The translations under genes and the position numbers were made by a program. The notes below the pieces were generated by a model. It did no database searches, was not told the origin of the DNA, and was given only the letters and a program-made list of their open reading frames with translations. Shown piece by piece: positions 1-49,203 of a DNA stretch of 49,203 nucleotides. Positions within the stretch are counted from its first letter, which is position 1; every line of letters begins with the position of its first letter. This DNA is from a virus, in IMG/VR virus record IMGVR_UViG_3300025875_000043. One strand, written 5' to 3'.

Positions 1-127
1 ATAGTCAAAGGCGTCAAGTCTGTTGTTAAAGCCGTTGGTAGCGTTGTTAAAGGCGTTGTTGGCGTTGTTAGCAAAGTTGTTGGTGCGGTTTTTGGTTTTG
101 CTGTTGGTAGCAAAACAAAGGCAAAGG
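1..127. repeat. Terminal direct overlap, copy 1 (identical to 49077..49203). The contig closes into a circle of about 49,076 bp.
   Basis: Read by eye: atagtcaaaggcgtcaagtctg...caaaacaaaggcaaagg occurs at both ends. The repeat lies inside an ORF that reads through the junction. Confidence 0.9.
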
Positions 128-2739
128 CGACGACGACCAATACGCTTAACAAATCGTTGGAGCCTGAAGCTTACCGAAAGATTATCTTTGGTCGCACAGC
201 TTCGCCGCTTGACTTGCGGTTTTGGGAAGTTTGGGGCAAAGATGGTTCGCGATATGACGAAGTATTGGCTTCGGCAGCACATCGCATCAACGCTTATCTT
301 GAACTGTATATGGAGAACGACCTAGCCATAAATGCGGCTAGTGTTGTTCAGCCTAAGTTTGCCGGTGTGCTTAGTCGCGACACCCGGCTTGGCGCGTCCG
401 GTCAAACTGCAATGGCAGTTGGCAGTAACAACCAATGGACTAACACGGCAACGTTCGATGGTGTGCCGCATATGAAGTTGGCTTGGGTTCCTGACGAAAA
501 GAAACTACCCAACGGCATTCCGTCACGATACACCCAAGTTGTTGAAGGCGCGCTTGTGTATGACCCCCGGCGGGATAGCACCGTATCGGGCGGCACAGGG
601 ACACACAGGGCCGATGATCGGTCAACGTGGTCTTACTCCACCTTGGACGGCAACGGTGTGCCTATCGGCCGTAACAACGCGCTTCAGGCGCTTTGGTATC
701 TGTTGGGTTGGACGGTGCCCACAAAGGATACCGCCGGCAAGGCGACGGGCGAAATGCTTGTTGCCGGTCGCGGTGTTGATCCGCAAGACATTAACCTTGC
801 CAGCTTTATTGCTGGCGCAAATGCTTGTGAAATTGCCGGCTATTACACTGATATGGTGCTTAGCACTGAAGACACGCACACGTCGAACGAAGATAAAATA
901 ACGTGTGACGGCTTGATTGGCCGCTTGATTGATCCAGGCGGCTTGTGGAGTTATTACGCCAACGTTGATGATACGGCTAACATTGCCGTTGACCTGACTG
1001 ACGCCGATATTATCCAAGGCGTTTCCGTGAACTGGAACGAATATGAAAGTATGTCGTCACAGTTCAATCAAGTTAGCGGAAAGTTTATAAACCCGTCACC
1101 AACGACATTATTTCAAGCGTTCCCTTATCCAATGGTGCGCGACGCTACCTATGAAGCCAACCTTGGCATCAAACGCCGCAAACCCCAAGACTTTGAACAG
1201 GTGCTTGACGGCGTGTTGGCGCAACGCTTGGCAAGGCTGTTGCTTAATCAAGGCCAATATCAAGGCGAATTTCAGGCCGGCTTTAATTACCGCGCGATGA
1301 AGGCGCAAGCTTGGTCAGTTGTCCGCTACACGTCCGAACGGTTCGGTTTCACCAAACTGTTTCGGGTGTATCGTCACGACATTTCGACCGATGCCGGCAT
1401 TGGTATGTTGTTGAAGGAAATTCACCCTTCCATTTGGGGCGCTGGCACGGTCACGCCGCCGCTGGCACCTGGCCTTGGCACGAACTATCAAGCCAACCAA
1501 GAAATTTCATTGACCGGGCTAGTTGTTGTCCGCTCCACCATTGAAGGAAGCGGTGAAAACGCCACGGTCTATGACGCGGCAATTGTATCTTGGGATGAAC
1601 CGCCGGTAACAGTGCGAAGAACCCAAGTGCGTTACCGGATTGTGGGAAGCGACGCTTGGGAAACAAGCCCGTCCATCTTGCGTGGATCATCGGCAACTGT
1701 GCTGATTGGCCCATTGGTCAAAGCTTCAACTTATGAAGTTCAGGCTAGGCATGTGTCTATTAACGAAGTTGAAGGGCCGTGGATAAATTACGTCGGCAAC
1801 TTCGATGCGGGCCAAGCTGGCAACGTTGATTACGCTGGCATTGTTGACGCCGGAACCAAAGCCGAATGGCCTAACGTCAGCGACCCGGCGGGAACGCGAC
1901 CTAGCGACAACGCCGACGTTACCAAAGACGTTCTTGACGAAGCCATGAAGGTTATAACTGGCAAGACGGCCAGCGAAGTTGTGTATGACTTCCAAATTCA
2001 GCTTGGCACGCTTGCATTAGAAATGTTGCGCAACGCCACTTATAGAGGCGAAAGCGACCAAATCATAAGGACCGGCGACGGCACCACTATCAGGCGGGTT
2101 ACTGAAATTCTTTCGGTCAAAACCGAAGGCTTGGCTTCAGGGCTTGATAACGCCGCGACGTTTATTGCTTCGCTTAAAGAAGTTGACAGCGACGGCAACG
2201 CGAAGGCGCTGCAAACGATTAACGGCAATGGTGTTGTTACCGGATCGGTCAACATTCTTACTGGCGAGCGTAGTTCTTACTACATCATGGCAAATGAATT
2301 TGGGTTTGTTGATCCAGGTTCGCCAGGTGACGTACCTAAAAAGCCATTTTATTATTCTAACGGCCGTCTTTATGCTGACGATTTGTTTGTGCAAAAGTTG
2401 GCTTTTGGCGCAATGGATGACGAATTTGAAGCCTTACAAAGTCTGTCACCTGGCAACTTTACCCAAAAATTGCCAGGTGGTTTAATAATGAAAGGTGGCC
2501 AATTTAGAGGCTACATCAACGACGAAGTTTCGTTGACCGTCATATTTGACCCGCCGTTTCCTAATGGCGTTTTAACGTTTGTTCCGGTGCCTTTCATCTA
2601 TGTTGCTAGCAACTTGCGCGACTTGTGGTTGCAAGTTCAAGGCGAACCTAGCGTTAACGGTGCTACTGTTTACGCACAGGCGGCGACTAGCAACCAACAG
2701 AAACTAGACGGCTTCAATTGGTTTGCGATAGGAAATTGA
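1..2739 (+). CDS. Central tail fibre / host-specificity (lambda J-like, GTA g15-like) protein. It is 5'-truncated in this linear view; the true start is ATG 49068, giving 915 aa across the junction.
   Basis: Frame +1 is open from base 1, and the ORF-track start at 157 is only an in-frame TTG. The frame is continuous with MGFIVKGVKSVVKAVG... starting at 49068. The gene follows the tape measure/Dit/hub/peptidase genes. It contains an FN3-like segment (VSWDEPPVTVRRTQVRYRIVGSDAWET...STYEVQARHVS). Confidence 0.8.
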   Translation: MVKGVKSVVKAVGSVVKGVVGVVSKVVGAVFGFAVGSKTKAKATTTNTLNKSLEPEAYRKIIFGRTASPLDLRFWEVWGKDGSRYDEVLASAAHRINAYLELYMENDLAINAASVVQPKFAGVLSRDTRLGASGQTAMAVGSNNQWTNTATFDGVPHMKLAWVPDEKKLPNGIPSRYTQVVEGALVYDPRRDSTVSGGTGTHRADDRSTWSYSTLDGNGVPIGRNNALQALWYLLGWTVPTKDTAGKATGEMLVAGRGVDPQDINLASFIAGANACEIAGYYTDMVLSTEDTHTSNEDKITCDGLIGRLIDPGGLWSYYANVDDTANIAVDLTDADIIQGVSVNWNEYESMSSQFNQVSGKFINPSPTTLFQAFPYPMVRDATYEANLGIKRRKPQDFEQVLDGVLAQRLARLLLNQGQYQGEFQAGFNYRAMKAQAWSVVRYTSERFGFTKLFRVYRHDISTDAGIGMLLKEIHPSIWGAGTVTPPLAPGLGTNYQANQEISLTGLVVVRSTIEGSGENATVYDAAIVSWDEPPVTVRRTQVRYRIVGSDAWETSPSILRGSSATVLIGPLVKASTYEVQARHVSINEVEGPWINYVGNFDAGQAGNVDYAGIVDAGTKAEWPNVSDPAGTRPSDNADVTKDVLDEAMKVITGKTASEVVYDFQIQLGTLALEMLRNATYRGESDQIIRTGDGTTIRRVTEILSVKTEGLASGLDNAATFIASLKEVDSDGNAKALQTINGNGVVTGSVNILTGERSSYYIMANEFGFVDPGSPGDVPKKPFYYSNGRLYADDLFVQKLAFGAMDDEFEALQSLSPGNFTQKLPGGLIMKGGQFRGYINDEVSLTVIFDPPFPNGVLTFVPVPFIYVASNLRDLWLQVQGEPSVNGATVYAQAATSNQQKLDGFNWFAIGN

Positions 2740-2740
2740 A

Positions 2741-3172
2741 ATGGCTAGCCAACCGCCAGTAGATCAAGCCGGCTTTGCTGAACTTATCCAAAGGTTCGGT
2801 GCATATTTGGACGCGCAAAACGCCGCCCGCAATGTCGTGCCCGTCGCTGAACGCAACGGGCCAGGGCCATGGAATTTTACCGACGATAACGAAGGCGGGA
2901 AACGCTTGCGAGTTGGCAACGGCAACAATGCGGCAACCATTATCGTCAACCTATCAAAAAGCGCCGACGTTGGTACAGTCTTTATGCCAAGGCAAGTTGG
3001 CTTGGGAGCGGTTAAATTCGTGCCTGAAAACGGCGCTTCACTTGTGCCGTTTCAACCCGGCCACAATGGTACAGGCGGCGTAAACGCCGTTGTGTTGCTG
3101 ACGTGTGAAAGCAACCCTGACGGCAATAGTGCTGTTTGGCATCTTGACGGCGTAACGGGGGCTGTAGCGTGA
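2741..3172 (+). CDS. Hypothetical tail-associated protein (143 aa)
   Basis: ATG lies 2 nt after the J-like stop, and the 3' end overlaps the next gene's GTG (GTGA). No motif recognised. Confidence 0.55.
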   Translation: MASQPPVDQAGFAELIQRFGAYLDAQNAARNVVPVAERNGPGPWNFTDDNEGGKRLRVGNGNNAATIIVNLSKSADVGTVFMPRQVGLGAVKFVPENGASLVPFQPGHNGTGGVNAVVLLTCESNPDGNSAVWHLDGVTGAVA

Positions 3173-5445
3173 CTAGCTATTTTGGCGCTTACAATGTGGG
3201 CATGATCCCGCTTTTGCTTTCGGCTCTTTGGATTGCGCCTATAGCGTCAGGTAAAGCCGATGGTTCAAGCGTGAATGATGCCGCCCCTTTGTCGGCGTTG
3301 AACAACCTGATAACTAAAGCCGCTGACACTAAACAAGAAGTTTGGATTAGGGGTGATCTTGGCGTTTATAACCAAACATCATCTATAAGCATTAACAAAG
3401 GCGGTGTTGTCGTTAGAGGCGTTGATGGTTATGGCCGCGATTGCTTTGCCGAATTTGTTGGCAGTCGCGCCGATCCTTGGAAAGCCGGGGCCGCTAATGG
3501 CAACGAAATGTTTCGACTTAATAACGGTGCCAATAACCTTACACTAAGGTTTCTAAGGTTTCGCAATGTCGGAGCGGGTTGCATCCGTATGCGCGAACCT
3601 TTGATGAACGTGACTGTTGAAGATATTGAAGCTTTCAATGTTTCGCGCGGCGTTGTCAACTATGGCAACGGAACCGCTGACGCAACGGTAATCGGTGCTG
3701 TTGTCAGGCGCGTTAAAATTGTCAATTTTTCTAAGCATGGAATTGCTTTCAGGCACAATTCTAGTGGCATTCTAGTTGAAGATTGTGACTTAGACAGCCA
3801 AGACGTTGACGGCGACCGCATTACGGTTGGCTTTCAACTTGACGACAACGCTTCTAACGGCATTGCTAGACGTGTATCAGTAAAGAACGTTTATAACGCC
3901 GGCCCTGGCAGTTATTATAACGGCGACGGTCTTTCTGGCGAATGGGGCAACAAAAATTGGACCTTTGAAGATTGCAGCGCCGAAAACATTTCTGACGGCG
4001 GTGTTGACTTCAAAGGCGATGGTTTCAAGCTTATACGCTTCAAGGCTAAAAGCTGTAAACGTTCAGTTCGGCTTTGGGGTGATGCGCTAGTTGTCGATTT
4101 GTATAGCGAAGGCCCGAAAACTAGAGGCGACCGCAACAGCACTTGTCATGTATTCGCAATGCAAGGCGGCAGGGCGCGGGTTCGTATTCAAGGCGGCACT
4201 TATATTCAAAGTTCAACCAACCCTATCTTCAGGGTTGATGACAATTCGGTAATCGCATGGGACGCCGCCGCTGTTGCCGGCATTAAAGCCGCCGCCGGCT
4301 ATACCTTGTGTCAATCCGAATCTTCCGACTTGACCGATAGCCTTTCTAGCGAATGGAACCATAACGACACAACATTGCCCACAATTACCAGCCCGCTTGC
4401 ATTGTCGCTTGACGAAAACAAGCCTGGCACGTTCAGAATAACTTTATCTGAAATCGGCAACATTCAAATGCAAGGTTTGGATGCCAGCCAATGCCGGGTC
4501 ATCGGTCGAAACCTTACCGTGTTTTCCCAAGACTATGAAAAACCGGGCGGCGTTTCAAAGGACGGAAGCAACGTTCTAAAAATTCAATTGCGAGTGATTG
4601 ACCTTAACGACAATCTTTCGCCTTGGTATAACGCAACAATAACAATCAATGACGTTGCCGACGACCCCATTACCCCGGCACAGGCCATAGCGGCTAGTGG
4701 AGCAACAAATGGGTGGTGGTTCGACCTGACCGACCCCAACAGCATGTGGGCAGATGCGGCACGAACCATACCGGCGATTGAAAACGGCTTGGTCAAATCG
4801 CTTGCTGACTTGACCGGCTTTGGCAATCACTGTGTATTTCCTGACGGCTTTGAACCTTTGCTTAGGTATGTCAACGGTTATGCCGGCTTGGAATTTAGCG
4901 GGGCTGTAGTCGGCAACCTTGGGGCTAAAGGTGCGTTGCGCTATCCGCAATTTACAACCGTCGTCGCCATCAACAGGGATAGAGCGGCTGACGCTGGCAA
5001 CTTCGCCATTGTGTTTGCTGGCCGGCGTTCGTTGACTGTTGGCACTGGCGATAACGCAATGTATCGGCTGAACTTTTTGGATACGGGGACCGCTACTTTC
5101 AAGGTCAATCCGAACGGGGGTAACACGTCATCAACGACGCCGGCCACGGCTCCTAGAGGCGTGCCGCTTGTTGTTTCTCACAGGTCAGTTGATGGCATCT
5201 TGCGAAGCGGTTATGACGTTAATGGCATGGTGCAACGTTTCGACGGCAGCAACACCGCAACCGCAACATATCCGTTGGCGAATGAACAACCGTTGCTTGG
5301 CGCTATGCTGAACGATGCTAACGAATACGTGAACTTTTTTGAAGGCACGTTTTATGCGACCATGCAATTGAATGCCACGTTAAGCGACGACGTGCGTTTT
5401 CGCATTGAGCGTCAGCTAGGCAAAGCCGCCGGCCTGGCGCTATAA
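3169..5445 (+). CDS. Right-handed beta-helix protein (tail fibre/tailspike or polysaccharide depolymerase) with a C-terminal LamG/ConA-like domain
   Basis: Repeated beta-helix coil signatures (NNGANNLTLRFLRFRNVGAGCIRM, VRRVKIVNFSKHGIAF, VEDCDLDS, FEDCSAENISDGGVDF). Last gene of the late operon. The N-terminus is hydrophobic and signal-peptide-like (MIPLLLSALWIAPIASGKADG). Confidence 0.6.
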   Translation: MTSYFGAYNVGMIPLLLSALWIAPIASGKADGSSVNDAAPLSALNNLITKAADTKQEVWIRGDLGVYNQTSSISINKGGVVVRGVDGYGRDCFAEFVGSRADPWKAGAANGNEMFRLNNGANNLTLRFLRFRNVGAGCIRMREPLMNVTVEDIEAFNVSRGVVNYGNGTADATVIGAVVRRVKIVNFSKHGIAFRHNSSGILVEDCDLDSQDVDGDRITVGFQLDDNASNGIARRVSVKNVYNAGPGSYYNGDGLSGEWGNKNWTFEDCSAENISDGGVDFKGDGFKLIRFKAKSCKRSVRLWGDALVVDLYSEGPKTRGDRNSTCHVFAMQGGRARVRIQGGTYIQSSTNPIFRVDDNSVIAWDAAAVAGIKAAAGYTLCQSESSDLTDSLSSEWNHNDTTLPTITSPLALSLDENKPGTFRITLSEIGNIQMQGLDASQCRVIGRNLTVFSQDYEKPGGVSKDGSNVLKIQLRVIDLNDNLSPWYNATITINDVADDPITPAQAIAASGATNGWWFDLTDPNSMWADAARTIPAIENGLVKSLADLTGFGNHCVFPDGFEPLLRYVNGYAGLEFSGAVVGNLGAKGALRYPQFTTVVAINRDRAADAGNFAIVFAGRRSLTVGTGDNAMYRLNFLDTGTATFKVNPNGGNTSSTTPATAPRGVPLVVSHRSVDGILRSGYDVNGMVQRFDGSNTATATYPLANEQPLLGAMLNDANEYVNFFEGTFYATMQLNATLSDDVRFRIERQLGKAAGLAL

Positions 5446-5586
5446 GGGGCGCGGTCAGGTGCAAACCCTCATTGACGGCCAGTTGAGGCGCTGGCGGGGC
5501 ATCCTGGCCAAGATATGACCCCTTGCCGTTACAGCCTCGACCCGCCGCACGCGGGGCACTTGAAAAGAAGGCACGCCTTCATAAGA

Positions 5587-5620
5587 AAACCCCCGCCGGG
5601 ATGACCTGGCGGGGGTTTTT
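5587..5620. terminator. Bidirectional intrinsic terminator between convergent operons
   Basis: aaaacccccgcc-gggatgacct-ggcgggggtttt: a perfect GC-rich stem with an A-tract on one side and a T-tract on the other. Confidence 0.8.
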
Positions 5621-5707
5621 AGGTTCAGGGAGGATACGCCGCCGGCAAAGGGGGGAACCGACGCCGCAACCCCTACATAACCGCCACGGCGGCGGTGTCA
5701 AGCGCGG

Positions 5708-5977
5708 TCAGGAAGCGGGCACTTCAACCTGAATGCCGTTGGCGCGCAAAGCAATGTTGTAAAGGCCAAGGCCAATGTGCGTGTTGACTTCAAGAACGCC
5801 AAAGCTGCAAAACTGCCCAACCGGGTCTTCAGCTTCAAAAAGCGGCTTGCAAATGTCAATGCAAAATTCAGCTTCTTGCACAGTGACGAACGGGCCGGCC
5901 AGTAAAGCCGTTCGACCGTTGAACCTGGCGTTGGTATAATACAGCTTGTCAGGGATAATGCCCACAGTCTTTTTCAT
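5708..5977 (-). CDS. Hypothetical protein (89 aa), last gene of the leftward replication operon
   Basis: ORF lies 10 nt downstream of the polymerase stop. No motif recognised. Confidence 0.5.
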   Translation of the reverse strand: MKKTVGIIPDKLYYTNARFNGRTALLAGPFVTVQEAEFCIDICKPLFEAEDPVGQFCSFGVLEVNTHIGLGLYNIALRANGIQVEVPAS

Positions 5978-5987
5978 CGGTTCACTC

Positions 5988-8060
5988 TCAAATTAGGCGG
6001 TTGGCTTCAGGGCGCTTATAAACGCCAATGTCATAAAGAATGTCGATAGCTTCGCTGACATAGCGGTCAAAGTCAAGGTCATGCGGGATGGCAGGGGGAA
6101 GCGTCATAAGCGGGCGGGCACCTTCGGTCTTTGCCACCTTGTTGCCTGATGCCGCATAGTTGATTGTTCCGGTTTCGCCTTGCGCGTAATACCAACGCAC
6201 AGCCTTGCCGAGATAAACGCCGTCCTTTTCAGCGCCGCCCTTGACGTGTTTGACCGCCACAAACTTCTTCAGATCGCAGCAAGCCATGATGGTTTCGTGA
6301 ACCGGCGTGCCAACCGCTAGGTATTCTTGCACGGCTTCGGAACACACATAAGCTTCAGGGTTTTTGCTAAGCACGCTATTTTGTGCCGAACCACGTTCGC
6401 AATAGACCCCCTTGGTTTTGACTTCCGGCCGATTGCTACCTTCCTTCAGTTCCTTAATAGCAATATAGTTGTTCACGTCGCGGCTATACAGTGCCGAATA
6501 GCGGGTTTCTTCGGTGACAAAGCCGGTGCGCCCTTCCCAAATCGTCATAACGTTTTCAAGGTCAGCCGCCTTGTTCTTGGGGCACTTATACACCGCGCCG
6601 TCAGTGTTGGCGCTAATGCACGGTATGCCGGCCAACTCCACCATTTCGATTTGCATAAGAAGCGCAAGCTGGCCGGTAATCGTCACCTGTGCCAGCAAGT
6701 CAGGCGAATAAATATCGGAATAGAAGTTGCCAAGCTTTCCGAACGTGCCGTTAATCGCAATCTTCAATCCGGCTTCAAGCGGGTTCTTGGCCTTCTTCAG
6801 CGCTAGGCGACGCATGACAAGATTGCGGTAAACTTCAAGGAACGCCGGCCCCAAGTGTTCGGGGAACAGTTCATTGTTCAACACGATATAAGGGTAATAG
6901 CTGGCAACGTCGCGGTCTATGATAAGCGTATTGTCATCGGCGCGGTGGAACACGCTTTCTTCGTTGCTGTGTAAGCCGCCCATTGCAACGGTGTAGGTTT
7001 GACCGTTCAGGTTGACCAAGATGACGTGCGACCTGACGCCATCCTTTTCCTTGGTGCGGACCTTCAGCAACGGAAAGTCTTTTGCAAGGTCAGCCATATT
7101 GTGGGGAAACTTAGGCTTACCGCCTTTGCTAATTTCAATTGGAATTATCGCGACAAACTCTAGCAATTGCTGAAGCTGTGGCGTCTTAAATGAAAGCCAA
7201 TCGAACACGCGATAATTGAAGGTTTCGCCAACTTCCCAACTTCGGCGTTTGCCAATGGGGCCAAGCTTTTCAAGTTCGCTGACAATGACCGCTTCGGCAA
7301 TCTGTGCGTCAGACTTTGACCGCAAATCTTGGTTGTATTCGCGGCCAAGGTCTTCGCGCATGGTGATGAAGGGTTGAAGATGATTGAACAAACCAATGGT
7401 CAAGTCATCATCATTGATATTATAGTCACGAACGTTAGCCGCCTGTTCAGGCGTTAGTTCAGTTGCAATGTCATAAGGCAAGTCTTGCATTCGTTCGCAA
7501 TGCAAGCGCCCGCCGTAAATCTTTAGGGACGCTGAAATTGGCGCTACTGGCAACAAGTCAATGTGATTGACGTGCAATGCCTTCACGCCATATTTGCGTT
7601 CGACCTGATAGGGTTGCATTTCTTCTTTAATAATTTCATCGCTGACTTCCTTTAGCCGGGGCGCACGAACACCCTGGCAAGCGACAAGCGTTATCGGCAA
7701 GTCATAGGTGCGGCTATTGAAGCCAATAATAAGCCAACGGTAAAGGATATAAGTTAGGTAATTCTGCCAAACGTCGAATGGCGCGGCCATGCCGTTGACA
7801 AAGTAACCTTCAGGTGTGTCTTCAAAATAAACGATTTTGCCAGTGTCAATGCACTTGAAAGACACAAGCCAATAATTAGAATAACTTTCAACGTCGAACA
7901 CGGCCCTTTTGGAGCCGTGCAAGACTTCATCAGGGCCAAAAAGTTCATAAGACTTAGCCGGCGGAATAGGCGTGCTAAGGAAGTCACGCGAACGCAAAGC
8001 CGGGTCAAGCTTCTTGTCCGCGCGCTTACGCCTATCCGGCCGGCTATCGTCAAAGAACAT
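5988..8060 (-). CDS. Family-B DNA polymerase with 3'-5' exonuclease domain
   Basis: Exo motifs VFDVESYSNY, GFNSRTYDLP and DYNINDDDL. Pol motif A DRDVASYYPYI (DxxSLYPS-like), motif B KIAINGTFGKLG (KxxxNSxYG-like) and motif C ISANTDGAVY (DTDS-like). Confidence 0.85.
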   Translation of the reverse strand: MFFDDSRPDRRKRADKKLDPALRSRDFLSTPIPPAKSYELFGPDEVLHGSKRAVFDVESYSNYWLVSFKCIDTGKIVYFEDTPEGYFVNGMAAPFDVWQNYLTYILYRWLIIGFNSRTYDLPITLVACQGVRAPRLKEVSDEIIKEEMQPYQVERKYGVKALHVNHIDLLPVAPISASLKIYGGRLHCERMQDLPYDIATELTPEQAANVRDYNINDDDLTIGLFNHLQPFITMREDLGREYNQDLRSKSDAQIAEAVIVSELEKLGPIGKRRSWEVGETFNYRVFDWLSFKTPQLQQLLEFVAIIPIEISKGGKPKFPHNMADLAKDFPLLKVRTKEKDGVRSHVILVNLNGQTYTVAMGGLHSNEESVFHRADDNTLIIDRDVASYYPYIVLNNELFPEHLGPAFLEVYRNLVMRRLALKKAKNPLEAGLKIAINGTFGKLGNFYSDIYSPDLLAQVTITGQLALLMQIEMVELAGIPCISANTDGAVYKCPKNKAADLENVMTIWEGRTGFVTEETRYSALYSRDVNNYIAIKELKEGSNRPEVKTKGVYCERGSAQNSVLSKNPEAYVCSEAVQEYLAVGTPVHETIMACCDLKKFVAVKHVKGGAEKDGVYLGKAVRWYYAQGETGTINYAASGNKVAKTEGARPLMTLPPAIPHDLDFDRYVSEAIDILYDIGVYKRPEANRLI

Positions 8061-8063
8061 AGT

Positions 8064-9452
8064 TTAGCCCTGACCCCAACCTTGGCTTTGGTCTTCATCT
8101 TCAGGTGGTGGCACGTCATCGTCAATGCCATCAGAACTGTGGATTTGCGCCCCGCCAATGGTGTCGCTTGTTTCATCAAAACCTTCACGATAAGTGACGG
8201 TTGTGGCCAAGCCGACGATTGCCCCGCGCACAGTGCCAGGCACCGGCCCGTTCGGGCCAATGGCTTCCCCGCCGAAGAAATAGGCGCGGTCACCATACGT
8301 CGTCAGGTCAATGGTCTTGGCATAAGGCGACACGTCCTTAATCAGCTTGCCCTTGAACCGCTTGCCGCCTTGAAGCCCTTGCACTTCATAGATAGCACCA
8401 GCGCCTTGGTCAGTGTGCGACATAACCATGTTGTCGCCAAATGTTATCCAATCGTCATCGGTGAACTTGCTGACCGCCTCCACCGCGTCGAACAAGCCGG
8501 TAAGCGTTTCGGCGGGATGGCTGTTGACATTCAGCACCGCGCCAACGTCGGGCCAACGATCCTGATAGCACTGTGTCTTGATCCAAGCGCCGCCTTCAAA
8601 GTGGAAGGTGACGCTGGCAACGGTGCCGTCGCCGCCCCAACTGAAGCCGAAGCCGACGAACGGCTTTGTGACCTTGGCCACAGCCGCCGTGAACGTCTTA
8701 GGCAGCACCATTGCCGGGGGAAGGTCAACGCCGTGGAAGTATTGCAGAACCGCCGCCCCATTCGTGCCGGTGCAAACATAAGCTTCAAGCAACAATGACG
8801 CATAATGCGCCTTATCTGCCGCTTCGCTCGCCAGCACGCCGCACACCTTGAACGCTTCCTTGATTTGTTCGGTGACGGGTGCAATGTTCAGGTCAGGCTT
8901 GGGCATGTGCAATTCTTCAGGATGCAAGCACGGCACCAAGGCACGCAACTTATCACCTTTGACCGAAAGCTGACCGTTGGGGGTTTCGCTGATAACCAAC
9001 GACTTGCCGCAACGCTTCAAAGCCGCTTCAAGCTTGTCAAGGCGGGGCGCAAGGGTCAGTTCTTCGGCAATGGGATGACCCGCCGACACCTGGCCGTTGA
9101 AAGTAATTGCTTCCTTCCCGATAAGACGAACCACGGCCTTCCAAGTTTCCGCGTCGTCATCAAACGTGCCCACACTGACGAAGGCCAGTGCGTCAAGAAG
9201 GTTCTGTGCCTGTGTCGGCTTTGCCGGCCGGCCGCGTCGTGTTCCTGCCATGTTAGCTTTCCTTTCGATTGTTGGCCAATAGACTTCTATTGTCCATTCT
9301 AGCAACCGCGACCGTCCTGGCCTTGGGTTTGTGCGGTCTAACTCGCCAAGGCGTTGCCGTTCTTTATCGTGCGCCACCCGTTCGGCTATCCTGTCCTTGG
9401 CGTTAGGGAAGCTTTCAAGATAAGCCCGGTATATGTCATGTTCGCGCCCCAT
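8064..9452 (-). CDS. Possible phage sliding clamp (DnaN-like fold) with an N-terminal extension and an AT-hook. An alternative internal start exists at 9251.
   Basis: The domain-like repeat pattern resembles beta-clamps (LLEAYVCTGTNGAAVLQY vs ATDGHRLA; QDRWPDVGAVLN vs fPDYxxVIP). It contains RRGRPAKP. A strong SD (GAAAGGAAAGCTAAC-ATG) precedes the internal Met at 9251, while ATG 9452 abuts the upstream stop (TAAATG). Confidence 0.45.
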   Translation of the reverse strand: MGREHDIYRAYLESFPNAKDRIAERVAHDKERQRLGELDRTNPRPGRSRLLEWTIEVYWPTIERKANMAGTRRGRPAKPTQAQNLLDALAFVSVGTFDDDAETWKAVVRLIGKEAITFNGQVSAGHPIAEELTLAPRLDKLEAALKRCGKSLVISETPNGQLSVKGDKLRALVPCLHPEELHMPKPDLNIAPVTEQIKEAFKVCGVLASEAADKAHYASLLLEAYVCTGTNGAAVLQYFHGVDLPPAMVLPKTFTAAVAKVTKPFVGFGFSWGGDGTVASVTFHFEGGAWIKTQCYQDRWPDVGAVLNVNSHPAETLTGLFDAVEAVSKFTDDDWITFGDNMVMSHTDQGAGAIYEVQGLQGGKRFKGKLIKDVSPYAKTIDLTTYGDRAYFFGGEAIGPNGPVPGTVRGAIVGLATTVTYREGFDETSDTIGGAQIHSSDGIDDDVPPPEDEDQSQGWGQG

Positions 9453-9683
9453 TTAGAACGGTATTTCATCCGATGGCATATAGCTATCGCAACCGAATGC
9501 CACCACGCGCGGCGGCGGGTTGCCGTTGTGCATCATGCAATAAAGGTTTGGTTCCTTGAACGAAGCACAGTTGAAACAACAACGCTTGCTTCGTTCCACC
9601 GCCTTTGCAACAGCGTCGTGAATTGCCTTTACCAAAGCCGCCCGGTCTTTCACTTGGCTTTCGTTTACTGGGTCAGAACTCAT
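9453..9683 (-). CDS. Small Cys-rich (Zn-ribbon-like) protein ending in an SSB-type C-terminal tip (SDEIPF)
   Basis: 76 aa with CCFNC...C...C and C-terminus ...YMPSDEIPF-stop. Overlaps the helicase 3' end by 11 nt and abuts the next start. Confidence 0.65.
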   Translation of the reverse strand: MSSDPVNESQVKDRAALVKAIHDAVAKAVERSKRCCFNCASFKEPNLYCMMHNGNPPPRVVAFGCDSYMPSDEIPF

Positions 9684-11460
9684 ATCCCATTATCTCCGGT
9701 GTTTGCTTGTTGACCCAAACGTTGATGCGCCGGGGTGCCCTTAGTTCGCCAATCAATTCAAGCACCTTTGCGTTAGTTGTCGGCACGTCTTCATCCCAAC
9801 CGGGTTCCCAACTGTGCCGGCCGTCGCTATAGTGGAACCTTTGCCGGAACCAATCGCGCGACTTCTTACGAAAGAACGTCACCGGGCTTTCAACCGATAT
9901 GTATTCGTAAAAGGTCTTCAACCCGCAAAAGTAAGCAACCCGAATGCTTGCCCGCCCGCTGGCCTTGCTAGTGTGGGCAGTTAGAACCATATGTTTGACT
10001 TCATAAGGTTCAATCTGTGGAAGGTCCGACCGCAACAGTTCAAGGTTCGACGCATTGCGGTTAAGCTTTTCGGCAAAGGTAAATTCAGTGCCGCACACAA
10101 TACATTCACGCGCCGACGCATGGTTATAGGTGTTGCATTGAACGCCGTTAATGATTGCTTCGCAAATCCTGACCGGCGCGTCACCTGGCGGGCCGGAACC
10201 CTTCGGCCGGGGGATAACCGGGTCATTGATAGGGCCAAGCCGGCGAGTGTTGCCAGCGAAGTCAAGCACCAAACAATTGTTTTTGATGAACGGGAAGTTG
10301 GTTGCCAGTTCGCGGTTGGTTTCAGTCAGATAATCATAAGGACGTGTGCCACGGCCAAGCATTTGAACCCAAAGCCCTGGCGACATAGTTGGCCGAAGCA
10401 TCGCAATTAGGTCAATCGGCTTGTGGTCAACGCCAGTGGTCAGCTTGTTCATGCTAACGGCGGCGCGGGCTTTGCCGGTCTTCCACGCCGTAAATGCTTC
10501 GTCGTTTTCGGCATCGGTTTTGTTGCTGTGCATACACACAGTTGGAATGCCAAAAATGCTGTTCAGCATTTCAGCAACGTGTTCGGCGTGTTCAACACCG
10601 CTGGCGAAGATTAGCCAACACGCGCGGTCTTGGCCTTCCTCCACCACTTGCTTCAGCGCGCCATAAGTGACGGTTTCTTTGTCAACCGCCGCCTGAAGTT
10701 CGCCGGCCTTAAACTCACCTTGCGACATACCGACGCCGGAAACGTCAAGCGTGACGTTGGTGCGACGTGGGATAAGCGGGCACAAAAAGCCATCGGCCAA
10801 AAGCCGGTTGAACCCGTCAATGTTGCACAAATCATAAACGACGTGCGTAAACAACGGCCCGTTCGTCATTGGCCCTAAGCCAAGACGGTAAGGCGTGGCG
10901 GTGAAACCAATGACCTTCAGCCAAGGATTGATATTAGGGCTGTTCGCATTGATGCCAGCCGGCCCTTTGGTCAATTCTTCAATAAACTTCACATAGCTTG
11001 TGTCGGCGTTAGGGCTAAGCAAATGCGCTTCGTCAATGCCGAGCAAGTCACGCTTGCCGAGCAACGGGAACTTGCCGACCATTGATTGCACGCCGCCAAA
11101 GATAAGCGGTTGCATGGTGTCGCGTTGCTTCAAGCCGGCGCTATAGACGCCAAGTGGTGCCAGCGGCCAAATTTCTAGCATTTTCGCCGCGTTTTGCCGT
11201 ATCAGTTCCTTAACGTGCGTCGCCATGATAGCGCGGGTGCCAGGATACATGATAAGCGCACGCCGGAAAAATTCAGCGATGACCACCGACTTGCCGGTGC
11301 CAGTAGGAAGACAGACAAGCGGGTTGGCGGGTTCTTGCGAGTGCGCGCGGGCCGGATCATTGAAGAAGTCGAACAGTGCTTGCACCGCTTCTTCTTGATA
11401 CCAACGAAGCTTAATCGGCTCTAATACCGGCCCGCCGTTATGTCCTATGCCAGCCGACAC
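9673..11460 (-). CDS. Superfamily-2 DEAH-box DNA helicase with a C-terminal zinc ribbon
   Basis: LPTGTGKS (motif I), GIDEAHLL (motif II), GFTATP (motif III), QMLGRGTR (motif VI) and CEAIINGVQCN...CIVCG. GTG start lies directly after the upstream TAA. The N-terminus carries GIGHNGGP. Confidence 0.85.
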   Translation of the reverse strand: MSAGIGHNGGPVLEPIKLRWYQEEAVQALFDFFNDPARAHSQEPANPLVCLPTGTGKSVVIAEFFRRALIMYPGTRAIMATHVKELIRQNAAKMLEIWPLAPLGVYSAGLKQRDTMQPLIFGGVQSMVGKFPLLGKRDLLGIDEAHLLSPNADTSYVKFIEELTKGPAGINANSPNINPWLKVIGFTATPYRLGLGPMTNGPLFTHVVYDLCNIDGFNRLLADGFLCPLIPRRTNVTLDVSGVGMSQGEFKAGELQAAVDKETVTYGALKQVVEEGQDRACWLIFASGVEHAEHVAEMLNSIFGIPTVCMHSNKTDAENDEAFTAWKTGKARAAVSMNKLTTGVDHKPIDLIAMLRPTMSPGLWVQMLGRGTRPYDYLTETNRELATNFPFIKNNCLVLDFAGNTRRLGPINDPVIPRPKGSGPPGDAPVRICEAIINGVQCNTYNHASARECIVCGTEFTFAEKLNRNASNLELLRSDLPQIEPYEVKHMVLTAHTSKASGRASIRVAYFCGLKTFYEYISVESPVTFFRKKSRDWFRQRFHYSDGRHSWEPGWDEDVPTTNAKVLELIGELRAPRRINVWVNKQTPEIMGYEF

Positions 11461-12408
11461 TTAGGCAATCCTTGCGTAACTGGCACACCCTTGCGGGATG
11501 ATATATTTAGGTATGTTGGCGTTATGCACCTGGCAAAACCATTCCGCGCCTTCGACGGGAAAAGCGTTGCGACAGCTTCGGCAATTCTTTGTGGGCACTT
11601 CCCCACGGTGACACAGGCCGGCAAAGTCGCAATACTTACAGTCAAAGAACGTGTCGGTTTGTGCTATCTTCGGCGGGCGCGTTTGGCTGAACACAATGCC
11701 TTCAGCCTTCCTAAAAAGGTCATCGGCTTGCCGGAAGTCTAGCTTAACAATTTCAAAATATAGTTCGTCGGTTTCTTTGTTGACCGCGCAATAAAGGCCA
11801 TAATTGAAGTTATAAGCGCGGCCATAGGAACACATTTGCCGATAATGTTGGGGCTTGCTCTTTTGCACGCCGTCGCCGCCAGTGCGCGGCGCGTCCATTT
11901 TATCCCATGACGGCTTTTTGCCGGCTAGCTTGGCAAACGACTTTTCGTTGTGCGTCTTGAACTCGCCAAGCCAAATGATATGTTCAGCCGGAATGCCATA
12001 ACGTTCCGGCGGCTTCATCATGGCGTCAAGTGACCCGCCGAAGTGCCCTTTAGCACCGACGATGCGAAATTGCTTCTTGGTTTCAGGGTCAAGTTCGCGC
12101 ACCTGAAAACCGATGCCTTCAAGCCAACGAACAAAGCGGGCTTCTTCAGCGTGCCCACGGTTGAACAGCCGCAACATTCGGCCGCTGAACGCTTCAAAGC
12201 GCAACCACCTAAACGTATTCCAGGCGTAAGCTTGGCAGTCATTGCCGATGATCGAAGCGCCAAGATGCGTGCGCGGGTCTTCGGCAAATTCTTCGCGGCA
12301 AAACTTGTCAATGTCGGCTTGGATTTGAAGCACTAGCCGCTTGCGGTCAATAGGGTCAGCCAAGTCTAGGGCCGGCCCGCCATTGTGACCAATGCCAGGT
12401 TGGTTCAT
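11461..12408 (-). CDS. PD-(D/E)XK exonuclease, Cas4/RecB-like, with an Fe-S cluster Cys set
   Basis: GSLDAMM...WLGEFKTHN (D...ExK). An N-terminal Cys (GNDCQAY) plus C-terminal CKYCDFAGLC (CX2CX5C) matches the Cas4/AddB pattern. There is an extra CRSC...CQVH...C. The N-terminus carries GIGHNGGP. Confidence 0.75.
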   Translation of the reverse strand: MNQPGIGHNGGPALDLADPIDRKRLVLQIQADIDKFCREEFAEDPRTHLGASIIGNDCQAYAWNTFRWLRFEAFSGRMLRLFNRGHAEEARFVRWLEGIGFQVRELDPETKKQFRIVGAKGHFGGSLDAMMKPPERYGIPAEHIIWLGEFKTHNEKSFAKLAGKKPSWDKMDAPRTGGDGVQKSKPQHYRQMCSYGRAYNFNYGLYCAVNKETDELYFEIVKLDFRQADDLFRKAEGIVFSQTRPPKIAQTDTFFDCKYCDFAGLCHRGEVPTKNCRSCRNAFPVEGAEWFCQVHNANIPKYIIPQGCASYARIA

Positions 12409-12468
12409 CGGTTCAACTCACTTTTTCGCTTAGAAAGCGGGCGGCTTAGCGCCAGCTATCTAAGCGCC

Positions 12469-12490
12469 GGGGCCGGCCGAAACCGGCCCC
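12469..12490 (-). other. GC hairpin 3' of the SSB-like gene with no U-tract (possible RNA stabiliser or weak terminator)
   Basis: ggggccgg-ccgaaa-ccggcccc: a perfect 8-bp stem 8 nt downstream of the stop at 12498. Confidence 0.3.
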
Positions 12491-12497
12491 GAACGCC

Positions 12498-13436
12498 TTA
12501 GCGCGCCTGACCCCAACCGGCAGCACCGCCGCCCGCCTGGCCACCGCCCTGACCGCCCCAACCGCCGGCCGCGCCGCCCTGTTGACCGCCGCCCTGACCT
12601 TGGCCGGCCTGGCCACCCTGACCGCCCCAAGCGCCTTGCTGACCGCCTTGACCGCCGCCATTCTGACCCTGACCCGCGTTCGGATCGGTGCCGCCTTGCT
12701 GGCCACCCCAACCACCGGCTTGACCGCCCTGGCCACCACCGTTGCCGAAGCCGCCGCCTTGCTGACCGCCGCCTTGCTGTTCGCCGCCCTGACCGCCACC
12801 GCCAAAGCCGCCACCGCCCTGACCGCCACCGAAGCCGCCTTGCTGACCCTGGCCACCCTGACCCTGGCCACCGCCGTTGTCGCCGCCCCATGACCCGGTG
12901 CCCTGAACGCCGCCAGCGGGCGGGCCGTTCGGTGCGCCACCGCTGTTGCCAGCCTGACCCGCGTTGGCCTGTGGCCCCGCGCCGGCCTTGCCAGGGGGGT
13001 TGCCGTTCACGTCATAGATGGCCTTGACTTCGGTGTAACCCTTGGCGCGGGCTTCTTCACCCTTCTGCAAGCCGACTTCGACGACGAACGGGATGCCATG
13101 AAGTTCCTGTGTGTCGTTGAACTGGAACTTGCCGATAACGTGGCAATACGCCGAAAGCTGGCCGTTCGCAATACGCACCACTTCGGGGTTGGAGTGCATA
13201 AGGTTCAGACGATCAGTGTGCTTCACGTCCTTTTGCGGGCCTTCGACGCACGCCAGTTCAAGGCCAAGATAGCCGCCCTTGACGTTGCCGAAGCTGTCCT
13301 TGGTATCAGTCGGTGCGCTGTTGACGATAACGACCTTATACTTGACGTTTTCGCCATTCGGGCCGGCCGGAAGACCGCCACCGCCAGCACCATAAGACGG
13401 CGTGTGCTGTTGTGCGTTGAACGAATAGGCAACCAT
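12498..13436 (-). CDS. DUF669-type phage ssDNA-binding-like protein with a C-terminal Gly/Gln-rich tail of about 170 aa. The alternative start at 13604 would add 56 aa.
   Basis: MVAYSFNAQQ...YKVVIVNS...RLNLMHSNPEVVRIANGQLSAYCHVIG matches my memory of the DUF669 core. SD GAAGGATTAAGCGAA precedes ATG 13436. It lies next to a Sak4-like ATPase, the usual pairing. Confidence 0.7.
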   Translation of the reverse strand: MVAYSFNAQQHTPSYGAGGGGLPAGPNGENVKYKVVIVNSAPTDTKDSFGNVKGGYLGLELACVEGPQKDVKHTDRLNLMHSNPEVVRIANGQLSAYCHVIGKFQFNDTQELHGIPFVVEVGLQKGEEARAKGYTEVKAIYDVNGNPPGKAGAGPQANAGQAGNSGGAPNGPPAGGVQGTGSWGGDNGGGQGQGGQGQQGGFGGGQGGGGFGGGGQGGEQQGGGQQGGGFGNGGGQGGQAGGWGGQQGGTDPNAGQGQNGGGQGGQQGAWGGQGGQAGQGQGGGQQGGAAGGWGGQGGGQAGGGAAGWGQAR

Positions 13437-13607
13437 TTCGCTTAATCCTTCTATCGTTTGGTTTCGTTTACAGGCTTCGATTGCGTAAAAGAGTTGGGCC
13501 GCTTGCCATTCAAGCCGTTTTGCCAGCCGCTCTATATCTAGCAATATCTCCTTATCTTCAGCCGTCAAGCGCGGCTCTTTGAAAGTTGTGCCACAGCCGC
13601 GCATGGC

Positions 13608-13916
13608 TTAGACAGTGTGAAGGCCAAAATGAACAAGGCCGTGCGCTTCACGCCACTTGTTCATATCCTGTGCCTTTGCCGACGCCGAAGCAACTTGCGG
13701 ATCATTGGCGTTACCTTCGCCATGATGATACGCATAGCCGGGGTCAGAAACCGTGTCGCTGAAGATGCTGACGGCGCTGGCCGTGTCACCTTTGCGAAGT
13801 GCCGCCCAAAGTGCCGCCAGATGCGGGGCCAACGGGTCGCGGGCGCGAAGCACAAACACAGGTTCACCCGGTTCAAGTTCACTTCGCAAGCCGGGAAGCA
13901 ACGGCTGTTCGTTCAT
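13608..13916 (-). CDS. Hypothetical protein (102 aa)
   Basis: Internal ATG 13916 is preceded by GAAGGGATTGCCCAC and lies just after the Sak4 stop. The longer ORF-track start (14021) would overlap Sak4 by 90 nt. Confidence 0.5.
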   Translation of the reverse strand: MNEQPLLPGLRSELEPGEPVFVLRARDPLAPHLAALWAALRKGDTASAVSIFSDTVSDPGYAYHHGEGNANDPQVASASAKAQDMNKWREAHGLVHFGLHTV

Positions 13917-13929
13917 GTGGGCAATCCCT

Positions 13930-14781
13930 TCAAAGGTTGCGGTTATAAAGGTCAATGCCGCACGTCTTATAGATTGCGTCGGCAAGGTAATTCCAGCCTT
14001 GGGCGGCGGGAATGGCGACAAGGCCGGTCATGCCATAGCGATTGCCGGCAACCCATTGTGGTTGACGTTCAACGGCAAGTTGCCGGCCTTGATTGGAGGA
14101 AACGGCGCGGTTCGGGCCTTTGCCATCTTCCGACTTCATCACAAAGTAAGGTTCGTGAAGGAAGCCGATAAGGTCAGCCCATTGCGTAATAAATTCGCGC
14201 TTTCCGTATTCCTTTTGATTCTTTGGCGAATGCAACAACAAATCCCATTGCTGAAATTCGCCATGTTGCGGGTCTTGCACCAATGCCGGAAAGACGTGGC
14301 AAGTGACAATGGTGTTGACGCCGTAACGGGTCAGTTCGTCGGCGTAGCGGCTCCACATAGCGAACATATCATTGGCAATGCTGTAAGCCTTGCCATAACC
14401 GCCAAGCGCGCTGTTCAGCGTCAGGCCAGCCGGGTTGCCAGGCTTCCAAGCCTTATCCAACTGCAATGTCGCTTCGTGAATAAGCCGCTCCAAAGCGGTG
14501 GCGCTATCCCACACAATCGACGTGCCGGGGCCGATACGCTTAGCGATAGCCGCCGACCGCAATTCTTCGCATAGCTGGCTGACCGCCGCCCATGTGTGAA
14601 GTTCGGGGGTCTTTGCCACCGTCATAGCGGCGTAACCCATTTCAAGCGGCACTAGCAACGCGCCAGGTGCGCCACATGCCAGCGTCGTCTTGCCCATCTT
14701 TTCAGAACCGGCAATGACGATGCGTTGACCAACTTGTGTGCGGCCGGTTGTGACACCGCCAAGAATGCTTTGACCGGCCAT
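13930..14781 (-). CDS. Sak4-like RecA-fold ATPase (AAA_24 type single-strand annealing / recombination protein)
   Basis: Walker A IAGSEKMGKTT and Walker B-like SIVWDS. Size and position beside DUF669 fit. Confidence 0.7.
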   Translation of the reverse strand: MAGQSILGGVTTGRTQVGQRIVIAGSEKMGKTTLACGAPGALLVPLEMGYAAMTVAKTPELHTWAAVSQLCEELRSAAIAKRIGPGTSIVWDSATALERLIHEATLQLDKAWKPGNPAGLTLNSALGGYGKAYSIANDMFAMWSRYADELTRYGVNTIVTCHVFPALVQDPQHGEFQQWDLLLHSPKNQKEYGKREFITQWADLIGFLHEPYFVMKSEDGKGPNRAVSSNQGRQLAVERQPQWVAGNRYGMTGLVAIPAAQGWNYLADAIYKTCGIDLYNRNL

Positions 14782-14784
14782 GTT

Positions 14785-15045
14785 CTAATTGCTCCATCCG
14801 CGCGCATAAGTTGGCGCTTTCTTGCCTTCGCACTTTACGCCAGTGCCTTCAAGTTCAAGCACCTTGTAATCAGGGTGCGACGTGCCGTAAGTGTCGAACT
14901 TATCGGAAATGCGAAGGAAGCCGCCGGCCGCGCCAATAAACACCTGGCCGTTGCGATGGTAAAGCTTGGCTTGCACCTGAACGCCTTTCGGCTTGCGGAC
15001 GATAGCAACGCCGTCGTCAATCAGGGTGAACAGCGCAACCGGCAT
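14785..15045 (-). CDS. Hypothetical protein (86 aa)
   Basis: ATG 15045 is preceded by GAAGGATTAAGGCC, and the SD overlaps the upstream stop. Confidence 0.5.
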   Translation of the reverse strand: MPVALFTLIDDGVAIVRKPKGVQVQAKLYHRNGQVFIGAAGGFLRISDKFDTYGTSHPDYKVLELEGTGVKCEGKKAPTYARGWSN

Positions 15046-15049
15046 GGCC

Positions 15050-15727
15050 TTAATCCTTCTTCGGTTCTTCAAAGGTCAGTTGCGGCGACGCCGGCTTTAG
15101 CGTCAGAATTTCAGCGATGGCGTCGCGCACGGCCTTTTCAGCCGGGATTGCTTCGTCAAGCTTTTCATATTCCGACAAGCTAAGTTCGGGCTTCCACTTG
15201 ATAACCCGCTTCAGCACTTGTTCGCCAACCGGGCCGAAACCTTCAAAGGCTTCAACGTCAGGCGTTGCCGGCGCACCGTCAATAATGCGGTCTTCAAGCG
15301 CCCGCACTTGTGCTTCAATGGCAATCGCCTTGCCTTCGGCGTCAACGGCTTCCTTGTTGCCAAGGGTCGCGGTCATGCCATGAACAAGCTTGACCTTATA
15401 GCCGCCGCCAATGTCATAGCGTTGCGTGCCCTTCTTGGGCGCGGGGAACAGCGTTGCCGTCACCTTCGCGCGCAAGTCGGCTTCGTTCGTCTTGGCGTTT
15501 TCCAAGACCGGCTTGGCCGCAAGCCAATGTTCAATTTCGGCATTGCGCCGAAGCCGGAAGTGTTCGGGGTCTTCCGTATCCGGCTGGCCGGCATACTTGA
15601 CTTCATACTTGACGACAGGTGCCGCCACTTCGACGGCGGCGGGGGTGCCCCAACCGTCGCCTGTGCCGCTGTTGTGACCAATGCCACCTTCAACGACGGG
15701 GGGAGTGCCCCAACCTTCACCGTTCAT
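15050..15727 (-). CDS. Hypothetical protein (225 aa), first gene of the leftward replication/recombination operon
   Basis: ATG 15727 is preceded by AAAGGAATTACCCAC. The N-terminus is MNGEGWGTPPVVEGGIGHNSGTGDGWGTP. The upstream 38 codons in the ORF track look non-coding. Confidence 0.55.
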   Translation of the reverse strand: MNGEGWGTPPVVEGGIGHNSGTGDGWGTPAAVEVAAPVVKYEVKYAGQPDTEDPEHFRLRRNAEIEHWLAAKPVLENAKTNEADLRAKVTATLFPAPKKGTQRYDIGGGYKVKLVHGMTATLGNKEAVDAEGKAIAIEAQVRALEDRIIDGAPATPDVEAFEGFGPVGEQVLKRVIKWKPELSLSEYEKLDEAIPAEKAVRDAIAEILTLKPASPQLTFEEPKKD

Positions 15728-15918
15728 GTGGGTAATTCCTTTGCCCGGTTTGTCGCCGCCATTGGCAGGAAATGCAAAGCGCCTGGCGCGATGCGAACCG
15801 TTCCCGTCAATGGCGACCCCGGCACTAACGCACGCCGGCAAGGCGCGGTCAAGCGCAAATTATTATTTTCCTTTCGGCCTTGCCGAGCCGTTCGGATCAT
15901 GCCAGCCATAGGCGGTCA

Positions 15919-15932
15919 GTGCCACAGGGCAC
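15919..15932. promoter_or_regulatory. Candidate operator palindrome in the divergent region upstream of the HTH gene
   Basis: gtgcc-acag-ggcac lies immediately before ctataa and ATG 15953. Confidence 0.25.
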
Positions 15933-15952
15933 CCCTATAAACCGGGCCAAAC

Positions 15953-16150
15953 ATGACTTCATCACTTTTAAGGGCAACTTTGCTGTTGCTTGACCAAACC
16001 GCGCTTGAAGATTGGAAGCGTATTGCTGACCAATGCGACGTTTCCGTTGGTTGGTTGCGGCTTCTTTGTGACGGGAAAGTCAAAGAACCTGGCGTGAACA
16101 AGATTGAACGTGTATATTGCGTTCTTTCCGGCAAGGCATTGGAACTGTAA
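15953..16150 (+). CDS. Small helix-turn-helix DNA-binding protein (Cro/YdaS-like)
   Basis: 65 aa. LEDWKRIADQCDVSVGWLRLLCDG fits an HTH. It is the first gene of a divergent unit and lies upstream of the primase. Confidence 0.45.
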   Translation: MTSSLLRATLLLLDQTALEDWKRIADQCDVSVGWLRLLCDGKVKEPGVNKIERVYCVLSGKALEL

Positions 16151-16152
16151 GA

Positions 16153-18555
16153 GTGTCATTCCAACGCATTCCCGGTGAACTGAAGTCTTTACGGCAATGG
16201 GTTATCTGGCGACTTGAAAAGCGCGAAGGTGCTAAGCCCACAAAGGTTCCCTATGCGCCGCGCCCCGGCGGCATAAAGGCCAGTGTAACCGACCCCAACA
16301 CATGGGGCACGTTCGATGAAGCTTGCGCCGCGCCTATGACGTGTGTGGAGCCGTGCGACTCTAGCGCCCCGCTTGAAGCAACCGGCTTCAGTGGCATTGG
16401 TTTTGTCTTCACTGACAATGACCCTTACGCTTGGATTGACCTTGACGACACGCACGGCGACAAGGAAGCGTTTGAACGCCAGGTGCTAATTCATACCAAG
16501 TTCAACAGTTACAGTGAACTTAGCCCTAGCGGCAATGGCCTTCACATTATCGTCAAGGGCCGGCTTCAGCATGGCCGGCGACGCGCTGCAATTGAGATAT
16601 ACAGCAACGAACGTTACGCCACCTTCACCGGCAACGTGTTCAACGACGCGCCTATTGAAGAACGCCAAGAACTTCTTGACATTCTCTTTGAAGAAATGGG
16701 CGGCGCGCCGGTCACATATGACCCGGCCAAGGATCAACCACAAACGCTAGACGATGACGCGGTGCTTGCGATGGCATCGGCGGCGGTCAATGGTGAAAAG
16801 TTCAGTCGGCTATTCACTGGCGACTTTCAATCAATGTATCCGTCGCAATCCGAAGCTGACTTTGCCCTTGTTGATATTCTGGCGTTCTATACACAGAATA
16901 TGGCACAGATTGCCCGGTTGTTCCGGCAATCGGCTTTGGGCAAGCGCGACAAGGCACAGCGTGACGATTATGTTGGCTATATGGTCAACAAGGCGTTTGA
17001 CCGGCAATTGCCGAAGGTTGATATTGACGGCCTGAAGATTGCCTTTGAACAGCGAAGGCTAAACGCTAACGTGCCGGCGGGGGAACCGGGCGGAACACCC
17101 GCCGACACGGCCAGCGGGGAGGCACACCTAGACCCGTCGAAACAAGTAGGGCTTAGCGCCGGCACGCCGTCGTCACACGCGCCCGGTAACGCTGTCAACC
17201 CCTTCCCGCCTGGCCTTATCGGGGAAGTCGCGCAATTCCTGCTAGACGCCGCGCCGCGCCGCGTGCCTGACATTGCCTTGGCCGGTGCCATCGCCTTGTT
17301 ATCCGGCATCACTGGCCGCGCGTACAACGTCAATGGCCAGGGCTTGAACCAATATATTCTTATGTTGGCGGCAACCGGCGCGGGCAAAGACCTTATCGCA
17401 TCCGGCGTCAGTAAGCTTATGGCCGAAGTGGTGAAGTCAACCCCGGCCGCTGACGATTTTAAGGGGCCGGGTGAATTGGTCAGTTCGGCCGGCATAATCA
17501 AATGGCTTGACAAGAAGCCCGCCGTGTTCAGCATCCTTGGCGAATTTGGCGTGAAGCTAAAGGAAATGGCGGACCCGCGCGCCAACGCGCACCTGGCCGG
17601 CCTAGAGCGCATCTTATTGCAGCTATACAGCAAGTCAGGCCAGGGCAACGTTCTTGACCCGATGGCGTATAGCGACACGCAAAAGAACACGTCGGCTATC
17701 AAGTCACCGTCGCTGACTATCCTTGGCGAAAGCGTGCCCGAACGGTTCTATGAAATGCTTGACGACACGATGATTGCCAGCGGCTTGTTGCCGCGCTTCA
17801 TGGTGTTTGAATACAAGGGGCCAAGACATTACCTGAACGAAGACACCGCCCACGCTAAGCCGTCGTTCCGGCTTGTGCAACAAATCGCTGACTTGTGCGC
17901 GCAAAGCCTGACCCTGGCACACAATGGCAACGTGTTCAACGTGCCACAGGATAAGGCGGCAACCGAAAGCTTCAGGGAGTTTGAACGATGGACAACCGAC
18001 CAAATCAATCAAGCCAAGTCGGAAGTCATGCGTCAGCTATGGAACCGCGCGCACCTGAAGGCCATTAAGCTGGCCGCTGTGTGCGCCGTTGGCATCAACA
18101 TGCACAACCCGGTCATAACGATCAATGAATGTATGTGGGCAACACAAATGATCGTTGACCAAACCAATCGGCTAATCGCCAAGTTTGAGACTGGCCAAAT
18201 CGGCTTTGCCAATAATGACGAAGGCAAGCAATTAGCGGCTGTGGTGAAGTGCATTAGCGAATATCTGAACGAACCACATGGCCGCTATGCCAAGTATCAG
18301 CCGAACGCCGATATGCACCGAAGCGCGGTTATACCTGAAAGCTATATCAGCCGGCGGCTTATCGCGGTGGCGGTGTTCCGCAATGACCGCATGGGTTCGA
18401 CCAATGCTATCAAGCGTTCACTGAAGATGCTTATGGAAGCTGACGAATTGCGAGAAGTGCCTAAAGCGCAAATGCAACAGTCATTCGGAAGCGGCCCGCG
18501 TGCCTATGTGGTGGCAAACGCAAGCCGCTTCCTTCCTGGCGGACCTGAAGACTAA
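16153..18555 (+). CDS. Bifunctional primase-polymerase (AEP) with PriCT-like and DUF3987-type helicase/NTPase domains
   Basis: WVIWRLEKREGAKPTKVPY, GIGFVFTDNDPYAWIDLDD (DxD), SPSGNGLHIIVKG, SEADFALVDILAFYT and Walker A LAATGAGKD. GTG 16153 lies 2 nt after the HTH stop (TTG 16117 is also possible). Confidence 0.8.
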   Translation: MSFQRIPGELKSLRQWVIWRLEKREGAKPTKVPYAPRPGGIKASVTDPNTWGTFDEACAAPMTCVEPCDSSAPLEATGFSGIGFVFTDNDPYAWIDLDDTHGDKEAFERQVLIHTKFNSYSELSPSGNGLHIIVKGRLQHGRRRAAIEIYSNERYATFTGNVFNDAPIEERQELLDILFEEMGGAPVTYDPAKDQPQTLDDDAVLAMASAAVNGEKFSRLFTGDFQSMYPSQSEADFALVDILAFYTQNMAQIARLFRQSALGKRDKAQRDDYVGYMVNKAFDRQLPKVDIDGLKIAFEQRRLNANVPAGEPGGTPADTASGEAHLDPSKQVGLSAGTPSSHAPGNAVNPFPPGLIGEVAQFLLDAAPRRVPDIALAGAIALLSGITGRAYNVNGQGLNQYILMLAATGAGKDLIASGVSKLMAEVVKSTPAADDFKGPGELVSSAGIIKWLDKKPAVFSILGEFGVKLKEMADPRANAHLAGLERILLQLYSKSGQGNVLDPMAYSDTQKNTSAIKSPSLTILGESVPERFYEMLDDTMIASGLLPRFMVFEYKGPRHYLNEDTAHAKPSFRLVQQIADLCAQSLTLAHNGNVFNVPQDKAATESFREFERWTTDQINQAKSEVMRQLWNRAHLKAIKLAAVCAVGINMHNPVITINECMWATQMIVDQTNRLIAKFETGQIGFANNDEGKQLAAVVKCISEYLNEPHGRYAKYQPNADMHRSAVIPESYISRRLIAVAVFRNDRMGSTNAIKRSLKMLMEADELREVPKAQMQQSFGSGPRAYVVANASRFLPGGPED

Positions 18556-18917
18556 GCGGCTTGATCCTTGGCAATAGCGCGCATGGCGTGCGTCAGAAAT
18601 TCCGGCGTTGTCGTGCCGTGTGCAAGCTGGCGACCGTCGCGCTTCAAGCAATAGTTGAAAGTTAACAGGCTGAACGGTGTTGGTACATTGCACACCACAC
18701 GCGGCCGGCGACACATGCTAATTTCAATGGTGTAACCGTTCCACTCGACAACCGGGCCATCGCTGGCGTTGGTAGCGTTATGCGTGCTGACAACGCCGGC
18801 CGGTACCACTAACTTGGTTGACATACCGTTAACGCAATAATCGTTGGCGTAGCGATGTGCGGCTTTGATGATTGGCGAAACGAAAGCCTGAAGGTCTTTC
18901 TTTAGAAGGCGTGCCAC
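18552..18917 (-). CDS. Hypothetical protein (about 121 aa; start uncertain, and the ORF is open up to 18974)
   Basis: GTG 18917 is preceded by AAGGGAGTTGAACGAC. Its stop codon overlaps the primase stop on the other strand. Confidence 0.4.
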   Translation of the reverse strand: MARLLKKDLQAFVSPIIKAAHRYANDYCVNGMSTKLVVPAGVVSTHNATNASDGPVVEWNGYTIEISMCRRPRVVCNVPTPFSLLTFNYCLKRDGRQLAHGTTTPEFLTHAMRAIAKDQAA

Positions 18918-19011
18918 GTCGTTCAACTCCCTTGCTGACAACGCACACATACCAGCGGCCGGCCAAGGCGTCAACCCCTAGCCGGCTATTAGCTGAAATT
19001 ATTGTTGGCTT

Positions 19012-19773
19012 TTAGGCTAAGCCAAGCCGGCGTAATATCGGAAGGCCGTTGGCGTGAAAGCACGCGATGGCAAAGCCGCGTGGCGTTTCTGACCTAATTT
19101 GCTTGGTCTTGGCTGACTTGCCGCCTAGCTTCGCCCATTGCTTCGACCCGCGCACGACGCCAGCCGCCTTGCCGCTTTCCAATTCGATTATCAGCGGTGC
19201 CACCGGCTTCTTCCAGGGCATGACGAACCCCCCCCCGGTCCATAGGCAAGTTTTCTTGGTGTAAGCGTCGCGCGGCTCTATATAGTCAGGCCAACGCGGG
19301 TGTATGTCGTCTTCTGGCAAATAGCCGCCATACTCACAAGGGTTGAAGATATGGCATGGCTTGCGCCATTCGGTCGAAATACGGCCAACCGGGTTTTCGG
19401 CAAAATACGGCACGCCAAGTTCGTCGGCAACATCGCGAACGAAGTAAACCAACGCCATAGCTTCAGCAACATAATTCGGGTTACGCTCTAGTTTGCCCGC
19501 CCAATGCTTGGCACCAAGGCCCGCAAGGTCAGTGCATGGCGGAAAGCCGGCGACGAACAGCGGCTTTAGCGCCATGATGTTGGCACGCACCACAGGATCA
19601 AGCACGTCGGCTTTGATGAAGTGAAGCCAGCCCTTGCCGACACGTTCGCTATGGTTGGCGTTCAGAATATCAAGGCAATAGCAGTCAAACCCGGCTTCCG
19701 CCCAAGGGCGCAACATATTGCCGCTTTCGTCATAGATGCTGACGACCACAGGCAAGCCGGGTTCCCAAATCAT
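19012..19773 (-). CDS. DNA (cytosine-5) methyltransferase-like protein
   Basis: Motif IV GFPPCTDLAGLG (PC catalytic Cys) and motif VI FAENPVG. The motif I region is divergent (VVSIYDESGNMLRPWAEAGFDCYCLDI), similar to short phage Dcm-type enzymes. Confidence 0.6.
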   Translation of the reverse strand: MIWEPGLPVVVSIYDESGNMLRPWAEAGFDCYCLDILNANHSERVGKGWLHFIKADVLDPVVRANIMALKPLFVAGFPPCTDLAGLGAKHWAGKLERNPNYVAEAMALVYFVRDVADELGVPYFAENPVGRISTEWRKPCHIFNPCEYGGYLPEDDIHPRWPDYIEPRDAYTKKTCLWTGGGFVMPWKKPVAPLIIELESGKAAGVVRGSKQWAKLGGKSAKTKQIRSETPRGFAIACFHANGLPILRRLGLA

Positions 19774-19976
19774 GCCAACCGTTCCCCATTGCGAAATGCC
19801 AAGCCCGGTTCAAACCGATGCGTGGCAAAGTCATAGTCTGACCACCAATCGGGTTCAAGGCCATATTGCTTTTGGTGTTCAGTCAGCGCCACACCCATAG
19901 CTTCGTTGGCTTCTTCTTCGGTGTAACCATGCGCTTCAAAGCTGAAGTTCTTGGTGTCCAACGTCACGATAAACAT
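19770..19976 (-). CDS. Hypothetical protein (68 aa)
   Basis: ATG 19976 is preceded by AAAGGGAGTATTGACGCC. The 3' end overlaps the methyltransferase start (ATGA-type). Confidence 0.5.
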   Translation of the reverse strand: MFIVTLDTKNFSFEAHGYTEEEANEAMGVALTEHQKQYGLEPDWWSDYDFATHRFEPGLAFRNGERLA

Positions 19977-19980
19977 GGCG

Positions 19981-20142
19981 TCAATACTCCCTTTGAATTG
20001 GCTTGCCGTGTTGCCAGGTGACAACCGCCCATTCGCTTTCCGAAGTCAACGAACGGCCGGCGCTATAGCTAAGGCCGTTCGCGGTCATGGCTTTGTCGCG
20101 GTTGCGGCTGGCGGCTTCCTGTTCGGCACGCATACGGGTCAT
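19981..20142 (-). CDS. Hypothetical small protein (53 aa), below the ORF-track size cutoff
   Basis: Hand-translated as MTRMRAEQEAASRNRDKAMTANGLSYSAGRSLTSESEWAVVTWQHGKPIQREY. Its ATG overlaps the upstream stop as ATGA, and it fills an otherwise empty gap in a tightly packed operon. Confidence 0.45.
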   Translation of the reverse strand: MTRMRAEQEAASRNRDKAMTANGLSYSAGRSLTSESEWAVVTWQHGKPIQREY

Positions 20143-20342
20143 TGTGGCCAAATCCCGCCGTGGTTACACGCATGGTCAAAGCCATTGGCCATAGTGTGGG
20201 GAACGCCGTGGTTTGCAACGGCAAACACCATTTTACGCCACAGCGCGCACAACTCGCAATCTTTATGGTCAACCACAAAGTGCGGTTTAAGGTTACTGAA
20301 GTCACGCGCTACCAATTTGGCTTGCGCCTTGGTTATGGTCAT
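20139..20342 (-). CDS. Hypothetical protein (67 aa)
   Basis: ORF in operon context. Contains CELC...H...H. Confidence 0.5.
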   Translation of the reverse strand: MTITKAQAKLVARDFSNLKPHFVVDHKDCELCALWRKMVFAVANHGVPHTMANGFDHACNHGGIWPQ

Positions 20343-20370
20343 TGGTCGAACTCCCTAAGTGCCCACATTG

Positions 20371-20574
20371 TCAGCGGTTGTGACGCCGCTTTTCGCTGGC
20401 ACGCTTCATCTTGGCAAATGCAAGGTTGGCCGCGTTGATGGCTTCTTGCATTCCAAGCAACGCCTGGCGCGCTTCGCCCTGTGTCGGCGTTTCGTCGTTA
20501 TCCCATTCAAGGGTTGCAACCTGAAGCGCAATCGCGGCGCGCATCATATCGGCCGCTTCGCTTTTAATATCCAT
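20371..20574 (-). CDS. Hypothetical protein (67 aa), first gene of the short leftward operon
   Basis: ATG 20574 is preceded by CAGGGAGTTCAAGCAC and lies downstream of a good promoter. Confidence 0.55.
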   Translation of the reverse strand: MDIKSEAADMMRAAIALQVATLEWDNDETPTQGEARQALLGMQEAINAANLAFAKMKRASEKRRHNR

Positions 20575-20603
20575 GTGCTTGAACTCCCTGAAACGTTAGC
20601 TGA

Positions 20604-20632
20604 CATATAAGCTGGCGTTTTGATGGCGTCAA
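20604..20632 (-). promoter_or_regulatory. Sigma70-like leftward promoter
   Basis: The minus strand reads TTGACG-17 nt-TATATG, about 30 nt upstream of ATG 20574. Confidence 0.5.
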
Positions 20633-20681
20633 CCGGCTTTTGCTATTTAATTCGGGGAATTTCGACCTGGCCGCTGACCGG

Positions 20682-20962
20682 GATATAATGGCGTATAATG
20701 GGGATATAACGCAAAAACGGCGGTTTTCCGCCAGATATAATGAATATAACGATATAATGGGAAAGAGACTAAAAGGGGTAATTCGGGGGATTAAAAAATG
20801 GTGCGAATTTGCTAATTCACCGAATAAAGAATTGCCTGAATTAAATTAGGTCTTCTACGTATTATATTCATTATATCGTTATATATTTGACTAGAAATGG
20901 CTGATTTGCGTGCCTTTCGGCGTATAACGCGCCCATCATATCCGCTATATCCGCTCCACCGG
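20682..20962. repeat. Array of about 12 copies of a 9-10-bp (G/C)RTATAAYG(G) unit in both orientations (iterons/operators/stacked -10 boxes) in an AT-rich divergent control region
   Basis: Forward copies at 20682, 20692, 20703, 20734, 20743, 20751 and 20931. Inverted copies lie within 20861-20886, and degenerate inverted copies at 20934-20962. Also AATTCGGGGRAT at 20650 and 20780. Confidence 0.7.
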
Positions 20963-21090
20963 GCTTCAGCAAATAGCCGGAATTACGCCAGGCACGCCGA
21001 CCGCGCCAATCGGCTGGCCGACAATGTGGGCATTTGACAGCGGGTTTGGCGGTATGGTAAGGCACGCCTGATTTAGTGGAGAACCGGGCA

Positions 21091-21354
21091 ATGTTCGACC
21101 GTTTGAAAGTTTGGTGGTGGTTCAAATTCCATACCGGGGCATATTCGGCATGGAAGCCAAAGCGCACAGAAAGAATGCGAGCGCGTGGCACAGTTTGGGC
21201 GCTGTTGCCGCTAGAAGATGGGTCGAAGACTTGGCATCCCGTTTGCGACTTTTGCGGCGGCAACTGTGGTCAGTGCGGCTTGACCGGCGACGTTGGCAAT
21301 GTTGGCTTCAGCTTTCAGCGCATTGTTGACAATCACTTGGCAGGAACACGCTAA
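21091..21354 (+). CDS. Hypothetical protein (87 aa) with a Trp-rich N-terminus and CDFCGGNCGQCG cluster; first rightward gene
   Basis: ATG 21091 is preceded by GGAGAACCGGGCA. Confidence 0.5.
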   Translation: MFDRLKVWWWFKFHTGAYSAWKPKRTERMRARGTVWALLPLEDGSKTWHPVCDFCGGNCGQCGLTGDVGNVGFSFQRIVDNHLAGTR

Positions 21355-21737
21355 TGACTATGGAGTTGGACAAAGCGATTGATGCCGTTAGGCGGTCAAG
21401 GGATGCTATGGACGCCAGTACGTTTAGCGGACGCAACCGCACCGCCGACCTTCAGAAAGAAGTTGACCGGCTTAGGGAAGTGCCAGGTATTACAACGCGC
21501 GTCATCCATGAACATGGCTATGCCGTGCTTAGCCGCGTTACCGGCCCGCACCTTAGCGGCCCCATTATTGAAGTTGTCAGCCTTTGGCATAAGGGCGAAC
21601 GCGGCAATGGCCACCATGACCCCGAATATGCCAGCCGGGTCAACCTTCGCCAGCTTCGCGCATTGAACAGCACGCCGAACCGCGAATTTGCCATTGCTGT
21701 GGTCGCAATGCCGCCTGAAGAAGCGTGGAGTGAATAG
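21354..21737 (+). CDS. Hypothetical protein (127 aa)
   Basis: TAATG overlap with the upstream gene. No motif recognised. Confidence 0.55.
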   Translation: MTMELDKAIDAVRRSRDAMDASTFSGRNRTADLQKEVDRLREVPGITTRVIHEHGYAVLSRVTGPHLSGPIIEVVSLWHKGERGNGHHDPEYASRVNLRQLRALNSTPNREFAIAVVAMPPEEAWSE

Positions 21738-21739
21738 CC

Positions 21740-21925
21740 ATGAAGTTCGTGAAGCTGACCACTATGGCCGGTCTTGTCGCTTACTATAATGTCAGCGAAA
21801 TTGTGTTTTTCTTTGACAGCGATTTGCACGGTTGCATCCTTCGCTTGAAGGGTGACGGCGGCGCGGAATGCGTCAGGGAAAGTGCCGAAGAAGTTGCCGA
21901 GTTGATAAGGAAGGCTAAGCCATGA
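21740..21925 (+). CDS. Hypothetical protein (61 aa)
   Basis: ATG lies 2 nt after the upstream stop, and the 3' end has an ATGA overlap with the next gene. Confidence 0.5.
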   Translation: MKFVKLTTMAGLVAYYNVSEIVFFFDSDLHGCILRLKGDGGAECVRESAEEVAELIRKAKP

Positions 21926-22866
21926 CCTTTATTAAATATCAGCACTTCAACCTTCGGCAATCATCGTTTGCGCTAATCGACAAGATTAGCGCCATCATTG
22001 ATGAATTTGGCGCGGATGGTTACACGTTGACCCTTCGCCAAATTTACTATCAGTTGGTTCAAGCCAACGACATTCCCAACACCCCTAGCAGCTATGACAA
22101 TCTTGGCGTGCTGATTAAGAAGGGGCGGCTTATGGGGCTTATCAGTTGGGATGCCATCGAAGACCGCAATAGGGCGGTCAGCCCTTGGCTTATTCAGCCG
22201 AACCAACGCCAGGTGCTTGACGGCTTAGAGCAACAGCTAGCCTATGACCTATGGACGCCACAGGGGGTCTATATTGAAACATGGGTTGAAAAGGACGCGC
22301 AAGCCAACGTTGTTGAACGGCCTTGTGCCGAATGGCGCGTGCCTTTCATGGCGTGCCGGGGCTATATGTCAACTTCGGAGATATACAGCGCCGGCAATCG
22401 CTTCAGGGAAGCCGCCGATGAAGGCAAGCGCGTTGCCATCATTCACCTTGGCGACCATGACCCTAGCGGTTGGGATATGTCGCGCGACAACGAAGACCGG
22501 GTTGAACTGATAGCCGGCTTTAACGTCGAAGTGCGGCGCATTGCCCTTCAGACAAGTCAGGTGCGCGAACTTCGCTTGCCACCACAGCCGGCTAAGGTGA
22601 CTGACAAGCGGTTTGCCGAGTATCAGCGCCAATACGGTTCGGAAAGTTGGGAATTGGACGCCTTGCGCCCGCAATACCTGGCCAACCTGTTAAGCGAAGC
22701 CATCAAAGAGTTTGTTACCGATTGGCCGCTTTGGGAACGCACGCTAGCTGAAGAAGCTGAATGGCGTAAGCCCCTGGCCGAACTTCATAGCCGTTGGCCT
22801 GACGTGCTTGACTTCCTTGCAAAGCCGATTAAGCCGGAAAGCCTTGAACCTGACTTTATGGAGTAA
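21922..22866 (+). CDS. Stand-alone Spo11 / topoisomerase VI subunit-A-like protein (Topo mini-A type: 5Y-CAP plus Toprim)
   Basis: TLRQIYYQLV (catalytic Tyr motif, cf. RDIYY), TWVEKDAQ (Toprim Glu, cf. VEKxA) and IHLGDHDPSGWDM (Toprim DxD, cf. DxDPxG). At 314 aa it is too small for a full type II enzyme, and there is no B-subunit/GHKL ATPase gene nearby. Confidence 0.7.
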   Translation: MTFIKYQHFNLRQSSFALIDKISAIIDEFGADGYTLTLRQIYYQLVQANDIPNTPSSYDNLGVLIKKGRLMGLISWDAIEDRNRAVSPWLIQPNQRQVLDGLEQQLAYDLWTPQGVYIETWVEKDAQANVVERPCAEWRVPFMACRGYMSTSEIYSAGNRFREAADEGKRVAIIHLGDHDPSGWDMSRDNEDRVELIAGFNVEVRRIALQTSQVRELRLPPQPAKVTDKRFAEYQRQYGSESWELDALRPQYLANLLSEAIKEFVTDWPLWERTLAEEAEWRKPLAELHSRWPDVLDFLAKPIKPESLEPDFME

Positions 22867-22872
22867 CCGGGC

Positions 22873-23232
22873 ATGACGAAGGAACCGACGAAGGCACAGC
22901 TTCAGGGCAAGATTGCCGAACTTGAAGCCAATGTTGTCATGGAACGCGATTTGCGGACCCGCGTACAAGGCGACCGTAAGGACGCACAGAATGCGCTTGA
23001 AGCCGAACGCAAGGCGCACAACTTCACTCGCGACGTGTTGCACTCCACCGAATTGGAGTTGGCCAAGACGCGGGGTTATCTTGACGCCAGGCGTGACGCC
23101 GAACCACCGATTATGGTGCCACAGTCGCGCGAAGGTGCGTTGGCCAGCTATGCCGATGGCACCCGTTCGTTGCCGCCGACTAGCGGCACTTGGTCAGACA
23201 ATGCCAATCGTTCGCCTTGGTGGCATCGGTGA
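22873..23232 (+). CDS. Hypothetical coiled-coil protein (119 aa)
   Basis: Heptad-rich, charged N-terminal half. ATG is preceded by GAGTAACCGGGC. Confidence 0.55.
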   Translation: MTKEPTKAQLQGKIAELEANVVMERDLRTRVQGDRKDAQNALEAERKAHNFTRDVLHSTELELAKTRGYLDARRDAEPPIMVPQSREGALASYADGTRSLPPTSGTWSDNANRSPWWHR

Positions 23233-23510
23233 ACGCCGATGAAGATTGCGCTGTGTGCGGGCATGACACACCGTGCCAATGTGGTACGCGGGTTGCCAAG
23301 GTGCCGGTGCTTAACACCGCAACACTAGGGCCGGTGCTTAACACCGCAACACTAGGGCCGGTCAGGTTCGACCCTGACCGCGACGCCGAACGTGCGCGCC
23401 TTGTGCGCGAAGCCATGCGGGCTTGCGATAGTTCGCTTTTGGCCATAGCGTCCAACTATTGCAGCGACGCCACCTTGGCCAAGCTTGGAAGGATGCTGAA
23501 ACATGGCTGA
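23229..23510 (+). CDS. Hypothetical Cys-rich protein containing a duplicated PVLNTATLG nonapeptide
   Basis: GTG 23229 overlaps the upstream TGA (the start is uncertain, as TTG/GTG alternatives exist from 23190). Contains CAVCGHDTPCQC. Confidence 0.45.
   Translation: MNADEDCAVCGHDTPCQCGTRVAKVPVLNTATLGPVLNTATLGPVRFDPDRDAERARLVREAMRACDSSLLAIASNYCSDATLAKLGRMLKHG
23304..23357 (+). repeat. Perfect 27-bp tandem duplication (2 copies plus 5 bp of a third)
   Basis: ccggtgcttaacaccgcaacactaggg x2, in frame. Confidence 0.95.
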
Positions 23511-24018
23511 AACGCCGCCAATCACATATTTTCTTCAAGGGCACGCCGCCGCTGAAGCCGGCCAGCCGGAAAGCGCCAATCCCTTGTTGTTCGACGCCTG
23601 GCCGTTTCAGGCTTGGCTTGCCGGCCATCGGTTCTATGCCGAGTATGCCAGCGCGCGGGTTCTTCAGCATGACAGCCCGCTTGAACGGGTTGACGTGACG
23701 CCGCACGAACAAGGCCGGGTCGCACACGGCAAGGGCCGGCCTTTGGAGGCTTGCCCTTACGAACCGCAAAGCCATGATTGGCGCATGTGGCGCTGTGGTT
23801 GGGTTGAACGCCTGAACGAATTGACCACCGAAGACAGCGGCGAACAACACGCCAACTGTGGTGCCAGGCGCTTGGCTGTCATCATTTACGCGATTATTTC
23901 AGTCATCATTTATGCCGCCATTGTGTGGGCATTTGTAGCTTTACCATCGGCCCGTAACACCGGATATAAAGCCTGTGTTAGCAAAGCCGGTAACACTTGG
24001 GTAACTTGTAAGCGTTAA
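23503..24018 (+). CDS. Membrane-anchored protein with two Rmf/CrpP-like repeats
   Basis: GRVAHGKGRPLEACPYEPQSHDWRMWRCGWVE fits the Rmf/CrpP-type motif (G..A..G....CPY....W..GW). A weaker first copy is QGHAAAEAGQPESANP...WLAGH. C-terminal TM helix LAVIIYAIISVIIYAAIVWAFVAL. Confidence 0.45.
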   Translation: MAETPPITYFLQGHAAAEAGQPESANPLLFDAWPFQAWLAGHRFYAEYASARVLQHDSPLERVDVTPHEQGRVAHGKGRPLEACPYEPQSHDWRMWRCGWVERLNELTTEDSGEQHANCGARRLAVIIYAIISVIIYAAIVWAFVALPSARNTGYKACVSKAGNTWVTCKR

Positions 24019-24048
24019 ACGTCAGGCTTCACTTAAGGAGCCTGACCG

Positions 24049-24183
24049 ATGAACTATGCCGAAGCTAGCTATTTTGATGGCGCACATTTTCAGCATATCG
24101 CCGCTTATGTTGAGAATAACCGGTTAAAAGCCATTGACAACGCCAATCGTCAGTTGGTAAGCCGGCTTTCTCAACAACGTTAG
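24049..24183 (+). CDS. Hypothetical small protein (44 aa)
   Basis: Hand-translated as MNYAEASYFDGAHFQHIAAYVENNRLKAIDNANRQLVSRLSQQR. A strong SD (TTAAGGAGCCTGACCG) precedes the ATG. Confidence 0.45.
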   Translation: MNYAEASYFDGAHFQHIAAYVENNRLKAIDNANRQLVSRLSQQR

Positions 24184-24194
24184 GGACCGGGCCA

Positions 24195-24308
24195 ATGAAG
24201 AAAGTTAATGGTGTCAAGCCAATGCCGGTTGTGCCGGCTTGCACTGTGTGTCATCGTGAGTTTTCCAGCAAGTATGAACGGAAAACCCATGTATGCCGGC
24301 CGAAGTGA
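24195..24308 (+). CDS. Hypothetical 37-aa zinc-finger-like peptide
   Basis: MKKVNGVKPMPVVPACTVCHREFSSKYERKTHVCRPK has the pattern C-x2-C-x12-H-x-C. It is preceded by AGGGACCGGGCCA. Confidence 0.4.
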   Translation: MKKVNGVKPMPVVPACTVCHREFSSKYERKTHVCRPK

Positions 24309-24478
24309 CTTATAGCGCCAGCGAAGGTTTACCAACGGCACCGGGCCGGTTCGTCATTCGACGGGCCGGCCTTTTGGTGCGTGGCGAAGATGCCTTGCCG
24401 GTGTTATATCCAACCTTGGCGGCGGCACAGACTGAAGCCGATAAGTTGGCAAAGGAAGAAGCCGATGAAGATGCTTAA
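24293..24478 (+). CDS. Hypothetical protein (61 aa), acidic C-terminus
   Basis: ATG ORF overlapping both neighbours. No motif recognised. Confidence 0.4.
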   Translation: MPAEVTYSASEGLPTAPGRFVIRRAGLLVRGEDALPVLYPTLAAAQTEADKLAKEEADEDA

Positions 24479-24986
24479 AGAAGCCCCGGTTATCGTCACT
24501 TGTTTTGGCAAGAACGGCGAAAACAACCCGAAAGGGCCGGCCGCATTAGCCGGCCAGTTGGCAGTTATTGAAGCCGCCGTTAAGCGCGTGCGCGCTCAAT
24601 ATGGCCTTGCGCCGAAAGATGGCGGCGATTTGCGTAAAGTTGCTGAAGACATATGGGCGCTTGACGAACCGATTGGCCTTCACACAGACGGCACAGCGCC
24701 AGGGCATCGCGTTATTGGCCTTGTGCTTATCAACGAACCCGGCTTGTGCTTGTTCGCTGAAAACGTGGTGTATGATTTGCCGGTTGGCACAGTCTATCAC
24801 ATTGATGGCCACCGCCGACACGGCGCGTTGGCACGCAATGAAGTTCAGCGTGGCAAGCTGTTCGCTTTCTTGGCATGGGACGTGCCTAGCCAAACTCCGA
24901 TTGCGGAATTGTTGGCGGACCTGTTGCCTTCGCTTGAAGCTTACGCTAAGGGCGAAGTTCGGGTGAACATTTTGAAGGAACCCTAA
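24465..24986 (+). CDS. Hypothetical protein with a possible 2OG-Fe(II) oxygenase / cupin-type HxD...H motif
   Basis: ATG 24465 is preceded by AAAGGAAGAAGCCG. GLHTDG ... YHIDGHRRHG are spaced about 50 aa apart. Confidence 0.3.
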   Translation: MKMLKEAPVIVTCFGKNGENNPKGPAALAGQLAVIEAAVKRVRAQYGLAPKDGGDLRKVAEDIWALDEPIGLHTDGTAPGHRVIGLVLINEPGLCLFAENVVYDLPVGTVYHIDGHRRHGALARNEVQRGKLFAFLAWDVPSQTPIAELLADLLPSLEAYAKGEVRVNILKEP

Positions 24987-25118
24987 CTATGAACGTCGCT
25001 ATTCTGACCCGGAAGGTTGCCGTTGGCGTCTTTCTTGGCAATACCGCCTTTGCCGTTGTGGCGGCGTTCGTGGTTGCCATCATCCGCCCTTAGCAGGGCA
25101 ACACAAGGAACCGGGCAA

Positions 25119-25295
25119 ATGATGAAAGTTCGTGTAACGACGGTTGACGTTGCCACTGGCAAACAACGCGGTGAAAGCAAGGTTATTAACTATGACCGGC
25201 CGAACGCGCGTAAGTGGTTGGCGTCGCATTGCCTTTGGGCATACAACAACGGCTTTGGTGTGGCGACGTGCAACGTTGCCGATGAAGCCAAGTGA
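25119..25295 (+). CDS. Hypothetical protein (58 aa)
   Basis: ATG is preceded by AAGGAACCGGGCAA. Confidence 0.5.
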   Translation: MMKVRVTTVDVATGKQRGESKVINYDRPNARKWLASHCLWAYNNGFGVATCNVADEAK

Positions 25296-25522
25296 ATACC
25301 GCTGAAGCCATTGCCCACGTCGAAGGCGGCGGGCGGGCAACGTGCGATGCCTTGCCAACCGGGGCCGTGCTGAAGACCGAACCACGCGGTTGGGCGCAAT
25401 CCCGCCCGCGCGTTATATGGGAAGGCACAGGCGATGGCTTCGACCTGACCCCGCGCTTGTGTGACCTGGCCGAAGGGATGGAGTGGCGCAAGGTCGAAGG
25501 TTGGGCGGCATATGCAAACTAG
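25292..25522 (+). CDS. Hypothetical protein (76 aa)
   Basis: GTGA overlap with the upstream stop. Confidence 0.45.
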   Translation: MNTAEAIAHVEGGGRATCDALPTGAVLKTEPRGWAQSRPRVIWEGTGDGFDLTPRLCDLAEGMEWRKVEGWAAYAN

Positions 25523-25667
25523 CCGCCGATGCTGGCAATCTAAAGTCATAGCTGGCAAGAAGCGTTGGGTTCCATGCAAGAAGCCGCCTTATTGCCGGCC
25601 TTTGTCTTGGTCAGCAAGCTTCTTTGACGCATGGCTTGAAAGGAAATATGGTTATGGCCCGAACTGA
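25512..25667 (+). CDS. Possible small basic protein (51 aa)
   Basis: ATG 25512 overlaps the upstream gene. The product is Lys/Arg/Cys-rich. Weak support. Confidence 0.25.
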   Translation: MQTSRRCWQSKVIAGKKRWVPCKKPPYCRPLSWSASFFDAWLERKYGYGPN

Positions 25668-25866
25668 ATTGATCCTGAAGGTTGATACCAAGGACATTAT
25701 GCACCGAATGCGCGACGAAATGCGCGTTGTCTTTGAAGCCGGTTGGGATGCAATGCGCGCGTCAATGAAGGCCGAAGTCGGCGCTGACTACGCCAAGCGT
25801 GAAGACTTGCTTGAAGCGGCTTGGCTAGCTTTTGAAGCAAAGGTGTTCGACAATGGCGGCGCTTGA
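25648..25866 (+). CDS. Hypothetical protein (about 72 aa)
   Basis: AAAGGAAAT precedes two ATGs (25648 and 25654). Confidence 0.5.
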   Translation: MVMARTELILKVDTKDIMHRMRDEMRVVFEAGWDAMRASMKAEVGADYAKREDLLEAAWLAFEAKVFDNGGA

Positions 25867-26410
25867 TCCTTGGTCATATGCGGCGAAAACCCGCAAGGAA
25901 CACGCCGAACAAGTCGCGCTGTTCAAGTGGGCAAATATGGCCCGCTTGTTCGGCCCGATTATCGCCAATAGTCCGCTGGCATACAACTTGAAGGGTTGGG
26001 CGCGTCAGCAACACGACAATTGGAAAGACACGCCTGGCGCGCAACCTATGCCTGAACTGAAGTGGTTGCACGCGGTTCATAATCAAGGCCACGGTGACGC
26101 CATACGCGGCGCACAGGCCAAGGCCGAAGGCGTCAAGGCTGGCGTTGGTGACGTGTTTTTGCCGCATCCCCGTTATCCTGGCCTTATTGCGTCGCGGCTG
26201 ATTAGCGCGCTGCCTTACGCGGTGCCTGAAACTGCTAACGCTTATGCTGGCCTTTATATGGAATTGAAGCGCAAAGACGCCGGCAAGCCGTCTGACATTC
26301 AGCTAGAGTTTCAAGCCGATATGCGAACTGCCGGCTATAAAAGTGAAATTATCCACGGTTGGGAACTTGCGCGCGACGAATTGTTGGCGTATCTAGGTCG
26401 CACAACGTAA
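25853..26410 (+). CDS. VRR-NUC domain nuclease (PD-(D/E)XK)
   Basis: GVKAGVGDVFLP ... GLYMELKRKDAGKPSDIQLEFQ ... GYKSEIIHGWELA. The D...ELK core is typical of VRR-NUC. Confidence 0.65.
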   Translation: MAALDPWSYAAKTRKEHAEQVALFKWANMARLFGPIIANSPLAYNLKGWARQQHDNWKDTPGAQPMPELKWLHAVHNQGHGDAIRGAQAKAEGVKAGVGDVFLPHPRYPGLIASRLISALPYAVPETANAYAGLYMELKRKDAGKPSDIQLEFQADMRTAGYKSEIIHGWELARDELLAYLGRTT

Positions 26411-26426
26411 CTGAAGGGATACAGCA

Positions 26427-26519
26427 ATGCCGACTAAGTTTTTGGCCGTTTGGAAGCCGGTTGTTTGGGTTGGCGTTTCGGCCGCGCTTTGGGTCGGCTT
26501 TGCTGCCCTTGTTTTTTAA
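26427..26519 (+). CDS. Possible 30-aa single-pass membrane peptide
   Basis: MPTKFLAVWKPVVWVGVSAALWVGFAALVF. SD GAAGGGA lies 7 nt upstream. Confidence 0.35.
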   Translation: MPTKFLAVWKPVVWVGVSAALWVGFAALVF

Positions 26520-26530
26520 GGCGCTGGCAT

Positions 26531-26671
26531 ATGACCCTTCATAAGCTTAACGCATATGTTGCTGGCAATGGCTTTACGGCTGAAGTTGACGGTGACGCCA
26601 TGACGGCAACCATTTTTAACCGGGCGGGCAGTCGCGTTATGACTGTTTCGCTGAAACAAGGGAGCAACTAA
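26531..26671 (+). CDS. Hypothetical protein (46 aa)
   Basis: ATG ORF filling the gap before mazG. Confidence 0.4.
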   Translation: MTLHKLNAYVAGNGFTAEVDGDAMTATIFNRAGSRVMTVSLKQGSN

Positions 26672-26672
26672 T

Positions 26673-27533
26673 ATGGGCGAATATCTGAACAGCGGTAAGC
26701 AAGTCATGCACCGCAATTTTGAAGAAGGTGGCCAAGCACCTTTGACCCATATTGCCGATGCTGGTGACAATGAAAAAGCGCACTTTTTGGCGACCGCCGC
26801 AAACGCCTTTGATGCAAGCCGCGAAGCCGCCGCCAACATCATGGCTGACGAACCGCTGGCGTTGTTGCCGGCTTATGACTATATCAGCGAAGCCCGCGTG
26901 ACGCTTTCGCCTTCTTGGCATGGTGAAAAGGTCAGTCGCGCCAACTTTGTGGAACGCCTGAACGCGGCGATTGATGCGGCTAACCGGCTTGATATGGTCA
27001 AGAAGACCTTGTTTTATGGCCGCGACAACAACCTTGACGGCGCGCTTGGCCAGGCGAACCTTCGCGGCTTGCCGCACATGATCGGTGGCGATGGCACGCC
27101 GGCATTGGCGGCTAATGTTGAAAGCAATGTCAATATCATTCATGGCATCATTGGCGCTTTCACGGAAGCCGGCGAACTGTTGGAAGCAATGCGAACCGCC
27201 ATCAACAGCGGTCAGCCGTTCGACAAGGTGAACCTGAAGGAAGAAGTTGGCGACCTGTTTTGGTATCTGGCCGTTATTGCCCACGAATGCGGCTTTAACT
27301 TTGAAGGCGCACAGCGCGTCAATATCGCCAAGCTTCGCGCCCGCTTCCCGGATGCGTTCACCGAACACGACGCGAACAACCGGAACCTTGGCGTTGAACG
27401 CCAGGTGCTTGAAGCCGGTGTGCCGCGCGACATTGCCGAACAGGCTTTGCCGGCGCATTATCGCACGCGGCGGATGGATGGCGAACGCAACTTGGACGGC
27501 AACGCCATCGAAGCGCAAAAACCGACTTCCTGA
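26673..27533 (+). CDS. mazG: MazG-like nucleoside triphosphate pyrophosphohydrolase with an N-terminal extension of about 140 aa
   Basis: IHGIIGAFTEAGELLEAM ... NLKEEVGDLFWYLAVIAHECGF ... NIAKLRARFP. Confidence 0.7.
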   Translation: MGEYLNSGKQVMHRNFEEGGQAPLTHIADAGDNEKAHFLATAANAFDASREAAANIMADEPLALLPAYDYISEARVTLSPSWHGEKVSRANFVERLNAAIDAANRLDMVKKTLFYGRDNNLDGALGQANLRGLPHMIGGDGTPALAANVESNVNIIHGIIGAFTEAGELLEAMRTAINSGQPFDKVNLKEEVGDLFWYLAVIAHECGFNFEGAQRVNIAKLRARFPDAFTEHDANNRNLGVERQVLEAGVPRDIAEQALPAHYRTRRMDGERNLDGNAIEAQKPTS

Positions 27534-27624
27534 AATTTAGTCGTTGACAGCCGGAAAGACGGCTATAAGGTCCAAATCTGCAACGGCGTTGAACCGGGCA
27601 ACAACACTTGAAGGGAATATGAAG

Positions 27625-28287
27625 ATGGCCAAGGCACCGACCCCCACGCGCACCCCCGTTACGGCAACCGGCGTTGCGTTGCTGGCACTGATTGCCGCCG
27701 CTGGCGGAACCATGATGCTGACCCAGGCCGAAGGCCAGGACATTATCGCGGCCGGCGATGCCACGGTTGACACCACCAAGACCGAAGGCGACACGGCGGC
27801 GGTTTCGTTGACCGAAGCTGGCCAGGCCAAGGTTGATGCCGAGAACGGCAAGCCCACCGGCACCGAAGGCGACACGGCGGCGGTTTCCGGCACGTTCGAC
27901 ATTGACGACAGCGTGCCCATGCCTGGCGCTTCGACGCGGGGCCGTTCGGGCGGCTATCCGTTCGACAAGCTGGAAGTCGGCCAGTCGTTCCACGTCGCCA
28001 AGTCGGCGGACAACCCCACGCCGGCTGACCGCCTGGCGTCGTCGGTCAGCGGTGCGCGCACCAAGTATTCGACCGACACAGGCGAAACCGAAGAAGTCAC
28101 GGTGAAGACCTACAAGAAGGGCGAGAACGGCAAGGGCTTTGCCAAGGATGCGGACGGCAAGCGCATCGTGGAAAGCGAAACCAAGGCGACCCGCCCCAAG
28201 CTGAAGGTCACGCGCGACTTCACGGTGAAGACCGTTGGCGCGGATGATCCGCGCGGCGAAGGTGCCCGCGTGTGGCGCACCGCCTAA
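27625..28287 (+). CDS. Hypothetical protein (220 aa) with a hydrophobic N-terminal segment and an internal TEGDTAAVS repeat
   Basis: GAAGGGAAT precedes ATG 27619/27625. A terminator follows. Confidence 0.55.
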   Translation: MAKAPTPTRTPVTATGVALLALIAAAGGTMMLTQAEGQDIIAAGDATVDTTKTEGDTAAVSLTEAGQAKVDAENGKPTGTEGDTAAVSGTFDIDDSVPMPGASTRGRSGGYPFDKLEVGQSFHVAKSADNPTPADRLASSVSGARTKYSTDTGETEEVTVKTYKKGENGKGFAKDADGKRIVESETKATRPKLKVTRDFTVKTVGADDPRGEGARVWRTA

Positions 28288-28331
28288 GTCGCCGGCTGGC
28301 GGCGTAACAGCCGCCAATCGCGCGCTTTCAG

Positions 28332-28370
28332 GGGCCGCTAGGGAGCAATCCTTAGCGGCCCTTTCCTTTG
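28332..28370 (+). terminator. Intrinsic terminator ending the early/accessory operon
   Basis: gggccgcta-(12-nt loop)-tagcggccc followed by tttcctttg. Confidence 0.7.
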
Positions 28371-28435
28371 CGCTCTGTTCGCGCTACACCGCTTCGCCAT
28401 CGGCCCTGTGTGGGCAGCGATGGAGCAACCGGGCC

Positions 28436-28714
28436 ATGAACAACCGCCATAACGTCATTGCGTATCTGGCGACGCTGCTAGCCATTGTGGTGTTGGCCCT
28501 GGCCGGTGCCGGGGTGTGCATCGCTGCTAACGCCAACACTGAAGTTGGCCTTTCGCGCATCATTGGCGCGCTGGCGTTCATCGGTGCGGCCATTGCCGGT
28601 CTTACTGGCGTTATTGGCACCTTCAAGGCGACGCAATCGGCAACCACCACACAGAACGTCACCAACGCTGAAACCGTCACCGCGCCGGCTGGCGCTGAAG
28701 GCGGTGCGAAGTGA
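28436..28714 (+). CDS. Putative holin (92 aa, two predicted TM helices)
   Basis: VIAYLATLLAIVVLALAGAGVCIA and IIGALAFIGAAIAGLTGVIG. It lies directly upstream of, and overlapping, the endolysin. Confidence 0.55.
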   Translation: MNNRHNVIAYLATLLAIVVLALAGAGVCIAANANTEVGLSRIIGALAFIGAAIAGLTGVIGTFKATQSATTTQNVTNAETVTAPAGAEGGAK

Positions 28715-29451
28715 CGGCGCTTAGCTATAAGCCGTCATTGTCAATGGTGCTGTCACATGAAGGCGGTTACGTCAATCATCCGGCGGACCCTGGCGGGCCA
28801 ACCAACAACGGTATAACCCAACGGGTCTATGACGCTTATAGGAAGCTGAAGGGTTTGCCGGTTCAATCGGTAAAGCTTATCAGTTCCACCGAAGTTGCCG
28901 ACATTTATAATCGGCAATACTGGAAACTTATGCGAGGCGATGACTTGCCCGCTGGCCTTGATTACGCTGTGTTTGACTTTGCGGTCAATTCTGGCACGTC
29001 ACGAGCCATTCGTTATCTTCAGCGGCTTGTTGGCGTCAATGATGATGCTGTGCTTGGTGACGACACCCTTGGCGCTGTATATGAAGCGGCCAAGAAGAAC
29101 GAAGAAGCCTTGATTATCTCTTACTGTGCGAACCGCCTTCAGTTCTTGAAGTCGCTGGCCACATTCCCCACATTTGGCAAGGGTTGGTGCCGTCGCGTTA
29201 TCGGCAACATTGCTGGCGTGCAAAAGAACGATGTTGGCGTTGTTGACGCCGCCGTTTACATGGCCCGCGCCGACTTCACTTATATATTGCCGGCGGCAAT
29301 CGGCACCAAGCCGGAAGAATTACCGGCCAAAGCTATCGCGCCGGAAGTTGACCGCGACGTGTTCCCGTTGGCAACTCCGGCAACTTTGGAGGAACTGACC
29401 AAAGACAACGATATGTTGGCGGCGGTCATTGCGCTTAGCATGGTGAACTAA
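28711..29451 (+). CDS. Endolysin: GH108 muramidase plus PG_binding_3 domain
   Basis: LSHEGGYVNHPADPGGPTNNGIT (GH108 signature), then AVNSGTSRAIRYLQRLVGVNDDAVLGDDTL. Confidence 0.85.
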   Translation: MTALSYKPSLSMVLSHEGGYVNHPADPGGPTNNGITQRVYDAYRKLKGLPVQSVKLISSTEVADIYNRQYWKLMRGDDLPAGLDYAVFDFAVNSGTSRAIRYLQRLVGVNDDAVLGDDTLGAVYEAAKKNEEALIISYCANRLQFLKSLATFPTFGKGWCRRVIGNIAGVQKNDVGVVDAAVYMARADFTYILPAAIGTKPEELPAKAIAPEVDRDVFPLATPATLEELTKDNDMLAAVIALSMVN

Positions 29452-29666
29452 TGACTGACGCGGCTATTGGCATTCTGTTGCAATACGGCTTAGCCGGTGT
29501 TGGCTTGTTGGCGTTGGGTATCGCTTATGTTCGCAAGGACAAGAAGCTTGACGAAACCCAAGAAAAGCGAATTGCTGAAAGCCGTGAAACGGTCAAGGCA
29601 ATTGAACAGAATACCAACACACTTGAAATGCTTACTGAAGTGATCCGCGATAGGAAGCTTGGCTAA
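29451..29666 (+). CDS. Type-II membrane protein with a coiled-coil (i-spanin-like or holin accessory)
   Basis: N-terminal TM GILLQYGLAGVGLLALGIAYV, then a charged helix. Confidence 0.4.
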   Translation: MTDAAIGILLQYGLAGVGLLALGIAYVRKDKKLDETQEKRIAESRETVKAIEQNTNTLEMLTEVIRDRKLG

Positions 29667-29860
29667 TGATCGGGAAGGCACTAACTATGTTCGCAAATCT
29701 ATTCCACACAGCCCCGGCCCGCGAACGGCCGAAGCCTGACCCCATATCCGCTCACCTTGTGGTTGCTCGCCAACGTAACGAACGCGCCAGCGAAAACGCG
29801 CGACAAGCTTTGGCGGAATTGCTAGACCGTAACGACACGCTGAAAGGGTCGCGGCAATGA
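29666..29860 (+). CDS. Hypothetical protein (64 aa)
   Basis: TAATG overlap upstream and ATGA overlap downstream. Confidence 0.4.
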   Translation: MIGKALTMFANLFHTAPARERPKPDPISAHLVVARQRNERASENARQALAELLDRNDTLKGSRQ

Positions 29861-30357
29861 ACTTCACACGTTTCCGGCTAGCCATGTGGGCAACAATTGC
29901 TTTGGCATTTTTTGGTGTGCTTCAGGTTTGTATTCCTGATCGTGCGCTTATCGCCATTTTGAACGGTGTGTTTCTTGGCGTTATCGTTGCTATTGCCATC
30001 GTTTATACGCCGTTAGTTTGGTACACTTTGCGGGGTGCCCGAATGGATCGGGTTAGCCAACTGTCAACTGGCATTGCTTTACTTTGGCTTTCGACTGCTA
30101 TTCAGCGGGCTTGGTCGTTTTATTTTCGTTATCAAGGTGCGCCGCCTAGCCTTATGGATAGTTGGGTTGTTAGTTTTGTGGCGTATCTAGCAATTATTGG
30201 CGGTGCGTTGTTCGTGACCGCGCCAGGCTATCCGTCTTCGACTGCCAACACATCAATTGAACTTTGGGGCGCTAATCGCAAGTTGCTGTTGACCTTGGGG
30301 GCAATCGGCGGTTTAACGACTTTTGCTTTGTCGGTTTATCCCGGCATACGCATTTGA
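29857..30357 (+). CDS. Polytopic inner-membrane protein (166 aa, about 5 TM)
   Basis: Successive hydrophobic helices are visible in the translation. Confidence 0.55.
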   Translation: MNFTRFRLAMWATIALAFFGVLQVCIPDRALIAILNGVFLGVIVAIAIVYTPLVWYTLRGARMDRVSQLSTGIALLWLSTAIQRAWSFYFRYQGAPPSLMDSWVVSFVAYLAIIGGALFVTAPGYPSSTANTSIELWGANRKLLLTLGAIGGLTTFALSVYPGIRI

Positions 30358-30370
30358 TGGAGGAAGACCT

Positions 30371-30772
30371 ATGCGACTTTCATTCTTTGGCCTGACCGCC
30401 GCCTTGGCCTTGGCGGCTTGCAATACCGGTGTCAGCGTGCCGCCCGCGTCCAACAGCACCGAACCCGCCCCTGTGGTCACCGCCAGCCCCACGCCGGCCC
30501 CTGTGGCGTGTGTGGTGACGGCGGTTGCCATGTATGGCGTCGAAGCCGCCTATAACGTGCCCGCGCACGCTTACGTCACCGCCGACGCGACGCCGGCCCT
30601 GGCCAGCCGTTTCGCCGCCGTGAAGCCGCGCGCCAAGGTGTTCCTGACTGCCTCCTATGACGCGCTGAAGAAGGCACGCCTTCTTTACAAGGCCGGCGAC
30701 CTGACGTTTTGCGCGGCGTCGGATGCGGTCAAGTTCAACGCGGATGAAGCCAACCGGCTTATCCCCAAGTAA
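30371..30772 (+). CDS. Lipoprotein (133 aa): o-spanin candidate or superinfection-exclusion lipoprotein
   Basis: MRLSFFGLTAALALAAC contains the lipobox LAAC. GGAGGAAGACCT precedes the ATG. Confidence 0.6.
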   Translation: MRLSFFGLTAALALAACNTGVSVPPASNSTEPAPVVTASPTPAPVACVVTAVAMYGVEAAYNVPAHAYVTADATPALASRFAAVKPRAKVFLTASYDALKKARLLYKAGDLTFCAASDAVKFNADEANRLIPK

Positions 30773-30786
30773 GGAAGGGCTGAACA

Positions 30787-31062
30787 ATGTTCGACGTTAC
30801 CGAAGTCTTGAAGGGACTGCAAGCCGCGCTTGACACCGCGAAGAACCTGGCACCCGTTGCACAGGCGCTTGGAATGCCGGCCGAAGTGGCCGTTATCGCC
30901 AATGTGGCAAGTGCCGCCGCTGACGTGGCCAACAACATTGCGCAGCGGATCGAAGATGGCCGCATTGTGGCCAGCAACGAAGACGCGGCGGCTGTGCGTT
31001 CGATCCTGGCGGACCTTCAGGCCGAAAACGACAACCTGGCGCGGATTGTCGGCGCAAGCTGA
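30787..31062 (+). CDS. Hypothetical helical protein (91 aa)
   Basis: ATG ORF followed by a terminator. Confidence 0.5.
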   Translation: MFDVTEVLKGLQAALDTAKNLAPVAQALGMPAEVAVIANVASAAADVANNIAQRIEDGRIVASNEDAAAVRSILADLQAENDNLARIVGAS

Positions 31063-31088
31063 CACACCGGCCAGTTGGTCAAAAAGTC

Positions 31089-31119
31089 AAGGGCGGGCCG
31101 AAAGGTTCGCCCTTTTCTT
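31089..31119 (+). terminator. Intrinsic terminator after the lysis block
   Basis: aagggcg-(12-nt loop)-cgccctt followed by ttctt. Confidence 0.6.
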
Positions 31120-31163
31120 ATGTCACCATTGCCTTGACAACGCCGTGTTATTAGGTTCGCGTT

Positions 31164-31601
31164 ATGTGGAACACCGCGCCTTTAATCTTTGAAGACGAAG
31201 ACGAAGAAAAGCTATTGGCTGACTTCGTGAAGTATTCCGCAATTCATAAAGACCGCGACCCCTTTGAAATTGCGGCTTATGTGTTCCGCAACCAACGTGA
31301 CCCTGAACTTCGCGCCCAACAAGCCGCCATGATTTGGGCGAAAGACATTGACGTTGCTGAACGCATCCGACTTGCGCGGCTTAACGGCGGTGCTGAAGGT
31401 TCGGTTATTCCAACCAAAGAACAGCGGATGCGCCAGCTTCAAGAAATGTTTGAAGACGTTACTTTGCCGGTCAAGGAACGTATCGCGGCGCAACGGCTGT
31501 TGTCTGAAATGGCTGGCGATATTGTAAAGGCCGTTGACAAGAACGTTACCACTGGCAAACGCCAGCCCCGCCAAGTCATCTACGCCAAATATGATGACTG
31601 A
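31164..31601 (+). CDS. Putative terminase small subunit
   Basis: 145 aa, directly upstream of and overlapping TerL. Called by position only. Confidence 0.45.
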   Translation: MWNTAPLIFEDEDEEKLLADFVKYSAIHKDRDPFEIAAYVFRNQRDPELRAQQAAMIWAKDIDVAERIRLARLNGGAEGSVIPTKEQRMRQLQEMFEDVTLPVKERIAAQRLLSEMAGDIVKAVDKNVTTGKRQPRQVIYAKYDD

Positions 31602-32904
31602 CCGTGGCATTGGTGACAACGGCGGGCCACCGCTTGAACCCCTAGTTGTCCGCTTCACTGACCCGCAATATGAACTGATAACGACCAAGGCGCGTTATCC
31701 GGCGATGGTTGCCGGCTTCGGCGCTGGCAAAACTGGCGCGTTGATTGCACGCGCCATAGCATTGAAGCTGGCATATCCTGATAACGACATTGCCTATTAT
31801 CTGCCAACTTATGACCTTGTGACAACTATTGCGTTTCCAAGGTTTGAAGAAGCCTTGGCGGAACAAGGTTTTGTCTTCGGTGAAGATTACACCACTGTTC
31901 GCAACCAAACGCCGAAGATTAAGATAATTAATTGCGGTGACATTATCTTTAGAACTATGGACCGGCCGCAACGTATTGTCGGCTATGAAGTCGCTGATAG
32001 CTTTGTTGACGAACTTGACACGCTGAAAACCGAAGACGCACGGGCGGTGTGGTCGAAGATTATTGCGCGTAACCGGCAAAAGAAGCACGACGGCAGCGAC
32101 AACACCATTGCTGTGGGCACTACACCTGAAGGTTTCCGCTTCGTCTATGATCGGTGGAAGAAAGCCCCGCCTAGTGACGAATATAAGATAATTCGTGCCA
32201 GCACTTACAGCAACCAACGCAACTTGCCGGCTAACTATATTTCTGACTTGTTAGCTGACTATCCCACACAGCTAATCGCCGCCTATCTTGACGGCGAATT
32301 TGTCAACTTGACGGCTGGCGCGGTTTACAACGAATTTGACCGTAAGTTGAATGGTTGCACGACTACGGTTCAACCTGGCGAAGCCTTGCACATTGGCATG
32401 GACTTCAACGTTGGTAAGATGGCGGCTGTTGTGTTTGTTGCCAGGAATGGCGACCCGCACGCTGTTGCCGAGTTGACCGGGTTGTTAGACACGCCGGCTA
32501 TGATTAAGGCGTTGAAAGCGCGCTTTCCTAATCATGTCATCTTTATTTATCCTGACGCCAGCGGGCAAAACCGCAAGTCGGAAAACGCCAGTTCGTCAGA
32601 CGTTGCTTTGCTTCAGCAAGCCGGGTTCAATGTTTTGGTCAATGCCAGTAACCCCGCTGTTAAAGACCGCATACTTTCAGTTAATCGCATGATCCATGCC
32701 GGTGGCAAGCGGCTGTTAAAAGTCAACGCCGACCTTTGCCCCGCATTCTGTGAGACATTAGAAAAACAAGCCTATGACAAGAACGGGGAGCCTGATAAGA
32801 CTTCTGGCCTTGACCACGCGGGCGATGCCGGCGGATATTTCATTTGTTACCGTTTCCCTGTCGTTATGGGCCGGGTCCAAAAGGTAAAGCTAGGCGGTGT
32901 GTAA
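31591..32904 (+). CDS. terL: Terminase large subunit
   Basis: Walker A GFGAGKTG and Walker B-like SFVDELD. Nuclease half with DFNVGKMAAVV...YPDASG. ATG 31591 lies within the TerS 3' end. The N-terminus carries GIGDNGGP. Confidence 0.85.
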   Translation: MMTDRGIGDNGGPPLEPLVVRFTDPQYELITTKARYPAMVAGFGAGKTGALIARAIALKLAYPDNDIAYYLPTYDLVTTIAFPRFEEALAEQGFVFGEDYTTVRNQTPKIKIINCGDIIFRTMDRPQRIVGYEVADSFVDELDTLKTEDARAVWSKIIARNRQKKHDGSDNTIAVGTTPEGFRFVYDRWKKAPPSDEYKIIRASTYSNQRNLPANYISDLLADYPTQLIAAYLDGEFVNLTAGAVYNEFDRKLNGCTTTVQPGEALHIGMDFNVGKMAAVVFVARNGDPHAVAELTGLLDTPAMIKALKARFPNHVIFIYPDASGQNRKSENASSSDVALLQQAGFNVLVNASNPAVKDRILSVNRMIHAGGKRLLKVNADLCPAFCETLEKQAYDKNGEPDKTSGLDHAGDAGGYFICYRFPVVMGRVQKVKLGGV

Positions 32905-34421
32905 TGGCTAAAGCAACTGGCGTTAAATCAAAGCACCGCGACTATGACGCTTATGCTAGGAAGTGGCGTAGGTGCCGCGACGTTGCGAGTGGCCAAGACG
33001 CCGTGCATGGCGGCGGCACGCTTTACCTTCCCCGGCTGAACGAACAGGAACTTGGCGACTATTTGGCGTATGTGGCGCGCACGCCGTTCTATAACGCGAC
33101 GTGGCGCACTATGGCCGGCTTTATCGGCATGTTGTTCAGGAAGCCGGCAACGCTTGAAGTGCCGAAGAAGCTTGAAGATTACTTGAACGACGTAACTATG
33201 TCGGGTGTGACCTTCAACGCTTTTGCCAAAGAGTGCGCGCTTGAAGACCTGACTGTTAGCCGGGTTGGTGTGCTTGTTGACCATCCGCGCCAGCAAACCG
33301 ACGCCGAAGGCAACCCGGTTCCCATTAGCATTGCGGTTGCTGAAAGCCTTGGCCTTCGCCCGTCAATGCAACTTTACCGTGCTGAAGCCATTATTGATTG
33401 GAAGAAAGACCGGGTTGGCAACAAGACGGTCTTGAAGCAAGTTCGGCTTCTTGAAGAACATGGCGTTGAAAAGAACGAATTTGAAACCGAAACCGAATTG
33501 CGGGTGCGGGTGCTTGACTTGTTCAACGGCCAATACCGCGTGCGGGTCTTCAACGAAGATACCGAAGAACAGATTGGCGGCGACGTTTACCCTGTAATGA
33601 ACGGCAAGCCTTTGGCTTATATCCCGTTCTATTTCATCGGCCCTGACGATGGCGAAGACGAACTAAGCGACCCCATCTTGATTGACTTGGTTGACTTGAA
33701 TATCAAGCACTATCAGGTCAGCGCCGACTATGAACATGGTTGCCATATGGCAGGTTTGCCCACACCCGTCATTGCCGGCTATCAGACTGAATTTGACCAA
33801 AACGGCAACGCGGTGCCGGCCAAGTTTTATATCGGTTCGGGCACGGCTTGGGTGTTTCCTAACTTTCAAACTACGGTCAAGTATCTTGAATTTACTGGCC
33901 AGGGTTTGACCGCGCTTGAAAACAACCTGAAGGCCAAGGAAGGTCAGCTTGCCGCCATTGGCGCGCGTATGCTTGCGCCTGAAAAGAGTGGCGTTGAAGC
34001 ATCCGAAACCCTGGCCATGCGGCATAGCGGTGAACATTCGGTGCTTGGCGCAATCGCTATTGCGGTCAGCGAAGGCTTGACCAAGGCGCTGAAGGTGTTT
34101 GCCGAATGGGCGGGCATTCCCGGCGAAGTCAAGTTTGAAATTAACCGCGACTTTGTGCCTATGTCGGTGGATAGCGGAACGCTGACCGCTTGGCTGTCGC
34201 TTGTTCAGGGCGGGCAAATGAGTGGCGAAAGCCTCTTTGATTTGCTGAAGCGCGCCGACCTTATCGCGCCTGAACTGAAGTATGAAGAAGAACAAGCGCG
34301 CATCGACGCCAACCCGCCCGCGCCCCCGATTGGTCATAACGGCGGGCCGGGTCTTGAAGAAAATGAAGAAGACGATGAAGACAAACCTGGCGCAAAGCCG
34401 CCGACGCCGGCCGCTGAATAA
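32904..34421 (+). CDS. Portal protein
   Basis: TAATG overlap with TerL; size 505 aa. YLPRLNEQELGDYLAYVARTPFYNATWRTMAGFIGMLFRKP resembles the DUF4055-type portal N-terminus. The acidic C-terminus carries IGHNGGP. Confidence 0.75.
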   Translation: MAKATGVKSKHRDYDAYARKWRRCRDVASGQDAVHGGGTLYLPRLNEQELGDYLAYVARTPFYNATWRTMAGFIGMLFRKPATLEVPKKLEDYLNDVTMSGVTFNAFAKECALEDLTVSRVGVLVDHPRQQTDAEGNPVPISIAVAESLGLRPSMQLYRAEAIIDWKKDRVGNKTVLKQVRLLEEHGVEKNEFETETELRVRVLDLFNGQYRVRVFNEDTEEQIGGDVYPVMNGKPLAYIPFYFIGPDDGEDELSDPILIDLVDLNIKHYQVSADYEHGCHMAGLPTPVIAGYQTEFDQNGNAVPAKFYIGSGTAWVFPNFQTTVKYLEFTGQGLTALENNLKAKEGQLAAIGARMLAPEKSGVEASETLAMRHSGEHSVLGAIAIAVSEGLTKALKVFAEWAGIPGEVKFEINRDFVPMSVDSGTLTAWLSLVQGGQMSGESLFDLLKRADLIAPELKYEEEQARIDANPPAPPIGHNGGPGLEENEEDDEDKPGAKPPTPAAE

Positions 34422-35491
34422 TGGCTAAGGGTCGCGGCGACGCACAACAGCTTTTCGACGGCTTCGTTTCGTCGGCGCTTGACATATTGCGTTTGGCGGC
34501 AAGCGAAAAGAACAAGGTGTTGAAGCGGCTGGCGCGGCTAGAGCGCAAGCTAATTGGCACGCTGTCTGAAACCGACCTGACGACGGCACAGAAAGCCGAC
34601 GTGAACAAGATTGTTCGCGGTGCCAATGGCATCATCGCCACGCACTATGCTGAAATTGCTGACTTGCCTGAACTGGCGGCAATATCGCTGTTCGCGGCTG
34701 AAAACGTGCAAGACATTCTGAAGATTTACTTTGGCAAAGACGCCATTGGCATTCCGCGTCAAGCTTACTTTGACAGTGTGGCCAGTGACGTTCTAATTCA
34801 AGGTTCGCCCGCCGCCGATTGGTGGCGCGGTCAAGAAGCGGCAACACAGTTCAAGTTCGCGCAACAGCTTCGTCTTGGCATGATTGCCGGCGAAACCAAC
34901 CAACAAATCATTGCGCGTATTGTGGGCAAATCCGGCCAGCCTGGCATTATGGAGATTGCCAAGCGCGACGCGGCTTCGTTGGTTCAAACGTCGGTTCAGA
35001 CTGTTGCCAATGACGCCAGGCGCAACACCTTCAACGCCAATGACGACTTGATTAAAGGCAAGCGTCAAGTTTCGACATTGGACGGCCACACTAGCGAAGT
35101 GTGCATGGCTTATTCTGGCGGTGAATGGGACTTAGACGACAAGCCGATTAATGGAACAACGTTGCCCTATAAAGGCGGAACGCCACGGCATTTCAAGTGT
35201 CGTTCGGTTGAAGTGCCCATTACCAAGACCTTTAAGGAACTTGGCCTAGACATTTCTGAAAGCCCCATTGGCACCCGCGCAAGCGACGAAGGCCAAATTG
35301 CCGCTGACACCACCTTTGACGCATTCCTGAAGCGCAAAGACAAAGCCTATCTTGACGAAAAGCTTGGCCCTGGCCGCGCCGAACTATTCCGCGACGGCAA
35401 GATAACGCTTCGCGACTTGGTGAACGGTGACGGCAACCCGGTGACGCTTGAAGAACTTAGGGCTATTGCAAGAAAGCGGCGCGGCGGATAG
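34421..35491 (+). CDS. Head morphogenesis protein (SPP1 gp7 / Mu F family)
   Basis: QVSTLDGHTSEVCMAYSG ... TPRHFKCRS, and its position after the portal. Confidence 0.75.
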   Translation: MAKGRGDAQQLFDGFVSSALDILRLAASEKNKVLKRLARLERKLIGTLSETDLTTAQKADVNKIVRGANGIIATHYAEIADLPELAAISLFAAENVQDILKIYFGKDAIGIPRQAYFDSVASDVLIQGSPAADWWRGQEAATQFKFAQQLRLGMIAGETNQQIIARIVGKSGQPGIMEIAKRDAASLVQTSVQTVANDARRNTFNANDDLIKGKRQVSTLDGHTSEVCMAYSGGEWDLDDKPINGTTLPYKGGTPRHFKCRSVEVPITKTFKELGLDISESPIGTRASDEGQIAADTTFDAFLKRKDKAYLDEKLGPGRAELFRDGKITLRDLVNGDGNPVTLEELRAIARKRRGG

Positions 35492-35536
35492 TGTGGGCAA
35501 GCCTTATGAACCGGGCGCGATGGAAGGAACAACAGA

Positions 35537-36259
35537 ATGGCATATGATCCGAAAGACCCCGCTGACGTTGCGATTGTGGCGGCGGCGGTTGACGCTGAAC
35601 GTGACCGGCTTGAAGCCGAACACCAAGTTGAAGTTGACCGGCTCCAAGGCGAAAATGCCAAGGCACGCCAGCGGCTTCGCGACGCGCGTAACGGCAATGG
35701 CGATGATGCCAGCGCCGCCGAGATTGCCCGGTTGGAAGGCGACCTTGCCACTGTTCAGGGCGAACTTCGCACGGCGCAAAGCAACTTGCGCCAGGCGACC
35801 CGCGACCTTGACGCGCGCACCATCGAACGCGACACCGCCGCCCGCGATTTGGAAACGGAACGCACGTTTGCGCGTGACACGTTGGTCAATTCGTCCTTGA
35901 CTTCGGCGTTGGTTGAAGCGAACGTGCAACCACAGTTCCTTGAAGACGTTACGGCGTCACTGTCGCGAGGCGTGACAATCAAGGAAGTGGATGGCAAGCG
36001 CATGGCGTTTGTCGGTGACAAGCCTCTTGGCGAACACGTCAAGGAATGGTCGCAGGGCGACAAGGGCAAACATTACGTCAGCGCACCCGCCAATGGCGGC
36101 GGCGGTGCTGGCGACCCCGGCAAACCACAGGGTGGAGCCAAAGCAATCTGGCAGATGAACGACGCCGAACGTGTCGCCGCGTATAACGCCAACCCGACTG
36201 ATTTTCAGCGGCGCGTTGATGCTGGCGAAAACGTGAAGCCGCCTGAAGCCGCGAAATAA
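35537..36259 (+). CDS. Putative scaffolding protein
   Basis: Highly charged coiled-coil, located between the MuF-like and capsid genes. Confidence 0.55.
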   Translation: MAYDPKDPADVAIVAAAVDAERDRLEAEHQVEVDRLQGENAKARQRLRDARNGNGDDASAAEIARLEGDLATVQGELRTAQSNLRQATRDLDARTIERDTAARDLETERTFARDTLVNSSLTSALVEANVQPQFLEDVTASLSRGVTIKEVDGKRMAFVGDKPLGEHVKEWSQGDKGKHYVSAPANGGGGAGDPGKPQGGAKAIWQMNDAERVAAYNANPTDFQRRVDAGENVKPPEAAK

Positions 36260-36306
36260 CAACCAAGCTTCGGCGTTACGGCCGGGGCGAACAAGGGAAC
36301 TGGCAA

Positions 36307-37353
36307 ATGATCCGCCTTTCTGACGTGTTCATTCCGGCCGTTTACGGCTCTTATACCGCCGTCAATAACCCGGAAACGTCGGCTTTCATGCAATCCGGCA
36401 TCATCGCGACCAATCCGTTGATGAATGCCATTGCGAAGGCCGGTGGCAAAACCCACACTGTTCCGTTCTGGAAGGACATTGATCCGACCATTGAACCGAA
36501 CTATTCCAACGATGACCCCGCCGACCTGGCGGTGCCGAACAAGATTGGCACCGGCACCATGACGGCGCGCAAGGCTTGGCTGAACCAATCCTTTGGTGAA
36601 ATGGACCTTGTTGTTGAACTGAACGGCGGCGCGTCGGCGTTGCAGCAGGTTCGCAATCGGTTCGGCACCTATTGGACCCGTCAGCAGGAACGCCGGCTTA
36701 TCGCTTCGTGCGTCGGTTTGCTTTCCGACAACGTGGCCAACGATGGCGGCGACATGATCGTTGACATTTCTGGCAACGCTGGCGCGGCGGCGCTGTTCAG
36801 CGGCGACACGTTCATTGACGCAAGTTACACGATGGGCGACCAAGTGGAGAACTTGCGGGCAATCGCAATCCATTCGTCCATTGCGGCGCGGCTCGACAAG
36901 AACAACGAAATTCAGACGGTGCGTGGCAGCGACGGCACTATCCTTCTGAAGACGTACAAGGGCCGTGCCGTTATCGTTGACGACGGCTTGCCGGTGTCGG
37001 GTGTGGGCGCTGACCGCGTTTACACGTCCATTCTGTTCGGCGGCGGGGCCATTGGCTTCGGTGGCATCGAAGGCCACGAATTTGCCGTTGGCGAAGGTGC
37101 GCCGAAGGTGGCGGCATGGGTCGAACGCACCGAACAGTCGGGCAACGGCGGCGGTTCCGAAGTGATCGGTGAACGCCGCACTTGGGTTCTTCACCCGTTC
37201 GGCTTTGAATGGGTCGAACCCAACGCCGGCACGACGGGCGGCGCGCTTGTTGAAATGTCGCCAACCCTGGCGGACCTTCGGCGCGCGGTGTGTTGGAACC
37301 GTGTGGTTTCGCGCAAGCAAGTGCCGTTGGCGTTCATCAAGTCGAAGGCGTAA
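36307..37353 (+). CDS. Major capsid protein
   Basis: 348 aa in the canonical position. Strong terminators lie downstream of the capsid module. The N-terminal MIRLSDVFIPAVYGSY... is typical of phage coat proteins. Confidence 0.75.
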   Translation: MIRLSDVFIPAVYGSYTAVNNPETSAFMQSGIIATNPLMNAIAKAGGKTHTVPFWKDIDPTIEPNYSNDDPADLAVPNKIGTGTMTARKAWLNQSFGEMDLVVELNGGASALQQVRNRFGTYWTRQQERRLIASCVGLLSDNVANDGGDMIVDISGNAGAAALFSGDTFIDASYTMGDQVENLRAIAIHSSIAARLDKNNEIQTVRGSDGTILLKTYKGRAVIVDDGLPVSGVGADRVYTSILFGGGAIGFGGIEGHEFAVGEGAPKVAAWVERTEQSGNGGGSEVIGERRTWVLHPFGFEWVEPNAGTTGGALVEMSPTLADLRRAVCWNRVVSRKQVPLAFIKSKA

Positions 37354-37416
37354 GCCGCCGGCTAGACTGACTGTGCCCCTGGCGCGATGCCAGGGGCCAA
37401 CACAAGGAAAGAAGCG

Positions 37417-38064
37417 ATGAAGCCCCTTGCTGAACGTCACGCCGACCGCGCACAGCGCAAGGCGGACAACATGGCCGAAAGTCAGGATGCCAGCAACTAC
37501 ACTGGCGGTCTTGGCGATGCCATGAACAAGATTGCCGACGCACAGACCGCGCTTGCCGGCCTTTCGCCGAATCAACGCGAAGAACTGAAGTCGGCGTTTG
37601 AAGCCAACTTGGCCGAAGGTGCCGATGGCTTCCGTTCGCTGGCTGAAGAAGGCAACGATGCACCTGGCCTTTCGCTGGCCGGCATCGGCACGGTTGACAC
37701 GCGCGTCACGCCGTTTGCCGCAATCGACAAGGCCGGTGCGGCGATGATGACGGGCGAACTGCCCGCCGCGTCGTTCGATCCCGCCAACGGCAATCTGAAC
37801 GGCCTGGCGGTGGAAGCCGCCGGAACCCCCGCCAGCGCCGCCGGATGGGGCACGACGGGCGCACAGGGCGGCAACGGGGGTGGAAGCACCAACGACGGCT
37901 ATGGCGCGCTGACGCTGACCGAACTGAAGGCCGAAGCCGATGGCCGCACGCCGCCGGTTCCGTATCCCGCCAAGGTCAAGGACGATCAGGCCGGCAAGGA
38001 CGGCATCATTGCCGGCCTTCGCGCCGCTAACGCCGCCGCTGCAAAGGCCAGCGACAACAGCTAA
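37417..38064 (+). CDS. Hypothetical head-associated protein with a C-terminal HeH/Rho_N-like motif
   Basis: AAGGAAAGAAGCG precedes the ATG. Contains YGALTLTELKAEADGR. Confidence 0.5.
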   Translation: MKPLAERHADRAQRKADNMAESQDASNYTGGLGDAMNKIADAQTALAGLSPNQREELKSAFEANLAEGADGFRSLAEEGNDAPGLSLAGIGTVDTRVTPFAAIDKAGAAMMTGELPAASFDPANGNLNGLAVEAAGTPASAAGWGTTGAQGGNGGGSTNDGYGALTLTELKAEADGRTPPVPYPAKVKDDQAGKDGIIAGLRAANAAAAKASDNS

Positions 38065-38091
38065 AGAAGGCGTGCCTTCTTATGCACTATG

Positions 38092-38123
38092 AAGGCCGGC
38101 CCTAACACGGCCGGCCTTTTTGA
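38092..38123 (+). terminator. Strong intrinsic terminator after the capsid module
   Basis: aaggccggcc-ctaacac-ggccggcctt followed by tttg. Confidence 0.8.
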
Positions 38124-38138
38124 TGAAGGGAACAAGTC

Positions 38139-38537
38139 ATGCAATTTTCCACCACTGTTCGCAATGCTCGCCTTGACGCCATTGAAACAGCAATTGGCGC
38201 GTCGCCTATCCTTCGCATTCGTTCTGGCGCTAAGCCGGCAACTTGTGCCGACGCCGATACTGGCACTGTGCTTGCGACAATGGCGTTGCCGGCGGATTGG
38301 CTGGCCAATGCTGCAAATGGCAGTAAGGCAATGTCAGGTGATTGGCAAGACGCAGCCGCTGACGCAACTGGCATTGCGGGTCATTACCGCATTTATAGTG
38401 CGGGTGGCGTTTGCCATGAACAAGGCACTGTGACTATGGCCGGTGGCGGCGGTGATATGGAAGTGCAAAACACGAACTTCGCGGCCGGTCAAAACATCAT
38501 TGTGACCGCGAAGACTTATGTTGACGGCAACGCATAA
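38139..38537 (+). CDS. Hypothetical virion-associated protein (132 aa)
   Basis: ORF in the structural block. GAAGGGAACAAGTC precedes the ATG. Confidence 0.55.
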   Translation: MQFSTTVRNARLDAIETAIGASPILRIRSGAKPATCADADTGTVLATMALPADWLANAANGSKAMSGDWQDAAADATGIAGHYRIYSAGGVCHEQGTVTMAGGGGDMEVQNTNFAAGQNIIVTAKTYVDGNA

Positions 38538-38548
38538 GTTATATCGCC

Positions 38549-39946
38549 ATGGCTGACATTCAAGAATTTTTGCTAGCCGGCACGACACAATGGGTTGTGC
38601 CGGCTGGCGTCAAATCATTGCGTGTCGATGCCATAGGCAACGGCGGTAAAGGCAATCGGTCATCTTCGGCGCGTTCTGGCGCTGGTGGCGGGGCATCAAT
38701 TGGCGCAGTTTTTGCCGTTACGCCTGGCGAAGTCTTCAACGTTTTAGTTGGCCTTGGCAACAGTTCGGCGGCAACAACGTTTTCTAGCGCAACGGCTGAC
38801 CGTTTGGTTAGTGCCGATTATGGCCGAAGTGCCACCACTGGCACCGGGGCTGTTGGCGGTTCATCGGTTAATTCTGTTGTTGCCGGCACAGCCGCTTTGT
38901 ATGCGTTCAGCGGCGGCACTGGCGGTTCTGGCGGTAGCACTGGCGCGGGCGGTGGCGGCGGCGCGGCCGGTCCCGATGGAGCGGGCGGCAACGGTTCGCG
39001 CAACAACACCAACAACCGGAACAGCGGCAGCGGCGGTGGTGGTAATGGTGGCGGTAGCGGCGGATTTGCGTCTAACACTTCAACTTCGGCTTTAGGTGGC
39101 GCTGGCGGACCTGGCGGCGGTGCCGGTGGCCTGGCTGATAGCGAACTTGCAAATGGTGCAACAAGCGGGTCGCCAGGTACGCTTTGGACAGAAACTAAAA
39201 CCGGAAAGGTGGCAGGACCGGGCGGCGGTGCTGGCGGCGCGCGAAGTTCATTAAACATTGTCGGGGGCAACTACGGTGGCGGTGGTTCCGGTGCCGGTTC
39301 TGCTAGCGACTTTGGCACCAACGGCGGCGACGGCCTAATTGTTCTAACCTACAGTCAAGACGAAGCAACCGGGCCAATTGCGGCAACTAGCAATGTTGGT
39401 TTGGAACCGGCAACAAGTTCTAGCTTTGTCAACACTTCCGTAAAAGTCGCAAGCGAAACCGTTTCGTTCGCGTCAACTTCGGCCAGTGTGGGCGTTAAGA
39501 TTGACGCAACCAACAACCTCAATCTTGCTGATACGCTGTCGCAAGGTGCGGCCAAGCTTTTGTTGTTGGCGCAAGGTACGGCCAACTTAAACGACACAGC
39601 AAGCGTGTTCGCTGTTAGCACTAAAGTAAAGGCAACAAGTTCAGTTGTTCTTGCTGACGTTGCGACTGACACCGAAGTTAAATCTAAAATTGCGGTAACA
39701 GCGACAAAGCCAATAGCCGACGCCACCGGCTTTGCCAATGTTGCAATTGTTTCGCCGCCGTTGTCGATTACTTCGATTGTCAATCTTGAAGCTGTTGTTG
39801 GCACTGGCAAAATAAGAGTTATCGTTGTCGCGGCTGGCATTCGCACAGCGCACGCGGAACCTGAAAACCGGATCGTTACGGCGGACTTGGAAGCAAGGCT
39901 TGCCAATGCTATAGGCGAAAGCCGACAAGCTGAAACTTCGCTTTAA
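38549..39946 (+). CDS. Glycine-rich domain structural protein (fibre/decoration-like)
   Basis: TTQWVVPAGVKSLRVDAIGNGGKG ... long GGxGG tracts, then a Ser/Thr/Ala/Val-rich repeat-like C-terminal half. Confidence 0.6.
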   Translation: MADIQEFLLAGTTQWVVPAGVKSLRVDAIGNGGKGNRSSSARSGAGGGASIGAVFAVTPGEVFNVLVGLGNSSAATTFSSATADRLVSADYGRSATTGTGAVGGSSVNSVVAGTAALYAFSGGTGGSGGSTGAGGGGGAAGPDGAGGNGSRNNTNNRNSGSGGGGNGGGSGGFASNTSTSALGGAGGPGGGAGGLADSELANGATSGSPGTLWTETKTGKVAGPGGGAGGARSSLNIVGGNYGGGGSGAGSASDFGTNGGDGLIVLTYSQDEATGPIAATSNVGLEPATSSSFVNTSVKVASETVSFASTSASVGVKIDATNNLNLADTLSQGAAKLLLLAQGTANLNDTASVFAVSTKVKATSSVVLADVATDTEVKSKIAVTATKPIADATGFANVAIVSPPLSITSIVNLEAVVGTGKIRVIVVAAGIRTAHAEPENRIVTADLEARLANAIGESRQAETSL

Positions 39947-39977
39947 GTAAGGCGCATCTAGCAGAAAGGCCGACGAA

Positions 39978-40262
39978 ATGGCAAAGACTTGGCCGGCCAA
40001 AGACCCGGAAGAAGTGCTTGACTACGGCTTTAACTGGAAGCCGCGAATGACCGATGGCGACCCCATAACTTCACACACCGCCAATGTCATTGTGGGCAAT
40101 GTTAACGTTGATGATAGTTATATTAACGTTGATGGAACTTTGACGACAACTTGGTTGTCCGGGGGCGTTGCCGATGAAACTTGCGAAATTGGCTTGCAAG
40201 TTCGCACTGTTGCCGGTCGCGTGTTTGAAGAAACATTGAAGATTAAAATTAAGAGCCGATAA
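39978..40262 (+). CDS. Hypothetical small structural protein (possible fibre-tail adaptor type)
   Basis: WPAKDPEEVLDYGFNW start pattern. Weak recognition. Confidence 0.4.
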   Translation: MAKTWPAKDPEEVLDYGFNWKPRMTDGDPITSHTANVIVGNVNVDDSYINVDGTLTTTWLSGGVADETCEIGLQVRTVAGRVFEETLKIKIKSR

Positions 40263-40276
40263 GAGGAACCGGGCGC

Positions 40277-40723
40277 ATGGCTTTAACAGTTGGAAACATA
40301 GCCAACAATCCTGATTTGGATAGTCCGGCTTCAGTGTCTTTTTCAGACGCTTACCATGAGAACAGGGGCAATGCCGCTTGGGCCAATCTTGACGATGAAG
40401 TCAAGGAACAGCTTTTGCGCAAAGCCGGTGATTACATGAAAGCCAAATATGGCGTGCATTGGTCAACTTTGTTTTCGACGTTGACCACTGTTCCCACGCC
40501 GATTGCGCAAGCCGCCGCCGAACTGGCGTTTATCGCGCGAACAACGCCGCTTATGCCAAACGTTACACGCGGCAAGAAGAAGGTTAAAGTTGGCCCGCTT
40601 GAAGTGGAATATGATGGCAACGCCGCCACTTCAACCGAATTTGTTGCGGCTTCTTTGCGGATTGCTCCTTATCTTGCAACGCCGGTTTCGGTTGGTCCTT
40701 TTGTTAGGTTGGTGCGGACGTGA
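40277..40723 (+). CDS. Putative head-tail connector/adaptor
   Basis: Position and size. GAGGAACCGGGCGC precedes the ATG. Confidence 0.45.
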   Translation: MALTVGNIANNPDLDSPASVSFSDAYHENRGNAAWANLDDEVKEQLLRKAGDYMKAKYGVHWSTLFSTLTTVPTPIAQAAAELAFIARTTPLMPNVTRGKKKVKVGPLEVEYDGNAATSTEFVAASLRIAPYLATPVSVGPFVRLVRT

Positions 40724-41094
40724 CCGAACTTGACCTTGAATTGCCGGAACTAGCGGCGGAACTTATAGCCGAATACGGCGCTGACGTTCAATATGTTGTC
40801 AGCACACAGCCGGCTTATAACCCCGCTACTGGCAAAGCAACCGCTGTTGAAAACAACTTTGACTTCAAAGCCATCGTTGAAGATTACAGCTTACAAGGGT
40901 CAGGTCAAGCTTTCGCTAGCGGCTTGGTCGAAAGCGGCGACAAGAAGTTGACTACCGCCGCCAGCTTCTTTGACGAAAAGCCATCGCCAGGCGATAAGTT
41001 CAGGTTTGAAGAAAGCCTTTACACCGTGCTTAATGTCAAGACGACATATAGCGGCCAGCTTGCTTGTCTTTATGAAATACAAGGACGTGCCTAA
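40720..41094 (+). CDS. Putative head-closure / head-tail joining protein
   Basis: GTGA overlap. Called by position only. Confidence 0.4.
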   Translation: MTELDLELPELAAELIAEYGADVQYVVSTQPAYNPATGKATAVENNFDFKAIVEDYSLQGSGQAFASGLVESGDKKLTTAASFFDEKPSPGDKFRFEESLYTVLNVKTTYSGQLACLYEIQGRA

Positions 41095-41531
41095 TGGGTT
41101 TTGCCGAAGACCTAGCCGCGATTGCGAATAAGATAGACGCTAGGGCGCACTTGGTTGTTCGCAAAATTGTTATTGATGTTGGCACTTCGCTTGTGATGAA
41201 GTCGCCAGTTGGCGACCCGACATATTGGATAATGGAGCCGCCGCCGGGATATGTTGGCGGACGTTATCGGGGCAACTGGCAATTCGGCTTTGGTGCCGCT
41301 GACACCAAGATTACCGACAACGTTGATAAAAGCGGCGGGGTCAGCATTGGCCGTATTACATCGGAAACGCCAAACAAGCCGGCGGGCGGTGTCTTCTATA
41401 TCACTAACAGCTTGCCTTATGGCCCGCGCCTTGAAACGGGGTGGAGCCGCCAGGCACCGCATGGAATGGTTAGGCTGACTATTACCGAATTTCAACCAAT
41501 CGTCGCCGCCGCTGTAAGGGCTTTGTCATAA
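41094..41531 (+). CDS. HK97 gp10-like neck/tail-completion protein
   Basis: SPVGDPTYW...GGRYRGNWQFG...NSLPYGPRLETGWSRQAPHGMV. Confidence 0.6.
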   Translation: MGFAEDLAAIANKIDARAHLVVRKIVIDVGTSLVMKSPVGDPTYWIMEPPPGYVGGRYRGNWQFGFGAADTKITDNVDKSGGVSIGRITSETPNKPAGGVFYITNSLPYGPRLETGWSRQAPHGMVRLTITEFQPIVAAAVRALS

Positions 41532-41938
41532 TGGGCACCGAAGCAATCCGCGCCAGCTTGGAAACCAAGCTTGACCAAATGCAACCACCTTTGCCCACAG
41601 CATGGGAAAACACTGACTTCAAGACTGAAGACGGTTCGGCTTGGCAAGAAGTGTGGTTGATGTTGGCTAGGCCGGAAAACCCGACCTTCGGTGACGACTT
41701 TTACCGTCAGCGGGGATACCTTCAGGTAAACTTGAAGTATCCTTTGAACACCGGCCCTGCTGACGCACAGTTGCGGGCCAACTTCTTGCGTGACACCTTC
41801 AAGCGGGGCTTGTCACTGACCACGGCCGGGATTACAACGACTGTGGAGGAAACCCCCGAAATTGGCCGGGGTTCTAACGAAGGCGACCGTTACGTTGTGC
41901 CGGTCTTTATTCGTTTTTACGCCAACGTTCAACCATAG
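41531..41938 (+). CDS. Tail terminator-like protein (DUF4128-like)
   Basis: LPTAWENTDFKTEDGSAWQEVWLM...YRQRGYLQVNL, and its position before the tube gene. Confidence 0.55.
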   Translation: MGTEAIRASLETKLDQMQPPLPTAWENTDFKTEDGSAWQEVWLMLARPENPTFGDDFYRQRGYLQVNLKYPLNTGPADAQLRANFLRDTFKRGLSLTTAGITTTVEETPEIGRGSNEGDRYVVPVFIRFYANVQP

Positions 41939-41949
41939 GAGTAAGACCA

Positions 41950-43197
41950 ATGCCCGGTATTGCAACTGGCGTTTTCAAGAAGCTGTTTGTCAAGCGCCAG
42001 GCCGGCCTTGGCGTTATCTCACCCGCCGGCCCCGCACAGTCGGCACGTTCAATGCGTCGTGTGACTTCGACGTTGAACAAAACGAAGTCAACCTATACTT
42101 CGGCCGAAGTGGTCGAAAGTCAACAGGTTCGTGACCTTCGGCACGGTGTCATTTCCACTGGCGGTTCGCTTTCGGGCGAACTTTCGGTTGGCACTTATCA
42201 GATGCTTTTTGAAAGCATCTTGCGTCAGGCCGTTCAGCCTTCGGTTACTTCCGGCGCAATCGCCATTGTGACGGCGGCGTCAACCGGCGCGTTCAGCGGC
42301 ACGTTCACCCGTTCGGCCGGGTCTTGGCTAACCGATGGCTTCAAGGTTGGCGATGTTGTCAACATGACGGGTCAGGCGGCACCGGCTGTTGCCAACAATG
42401 ACCAATATATGGTCATTACGTCGTTGTCGGCGTTGATAATGGCGTGTGTCGTGTTGGACAAGACGCCGATTATCGCAAAGGCGGCTGGCGACCCGGTGAC
42501 GTTCGTTACCGTGGGCAAGAAGACTTGGGTTCCCTCTATTGGCCACACCCGCGATTATTACACAGTGGAACATTGGTTTGGCGATATTGGCCAAGACGAA
42601 CTTTTCCCCGACACGGTGTTTACCGGCGCTAATGTGGCGTTGCCACCTTCCGGCATGGCCACTGTTGAGTTTCCCATGATGGGGCTTGATATGACCACCG
42701 GCAACGCACAGTATTTCACCAACCCGGCCCCGCCTTCGACCGGGGGCAATCTCGCAAGTGTCAACGGTGCGCTGATTATTAACGGTGTCTTGGCGGGTCT
42801 TGTCACTGGCATTACTTTCAACATCAACGGCCAGTATGCTTACCCCGCTGGCGACGGTTCCGTTGGCACCAATCTTCGGCCTGACGTGTTGCCTGGCGTC
42901 TTGATCGTTACCGGCTCTATGACCGTTCTTTTCCAAGACGGCACTTTCCGCGACCTGTTCTTGAACGAAACGGAAGCGGCAATTATCGTGGCGTTGACGG
43001 CGGACAGTTCGGCCAAGCCGGCGTTCACGTCCTTTGTTATGTCGCGGGTGAAATATACCGGGTCCGACAAGGACGATACCAACACCGGCATGACGCTGAC
43101 AATGCCCTTCCAGGCATTGGAGAACGTCACCAACGGCGGTGCCGGCTATCCCAACCTTCAGACGACTATCAGCGTTCAGGATAGCGCGTTCGCTTGA
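41950..43197 (+). CDS. Major tail (tube) protein
   Basis: 415 aa, located between the terminator-like protein and the chaperone genes. A strong intrinsic terminator follows. Confidence 0.65.
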   Translation: MPGIATGVFKKLFVKRQAGLGVISPAGPAQSARSMRRVTSTLNKTKSTYTSAEVVESQQVRDLRHGVISTGGSLSGELSVGTYQMLFESILRQAVQPSVTSGAIAIVTAASTGAFSGTFTRSAGSWLTDGFKVGDVVNMTGQAAPAVANNDQYMVITSLSALIMACVVLDKTPIIAKAAGDPVTFVTVGKKTWVPSIGHTRDYYTVEHWFGDIGQDELFPDTVFTGANVALPPSGMATVEFPMMGLDMTTGNAQYFTNPAPPSTGGNLASVNGALIINGVLAGLVTGITFNINGQYAYPAGDGSVGTNLRPDVLPGVLIVTGSMTVLFQDGTFRDLFLNETEAAIIVALTADSSAKPAFTSFVMSRVKYTGSDKDDTNTGMTLTMPFQALENVTNGGAGYPNLQTTISVQDSAFA

Positions 43198-43225
43198 CGC
43201 CGGCCTGAATAACTGCAAACCTAGA

Positions 43226-43256
43226 GGGGCGGCGCTTTTGCCGCCCCTTTTCATTT
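43226..43256 (+). terminator. Intrinsic terminator after the tube gene
   Basis: ggggcggc-gctttt-gccgcccc followed by ttttcattt. Confidence 0.75.
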
Positions 43257-43270
43257 CAGGAAACCGGGCA

Positions 43271-43756
43271 ATGACCAAGACCACTGACGTTGACGCAACC
43301 ATGACCGACCTTGGTGACCTTGACACTGGCGCGGCGTCGGATGCTGGCACCGAAATTGAGTTGAAGCACCCGACCACCAAGAAGGCAACCGGCATCTTCA
43401 TTGGCGTTGTCGGCAAGCACAGCCAAATCTTTCGCGACATTGTGCGCGACCGCACCAACGAACGCATCCGGCGCGAAGCTGAAAACGCCAAGCGCGGCAA
43501 GGACAGCGAACCGACCACGGCCGAAGAAGTCGAAGCGCGGGCCATCGAACTGTTGACGGCTTGCACCACGCATTGGCGTTCGGAAACGCGCAACACCAAG
43601 GGCGAAGTCATCGACAACAAGCCTATCGTGAAGTTCAAGGGCGAAGAACTGGCCTTCAACGCCGGCAACGTCGCCAAGATTTACACCGCCATGATTTGGG
43701 CGCGTGAACAGGTTGACGGCGCTATTGGCGACCTTGAACTTTTTATCAAGGCTTGA
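43271..43756 (+). CDS. Tail assembly chaperone (gpG-like)
   Basis: Position immediately upstream of the tape measure. AGGAAACCGGGCA precedes the ATG. Confidence 0.6.
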   Translation: MTKTTDVDATMTDLGDLDTGAASDAGTEIELKHPTTKKATGIFIGVVGKHSQIFRDIVRDRTNERIRREAENAKRGKDSEPTTAEEVEARAIELLTACTTHWRSETRNTKGEVIDNKPIVKFKGEELAFNAGNVAKIYTAMIWAREQVDGAIGDLELFIKA

Positions 43757-44112
43757 CCGAACGCTTGGTGGAGTTCGCCACGGCGGACTTCACCCTTTCT
43801 GTCAAGCAAGACGACGGGCACACGTTACGCGACCACCTAGTTAATGCGTGGAAGCAATCGGGCATCATGCCGGATGAACTACGCACCGCCCCGCGCTTGC
43901 CGGAATTGACGGGCCATTTGTGGGGATATTATTTAAGACTTCACCGACGCCGCCAAAACTATGGTTGGGGCCATGTGCCTTTGACTTACTTGGAAGTGGA
44001 AGCTTGGGCGCGGTTGAACAAGGTTACACTTGACCATTGGGAACTAGACGCGATATTAGAGATTGACGACGCTTACTTGGCGTCAACAGTCAAGTCTTCC
44101 AAGGGGTCTTAA
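43753..44112 (+). CDS. Tail assembly chaperone, gpT-like part (probably expressed as a -1 frameshift fusion with 43271..43756, or from TTG 43753)
   Basis: The ORF is in the -1 frame relative to the upstream gene and open from 43738. It has no ATG or SD of its own, and a T-run (cttttta) lies in the overlap. Confidence 0.5.
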   Translation: MTERLVEFATADFTLSVKQDDGHTLRDHLVNAWKQSGIMPDELRTAPRLPELTGHLWGYYLRLHRRRQNYGWGHVPLTYLEVEAWARLNKVTLDHWELDAILEIDDAYLASTVKSSKGS

Positions 44113-47100
44113 ATGTCAACCGATATTGCAACCCTTGGCATTAAAGTTGACGCCAGCCAAGTTAGCAGCGCCAGCGGCGAACTTAAAATTTTAGTTGAAG
44201 TCGGCACCAAGGCTGAAAAAGCAACCGATGGTCTAAAGGACAGCTTCGGCGGACTGAAGACAGCGGTTGCCGGTCTTGGCCTTGGTGCTTTGATCCGTGA
44301 AGGCATTGACCTTGCTGATACATACGCCAACATTCGCGGCCGGCTTTCTTTAGTTACCAATGGCACTACCGAACTTAATTCGGTGACGGAAAAGCTGTTT
44401 GAAAGCGCCCAACGGTCGCGCGCCAGCTTTGAAGCAACAAGCGACCTTTACGCCAGCTTGGCCCGTTCCACCAAGTCGCTAGGCACTTCGCAAACCGACT
44501 TGTTGCAAGTCACCGAAACTATCAACAAGGCCCTTATCGTTTCCGGTGCGTCGGCTTCGACGGCCGAAGGCGCGCTTGTTCAGCTAGGCCAGGGCTTTGC
44601 CAGCGGCACCTTGCGCGGTGACGAACTTAACGCTGTGCTTGAAGGCACGCCACGCCTGGCACAAGCTATTGCCGATGGCATGGGCGTTACCGTTGGTCAA
44701 CTTCGCGCACTTGGTGCCGAAGGTAAGATTACCGGCGAAACTGTGTTTAATGCGCTGAAGTCGCAAAAAGACGCGGTGGAAAAAGAATTTGCTAAAATGC
44801 CCACAACTGTAGCGCAATCGTTCACGGTGCTACAGAATGAAATTTTGCGTTATGTTGGCCAAGCTAATTCGGCCAGCGGTGTTACCGGCGTGTTGTCGGC
44901 TGGTGTTGCCGGTCTAGCGCACAATCTTGATACCATTGTGCCTATCATCGGCATTCTTGGCATTGCCCTTGGCGTCGGCTTCGTTTCGCGCGCTGTAGCG
45001 GCACAGATTGCAGCGGCCGAAACCGCTACGGCTATGGGCGCGCTTGGTGTTGCGGCGCGCGGTGCTGGCGCTTCGTTGCTAGGCGCGTTTGGCGGGCCGG
45101 TTGGCTTGGCTATTACGGCGGTGACTTTGGCTATTGGCGGCTTCATTGTCGAAAGCACGCGGGCCGATGCCGTCATTAGCACGGTCAACAAAAGTTATGA
45201 CGAAATGCGCGCCCGCTTGGCCGCTGCAAAGACCGCCGCCGATGGAGCCGCCGCCGGTTCGGCCGGTGTGGGCAGCACAGCCGCAAGCGCCGTTCCTGGC
45301 GTTGATAGCCTGACCGGGGCGGTTAAGGGGCTTGCTGACAATCTGTATCGCCAGGCGGACGCCGCCAAGAAGGCGCGTATTGAAATGGCAGCAACGGGGC
45401 TGGCCGAAGCGCGTAAGAACGAACTGGCGGCGGCGGCTTTGACCCCGCAAGGCCGGCGTGGGGCTAATGAGTTTCGACGCGGTGACTTGCTGAACAATGC
45501 CGGTGTTATTTGGGAAAACGTTGTTGCTGGCGGTCGAAGCTTGCTAAGTGGCGGGCGCACTGACCGCGAAGCACAAGAAGCTTACCGCAAGTCGGTTGCC
45601 GTTTCGATCCAAGCCAAGAAAGACCTTGACGCGGCTTATCAGTCATCGAACAGCGCGGCGGCTGGCGCTGGCGCTGTTAATGCGGCTGAAATTAAGAAGC
45701 TTCAAGGCCAGGTTGATGACTTGCGAAAAATTCGCGGTCAGCTTTCCGGCAAAGAACTGAAGCGCGCCGACGCCAAGATTGCGGCCGGTGAACGCAAAAT
45801 TCAATTGCTTGGCACTGGCGCGGCTGAAGACGCCGTGAACGCGGCGGTTGGTTCGGGCGGCACTGGCGGCGGCAAAACTGGCAAGACTGACGCACAGCGT
45901 GAATATGACAGCGCCGTGAAGTCTTCGGAACGTTACGTTGAACAACTACAAATCGAAACCGAAAACATTGGTAAGAATGCGGTTGAACAGCGGCTTGCGG
46001 CGGCGGAACGCGAAGCCGCCAAAGCGCCGACTGAAGCATTGCGTCAGCAAATCTTAGCCGAAGCTAACGCTTGGGCAAGTGCGACACTTATGCAAGAAGT
46101 CACTGAAGCCGCACGCAAAGCAACCATTGAAGCAATCGAACGCGAAACGAAGGCCAGCCAAGAAGCGCAAAAGGCTGGCAAAGAAATGGTTGACCAAATC
46201 GAATTTGAAGCAAGCTTGCAAGGTATGTCAGCGCAACAGCGGGCGGTTGCTACGGCAACCCGCGACCTTGAAACCAAAGGTATCAAGGAAGGAACTGTTG
46301 CTTGGATGCTATACGGCGACGCGATACTTAGCGCGGCTTCCAAGAAAGGTGCTTTGCAAGACCAAGCTGATGCCGCCGCTGGCGTTGCTGACCATATGCG
46401 CGCCGTGAATGATAACGTCAAAGCGGCAACGGATAGCTTCAGTCAGTTGTTCGGCACAGCCGGCGAAGGCTTCGCATCGCTTATTGAAATGGTGTCTGAC
46501 TATGCTGAACAGTCGGCGCAAGCGGAAGCGCGTGTTGCCGATGCCCGCGCCCGCTATGGAGCCGATAGCGCCGAAGCACGCGCCGCACAGGCTGAAGCGA
46601 CCGAAGAAGCGGCGGCGCGCGAAATGGCAAGTTATGGCACCGTCATTCGTGGCGTCAAAAGCATGTTCAGCCAAAAGTCAACGGCTTACAAGGTTATGGA
46701 AGGCGTTGAAAAAGCTTATGCTGCTGTGCGCCTGGCGTTGGCGATTAAAGAAATTTTGACCGAAGGTTTGCTAACCGGCGTAAAGGTTGGCGGTGCCGCT
46801 ACTCGCATGGCCACTGATACCGCCGAAACCGGCACGTCAGTTGTCAACAGCGGGCTTAGGGCGGCGGCGCACGGTGTCGAAGCCATCGCCAAAGCCATCG
46901 CCGGCTTGCCGTTCCCGTTGAACCTTGTGGCGGGTGCCGCAACCGCCGCCGCGTTGGTGGCATTTGGCGTAAAGGTCTTCGGTGGAGGGGGCAGCAAAAG
47001 CGCGTCAGCTTCGTCAGAAAGTGACACCAAAGCCGGCACCGATTACACCGGGCCAACTGACGAATATGGCAATCCCACGTCGGGTTATAGCGTTTTGAAG

Positions 47101-47364
47101 TCGGGCCGCACGTCAGTTGCCGGCAATGATAATCAGGTGTATGCCGGCCAGGCGGGTTTTGCCAGTGGTGCCGGTGGCATCGGCGGGATTAACATTGGCG
47201 ACACCAACTTGACTATTCAAGGCAATGTTGACCAAGATACTTTGCCGCTTGTTCAAGCCATGCTTGACAACCATAAAGACGCGGTTGTTCAGGAAGCGCG
47301 GCAAGCCGCCGCGCAAGACCGCGCCGCTAGCGATAGTCGCCAGCGCATAGGGGGTTCGCGGTAA
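44113..47364 (+). CDS. Tape measure protein (1083 aa)
   Basis: Size, Ala/Gly-rich helical composition with TM-like central segments, and position. Confidence 0.9.
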   Translation: MSTDIATLGIKVDASQVSSASGELKILVEVGTKAEKATDGLKDSFGGLKTAVAGLGLGALIREGIDLADTYANIRGRLSLVTNGTTELNSVTEKLFESAQRSRASFEATSDLYASLARSTKSLGTSQTDLLQVTETINKALIVSGASASTAEGALVQLGQGFASGTLRGDELNAVLEGTPRLAQAIADGMGVTVGQLRALGAEGKITGETVFNALKSQKDAVEKEFAKMPTTVAQSFTVLQNEILRYVGQANSASGVTGVLSAGVAGLAHNLDTIVPIIGILGIALGVGFVSRAVAAQIAAAETATAMGALGVAARGAGASLLGAFGGPVGLAITAVTLAIGGFIVESTRADAVISTVNKSYDEMRARLAAAKTAADGAAAGSAGVGSTAASAVPGVDSLTGAVKGLADNLYRQADAAKKARIEMAATGLAEARKNELAAAALTPQGRRGANEFRRGDLLNNAGVIWENVVAGGRSLLSGGRTDREAQEAYRKSVAVSIQAKKDLDAAYQSSNSAAAGAGAVNAAEIKKLQGQVDDLRKIRGQLSGKELKRADAKIAAGERKIQLLGTGAAEDAVNAAVGSGGTGGGKTGKTDAQREYDSAVKSSERYVEQLQIETENIGKNAVEQRLAAAEREAAKAPTEALRQQILAEANAWASATLMQEVTEAARKATIEAIERETKASQEAQKAGKEMVDQIEFEASLQGMSAQQRAVATATRDLETKGIKEGTVAWMLYGDAILSAASKKGALQDQADAAAGVADHMRAVNDNVKAATDSFSQLFGTAGEGFASLIEMVSDYAEQSAQAEARVADARARYGADSAEARAAQAEATEEAAAREMASYGTVIRGVKSMFSQKSTAYKVMEGVEKAYAAVRLALAIKEILTEGLLTGVKVGGAATRMATDTAETGTSVVNSGLRAAAHGVEAIAKAIAGLPFPLNLVAGAATAAALVAFGVKVFGGGGSKSASASSESDTKAGTDYTGPTDEYGNPTSGYSVLKSGRTSVAGNDNQVYAGQAGFASGAGGIGGINIGDTNLTIQGNVDQDTLPLVQAMLDNHKDAVVQEARQAAAQDRAASDSRQRIGGSR

Positions 47365-47975
47365 TGGCTATTATTTCAGTTCCCGCAAAGTTTACCTTCA
47401 GCAAAGTTAACAGCTTTACCCTTCAACGGGCAAGCAATGTCTTGCGGTCAAAGTTTACCGGCCAAGGCCAACGCATTGTTTACCCTTTCGCTGTGTGGAT
47501 GCTTGAAGCAACTTTGAATGAAGTTGACGGAATAACCGCCGGCCGTATTCGTTCGTTCTTAGCGCAACTTGAAGGTCAAAAAAATACTTTCCGTTTGCCA
47601 GTGCCAGGCCATTACCGGCCACTTGGCGGATATACCGGGGCAGTTATAGCCAACGGTCCCGCCGCTGCCCGCGCGTCGTCTTTGGACGTTGACGGCATGG
47701 CAGCAAGCCGCATCGTTTTGACTGAAGGCGATTACTTCACTATAAACGATGAACTTAAAATGGTTACGGCTGATTTAATGAGTAGCGCCGGGGGTTCAGG
47801 CGTTATTTCATTCAAGCCGGCGCTTCGCAAGCCTGTTGCGGACAATACGCCGCTGACGATCATAAACCCCACGGTGTTGATGACGGCTGAAGATGACGAC
47901 GTTGCCAGTTGGGGAATAGGTCCGCCGGTCAGGCAATCGGGCAAGTTCAATGCTATGGAAGCCGTTGACATATGA
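47364..47975 (+). CDS. Distal tail protein-like (GTA g12-like position)
   Basis: TAATG overlap with the tape measure. Called by order and size. Confidence 0.5.
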   Translation: MAIISVPAKFTFSKVNSFTLQRASNVLRSKFTGQGQRIVYPFAVWMLEATLNEVDGITAGRIRSFLAQLEGQKNTFRLPVPGHYRPLGGYTGAVIANGPAAARASSLDVDGMAASRIVLTEGDYFTINDELKMVTADLMSSAGGSGVISFKPALRKPVADNTPLTIINPTVLMTAEDDDVASWGIGPPVRQSGKFNAMEAVDI

Positions 47976-48631
47976 CGCGCCCTTTGACAGCCGCGACTAA
48001 AGCCGCCTTCGACAAGCCGATTTTGCCATTGGCGGTTATCCTTTACCTTGACATTGAAGGCGACCCGCTTTTTGCTTGGACCGGCATTGGCGATTTGCCA
48101 TTTGCCATTAATGAAACAGGCGACCCGTCACTTGACGGCAAGACGTTTTATGGCACCGGCAACATTATGGAAGTCAGTGAAGTCAGCGATGGCGTTGGCG
48201 GGTCCGACGCGCTTGAAATAAGCTTGCCAGGTGTTGACCTTGGCCAACCAATGCTTCGCCAGTTAATTACCAATCGCAAACGTTGGCAGTTCCGCCGCGC
48301 TGTGGTTTGGTTGATGGCGCTTGACCCCGATACCGACGCCATTGCCGGCAAGCCTTTCAGGATCAAGACCGGCCGAATGGATAAAATGCCGTACACCGAA
48401 AACGATAAAAGCGGAACGGTAACTTGTCGCATTGAAGGCCAACAAGCTTACGGCAACATTCCGTTGGCGACACGCTATAGCGAACAAACAGACATAAACC
48501 CCAACGACACAAGCCAACGCTATGTTCATTCGTTGGCGAATATGACGGCCAGCATTGGCACACTTTCAGCGCCTTCGCCCATTGGCCGGGGGATTACCAA
48601 CTATTTCAGCAATTCAGCGGAAGTCAGATAA
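47972..48631 (+). CDS. Tail hub / minor tail protein (GTA g13 / lambda L-like position)
   Basis: ATGA overlap. Called by order and size. Confidence 0.45.
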   Translation: MTRPLTAATKAAFDKPILPLAVILYLDIEGDPLFAWTGIGDLPFAINETGDPSLDGKTFYGTGNIMEVSEVSDGVGGSDALEISLPGVDLGQPMLRQLITNRKRWQFRRAVVWLMALDPDTDAIAGKPFRIKTGRMDKMPYTENDKSGTVTCRIEGQQAYGNIPLATRYSEQTDINPNDTSQRYVHSLANMTASIGTLSAPSPIGRGITNYFSNSAEVR

Positions 48632-49080
48632 TGGCACGGCTTGATAACTGGCAGAACAACCTTAGCGCCTTAATCGAAGACAAGCGCGCTGAAGCGTTCG
48701 ACTTCCCAAGCTGGAATTGTCTAATGTGGGCATTTGCCAGCATTGAAGCTGTAACAGGCCGTGACCTTGGTGTTAAATACCGGGGCAAATATAAGAACGA
48801 ACTTGGTGCTTCGCGGTTGTTGAAAAGAGTTGATGACGTGACGACTTCGCAAGCGTTGCTGGAAAAGTACCTTGGCGAACCGCGCCCCGTTGCCTTCGCC
48901 CGCCATGGTGATATTGTTCTAGTTGATCCGGTCGGCACCGGGCTTGAATTGCCGTCAGACATTGAACTTTTTGGCCCTGTTCCTGGCGTTTGCTATGGTG
49001 CCACTAGCTTCTTTGTTGGCGAGTTCGGCTTAGTGCAAGTCGAAACATTGCGGCTAGGGCAAGCAATATGGGTTTCATAG
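48631..49080 (+). CDS. NlpC/P60-like tail peptidase-fold protein (GTA g14 / lambda K-like)
   Basis: Cys/His pair in the expected contexts (PSWNCLMWAF ... ARHGDIVLV), and position before the J-like gene. Confidence 0.55.
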   Translation: MARLDNWQNNLSALIEDKRAEAFDFPSWNCLMWAFASIEAVTGRDLGVKYRGKYKNELGASRLLKRVDDVTTSQALLEKYLGEPRPVAFARHGDIVLVDPVGTGLELPSDIELFGPVPGVCYGATSFFVGEFGLVQVETLRLGQAIWVS

Positions 49081-49203
49081 TCAAAGGCGTCAAGTCTGTT
49101 GTTAAAGCCGTTGGTAGCGTTGTTAAAGGCGTTGTTGGCGTTGTTAGCAAAGTTGTTGGTGCGGTTTTTGGTTTTGCTGTTGGTAGCAAAACAAAGGCAA
49201 AGG
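49068..49203 (+). CDS. 5' end of the J-like tail-tip gene. It continues at base 128 of the window through the 127-bp overlap.
   Basis: ATG 49068 overlaps the upstream gene's last codons. MGFIVKGVKSVVKAVGSVVKGVVGVVSKVVGAVFGFAVGSKTKAK is in frame with 1..2739. Confidence 0.75.
   Translation, partial: MGFIVKGVKSVVKAVGSVVKGVVGVVSKVVGAVFGFAVGSKTKAK
49077..49203. repeat. Terminal direct overlap, copy 2 (identical to 1..127)
   Basis: Exact identity read by eye. Confidence 0.9.

Follow-up and report, generated by a model that had tools for sequence, protein, structure and literature searches.

A small four-cysteine protein of a phage replication module ends in a bacterial SSB-type C-terminal tip

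Results

Gene organization around the small ORF

The window, the whole stretch of 49,203 nucleotides of viral DNA analysed here (IMG/VR record IMGVR_UViG_3300025875_000043), carries a replication and recombination module around a small ORF. The module consists of genes for a Sak4-like protein, a DUF669 SSB, an exonuclease, a helicase, the small ORF itself, a clamp and a DNA polymerase, all on the minus strand (Table 1). A clamp loader was not found among those window ORFs that were scanned. Among cultured phages, siphophages of Variovorax, Xanthomonas, Pseudomonas, Sphingomonas and Rhodobacter come nearest, with 65-70% DNA identity in patches.

Table 1. Genes and features of the replication module in the window. 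AF2, AlphaFold2.
Feature	Position	Strand	Remarks
DNA polymerase	5988..8060	-	phrog_1252; relatives end in clamp-binding-like ...Q..[LF]F
Beta sliding clamp homologue	8064..9452	-	long ORF of 462 aa; phrog_947 'processivity factor'
Clamp C-terminal tail, predicted disordered	8067..8186	-	ends ...DDDVPPPEDEDQSQGWGQG, Trp-type tip; AF2
Small-protein gene	9453..9683	-	76 aa, stop codon included in the coordinates; phrog_23504 member
D-E-I-P-F codons, SSB-Ct-like C-terminal tip	9456..9470	-	free carboxylate after F76
4-Cys core, zinc-ribbon-like, residues 36-65	9489..9578	-	putative metal-binding; invariant columns, AF2, hhalign
N-terminal alpha-helix, residues 8-32	9588..9662	-	AF2 model
RadD-like SF2 helicase	9673..11460	-	ends ...GYEF; 11-nt overlap of its stop with the small gene
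GGAGA ribosome-binding site	9693..9697	-	read from the sequence; within the end of the helicase gene
Cas4-domain exonuclease	11461..12408	-	phrog_1990, E 1e-88
Exonuclease C-terminal 4-Cys domain	11464..11595	-	homologous to the small-protein core
DUF669 SSB	12498..13436	-	G/Q-rich tail, non-acidic Trp tip (...AAGWGQAR)
Sak4-like AAA_24 annealase	13930..14781	-	candidate PF-tip receptor by analogy with HK620
Primase-polymerase/helicase, NrS-1-like HBD + DUF3987	16117..18555	+	likely replicative primase-helicase

The product of the small ORF is MSSDPVNESQVKDRAALVKAIHDAVAKAVERSKRCCFNCASFKEPNLYCMMHNGNPPPRVVAFGCDSYMPSDEIPF-stop, with ...PSDEIPF at its C-terminal end. The preliminary description had read it as a 76-aa protein with an SSB-Ct-type tip and had left room for a frame or stop error at the C-terminus. 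No such problem was seen at the ORF, and the homologues stop at the same position; the gene is real and its reading stands. An identical protein is on record (P0001), from a metagenomic contig. The ATG (9683..9681), 9 nt from the GGAGA Shine-Dalgarno sequence, lies inside the end of the helicase ORF. On the other side, the TAA (9455..9453) is abutted by the ATG (9452) of the long clamp ORF. The canonical clamp start is probably Met68 at 9251, which yields the 395-aa protein P0243 of the source's own gene call, and coupling of the small gene to the clamp is therefore less certain than its coupling to the helicase.

Linkage was examined in cultured phages, in Logan, ENA, JGI and NCBI contigs and in 80+73 IMG/VR loci. 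The RadD-like helicase gene is found directly upstream of the small gene in nearly every locus, usually with an overlap. Exceptions are the Pseudomonas phage PBPA162, where 2 kb separate the helicase gene from the small gene, found downstream of it between queE and queC, and the Sphingomonas phage Eidolon, where a 162-aa ORF separates the two. The downstream neighbour may be the clamp gene, a gene for a protein of about 100 aa that is HD/MazG-like, MazG, a YpsA-like gene or a 7-deazaguanine synthesis cluster. Thus, of the coupling between helicase and clamp genes described earlier, the helicase side is conserved but the clamp side is not. Sak4 is present in most of the loci whose upstream region is covered, and the same tip is met together with two unrelated types of polymerase. 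The helicase of the window matched RadD in the PDB (6jde) with an E value of 1.9e-37, which indicates a genuine RadD homologue. The 76-aa ORF itself is a genuine conserved accessory protein of the phage replication/recombination module.

The small protein and its four-cysteine domain

The small protein was modelled by AlphaFold2 with the family alignment (pLDDT 85.8). The model consists of a helix (residues 8-32), a compact Cys-knuckle domain, a short helix (residues 58-63) and a tail of lower confidence, with pLDDT of about 90 in the core versus about 70 at the last residues. Four cysteines, C36, C39, C49 and C65, are invariant in the family alignment; they are spaced C-x2-C ... C-x15-C and not as two CxxC knuckles, and 5-11 residues separate the last of them from the tip in the family. 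Foldseek found no solved structure in the PDB that resembles the model. The matches in BFVD were uncharacterised small phage proteins, a weak match to a fragment of a Cas4-exonuclease and another weak one to a 'zinc-ribbon domain protein' (E 1.4). Scans against Pfam, NCBIfam and PADLOC gave no match for the small protein, the PADLOC models being those of defence-system and not of counter-defence proteins. With no Pfam or NCBIfam match and a model made up of a helix and a small Cys-knuckle domain, no OB-fold was found in the protein, in agreement with the earlier statement that the tip is carried by something other than an OB-fold protein.

A relative of the 4-Cys domain is encoded within the module. 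In hhalign, the core of the small protein matched the exonuclease's C-terminal domain over 38 columns with a probability of 95.4% (E 2e-8), and tblastn gave cross-hits between the two. The exonuclease copy, which bears no PF tip, is placed after the CX2CX5C cysteines of that enzyme; these we take to be Fe-S ligands, as is established for Cas4/AddB nucleases. As the domain is common to both proteins, the small protein is a free-standing copy of the exonuclease module to which an extra helix and a tail have been added.

Conservation of the C-terminal tip

In E. coli, the C-terminal tip of SSB (SSB-Ct, ...DFDDDIPF) is a hub motif on which chi, PriA, RecQ, RecO, ExoI, RadD and other proteins dock. 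The small protein matched phrog_23504 with an E value of 1.2e-8 over positions 11-73 of the 73 in the profile, and the match reaches the last residue. Profile search retrieved 97 homologues, every one of which ends x-P-[FYW]. Exhaustive searching with an HMM brought up 664 clusters at E<=1e-10 and 1530 at E<=1e-3; among the best 150 of the family clusters, all lengths fall between 56 and 129 aa. Identity over the whole family is only about 30%, and apart from the tip, only the four cysteines and a PP pair (PPPR motif) are invariant.

The composition of the tip was determined in 238 members. Phe occupies the last position in 97% and Pro the one before it in 99%, while position -3 is Ile (76%), Val (14%), Pro (5%) or Leu (3%); PPF endings thus make up about 5% of the members. 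Asp or Glu is found at -4 in 56% and at -5 in 68%. Positions -8 to -4 hold a mean of 2.1 acidic residues in the family (D72 and E73 in the window protein), and 12 of the 238 members have none there. Family members therefore carry the features of the SSB-Ct motif, that is, Pro-Phe-COOH at the extreme C-terminus, a hydrophobic residue at -3 and acidic residues in the stretch upstream. Conservation of a terminal [DE][DE]IPF among homologues, on which the preliminary description had let its proposal depend, is confirmed, the tip being among the most conserved features of the family. In sequence, the tail end [DE][DE]-I-P-F-COOH copies the bacterial SSB C-terminal tip, the consensus of which is DDDIPF (PMC5872125).

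Two close homologues end in PSDEVPY and PSDEIPF. Further members were found by tblastn in phages Variovorax VCLv21 (DTGEIPF), Paracoccus R3 (HVDEIPF), Pseudomonas PBPA162 (HMPDIPF) and Sphingomonas Eidolon (HIDVIPF), and gp53 of Halfdan, an E. coli phage with MG1655 as host, is also a member (...HDFDIPF). The reference records leave two of the four genes found by tblastn unannotated; the VCLv21 record carries no annotation whatever. The consensus holds across phages that infect alpha-, beta- and gamma-proteobacteria or cyanobacteria, and the phage-specific tips of the module, namely the Trp tip of the SSB and the E[FYW] end of the helicase, are more variable than the IPF-type tip.

The [IVLPTM]P[FYW] ending is absent from all other window ORFs of at least 45 aa. 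When 92 sources (the window and related loci) were taken together, 8 of 7852 unassigned ORFs had the pattern, none of these 8 in an acidic context, versus 81 of 91 small-protein homologues. Given this background, the likeness of the small protein to the SSB tip is selected and not an effect of chance.

Distribution of the tip among replisome proteins

The tip, defined as [IVLPTMC]P[FYW]-COOH, was surveyed in 116 non-redundant loci that have both the helicase and the clamp. ORFs of these loci were called mechanically and then assigned to seven module families by jackhmmer/hmmsearch from the window seeds. The small protein alone has the tip in 97 loci; it is joined by the helicase in 4 and by the clamp in 2. 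The clamp is the only carrier in 12 more, 6 in which the small protein is present but tip-less and 6 in which its gene is absent. Only one locus has no tip on any carrier. At least one tip, whether on the small protein, on the clamp tail or on the helicase, is therefore found in 115 of the 116 loci, and the clamp bears it in 14. Where the small protein is tip-less or absent (13 loci), the clamp has the tip in 12. Small-protein tip and clamp tip are thus nearly exclusive of each other (both, small protein only, clamp only, neither: 2/101/12/1; Fisher p = 1.7e-13), a complementary pattern that rests on about 5 independent carrier changes by parsimony on the clamp tree.

Individual phages illustrate the exchange. 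Ab26 and RcTitan have no small gene, and their clamps end in ...NYEDDIPF and ...DPDDEIPF respectively. In Langgrundblatt2, the small gp55 ends in ...YENDIPF and the clamp is tail-less, stopping at its globular end. One clade has ...DDEIPF or ...DDLPF on the helicase itself and PPF on the small protein. The tip behaves as a feature of the replisome, near-complementary between the small protein and the clamp or helicase. The earlier proposal that the tip had been detached from SSB onto a separate polypeptide is fair as to its being carried by another polypeptide, but it left out that the clamp or the helicase of relatives carries the tip as well.

The clamp and its tail

Comparison of the clamp at the level of sequence gave no result: its profile matched nothing among the PDB sequences, Pfam scans of 12 clamps gave no relevant match, and an hhalign comparison with E. 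coli DnaN alone fell short of significance (probability 0.35%). Its fold was hence settled only by the AF2 model (pLDDT 91.4) and Foldseek, in which the top matches were all bacterial DnaN (E ~1e-17, TM 0.67-0.72). On this model, the protein is a true three-domain beta clamp of the DnaN fold. The last 40 residues have pLDDT of 40-53 and are predicted to be disordered. Clamp tails of relatives end in DDIPF or DDVPF. Tip-bearing clamps are 346-431 aa long versus a median of 336, the tip being placed on an added tail. Among 105 clamp homologues, a PF tip was found in 9 and a Trp-type tip in 23, and some end in CxxC...CxxC. The N-terminal extensions of some clamp ORFs (MLSPCLNC...) were considered as fusions with the small protein and rejected, as they do not match its profile.

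The Trp tip of the DUF669 SSB

Acidic C-terminal tails are the norm in DUF669 proteins (PMC4889955). The DUF669 SSB of phage HK620 ends in NDYPPF, as confirmed in its sequence, and these last six residues are required to bind and stimulate Sak4 (PMC5928155). A scan of viral contigs with the HK620 SSB retrieved only near-identical prophage copies. Of 112 distinct DUF669 SSBs from loci related to the window, 110 have a Trp within the last eight residues (for example GGGWGAR, APPWGQR and PAWAQNK) and none has a PF ending; their last ten residues hold a mean of 0.07 acidic residues versus 2.6 in the small protein. The phage SSB-like protein, which ends in ...GWGQAR, had been described as lacking the tip. 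This is correct for an acidic or PF tip, but the protein has a conserved Trp tip of its own. The SSB of this clade has swapped tips instead of losing one, the PF tip being a feature of the helicase/clamp side of the module.

Discussion

A docking tail supplied in trans

The tail of the small protein may function like the SSB tip, its terminal Phe and carboxylate entering a hydrophobic, basic-rimmed pocket of a client. The 4-Cys/helix body would anchor the protein at the replisome, probably through the co-translated helicase and/or through the clamp or the Trp tip of the SSB. Taken together, a tip-like tail and an anchoring body would make the small protein an adaptor that gives a docking tip in trans. 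The phage's own SSB seems to have abandoned the acidic tip by which host SSB clients would otherwise be brought in. Tentatively, we favour a docking tail in trans at the phage replisome, the clients of which may be host SSB-interacting proteins that the phage needs, and we lean slightly towards these over phage proteins (the RadD-like helicase, Sak4) as the candidate receptor. This reading is in line with the failure to find a clamp loader among the scanned window ORFs, with a host-like tip consensus that is kept across hosts while the other tips of the module drift more, and with a phage SSB that offers no acidic tip. Chi appears to be no universal client, since the small-protein family is present in cyanophages, the hosts of which are not known to have this clamp-loader subunit. 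Against host clients, it can be said that acidic residues before the tip are not universal, that some members end in PPF, and that the host-like consensus would be explained equally by a phage receptor derived from a host SSB client.

A receptor encoded by the phage is possible, though somewhat doubtful. The docking tail would be the same, and the tip would be internal glue of the replisome with no hook for host enzymes. A candidate receptor is the pocket in RecA-like domain 1 of the RadD-like helicase, which the tip would activate or tether as SSB-Ct does with E. coli RadD; others are Sak4, as in HK620, or the polymerase, as with T7 gp4/gp2.5. The adjacent helicase is a true RadD homologue, and its gene directly precedes the small gene almost everywhere, whereas the downstream neighbour varies. 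E. coli RadD binds SSB-Ct with a KD of about 5 uM and its ATPase is stimulated; Arg21, Arg49 and Arg145 frame the hydrophobic site (PMC10238739). In 129 phage helicases, the hydrophobic pocket residues are kept in kind and the position of R145 is K/R in 91%. But Arg21 and Arg49, each essential for SSB-Ct binding by E. coli RadD, are retained as Arg in no more than about 8% of these helicases, with other basic residues in the vicinity. Sak4, encoded in most covered loci, is a further candidate in that the HK620 protein needs the PPF tip on its SSB (PMC5928155), but in the present phages the adjacent SSB with its Trp tip is the more obvious partner. That two unrelated polymerase types share the tip argues against the polymerase as receptor. 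Besides, a peptide and pocket both internal to the phage would be free to drift, and yet the host consensus is kept.

The remaining explanations are less attractive than a docking tail held at the replisome. A soluble SSB-Ct mimic might titrate RecQ, ExoI, PriA, RecO and other host clients as a decoy, shutting down host replication or repair, or blunting nucleases. This we consider improbable. The tip copies the host motif and its carrier is small and encoded in an apparently early replication module, as inferred from the gene content; but the placement of the tip on the clamp or helicase argues for localisation and against titration, and the conserved 4-Cys body, common to the exonuclease, implies an anchoring partner that a decoy would not need. 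The lack of a PADLOC match says little here, as defence systems and not counter-defence are modelled. It is still harder to credit that the ...IPF end of the small protein and of some helicases is a motif that binds the hydrophobic cleft of the phage beta clamp. Hydrophobic C-terminal peptides are the usual ligands of clamps, and in the window the clamp gene comes immediately after the small gene, a neighbour that varies elsewhere; but the consensus [DE][DE]IPF is unlike QL[SD]LF, the polymerases already have canonical-looking ends (...KQISFF or ...QAALFF), and 14 of the 116 loci have the tip on the clamp itself. Equally far-fetched is a tip without any docking role, in which PF would cap the 4-Cys fold structurally or serve as a signal for degradation or processing, and the likeness to SSB-Ct would be convergent. 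The short distance between the last Cys and the tip and a model that resembles no solved structure would fit with this; but the same tip ends disordered clamp tails of 20-100 residues and helicases that have no 4-Cys domain nearby, no PF tip is present on the domain's copy in the exonuclease, and the pLDDT of the tail is below that of the core.

The proposal of a docking tail with host clients can be extended to a code of C-terminal tips, with Trp on the SSB and some clamps, E[FYW] on the helicase, Q..LF on the polymerase and the host-SSB tip on the adaptor or clamp. Here the 4-Cys domain, common to the exonuclease, would read the Trp tip of SSB or clamp, and the IPF tail would pass the complex to host SSB clients, for example the clamp loader. 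The phage SSB tip would in this way be converted to a bacterial one, and the host SSB interactome would be hijacked at phage forks only. In this full form the scheme is unlikely.

In bacterial genome maintenance, the SSB C-terminal tip is the central hub motif, and it is also a drug target. Should host clients be recruited by the tail, this would show how phages whose replisome is partial draw on host enzymes once the host SSB has been replaced; these phages encode a clamp yet, as far as detected among the scanned ORFs, no clamp loader. With a phage-encoded receptor, the small protein would be a new accessory subunit or regulator of RadD-like helicases or Sak4 annealases, of relevance to recombineering. 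Either way, hundreds of 'hypothetical' small phage ORFs, several of them unannotated in reference genomes, gain a function-bearing feature. As the family includes the gp53 protein of Halfdan, a phage of E. coli K-12, the question is experimentally tractable.

Comparison with known systems

In the literature searched, no description was found of the small protein, of an SSB-type tail on a clamp or of a rule of one tip per module, and we know of no described case of an SSB tip on a dedicated mini-protein or a sliding clamp. The tip resembles bacterial SSB-Ct in its location at the extreme C-terminus, in the near-invariant Pro-Phe-COOH, in Ile, Val, Leu or Pro at -3, in the acidic residues before these and in the flexible segment. 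The carrier is different, being a 76-aa protein of a helix and a 4-Cys domain that has neither an OB-fold nor a long disordered linker. In phage T7, the acidic tails of gp2.5 (SSB) and gp4 (helicase-primase) reportedly end in Phe and bind the polymerase, a finding attributed to Kong and Richardson in 1998 (as cited in PMC5928155). There too, an acidic tail with an aromatic end is present on several replisome proteins including the helicase and is used for docking; in the present phages, however, the motif is of the bacterial IPF type and is borne by a beta clamp, a RadD-like SF2 helicase or a mini-protein. As in HK620, the DUF669 SSB adjoins a Sak4/AAA_24 annealase, but the PF-type tip, functionally required in HK620 (Hutinet et al. 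2018, PMC5928155), is here on a protein encoded after the helicase, and the SSB ends in a Trp tip. With the E. coli RadD-SSB-Ct pair (Osorio Garcia et al. 2023, PMC10238739), the module shares a homologous helicase adjacent to the small gene, a hydrophobic pocket kept in kind and K/R at 145, but Arg21 and Arg49 are not conserved, and the candidate ligand is a mini-protein or clamp tail instead of SSB. Thus, the acidic C-terminal tail with an aromatic end is a known principle of docking, seen in bacterial SSB, T7 gp2.5/gp4 and the HK620 SSB. What is new is a bacterial-type tip on a dedicated mini-protein, its occurrence also on the tails of phage beta clamps, and the near-obligatory pattern of one tip per module.

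C-terminal tips of the replication proteins

The C-terminus of the DUF669 SSB-like protein was compared between the window and the SSB genes of the related phage loci L001-L248. A non-acidic tip containing tryptophan, [PG][PG]W[GA]x[RQK], is kept at this end, and 110 of the 112 distinct DUF669 SSBs of the phage group carry Trp within their last 8 residues. This Trp tip looks like a separate candidate docking tip in its own right. The C-terminal extension of the window's beta clamp also terminates in a tip of the Trp type, as does the SSB. In a set of 105 clamp homologues, the Trp tip closes 23 proteins and a PF tip (the C-terminal x-P-F resembling bacterial SSB-Ct) closes 9; several terminate in a tail of the pattern CxxC...CxxC, such as ...CPACNDEDPDCSVCT.

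The RadD-like helicase ends in E-[FYW]-COOH in 91 of 130 cases (window and related loci). The same end is found in phages without the overlapping small gene, such as Ab26 (...SAEW) and RcTitan (...SCEW), and it is therefore conserved on account of the helicase itself. It may represent a third tip. At the polymerase, FF or LF terminates 55 of the 70 proteins of related loci, and a looser C-terminal pattern, Q/K followed by hydrophobic residues, is present in 59 of the 70 (...PKQISFF, ...KQAALFF). This pattern looks like a beta-clamp-binding motif. The window polymerase shows faint family-B signatures; a family-A polymerase accompanies the same module in some relatives.

Features of the replication module and of related loci
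Feature	Location	Strand	Sequence or motif
Polymerase C-terminal end	window 5991-6008	-	...PEANRLI
Clamp C-terminal extension, disordered, acidic	window 8067-8186	-	...SSDGIDDDVPPPEDEDQSQGWGQG
Clamp ORF N-terminal extension, in-frame, 67 aa, precedes canonical start	window 9252-9452	-	MAGTRRGRPAKP...
Helicase C-terminal end	window 9676-9684	-	...IMGYEF
Additional C-terminal 4-Cys domain of Cas4-domain exonuclease	window 11464-11595	-	NCRSC...W.C...IP..[FI]I..GC
SSB Trp tip	window 12501-12524	-	...GWGQAR
Small gene without annotation in reference phage records	L002 4001-4198; L004 4001-4204

N-terminal extension of the clamp and 4-Cys domain of the exonuclease

The N-terminal extension of the clamp was left out of the source's gene call. 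Its sequence is kept in the related proteins P0308 and P0247 (...LEWTI..YWP.IER.AN-M), and since it is conserved in these relatives, the clamp may be made as two isoforms, long and short. In-frame clamp extensions of other relatives are unrelated to that of the window (MLSPCLNC...).

The 4-Cys domain of the exonuclease lies C-terminal to the CX2CX5C cysteines, which we take to be Fe-S ligands, and is kept in nearly all relatives. The core of the small protein is homologous to this domain.

Elsewhere in the window, a 171-aa ORF at 23503-24018 (+) scores 27.6 bits (E 3e-6) with the Pfam model of ribosome modulation factor (RMF), just below the cutoff of 27.9 bits.

The small gene locus in related phages

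At a single locus (L216) among the 116 non-redundant related loci containing both helicase and clamp, a PF tip was absent from helicase, small protein and clamp alike. L216 lacks the small gene, and a 175-aa DnaQ-like exonuclease ORF separates its helicase from its clamp. The small gene is unannotated in the reference genomes of Paracoccus vB_PmaS-R3, Sphingomonas Eidolon, Xanthomonas Suba and Stenotrophomonas ytsc_ply2008005c; in both cases translated (R3 and Eidolon) the ORF is intact with an IPF end.

At five loci (L003, L007, L008, L251 and L252), a 7-deazaguanine DNA-modification cluster comprising queE, queD, folE and queC, to which the annotations of L251 and L252 add a TGT-like gene, separates the small gene from the clamp gene. 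Cluster-bearing relatives include Microcystis phage Me-ZS1, Synechococcus phage Yong-L2-223 and the Pseudomonas Iggyvirus-type phage PBPA162, in which queE and queC flank the small gene.

Follow-up and report, generated by a model that had tools for sequence, protein, structure and literature searches.

A portable short peptide motif on unrelated phage proteins of Alphaproteobacteria that may dock on a host factor

Introduction

What can one short peptide be doing on a helicase, a nuclease, a large terminase and a portal of the same phage? The question is raised by the viral stretch of 49,203 nt analysed here (the window), in which an earlier note had pointed out the octapeptide GIGHNGGP and close forms of it on five unrelated proteins, and had proposed a short linear docking motif for a common hub. 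To our knowledge, very few short linear motifs (SLiMs) of bacteria or phages are known, the main examples being the clamp-binding motif and the SSB tail. The present motif is apparently undescribed: full-text and topic searches of the literature (SLiM, terminase, portal, Alphaproteobacteria, GapR, DUF2312) returned nothing relevant to it, no family covering it was found in Pfam or NCBIfam, and a PDB sequence search with the small host protein described below and with a triple-motif peptide gave zero matches and no chain containing the motif.

Five translated copies in the window

The peptide was confirmed at all five sites of the window by six-frame regular-expression search and by reading of the sequence (Table 1). 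GIGHNSG is a true variant: it and the GGP form share protein families and occupy matching positions in them; in the DUF7173 protein of the window, GWG repeats lie on both sides of it. The pattern GGNATHGGNSAYAAYRGYGG was matched four times in the window and not once in any of 100 dinucleotide-preserving shuffles. A degenerate DNA scan of viral contigs returned at least 120 loci, against 5 for a permuted peptide of identical degenerate composition. Both counts speak against an occurrence at chance frequency, which the earlier note had allowed for. It had also allowed for wrongly placed starts and an untranslated motif, and here too the outcome was clear, as all the copies are translated. The helicase GTG (11460) comes immediately after the nuclease stop codon, has AAGGA 8 nt upstream and is the sole start codon before the conserved LRWYQEEA; the ATG codons of the nuclease and of TerL are supported by orthologues with the same start.

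Table 1. Motif copies of the window, the genes that carry them and the gene of the clamp-like protein.
Feature	Position (nt)	Strand	Motif with flanks	Place in protein	Match, start or basis
Clamp-like DNA polymerase processivity factor	8064..9452	(-)			PHROG 947
SF2 helicase gene	9673..11460	(-)			GTG start; Pfam ResIII match from residue 16
SF2 helicase, motif copy	11451..11428	(-)	VSA-GIGHNGGP-VLEP	residues 4-11	six-frame regex and direct read
Cas4-domain exonuclease gene	11461..12408	(-)			PHROG 1990 match from residue 24
Cas4-domain exonuclease, motif copy	12396..12373	(-)	MNQP-GIGHNGGP-ALDL	residues 5-12	six-frame regex and direct read
DUF7173 protein gene	15050..15727	(-)			Pfam DUF7173 match from residue 97 of the longer ORF
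DUF7173 protein, motif copy	15685..15665	(-)	GIGHNSG (variant)	residues 15-21, counting from ATG 15727	
TerL (large terminase) gene	31591..32904	(+)			
TerL, motif copy	31606..31629	(+)	MMTDR-GIGDNGGP-PLEP	residues 6-13	six-frame regex and direct read
Portal gene	32904..34421	(+)			DUF4055 domain end ~100 residues upstream of the motif
Portal, motif copy	34329..34349	(+)	PP-IGHNGGP-GLEE	23 residues before stop, in Pro-rich acidic C-terminal tail	

Consensus and codon usage

The consensus was longer than the octapeptide first noted (IG[HD]NGGP-x-L-[DE]). The motif is 7-11 residues long, with the core [ILVM]-G-[HD]-N-[GS]-G and, as its commonest full form, G-I-G-H-N-G-G-P-P-[LI]-[DE]-[DE]. In A1, an unbiased alignment, N, G and P did not vary, and conservation reached 90% or more for G, H, G, P and L; the residue after the motif Asn was always Gly or Ser.

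Over 111 contexts, the codons at motif positions 1, 3, 4 and 5, i.e. four of the eight synonymous positions, matched background usage, which points to selection on the peptide. The other four positions departed from background (ATA, 23 observed and 6.7 expected; GGR at Gly7, 51 observed and 29 expected; the rare GGG at Gly7 in four of four GGP copies of the window), so that an effect on mRNA or on translation is conceivable. The DNA of the window copies had been described as partly conserved, but this proved to be mostly codon bias: identical codons numbered 25 of 39, with 18.1 +/- 3.9 expected (P ~0.06). Codons were common to orthologous copies and differed at synonymous sites between paralogous copies of one genome, and the Ser of GIGHNSG is encoded by AGC in the window and by TCT in the relative L405. 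Of 124 viral matches, 119 were in frame within long ORFs. The motif is under purifying selection as a peptide.

Position in the carrier proteins

By Pfam and PHROG boundaries, the motif lies outside the conserved family cores, and Pro, Glu and Asp are over-represented on either side of it. In AlphaFold models it falls in low-confidence, structure-free parts (pLDDT <55 at the motif); in the nuclease model, residues 1-8 had pLDDT <50 and secondary structure began no earlier than residue 19. When aligned to HK97 proteins, the motif fell in a gap of the TerL (6z6d) and prolonged the C-terminal tail of the portal (8cez). The claim that the motif is always terminal and apparently unstructured was borne out in its second half, as predicted disorder, and not in its first: in other genomes, copies also occur in linkers and inserted loops, so that its placements comprise N-terminal tips, C-terminal tails, inter-domain linkers and inserted loops. 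The TerL linker copies sit at the hinge between the ATPase and nuclease domains.

A Rossmann loop was considered and rejected. Such loops have GxGxxG with a hydrophobic beta-strand on one side and a helix on the other. G-I-G-H-N-G matches in spelling, yet its context is low-confidence predicted coil with acidic, Pro-rich flanks.

Gain and loss among relatives

The motif was present in the helicase orthologues of L411, L405, L413 and L414 and absent from those of L406, L415, L416 and Variovorax phage VCLv21. The DUF7173 orthologues of L411, L405, L413, L415 and L416 have kept IGHNSG or IGHNSQ. Nine of 120 nuclease homologues carried the motif, and decayed forms were found in addition. Among 80 TerL orthologues (45-73% identity) it was restricted to the two closest, L244 (TIGHNGGPPL) and L245 (GIGDNGGPPL), as a prefix of ~12 residues ahead of the conserved [IL]ELTxPQF. 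The portals of L244-L247 share the Pro-rich tail but not the motif, and portal tails are polymorphic for its presence. In Terminase_1 linkers, the exact motif was found in ~55 of 80 sequences, the others forming a graded series of decayed forms. Conservation in orthologues, whose lack had been named as a ground for doubt, was thus uneven: the motif is kept in some relatives of the helicase and of the DUF7173 protein and is rare in homologues of TerL and the nuclease.

Within the phage family of the window, some lineages carry the motif on several proteins together and others on none; the nuclease and helicase copies co-varied in 8/9 lineages. All three orthologues of VCLv21 are without it, though its nuclease is 69% identical. 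On TerL and portal of the same prophage, its presence was uncorrelated (odds ratio ~1.2). The motif is an independent addition to many families and is readily lost; GIGKGGGPPL and GIGLGGGPPI are among its decayed forms.

Spread across viruses and host taxa

The carriers belonged to at least 29 unrelated families or clusters. TerL, portal and capsid proteins were dominant, followed by helicases, exonucleases, methylase, GapR-like proteins and the Mu TerS, and most carriers were TerL and portal proteins of HK97-type prophages. The terminase carriers comprised TerL of six families or positions and Mu Gp27; the head proteins, portals of at least four families and three capsid families; the remainder, SF2 helicases, Cas4-like and PHROG 10477 exonucleases, C5 methylase, and GapR-like, HTH_17 and excisionase-like proteins. 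The carrier phages include HK97-like, P22-like, Mu-like, lambda-gpA-like and T4-type terminase phages.

Alphaproteobacteria accounted for 67 of 80 named genome matches (the first 80 titled among the matches listed); these taxonomic counts, like the carrier counts, were taken from the matches listed and are not phylogenetically independent. Outside Alphaproteobacteria and the viruses of this class the motif is essentially absent, in agreement with the mention, in the earlier note, of similar termini in alphaproteobacterial prophage proteins. Although its host is alphaproteobacterial, Sphingomonas phage Kharn contains zero copies, so the motif is facultative.

Three further searches were less productive. 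Among cultured phages, blastn with a consensus 39-mer gave real matches only in TerL of RDJL Phi1/Phi2 (gp63 in RDJL Phi1, a phage of Roseobacter denitrificans OCh114) and in gp036 of RHph_I3_18; the remaining matches were mostly GC-rich chance matches in actinophages, and those in Kikimora and CcrSC were not the motif. A HMMER census with a 32-column motif profile, of low statistical power because the profile is too short, gave only 6 matches at E <= 1e-3. A homologue search with a synthetic 45-residue triple motif returned 152 candidates, none of them useful.

A conserved host protein headed by the motif

The motif also stands at the N-terminal head of an uncharacterised, conserved small protein encoded on host chromosomes. 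This protein occurs widely, in at least 1625 clusters; in Rhodobacterales its locus lies between ribE and ribBA-ribH-nusB. Its motif is conserved to the same degree as its folded part. No match to it was found in PADLOC, PHROGs, Pfam or NCBIfam, and Foldseek with a model of the protein gave nothing better than E = 3. The motif is a lead on this family of host proteins without annotation.

Docking on a host factor and comparison with known systems

Short, with fixed positions, carried in disordered or exposed segments, independently acquired and labile in at least 29 families, the motif behaves as a SLiM, as the earlier note had proposed; docking, the other half of that proposal, is a step beyond this behaviour. 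On sequence evidence, we consider it modestly probable that this portable motif serves for docking, and that its partner is an alphaproteobacterial host factor. The points toward a host partner are the alphaproteobacterial bias, the chromosomal small protein and the absence from VCLv21; of the hubs first suggested, a host factor is favoured and the phage clamp-like protein disfavoured. From its places on unrelated phage and prophage proteins (flexible tips at the N-terminus, tails at the C-terminus, surface loops inserted between), the motif would dock on one conserved cellular factor of Alphaproteobacteria. The small host protein would be a natural client of this putative factor, and phage proteins would copy the motif and so engage it. 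Several points count against this reading: the absence from Kharn, the lack of correlation between TerL and portal copies of one prophage, the deviating codons inside the motif, and the fact that the portal tails and the N-terminal regions of capsid proteins finish inside the capsid, where a cytoplasmic partner could act only before or during assembly.

As to the nature of the hub, the carrier list (terminases, portal, capsid, helicases, exonucleases, methylase, GapR-like and excisionase-like proteins) is loosely compatible with a DNA-associated protein that has a peptide-binding pocket, by a logic like that of the beta clamp, and with a chaperone or protease machine; either type, taken singly, is somewhat unlikely. 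A search of the other genes of the window for a peptide-binding hub domain gave nothing suggestive.

A close likeness is to the tails that bind the beta clamp or gp45. The beta-clamp-binding motif is Q-L-[SD]-L-F or Q-x-x-[LM]-x-F, and in T4 the tails of gp43, gp33 and gp55 bind the gp45 clamp. As in those systems, a short and labile peptide is borne on flexible termini of different DNA enzymes that would share one hub, and helicase, nuclease, methylase and terminase carriers recall the client lists of beta clamp and PCNA. However, there is no sequence resemblance (neither Gln nor an aromatic anchor is present here), portal and capsid proteins are not clamp clients, and the presence of a phage clamp does not track the motif. 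Mimicry of SLiMs by eukaryotic viruses (LxCxE, PIP-box, PDZ-binding tails) is similar in that one peptide is found both in a host protein and, independently, in many viral ones, in disordered locations, with quick turnover and host-clade specificity; the difference is the bacterial and phage setting, for which few such motifs are known.

The T4-type capsid-targeting sequence is an N-terminal peptide on packaged proteins that is cut off by the prohead protease. Such sequences (T4 internal proteins, P1 Dar) are likewise common to unrelated cargo proteins, and the motif-bearing portal tails and capsid N-terminal regions face the procapsid interior. These head proteins would be compatible with a targeting signal of this type. 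Terminases and the chromosomal small protein would not, nor would the many internal or C-terminal copies, and the carriers span phage types whose head proteins are of different sequence families; the idea was provisionally set aside.

Alternative explanations

A special form of host mimicry would place the motif in an arms race: phage proteins would copy the N-terminus of the small protein, and one host protein, of surveillance or a hub, would thereby be engaged, titrated or blinded. The proteins on which the motif is commonest (large terminase, portal, major capsid, nucleases, methylases) coincide with proteins that known bacterial immune sensors recognise (TerL and portal by Avs; capsid by CapRel and Lit), and rapid gain and loss with host-clade specificity is typical of counter-defence traits. 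On these grounds the scenario was retained, although we hold it to be distinctly unlikely.

An action during translation was given a similarly poor chance. On this view ribosomes would be slowed by the motif, as nascent chain or as mRNA, which would tune initiation, coupling or co-translational folding, and the ribosome would be the partner common to all carriers, which would explain portability. The motif resembles arrest peptides (SecM ...GIRAGP; ApdP RAPP) as a short peptide ending in Gly and Pro. Its commonest form contains Gly-Gly-Pro-Pro, which is EF-P dependent; its rare codons fit a slowing of the ribosome, and gene starts, inter-domain linkers and gene ends are places where pauses help. 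But arrest peptides of the SecM and ApdP type depend on a Pro at the stall site and on some 15 or more upstream nascent residues, and the motif did not qualify as one: many copies lie 3-10 residues from the initiator Met, where the nascent chain is too short for tunnel-mediated arrest, and the Pro is dispensable (three of the four GGP copies of the window are without Pro-Pro, and GIGHNSG has no Pro at all), the conserved residues being the upstream G-H-N-G. The codon anomalies come largely from avoidance of G/C homopolymer runs, and their contexts are not independent.

About as improbable is a role, chemical or structural, that the motif would fill by itself and without any partner, as a flexible Gly/Pro hinge, a site of fast Asn-Gly deamidation or Asn cyclisation (a timer or a point of self-cleavage), or a small His/Asn metal site. 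The invariant Asn always precedes Gly or Ser, and no two contexts are more prone to deamidation than Asn-Gly and Asn-Ser; the residue before the Asn is often His, as at intein C-termini, and the TerL copies at the inter-domain hinge would suit a flexible joint. For a hinge, however, composition would be enough, and 29 or more families would not need one identical octapeptide; a cut in the TerL linker would part the ATPase from the nuclease, and the restriction to one bacterial class would be left unexplained. Intein-type cyclisation in particular was rejected: the Asn is followed by Gly (Ser-Gly in the variant), where inteins have Cys, Ser or Thr as nucleophile, and a search for a Hint domain gave nothing.

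Docking on a phage-encoded partner (the clamp-like processivity factor, or a small terminase or scaffold) is very improbable. The gene of the processivity factor lies near those of the motif-bearing helicase and nuclease, whose copies co-vary among lineages, and the common gp45-binding tail of several T4 proteins offers a precedent. Yet L406 has kept the clamp-like protein (55% identity) and a helicase 73% identical while its nuclease and helicase are without the motif, and Kharn encodes a beta-clamp homologue in a genome devoid of copies; the phage clamp was set aside as hub on this evidence. More generally, the various phage types that carry the motif have no obvious protein in common, and the motif also heads a chromosomal protein in a housekeeping context that has no PHROG match.

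That the conserved unit is the DNA itself (a linker for recombination where modules join, a site bound by protein, or regulatory RNA that happens to be read through) is the least probable explanation and is largely refuted: copies do occur at gene boundaries, where mosaic joints arise, and identical codons in the window copies slightly exceed expectation, but the codon analysis given above, with background usage at half of the synonymous positions, in-frame matches, divergent paralogous copies and unrelated Ser codons, led to the rejection of a recombination linker.

Significance

One peptide marks many unrelated phage families across a whole bacterial class, together with a conserved host protein. 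If it is a docking tag, it provides a biochemical handle on a host factor that would be exploited by phages of Rhizobiales, Rhodobacterales, Sphingomonadales and related orders, and this putative factor would serve phage DNA packaging, head assembly and replication. A 12-residue motif peptide (PGIGHNGGPPLDD, PGIGHNGGPPLDDE) could be used as bait for the partner. In addition, the motif may mark the alphaproteobacterial host of uncultured phages, and the window is probably such a case.

Motif copies in the window

All five peptide copies claimed in the earlier note were recovered by a six-frame search of the window, a phage genome (49.2 kb, G+C 54.8%). The octapeptide read there stood, and the common stretch proved longer than had been reported: IG[HD]NGGP-x-L-[DE]. 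The degenerate DNA pattern for the motif matched four times in the window and in none of 100 dinucleotide-preserving shuffles of it, an excess over chance. In each of the five carriers the family match starts after the motif or stops before it. The copies are translated from secure starts: the helicase GTG directly follows the nuclease stop, with AAGGA 8 nt upstream and no alternative start ahead of the conserved LRWYQEEA, and the nuclease, large terminase (TerL) and DUF7173 starts are those of their orthologues. For the portal, ATG 32904 is the most likely start, placing its motif 23 residues from the C-terminus. The AlphaFold model of the nuclease (mean pLDDT 89.6) was confident overall except at residues 1-8, and contained no secondary structure before residue 19. 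The GWG/GW repeats that bracket the DUF7173 copy are kept in contigs L405, L411, L413 and L415, including relatives without the nuclease and helicase motif.

Coordinates of motif copies, carriers and neighbouring features (window unless a contig handle is given)
Feature	Coordinates	Strand	Remarks
Helicase copy	11451..11428	-	VSA-GIGHNGGP-VLEP; SF2 helicase (ResIII + Helicase_C)
Nuclease copy	12396..12373	-	MNQP-GIGHNGGP-ALDL; Cas4-domain exonuclease (PHROG 1990)
DUF7173-protein copy	15685..15665	-	GG-IGHNSG; first protein of replication operon, start ATG 15727
Repeats around DUF7173 copy	15665-15727	-	short GWG/GW repeats on both sides of IGHNSG (GEGWGTPPVVEGGIGHNSGTGDGWGTP)
TerL copy	31606..31629	+	MMTDR-GIGDNGGP-PLEP; large terminase (Terminase_6N + 6C)
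Portal copy	34329..34349	+	PP-IGHNGGP-GLEE; DUF4055 portal
Gly7 codons	11431-11433, 12376-12378, 31624-31626, 34344-34346		GGG in all four
Clamp-like protein	8064..9452		PHROG 947
171-residue ORF	23503-24018	+	borderline Pfam match to ribosome modulation factor (RMF), 27.6 bits vs cut-off 27.9
Extra HNH_3 endonuclease gene	L405:12747-13256	+	directly after helicase
Extra N6_N4 methyltransferase	L415:1178-1942	-	adjoins primase
Helicase gene of L415	L415:6919-8640		no N-terminal motif; GPPGIGHNSRNVNP at nt 7390, internal loop (window helicase there: GPAGINANSPNINP)
Prohead protease (S78)-capsid fusion	L126:1551-3821	-	inter-domain motif
HK97-type portal	L231:6477-7958	-	N-terminal rather than C-terminal motif
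Y(D/N)xHHIV family	L155:2386-3252; L122:3717-4856	-; -	also L127, L220, L032
GapR-like protein (PF10073)	L417:950-1243	-	at least 12 more loci in L417-L479
Small-protein family	L204:6279-6509; L128:417-626; L177:2551-3120	-; +; +	proteins P0001-P0120

Distribution in viral contigs

At least 120 loci were obtained by scanning IMG/VR with GGNATHGGNCAYAAYGGNGGNCC, against 5 matches in viral contigs for a permuted control peptide of the same degenerate composition; carrier counts from these scans are lower bounds, and the loci are phylogenetically non-independent. The 120 loci listed comprised 29 unrelated ORF clusters. Carriers included Terminase_1-type TerL (in the ATPase-nuclease linker, 38 of the loci listed), HK97-type portals (in the C-terminal tail, 23 of the loci listed), Terminase_3 and Terminase_6N TerL (N-terminal), one Terminase_6C protein (C-terminal), and SU10-like and P22-type portals. 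Among capsid proteins, those of the HK97 fold had the motif in the N-terminal scaffold region and those of PF09950 at the N-terminus; in a prohead protease-capsid fusion it separated the two domains. C5 cytosine methylases bore it in a loop, and further carriers were a tail-fibre-like protein and, at an internal position, the TerL of RDJL Phi1, a cultured Roseobacter phage. Pro, Glu and Asp were over-represented in the flanks, and Val, Arg, Ile and Lys under-represented. Against the HK97 TerL structure (6z6d) the motif fell into a gap of the alignment; against the HK97 portal (8cez) it lengthened the tail at the extreme C-terminus. One recurrent family of 280-525 residues, for which no known family was matched, had the motif, then a stretch rich in Pro and, at the C-terminus, Y(D/N)xHHIV, which may be a nuclease-like signature.

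A scan for GIGHNSG gave 63 loci, and the kinds of carrier were the same: phage GapR-like proteins (N-terminus, at least 13 loci), SF2 helicases, PF09950 capsid proteins, Mu Gp27, lambda-type TerL (GpA) and the PHROG 10477 exonuclease family. GIGHNSG was present in both L465 and L427 of the exonuclease family, and Rhizobium phage RHph_I3_18 gp036, which is placed in that family by its sequence resemblance to L465, had IGDNGGP at the equivalent N-terminal position. Occurring at one position in a single family, the two forms appear interchangeable; with carrier kinds and position in common, the DUF7173 GIGHNSG had rightly been counted as a motif copy. The phage GapR-like DNA-binding proteins often have the start M..GIGHNSG, followed by a conserved LRxFIERIERLEEEK helix.

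Cellular genomes and a small chromosomal protein

Among the matches listed from one-genome-per-species contigs, 67 of the first 80 titled records were Alphaproteobacteria (Rhizobiales, Rhodobacterales, Sphingomonadales, Rhodospirillales, Acetobacterales and Caulobacter), 6 were labelled only Proteobacteria or 'uncultured bacterium' and 7 belonged to other groups. Some odd matches (a DnaJ-like sequence and a histidine kinase among them) look like chance; a collection of 596 Gb should yield such matches.

About half of the genome matches listed were one small protein (65-235 residues) with an N-terminal [ILV]GHNGGPPL[DE] followed by W+xxxW++AHxxAWKTPPREIALRRLARAEELGxTYxEYTLEIxERGRYL. Its family comprised at least 1625 clusters at 90% identity, every one named hypothetical; no match was found in Pfam, NCBIfam, PHROGs, PADLOC or the PDB, and Foldseek returned no significant relative of its model. 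Among members aligned after selection on whole-protein similarity, the motif's N, G and P did not vary and its G, H, G, P and L were at least 90% conserved, as strongly as the folded part. The AlphaFold model had three helices (residues 21-72, pLDDT 70-94) and a disordered, undocked motif region (pLDDT about 50). In Rhodobacterales the gene was flanked by ribE on one side and ribBA-ribH-nusB on the other, all on one strand, and is therefore chromosomal, not prophage-borne; the protein there was a 190-residue form.

Gain and loss among orthologues

The TerL motif, a prefix of about 12 residues ahead of a conserved [IL]ELTxPQF, was found in 2 of 80 relatives (45-73% identity), the two closest (L244, TIGHNGGPPL; L245, GIGDNGGPPL), and was missing from those of L246 (72% identity) and L247 (67%). 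The portals of L244-L247 had a Pro-rich tail as in the window, without the motif. Nine of 120 nuclease homologues (59-87% identity, two clades) carried the motif and two more a decayed form (GMGHNQGPPL, PVGYNGSALL); all others begin M[IV]DLxDH. In the window's phage family (related contigs of about 48-49 kb), the DUF7173 protein, nuclease and helicase all had it in the window, L411, L405 and L413; L414 lacked it on the DUF7173 protein, L415 and L416 carried it on that protein alone, and, with the DUF7173 protein not covered, L406 had neither other copy and L241 only that of the nuclease. GIGHNS in an internal loop of the L415 helicase may be a relocated copy or a coincidence.

Terminase_1 linkers had exact GIGHNGGPP[LI] in about 55 of 80, the remainder forming a decay series (GIGHDGGPPL, GIGKGGGPPL, GIGLGGGPPI, GGSGPPL); a helical insertion interrupted some linkers, and others lacked the motif. 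Presence on TerL and on the portal of Terminase_1 prophages was uncorrelated (cells 13, 39, 5 and 18; odds ratio about 1.2). The motif is a portable, translated and selected peptide on flexible segments, acquired many times and essentially limited to one host clade. The phenomenon is real, far larger than was visible from the window sequence alone, and experimentally tractable.

Putative docking partner

The motif is predicted to dock on a conserved factor of Alphaproteobacteria, with the small host protein as a putative endogenous client of that factor. Restriction at class level, a chromosomal carrier, diverse carrier phage types and the lack of a common phage gene favour a host-encoded partner. 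Because the carriers are DNA-handling enzymes and packaging/head machinery, two candidate classes are suggested: a DNA-associated hub with a peptide-binding pocket, or a chaperone or protease machine. Among cultured phages, Variovorax phage VCLv21 (betaproteobacterial host) comes closest to the replication module, with a nuclease 69% identical; its nuclease, helicase and DUF7173 protein had no motif, their alignments starting just past the motif positions. The G+C of motif-positive contigs of the family (49.5-54.8%) and of motif-negative L406, L246 and L247 (46.5-47.8%) hints at different hosts.

An effect of the motif on translation is improbable, and an intrinsic chemical or hinge role equally so. 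Docking on a phage-encoded partner, for which the earlier note had proposed the clamp-like protein, is somewhat less probable still, as the presence of that protein does not track the motif: L406 retains it (55% identical) beside a helicase 73% identical that starts MINLNEPITLRWYQ, and Sphingomonas phage Kharn encodes a beta-clamp homologue with the motif nowhere in its 43 kb. The diverse carrier phages had no obvious gene in common, and no peptide-binding hub domain was found among the window's other genes. Given its absence from Kharn, the motif is facultative.

Comparison with known systems

The peptide has the general features of a short linear motif, a predicted docking peptide, the partner aside. 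In behaviour it came closest to client motifs of the clamp/PCNA type and to the way eukaryotic viruses mimic host motifs; a T4-type capsid-targeting signal fitted in part only. The peptide lacked the defining features of a clamp-binding motif, a ribosome arrest peptide, a Rossmann loop and an intein junction. No Pfam or NCBIfam model covers the motif and no PDB chain contains it; a literature search found no paper printing it, and a description may exist outside the literature searched.

Codon usage

Of the partial DNA conservation noted earlier, the shared codons held (25 of 39 comparable among four window copies), their excess over the 18.1 +/- 3.9 expected from the genome's own codon usage reaching only P about 0.06. 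A DNA-level element is very unlikely indeed: background usage was followed at 4 of 8 motif positions (111 distinct viral contexts), 119 of 124 matches in viral contigs were in frame inside long ORFs, and paralogous copies differed in codons. The nuclease copy read GGT CAC AAT and the helicase copy GGA CAT AAC in window and L405 alike; orthologous copies in the family share codons and paralogous copies differ, which shows that the copies are old and maintained by selection on the peptide. In the 111 contexts ATA was over-used at Ile, GGR favoured at Gly7, and GGG at Gly6 and CCC at Pro8 shunned; avoidance of homopolymer runs accounts for part of these anomalies. The Gly7 codon of the four window copies (table) makes up 8% of Gly codons genome-wide.

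Follow-up and report, generated by a model that had tools for sequence, protein, structure and literature searches.

Mini-A proteins have been described as stand-alone homologs of the A subunit of type IIB topoisomerases (Takahashi, Da Cunha, Krupovic, Mayer, Forterre, Gadelle 2020; PMC7671362). They are defined by a length of about 300 amino acids, a 5Y-CAP domain and a Toprim domain, the motifs RxxYY, E...DxDxxG and xWELDAL, and the lack of a B subunit, and Listeria, Salmonella and Pseudomonas are among the host genera of Mini-A viruses named in that study (PMC7671362). Their function was called unexplored in the literature (PMC7671362; PMC11894792), in agreement with the initial annotation of the DNA analysed here, which spoke of described proteins whose activity is not established, and no experimental (biochemical or genetic) study of any Mini-A was found in our literature survey. 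The A subunit of topoisomerase VI, Top6A, provides the mechanistic reference. In the M. mazei protein, the R102-E342 pair restrains Y106 and the E342Q variant hyper-cleaves (PMC13040014), and in the M. jannaschii protein, E340 hydrogen-bonds both R99 and Y103 (PMC7671362).

Other relatives are related to Mini-A in different ways. Like Mini-A, Spo11 has a Top6A-type cleavage core without topoisomerase strand passage and has kept the tyrosine, but its partners are a degenerate B-like subunit and numerous accessory proteins, whereas Mini-A has no recognisable partner. Topoisomerase VIII, a plasmid-borne type IIB enzyme, is similarly mobile-element-specific, with an extended conserved T2BI box and no N-terminal CAP segment (PMC7671362); unlike Mini-A, it has a GHKL ATPase and a transducer, either fused or adjacent. 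MksG/JetD, the nuclease subunit of Wadjet, shares with Mini-A a Top6A-related Toprim domain and the lack of an ATPase domain of its own, but cuts hydrolytically within an SMC complex as a host defence and has no CAP tyrosine (PMC10123090).

In this work, we focused on a Mini-A gene in a window of 49,203 nucleotides from the IMG/VR virus record IMGVR_UViG_3300025875_000043. The window is a siphophage-type genome encoding a terminase, a portal, a tape measure, a tail tube, an endolysin and a replication module, so that the protein is virus-encoded as Mini-A proteins are. DNA Pol A, an 812-aa primase, a Cas4-type exonuclease, a Sak4 annealase, a helicase, an SSB and a DNA methyltransferase are also encoded, and the polymerase, primase, nucleases and recombinase that the initial annotation had listed were thereby recovered. 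Its remark that the genome holds no B-subunit or GHKL partner was likewise borne out: no GHKL, HATPase or B-subunit protein was detected in the approximately 44 ORFs scanned against PHROGs and Pfam, which included every ORF of at least 400 aa, and neither the Mini-A protein nor any scanned ORF contains a GHKL ATPase and transducer. Since these are lacking, the label 'DNA topoisomerase' carried by relatives in GenBank and PHROGs is not established.

The Mini-A gene lies at 21922..22866, on the plus strand like all features given below, and encodes 314 aa between an ATG start and a TAA stop. Its operon is on the early/replication side of the genome. The start codon is preceded by AGGAAGG, a Shine-Dalgarno-like sequence, and overlaps (ATGA) the stop of an upstream 61-aa ORF of the same operon (21740..21925); from this overlap and the AGGAAGG, the ORF appears to be a genuine gene whose translation is coupled to that of the upstream ORF. 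A 119-aa ORF with a coiled-coil-like sequence is co-transcribed downstream (22873..23232), and its only match is a weak one to PHROG 16645.

The translation contains, in this order, the three motifs on which the initial annotation had based its reading of a stand-alone Spo11/TopoVI-A-like protein. The first, TLRQIYYQLV (residues 37-46, nt 22030-22059), falls within a winged-helix/5Y-CAP domain (21949..22176, approximately residues 10-85) and comprises R39 (nt 22036-22038) and the predicted catalytic Y43 (nt 22048-22050), which directly follows the aromatic Y42. The other two belong to a Toprim domain (22258..22665, approximately residues 113-248): WVEKDAQ (residues 121-127, nt 22282-22302) with the predicted metal-binding E123 (nt 22288-22290), and GDHDPSG (residues 177-183, nt 22450-22470) with the D178-H-D180-P-S-G183 stretch (nt 22453-22470), also predicted to bind metal. 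The remainder of the protein is a C-terminal helical region (residues 250-300) with a short acidic tail, PESLEPDFME (22669..22863). A fourth motif, SWELDAL (residues 242-248, nt 22645-22665), had been missed in the initial annotation; it is the family-diagnostic T2BI box and includes E244 (nt 22651-22653), a putative clasp residue.

Every published Mini-A sequence signature is thus present, namely R39-x-x-Y42-Y43, E123, D178-x-D180-x-x-G183 and SWELDAL, and the protein matched PHROG 6247, 'DNA topoisomerase', over residues 3-297 (E=3.9e-95). In alignments of 69 and 118 relatives, R39, Y42, Y43, E123, K124, D178, D180, G183 and E244-L248 were invariant and W243 was conserved in at least 90 %. 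The YY motif, whose conservation had been proposed as a check of the identification, is therefore kept throughout these relatives. Homologs of 19-25 % identity, including one from an archaeal virus, still retained R39, Y43, E123, D178, G183 and E244. The spacing of four residues between R39 and Y43 equals that of R99/Y103 in M. jannaschii and R102/Y106 in M. mazei (PMC7671362; PMC13040014).

As single-sequence AlphaFold gave a pLDDT of 38, an alignment-based AF2 model was used in its place (pLDDT 92, pTM 0.83). In this model, the N-terminal domain consists of helices 13-31, 38-47 and 55-70 plus a wing, the Toprim domain alternates strands and helices (116-122, 142-144, 170-176, 203-207), and the C-terminal region is formed by helices 250-262, 268-290 and 292-300, so that the 314-aa length and the 5Y-CAP and Toprim domains expected of a Mini-A are accompanied by C-terminal helices. 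The structural comparison with Top6A that had been suggested for this protein was done with Foldseek against the PDB. At E<=1e-3, only Top6A chains were retrieved (1d3y_B, 9o0g_C/A, 9o8p_A; probability 1.00, about 300 aligned columns), and no OLD, DnaG or JetD structure was among these significant matches; the remaining matches were generic Rossmann-like folds with E>=8e-3. TM-scores to Top6A were 0.47-0.50, with an rmsd of about 8 A and 12-13 % identity as given by Foldseek, and we attribute these low TM-scores to a relative orientation of the domains that would differ between the model and Top6A. The viral structure library (BFVD) gave no significant match, only weak partial matches to Toprim or primase structures.

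No significant direct match to Top6A was obtained with Pfam, NCBIfam or phmmer against PDB sequences, and a profile of 69 sequences searched against PDB sequences returned noise only (E>=0.27). Sub-threshold Pfam matches among the 69 members were to TP6A_N, TOP6A-Spo11_Toprim, DUF2399 and JetD_C, the last two in a few members, and neither NCBIfam nor PADLOC has a model for the Mini-A protein. Because the profile searches yielded no significant Top6A match, the link to Top6A rests on the structure prediction, the motif order and the published PSI-BLAST-based analysis.

Compared with Top6A (PDB 1D3Y, 9O0G, 9O8P), the window protein has the same predicted fold over its full length and the same catalytic set, i.e. 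an Arg and a Tyr four residues apart, the Toprim Glu, the DxD and the T2BI/clasp Glu. It is approximately 60 residues shorter at the N-terminus, with the tyrosine of the catalytic position at residue 43 versus 103 or 106 in Top6A, which indicates that the Top6B-binding segment of the CAP domain is missing. Its T2BI box reads WELDAL versus R/KxExxA/S in Top6A. The corresponding box of topoisomerase VIII is RVELNAM; that enzyme also conserves an Arg at the third position past the Tyr, which in the window protein is occupied by V46. From the Mini-A subfamily (PMC7671362; PHROG 6247), the window protein differs in nothing of substance. The gene product is a canonical Mini-A protein and an ordinary member of the described viral family, so the identity given in the initial annotation holds by motifs, PHROG match and Top6A-like predicted fold.

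The family itself is very large. A word-index search retrieved 7,378 clusters at E<=1e-10, and a full HMMER scan of 1.84 billion representatives retrieved 6,957 at E<=1e-3 and 3,696 at E<=1e-10, i.e. approximately 7,000 clusters at 50 % identity, versus the 'hundreds' mentioned in 2020 (PMC7671362). Members occur in phages of Proteobacteria, Firmicutes, Actinobacteria and Bacteroidota and in archaeal viruses. The closest relatives of the window protein are uncultured (93-60 % identity); identity to cultured-phage homologs reached about 46 %, with 41-46 % to those of Pseudomonas, Salmonella (Chi-like), Listeria, Rhodobacter and Roseobacter phages. Reference bacterial and archaeal genomes contained only distant relatives, in MAGs (34-41 % identity), and hence gave no clue to the host.

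As to function, the reading that we favour, and consider reasonably probable, is that Mini-A acts by itself as an ATP-independent break-and-rejoin enzyme aiding phage DNA replication or recombination. By analogy with Top6A, it would most likely be a homodimer in which Y43 of one subunit attacks a DNA phosphodiester beside the Mg2+ site of the other subunit (E123, D178, D180), which would yield a covalent 5'-phosphotyrosyl break. In topoisomerase VI, the break is double-strand with a 2-nt stagger. R39 and E244 may be the counterpart of the R102-E342 'electrostatic clasp' of Topo VI and keep the tyrosine off the DNA; their invariance suggests that cleavage is probably not constitutive but gated and reversible, and DNA geometry may be what licenses it. 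Such an activity could, for example, relax or untangle replicating or concatemeric DNA. This role is in keeping with the position of the operon on the early/replication side of the genome and with the surroundings of Mini-A in Pseudomonas phage NP1 (gp49), Rhodobacter phage RcSimone-Hastad (gp35) and a Salmonella Chi-like phage (ORF47), where it lies near genes for replication, recombination and nucleotide metabolism. With no B subunit, there would be no ATP-driven gate or strand passage as in Top6A, and true strand passage is mechanistically hard to account for when no ATPase gate is present.

A stronger form of this proposal is that the enzyme is fully autonomous and partner-less, breaking and rejoining DNA through Tyr43 with the Arg-Glu clasp freed by DNA geometry alone, and that it represents a minimal, possibly ancestral Spo11/Topo VI core. 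We put this forward only tentatively and with some doubt. If true, the small and soluble Mini-A would be a tractable model for the gating of Spo11-type cleavage, phages would use it for programmed breaks or DNA relaxation during replication, and it would help to judge whether type IIB topoisomerases descend from a stand-alone A protein of viruses.

Alternatively, Mini-A could resemble Spo11 in its action: it would break both strands of phage (or host) DNA on purpose and in an essentially irreversible way, and the ends would be processed by the Cas4-type exonuclease, SSB and Sak4 for recombination-dependent replication or for recombination between co-infecting genomes. The catalytic core common to Spo11 and Top6A, the lack of an ATPase and the presence in the window of the Cas4-domain exonuclease, Sak4 and SSB are in keeping with this. 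In other phages, Sak4, RecT, Erf, RusA, exonuclease VIII and ligase genes are among those that adjoin Mini-A. These recombination genes are, however, not consistently adjacent, with a maximum of 3 of the 82-88 loci per neighbour family. Moreover, a blocked 5' end requires an activity to remove the protein, and none of the ORFs compared with PHROGs and Pfam could be recognised as a dedicated one. The invariance of the clasp residues R39 and E244 also speaks for cleavage under restraint. Mini-A also differs from Spo11 in its viral origin, and no result implies that its breaks are permanent. We therefore regard Spo11-like breakage as unlikely.

Mini-A might instead be the catalytic subunit of a two-part enzyme, with a 'Mini-B' that escapes recognition by sequence, is encoded at another place in the phage genome or is supplied by the host. 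In topoisomerase VI, the B subunit licenses cleavage (PMC13040014), Mini-A has kept a clasp that needs release, and the possibility was left open by Takahashi et al. (PMC7671362). Variation within the family is greatest in the C-terminal region, where some members carry extensions that resemble interaction modules: acidic tails, in some cases with an aromatic last residue, Zn-ribbons or coiled coils. A fusion ('Rosetta stone') analysis was uninformative, as the extensions of the 400-470 aa members are unlike each other and contain no Pfam domain.

Besides the lack of a GHKL protein in the ORFs scanned, no recurrent neighbour at -1 or +1 was found over approximately 85-95 loci by BLAST clustering and PHROG census, and flanking genes varied even between clade relatives of the window Mini-A. 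The initial annotation had named the downstream coiled-coil ORF as a possible partner and suggested a survey of its co-occurrence with Mini-A. The ORF has no homolog in a locus whose Mini-A is 91 % identical (L001), does not match the downstream genes of two further loci (L095 and L099), is replaced by a shorter gene in other clade relatives, and is absent from the other viral loci compared; it is also unrelated to the coiled-coil tails fused to Mini-A in two members (P0161 and P0195). We thus rejected it as a partner, and in the survey, 82 downstream genes fell into 74 PHROG families of at most 3 members each. The same verdict applies to an upstream partner: 88 upstream genes were spread over 109 PHROG families, none of which had more than 2 members. 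The 61-aa upstream ORF, which had no family match in Pfam, PHROG or PADLOC searches, is not homologous to the upstream gene of the same length in L099 and is absent from L001, and was discarded as a companion. Finally, the range of hosts of family members, from Listeria to haloarchaea, argues against one specific host partner. Altogether, we find the two-part enzyme quite unlikely.

A third alternative is a hydrolytic Toprim nuclease similar to MksG/JetD or OLD/Gabija, which would degrade host, plasmid or competing-phage DNA with no covalent intermediate. In Wadjet/MksBEFG and Gabija, Top6A-related Toprim dimers do function as simple endonucleases (PMC13040014; PMC10123090), a few Mini-A members show weak matches to DUF2399 or JetD_C, and the DNA methyltransferase of the phage might mark self DNA. 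The CAP tyrosine has, however, been lost in MksG/JetD (PMC10123090), whereas Y43 and R39 are kept here even at 19-25 % identity; Mini-A is phage-encoded and has no SMC genes near it, PADLOC returned no match, and the significant Foldseek matches, all to Top6A, included no JetD, MksG, OLD or GajA. Such a nuclease is improbable.

Lastly, membership in another Toprim family (DnaG-type primase or OLD-type nuclease) or a role as a non-catalytic decoy, with a superficial resemblance to Top6A, might draw on the Pfam, NCBIfam and PDB sequence searches and on the viral structure library described above, but is exceedingly improbable and effectively already refuted by the whole-length structural match, by four family motifs that are invariant and in the correct order, by the separate primase that the phage already has and, for a decoy, by a strict conservation of every catalytic residue that would not be expected.

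As an ordinary member of a described family, the gene leaves the general picture unchanged. What our analysis adds to the description of the family is its size at the 50 % identity level and the finding that neither side has a conserved neighbour. The interest of the family lies in the thousands of clusters that keep a complete Topo VI/Spo11 catalytic set without an ATPase. The 2026 structures of Topo VI with DNA provide a prediction for Mini-A, i.e. that the invariant R39-E244 pair would be a brake on cleavage, and a biochemical answer would help to understand the control of Spo11-type cleavage and where type IIB topoisomerases came from, and to annotate many phage genomes.

Some family members are found in temperate phages, beside excisionase or integrase genes, which makes a role tied to a single replication strategy unlikely. 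We also considered whether Mini-A could make the site-specific nicks of some Pseudomonas phages and rejected this: the nicked phages are tf-like podophages, the paper on their nicks names no topoisomerase-like gene, and the 84 Mini-A-bearing records, only 19 of which are Pseudomonas phages, do not include the tf-like group of approximately 60 phages. Across phage genomes, the GenBank labels of family members vary between 'DNA topoisomerase', 'DNA binding protein' and 'hypothetical'.

The ORF at 21922-22866 (+) encodes a 314-aa Mini-A, i.e. a stand-alone homolog of the A subunit of type IIB topoisomerases (Topo VI/Spo11), and is typical of its family, which was named in 2019/2020 and is already present in PHROGs. 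The three motifs on which the initial annotation was built were all found in the translated ORF (TLRQIYYQLV, residues 37-46; WVEKDAQ, 121-127; GDHDPSG, 177-183), together with a fourth one that it had not mentioned (SWELDAL, 242-248). Takahashi et al. described the Mini-A subfamily as proteins of ~300 aa encoded by viruses and proviruses, composed of 5Y-CAP and Toprim domains only, devoid of the N-terminal Top6B-binding segment and of a ‘Mini-B’, and carrying the signatures RxxY/FY, E...DxDxxG and a discriminating T2BI box, xWELDAL (PMC7671362). The window protein displays all of these published features (PMC7671362), and the WELDAL signature settles its membership. The identification first proposed is correct. 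A short acidic tail (PESLEPDFME) ends the protein.

No significant match was obtained with Pfam, NCBIfam, PADLOC or PDB sequences; PHROG 6247 ‘DNA topoisomerase’ matched residues 3-297 (E=3.9e-95). The family is very large: a word-index search retrieved 7,378 clusters (E<=1e-10; no Pfam domain in any of them), and a full HMMER scan of 1.84 billion representatives retrieved 6,957 (E<=1e-3), or 3,696 with the cut-off set at 1e-10. Sub-threshold Pfam matches among 69 members (TP6A_N, 5/69; TOP6A-Spo11_Toprim, 4/69; DUF2399, 5/69; JetD_C, 1/69) likewise point to the superfamily of Top6A, the Topo VI A subunit. Homologs occur in 84 cultured-virus records, all with at most 46% identity to the window protein, including Roseobacter RDJL phages, Rhodobacter RcSimone-Hastad, Pseudomonas NP1/PaMx25-like phages, Xylella Sano and Salvo, Chi-like Salmonella phages, Listeria LWP01, Flavobacterium and Cellulophaga phages and the archaeal virus HCIV-1; their GenBank labels vary (‘DNA topoisomerase’, ‘DNA binding protein’, ‘hypothetical protein’).

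Single-sequence structure prediction yielded a pLDDT of 38, and the model built from a 118-sequence alignment a pLDDT of 92 and a pTM of 0.83. In this confident model, a winged-helix domain (~10-85) is followed by a Toprim alpha/beta domain (~113-248) and then by C-terminal helices. Foldseek returned four PDB matches at E<=1e-3, all Topo VI A subunits: that of M. jannaschii (1D3Y) and those of the M. mazei Topo VI-DNA complexes published in 2026 (9O0G, 9O8P; probability 1.00 each, ~300 aligned columns, TM 0.47-0.50). The next matches were generic Rossmann-like folds (E>=8e-3), and no OLD, DnaG, GajA, JetD or MksG chain was among the significant PDB matches.

Two alignments, of 69 and of 118 relatives, showed R39, Y42, Y43, E123, K124, D178, D180, G183 and E244-L-D-A-L248 to be invariant. 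The most divergent viral homologs aligned (Cellulophaga phi3ST:2, Chryseobacterium MA9V-3 and HCIV-1; 19-25% identity) retain R39, Y43, E123, D178, G183 and E244, and have lost Y42 and the full WELDAL box. As Y43 is kept and Y42 is not, Y43 is the predicted catalytic tyrosine; it lies four residues past the Arg, the same spacing as in Top6A. This conservation pattern places the window protein in the canonical core of the family. In HCIV-1, an archaeal sphaerolipovirus, ORF35 (L101, 2474-3505) has VELNAL in place of WELDAL, which brings it nearer to plasmid Topo VIII with its RVELNAM box, and N replaces the second Asp of DxD; this homolog may be intermediate between Mini-A and Topo VIII.

The window represents a siphophage-type genome that is nearly complete. 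It encodes, on the (-) strand, DNA Pol A (5988-8060), a 462-aa clamp-like factor (8064-9452; match to PHROG 947 ‘DNA polymerase processivity factor’, no Pfam family), a helicase (9673-11460), a Cas4-type exonuclease (11461-12408), an SSB (12498-13604), a Sak4 annealase (13930-14781) and a DNA methyltransferase (19012-19773), and, on the (+) strand, a primase (16117-18555). A tail fibre (157-2739), MazG (26673-27533), an endolysin (28711-29451), the large terminase (31534-32904), portal (32844-34421), head morphogenesis protein (34421-35491), tail tube (41950-43197) and tape measure (44113-47364) were also annotated, as were two proteins (15050-15841, -, and 27544-28287, +) of the recently defined families DUF7173 and DUF7303, both of unknown function. 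No nucleotide-level match to any GenBank phage was found; the nearest isolate by polymerase, Variovorax phage VCLv21 (48% identity), also carries a Mini-A homolog.

The Mini-A start codon shares ATGA with the stop of an upstream 61-aa ORF and is preceded by an AGGAAGG ribosome-binding sequence, and a 119-aa ORF begins 6 nt past its stop; the gene thus lies inside a rightward operon, which starts past an AT-rich divergent control region (~20.64-20.89 kb). A GHKL/Bergerat protein was not found in the ~44 window ORFs scanned, including every ORF of at least 400 aa, in agreement with the lack of a B subunit noted earlier. The coiled-coil ORF at 22873-23232, which the initial annotation had put forward as a possible partner, did not withstand comparison: it has no homolog in L001, a viral locus whose Mini-A is 91% identical to that of the window and is followed directly by a homolog of window 23190-23510, and it is unrelated to the downstream genes of two clade relatives (L095 and L099, compared directly) and to the coiled-coil tails that a few Mini-A proteins carry as fusions. 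In the clade relatives retrieved via P0002 (86% identical), P0011, P0013 and P0014, the downstream gene encodes 86, 66, 47 and 57 aa. More broadly, BLAST clustering of ORFs from 95 loci gave no neighbour family within ~5 kb in more than 10 loci, and in the PHROG census 82 downstream genes matched 74 families (at most three members each) and 88 upstream genes 109 families (at most two each). Annotated neighbours mostly belong to DNA metabolism (ligase, Sak4, RecT, Erf, RusA, exonuclease VIII, HNH, methyltransferases, nucleotide kinases, ThyX, endonuclease V, polymerase, helicase). Given this absence of a recurrent neighbour and this predominance of DNA-metabolism genes, Mini-A is a self-contained gene travelling among phage replication and recombination modules. 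In the clade of the window phage it is a conserved anchor amid fast-changing small genes.

The tyrosine, its Arg, the metal triad and the T2BI Glu are strictly conserved across thousands of clusters, which argues for an active enzyme. With the chemistry of Topo VI, Y43 would attack DNA with the help of Mg2+ and create a 5'-phosphotyrosyl link, probably within a Toprim-mediated homodimer. In M. mazei Topo VI, R102 (the Arg four before the tyrosine) and the T2BI residue E342 form an electrostatic clasp that holds Y106 off DNA, and E342Q hyper-cleaves (PMC13040014). The same Glu in M. jannaschii, E340, hydrogen bonds to R99 and Y103. By motif position, the invariant R39 and E244 would be the equivalents of this clasp, such equivalences resting on motif order and spacing, an alignment from the literature and a Foldseek match that gave no residue-level output; cleavage would therefore probably be gated rather than constitutive, and a testable prediction by analogy with the 2026 Topo VI work is that R39-E244 brakes it. 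On balance, we favour an ATP-independent break-and-rejoin enzyme that helps the phage to replicate or recombine its DNA. A Spo11-like enzyme whose permanent breaks are passed on to the exonuclease, annealase and SSB that the phage encodes is a possible if unlikely alternative, to be set against the putative clasp. A bipartite enzyme whose second component escaped recognition, on the Top6A/Top6B model, seems rather improbable in view of the scans for GHKL proteins and recurrent neighbours. A plain hydrolytic nuclease is quite doubtful: MksG and JetD, relatives of Top6A that act by hydrolysis, no longer have the CAP tyrosine (PMC10123090), whereas the window protein has kept it, which argues for a covalent, potentially reversible reaction. 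Membership of another Toprim family, the outcome against which the initial annotation had staked its reading, was not observed since the significant Foldseek matches were Topo VI A subunits only, and such a family, or a decoy, is extremely improbable.

We found no experimental study of any Mini-A in the literature, and a 2024 review still called its role unexplored. The present analysis adds the WELDAL signature, the high-confidence Top6A fold match, including the new DNA-bound structures, a negative result on conserved neighbours, the proposed coiled-coil partner included, and the R39-E244 braking prediction. What Mini-A does is a genuine question, but the window instance is no more approachable than many cultured carrier phages.

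Several minor features were noted. The genes flanking Mini-A vary between close relatives: in L099, a 61-aa gene directly upstream (2819-3004) has a weak Tad2-like (anti-Thoeris) Pfam match, and in L001 a P-loop kinase-like ORF lies upstream (5582-6001) and, a few genes downstream (7705-8103), an ORF whose N-terminal sequence resembles pyrimidine-dimer glycosylase (endonuclease V type). The surroundings of Mini-A behave as a gene-exchange hotspot. Some members (P0121, P0143, P0156, P0186, P0161 and P0195) reach 400-470 aa through C-terminal add-ons in which no Pfam domain was found, with CxxC Zn-ribbon repeats in one and coiled coils in two; some carry long acidic tails with an aromatic last residue (...DRFGDSY, ...DAFGDRY), reminiscent of replisome-interaction tails. 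The AT-rich divergent intergenic region at 20640-20890 separates the rightward Mini-A operon from leftward genes (the methyltransferase, small ORFs). In it, GATATAATG(A/G) occurs three times in direct and twice in inverted orientation, next to a sigma-70-like promoter (20662-20689) also present there; the region could be a set of early promoters/operators or an origin. Downstream of Mini-A, a 171-aa ORF (23503-24018) combines an Rmf/CrpP-fold domain (NCBIfam NF041887, 3.7e-7; Pfam RMF, 3.2e-6, just below cut-off) with a predicted transmembrane helix after it; the clade relatives L095, L097 and L098 also have a gene with a faint RMF match at a distance of a few genes downstream of their Mini-A, so that this gene is syntenic and the genes in between vary. 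Finally, in the small Cys-rich ORF at 23190-23510 a segment of nine codons is perfectly duplicated in tandem (LNTATLGPV, twice); in its L001 homolog (6942-7247) the segment is present once only.
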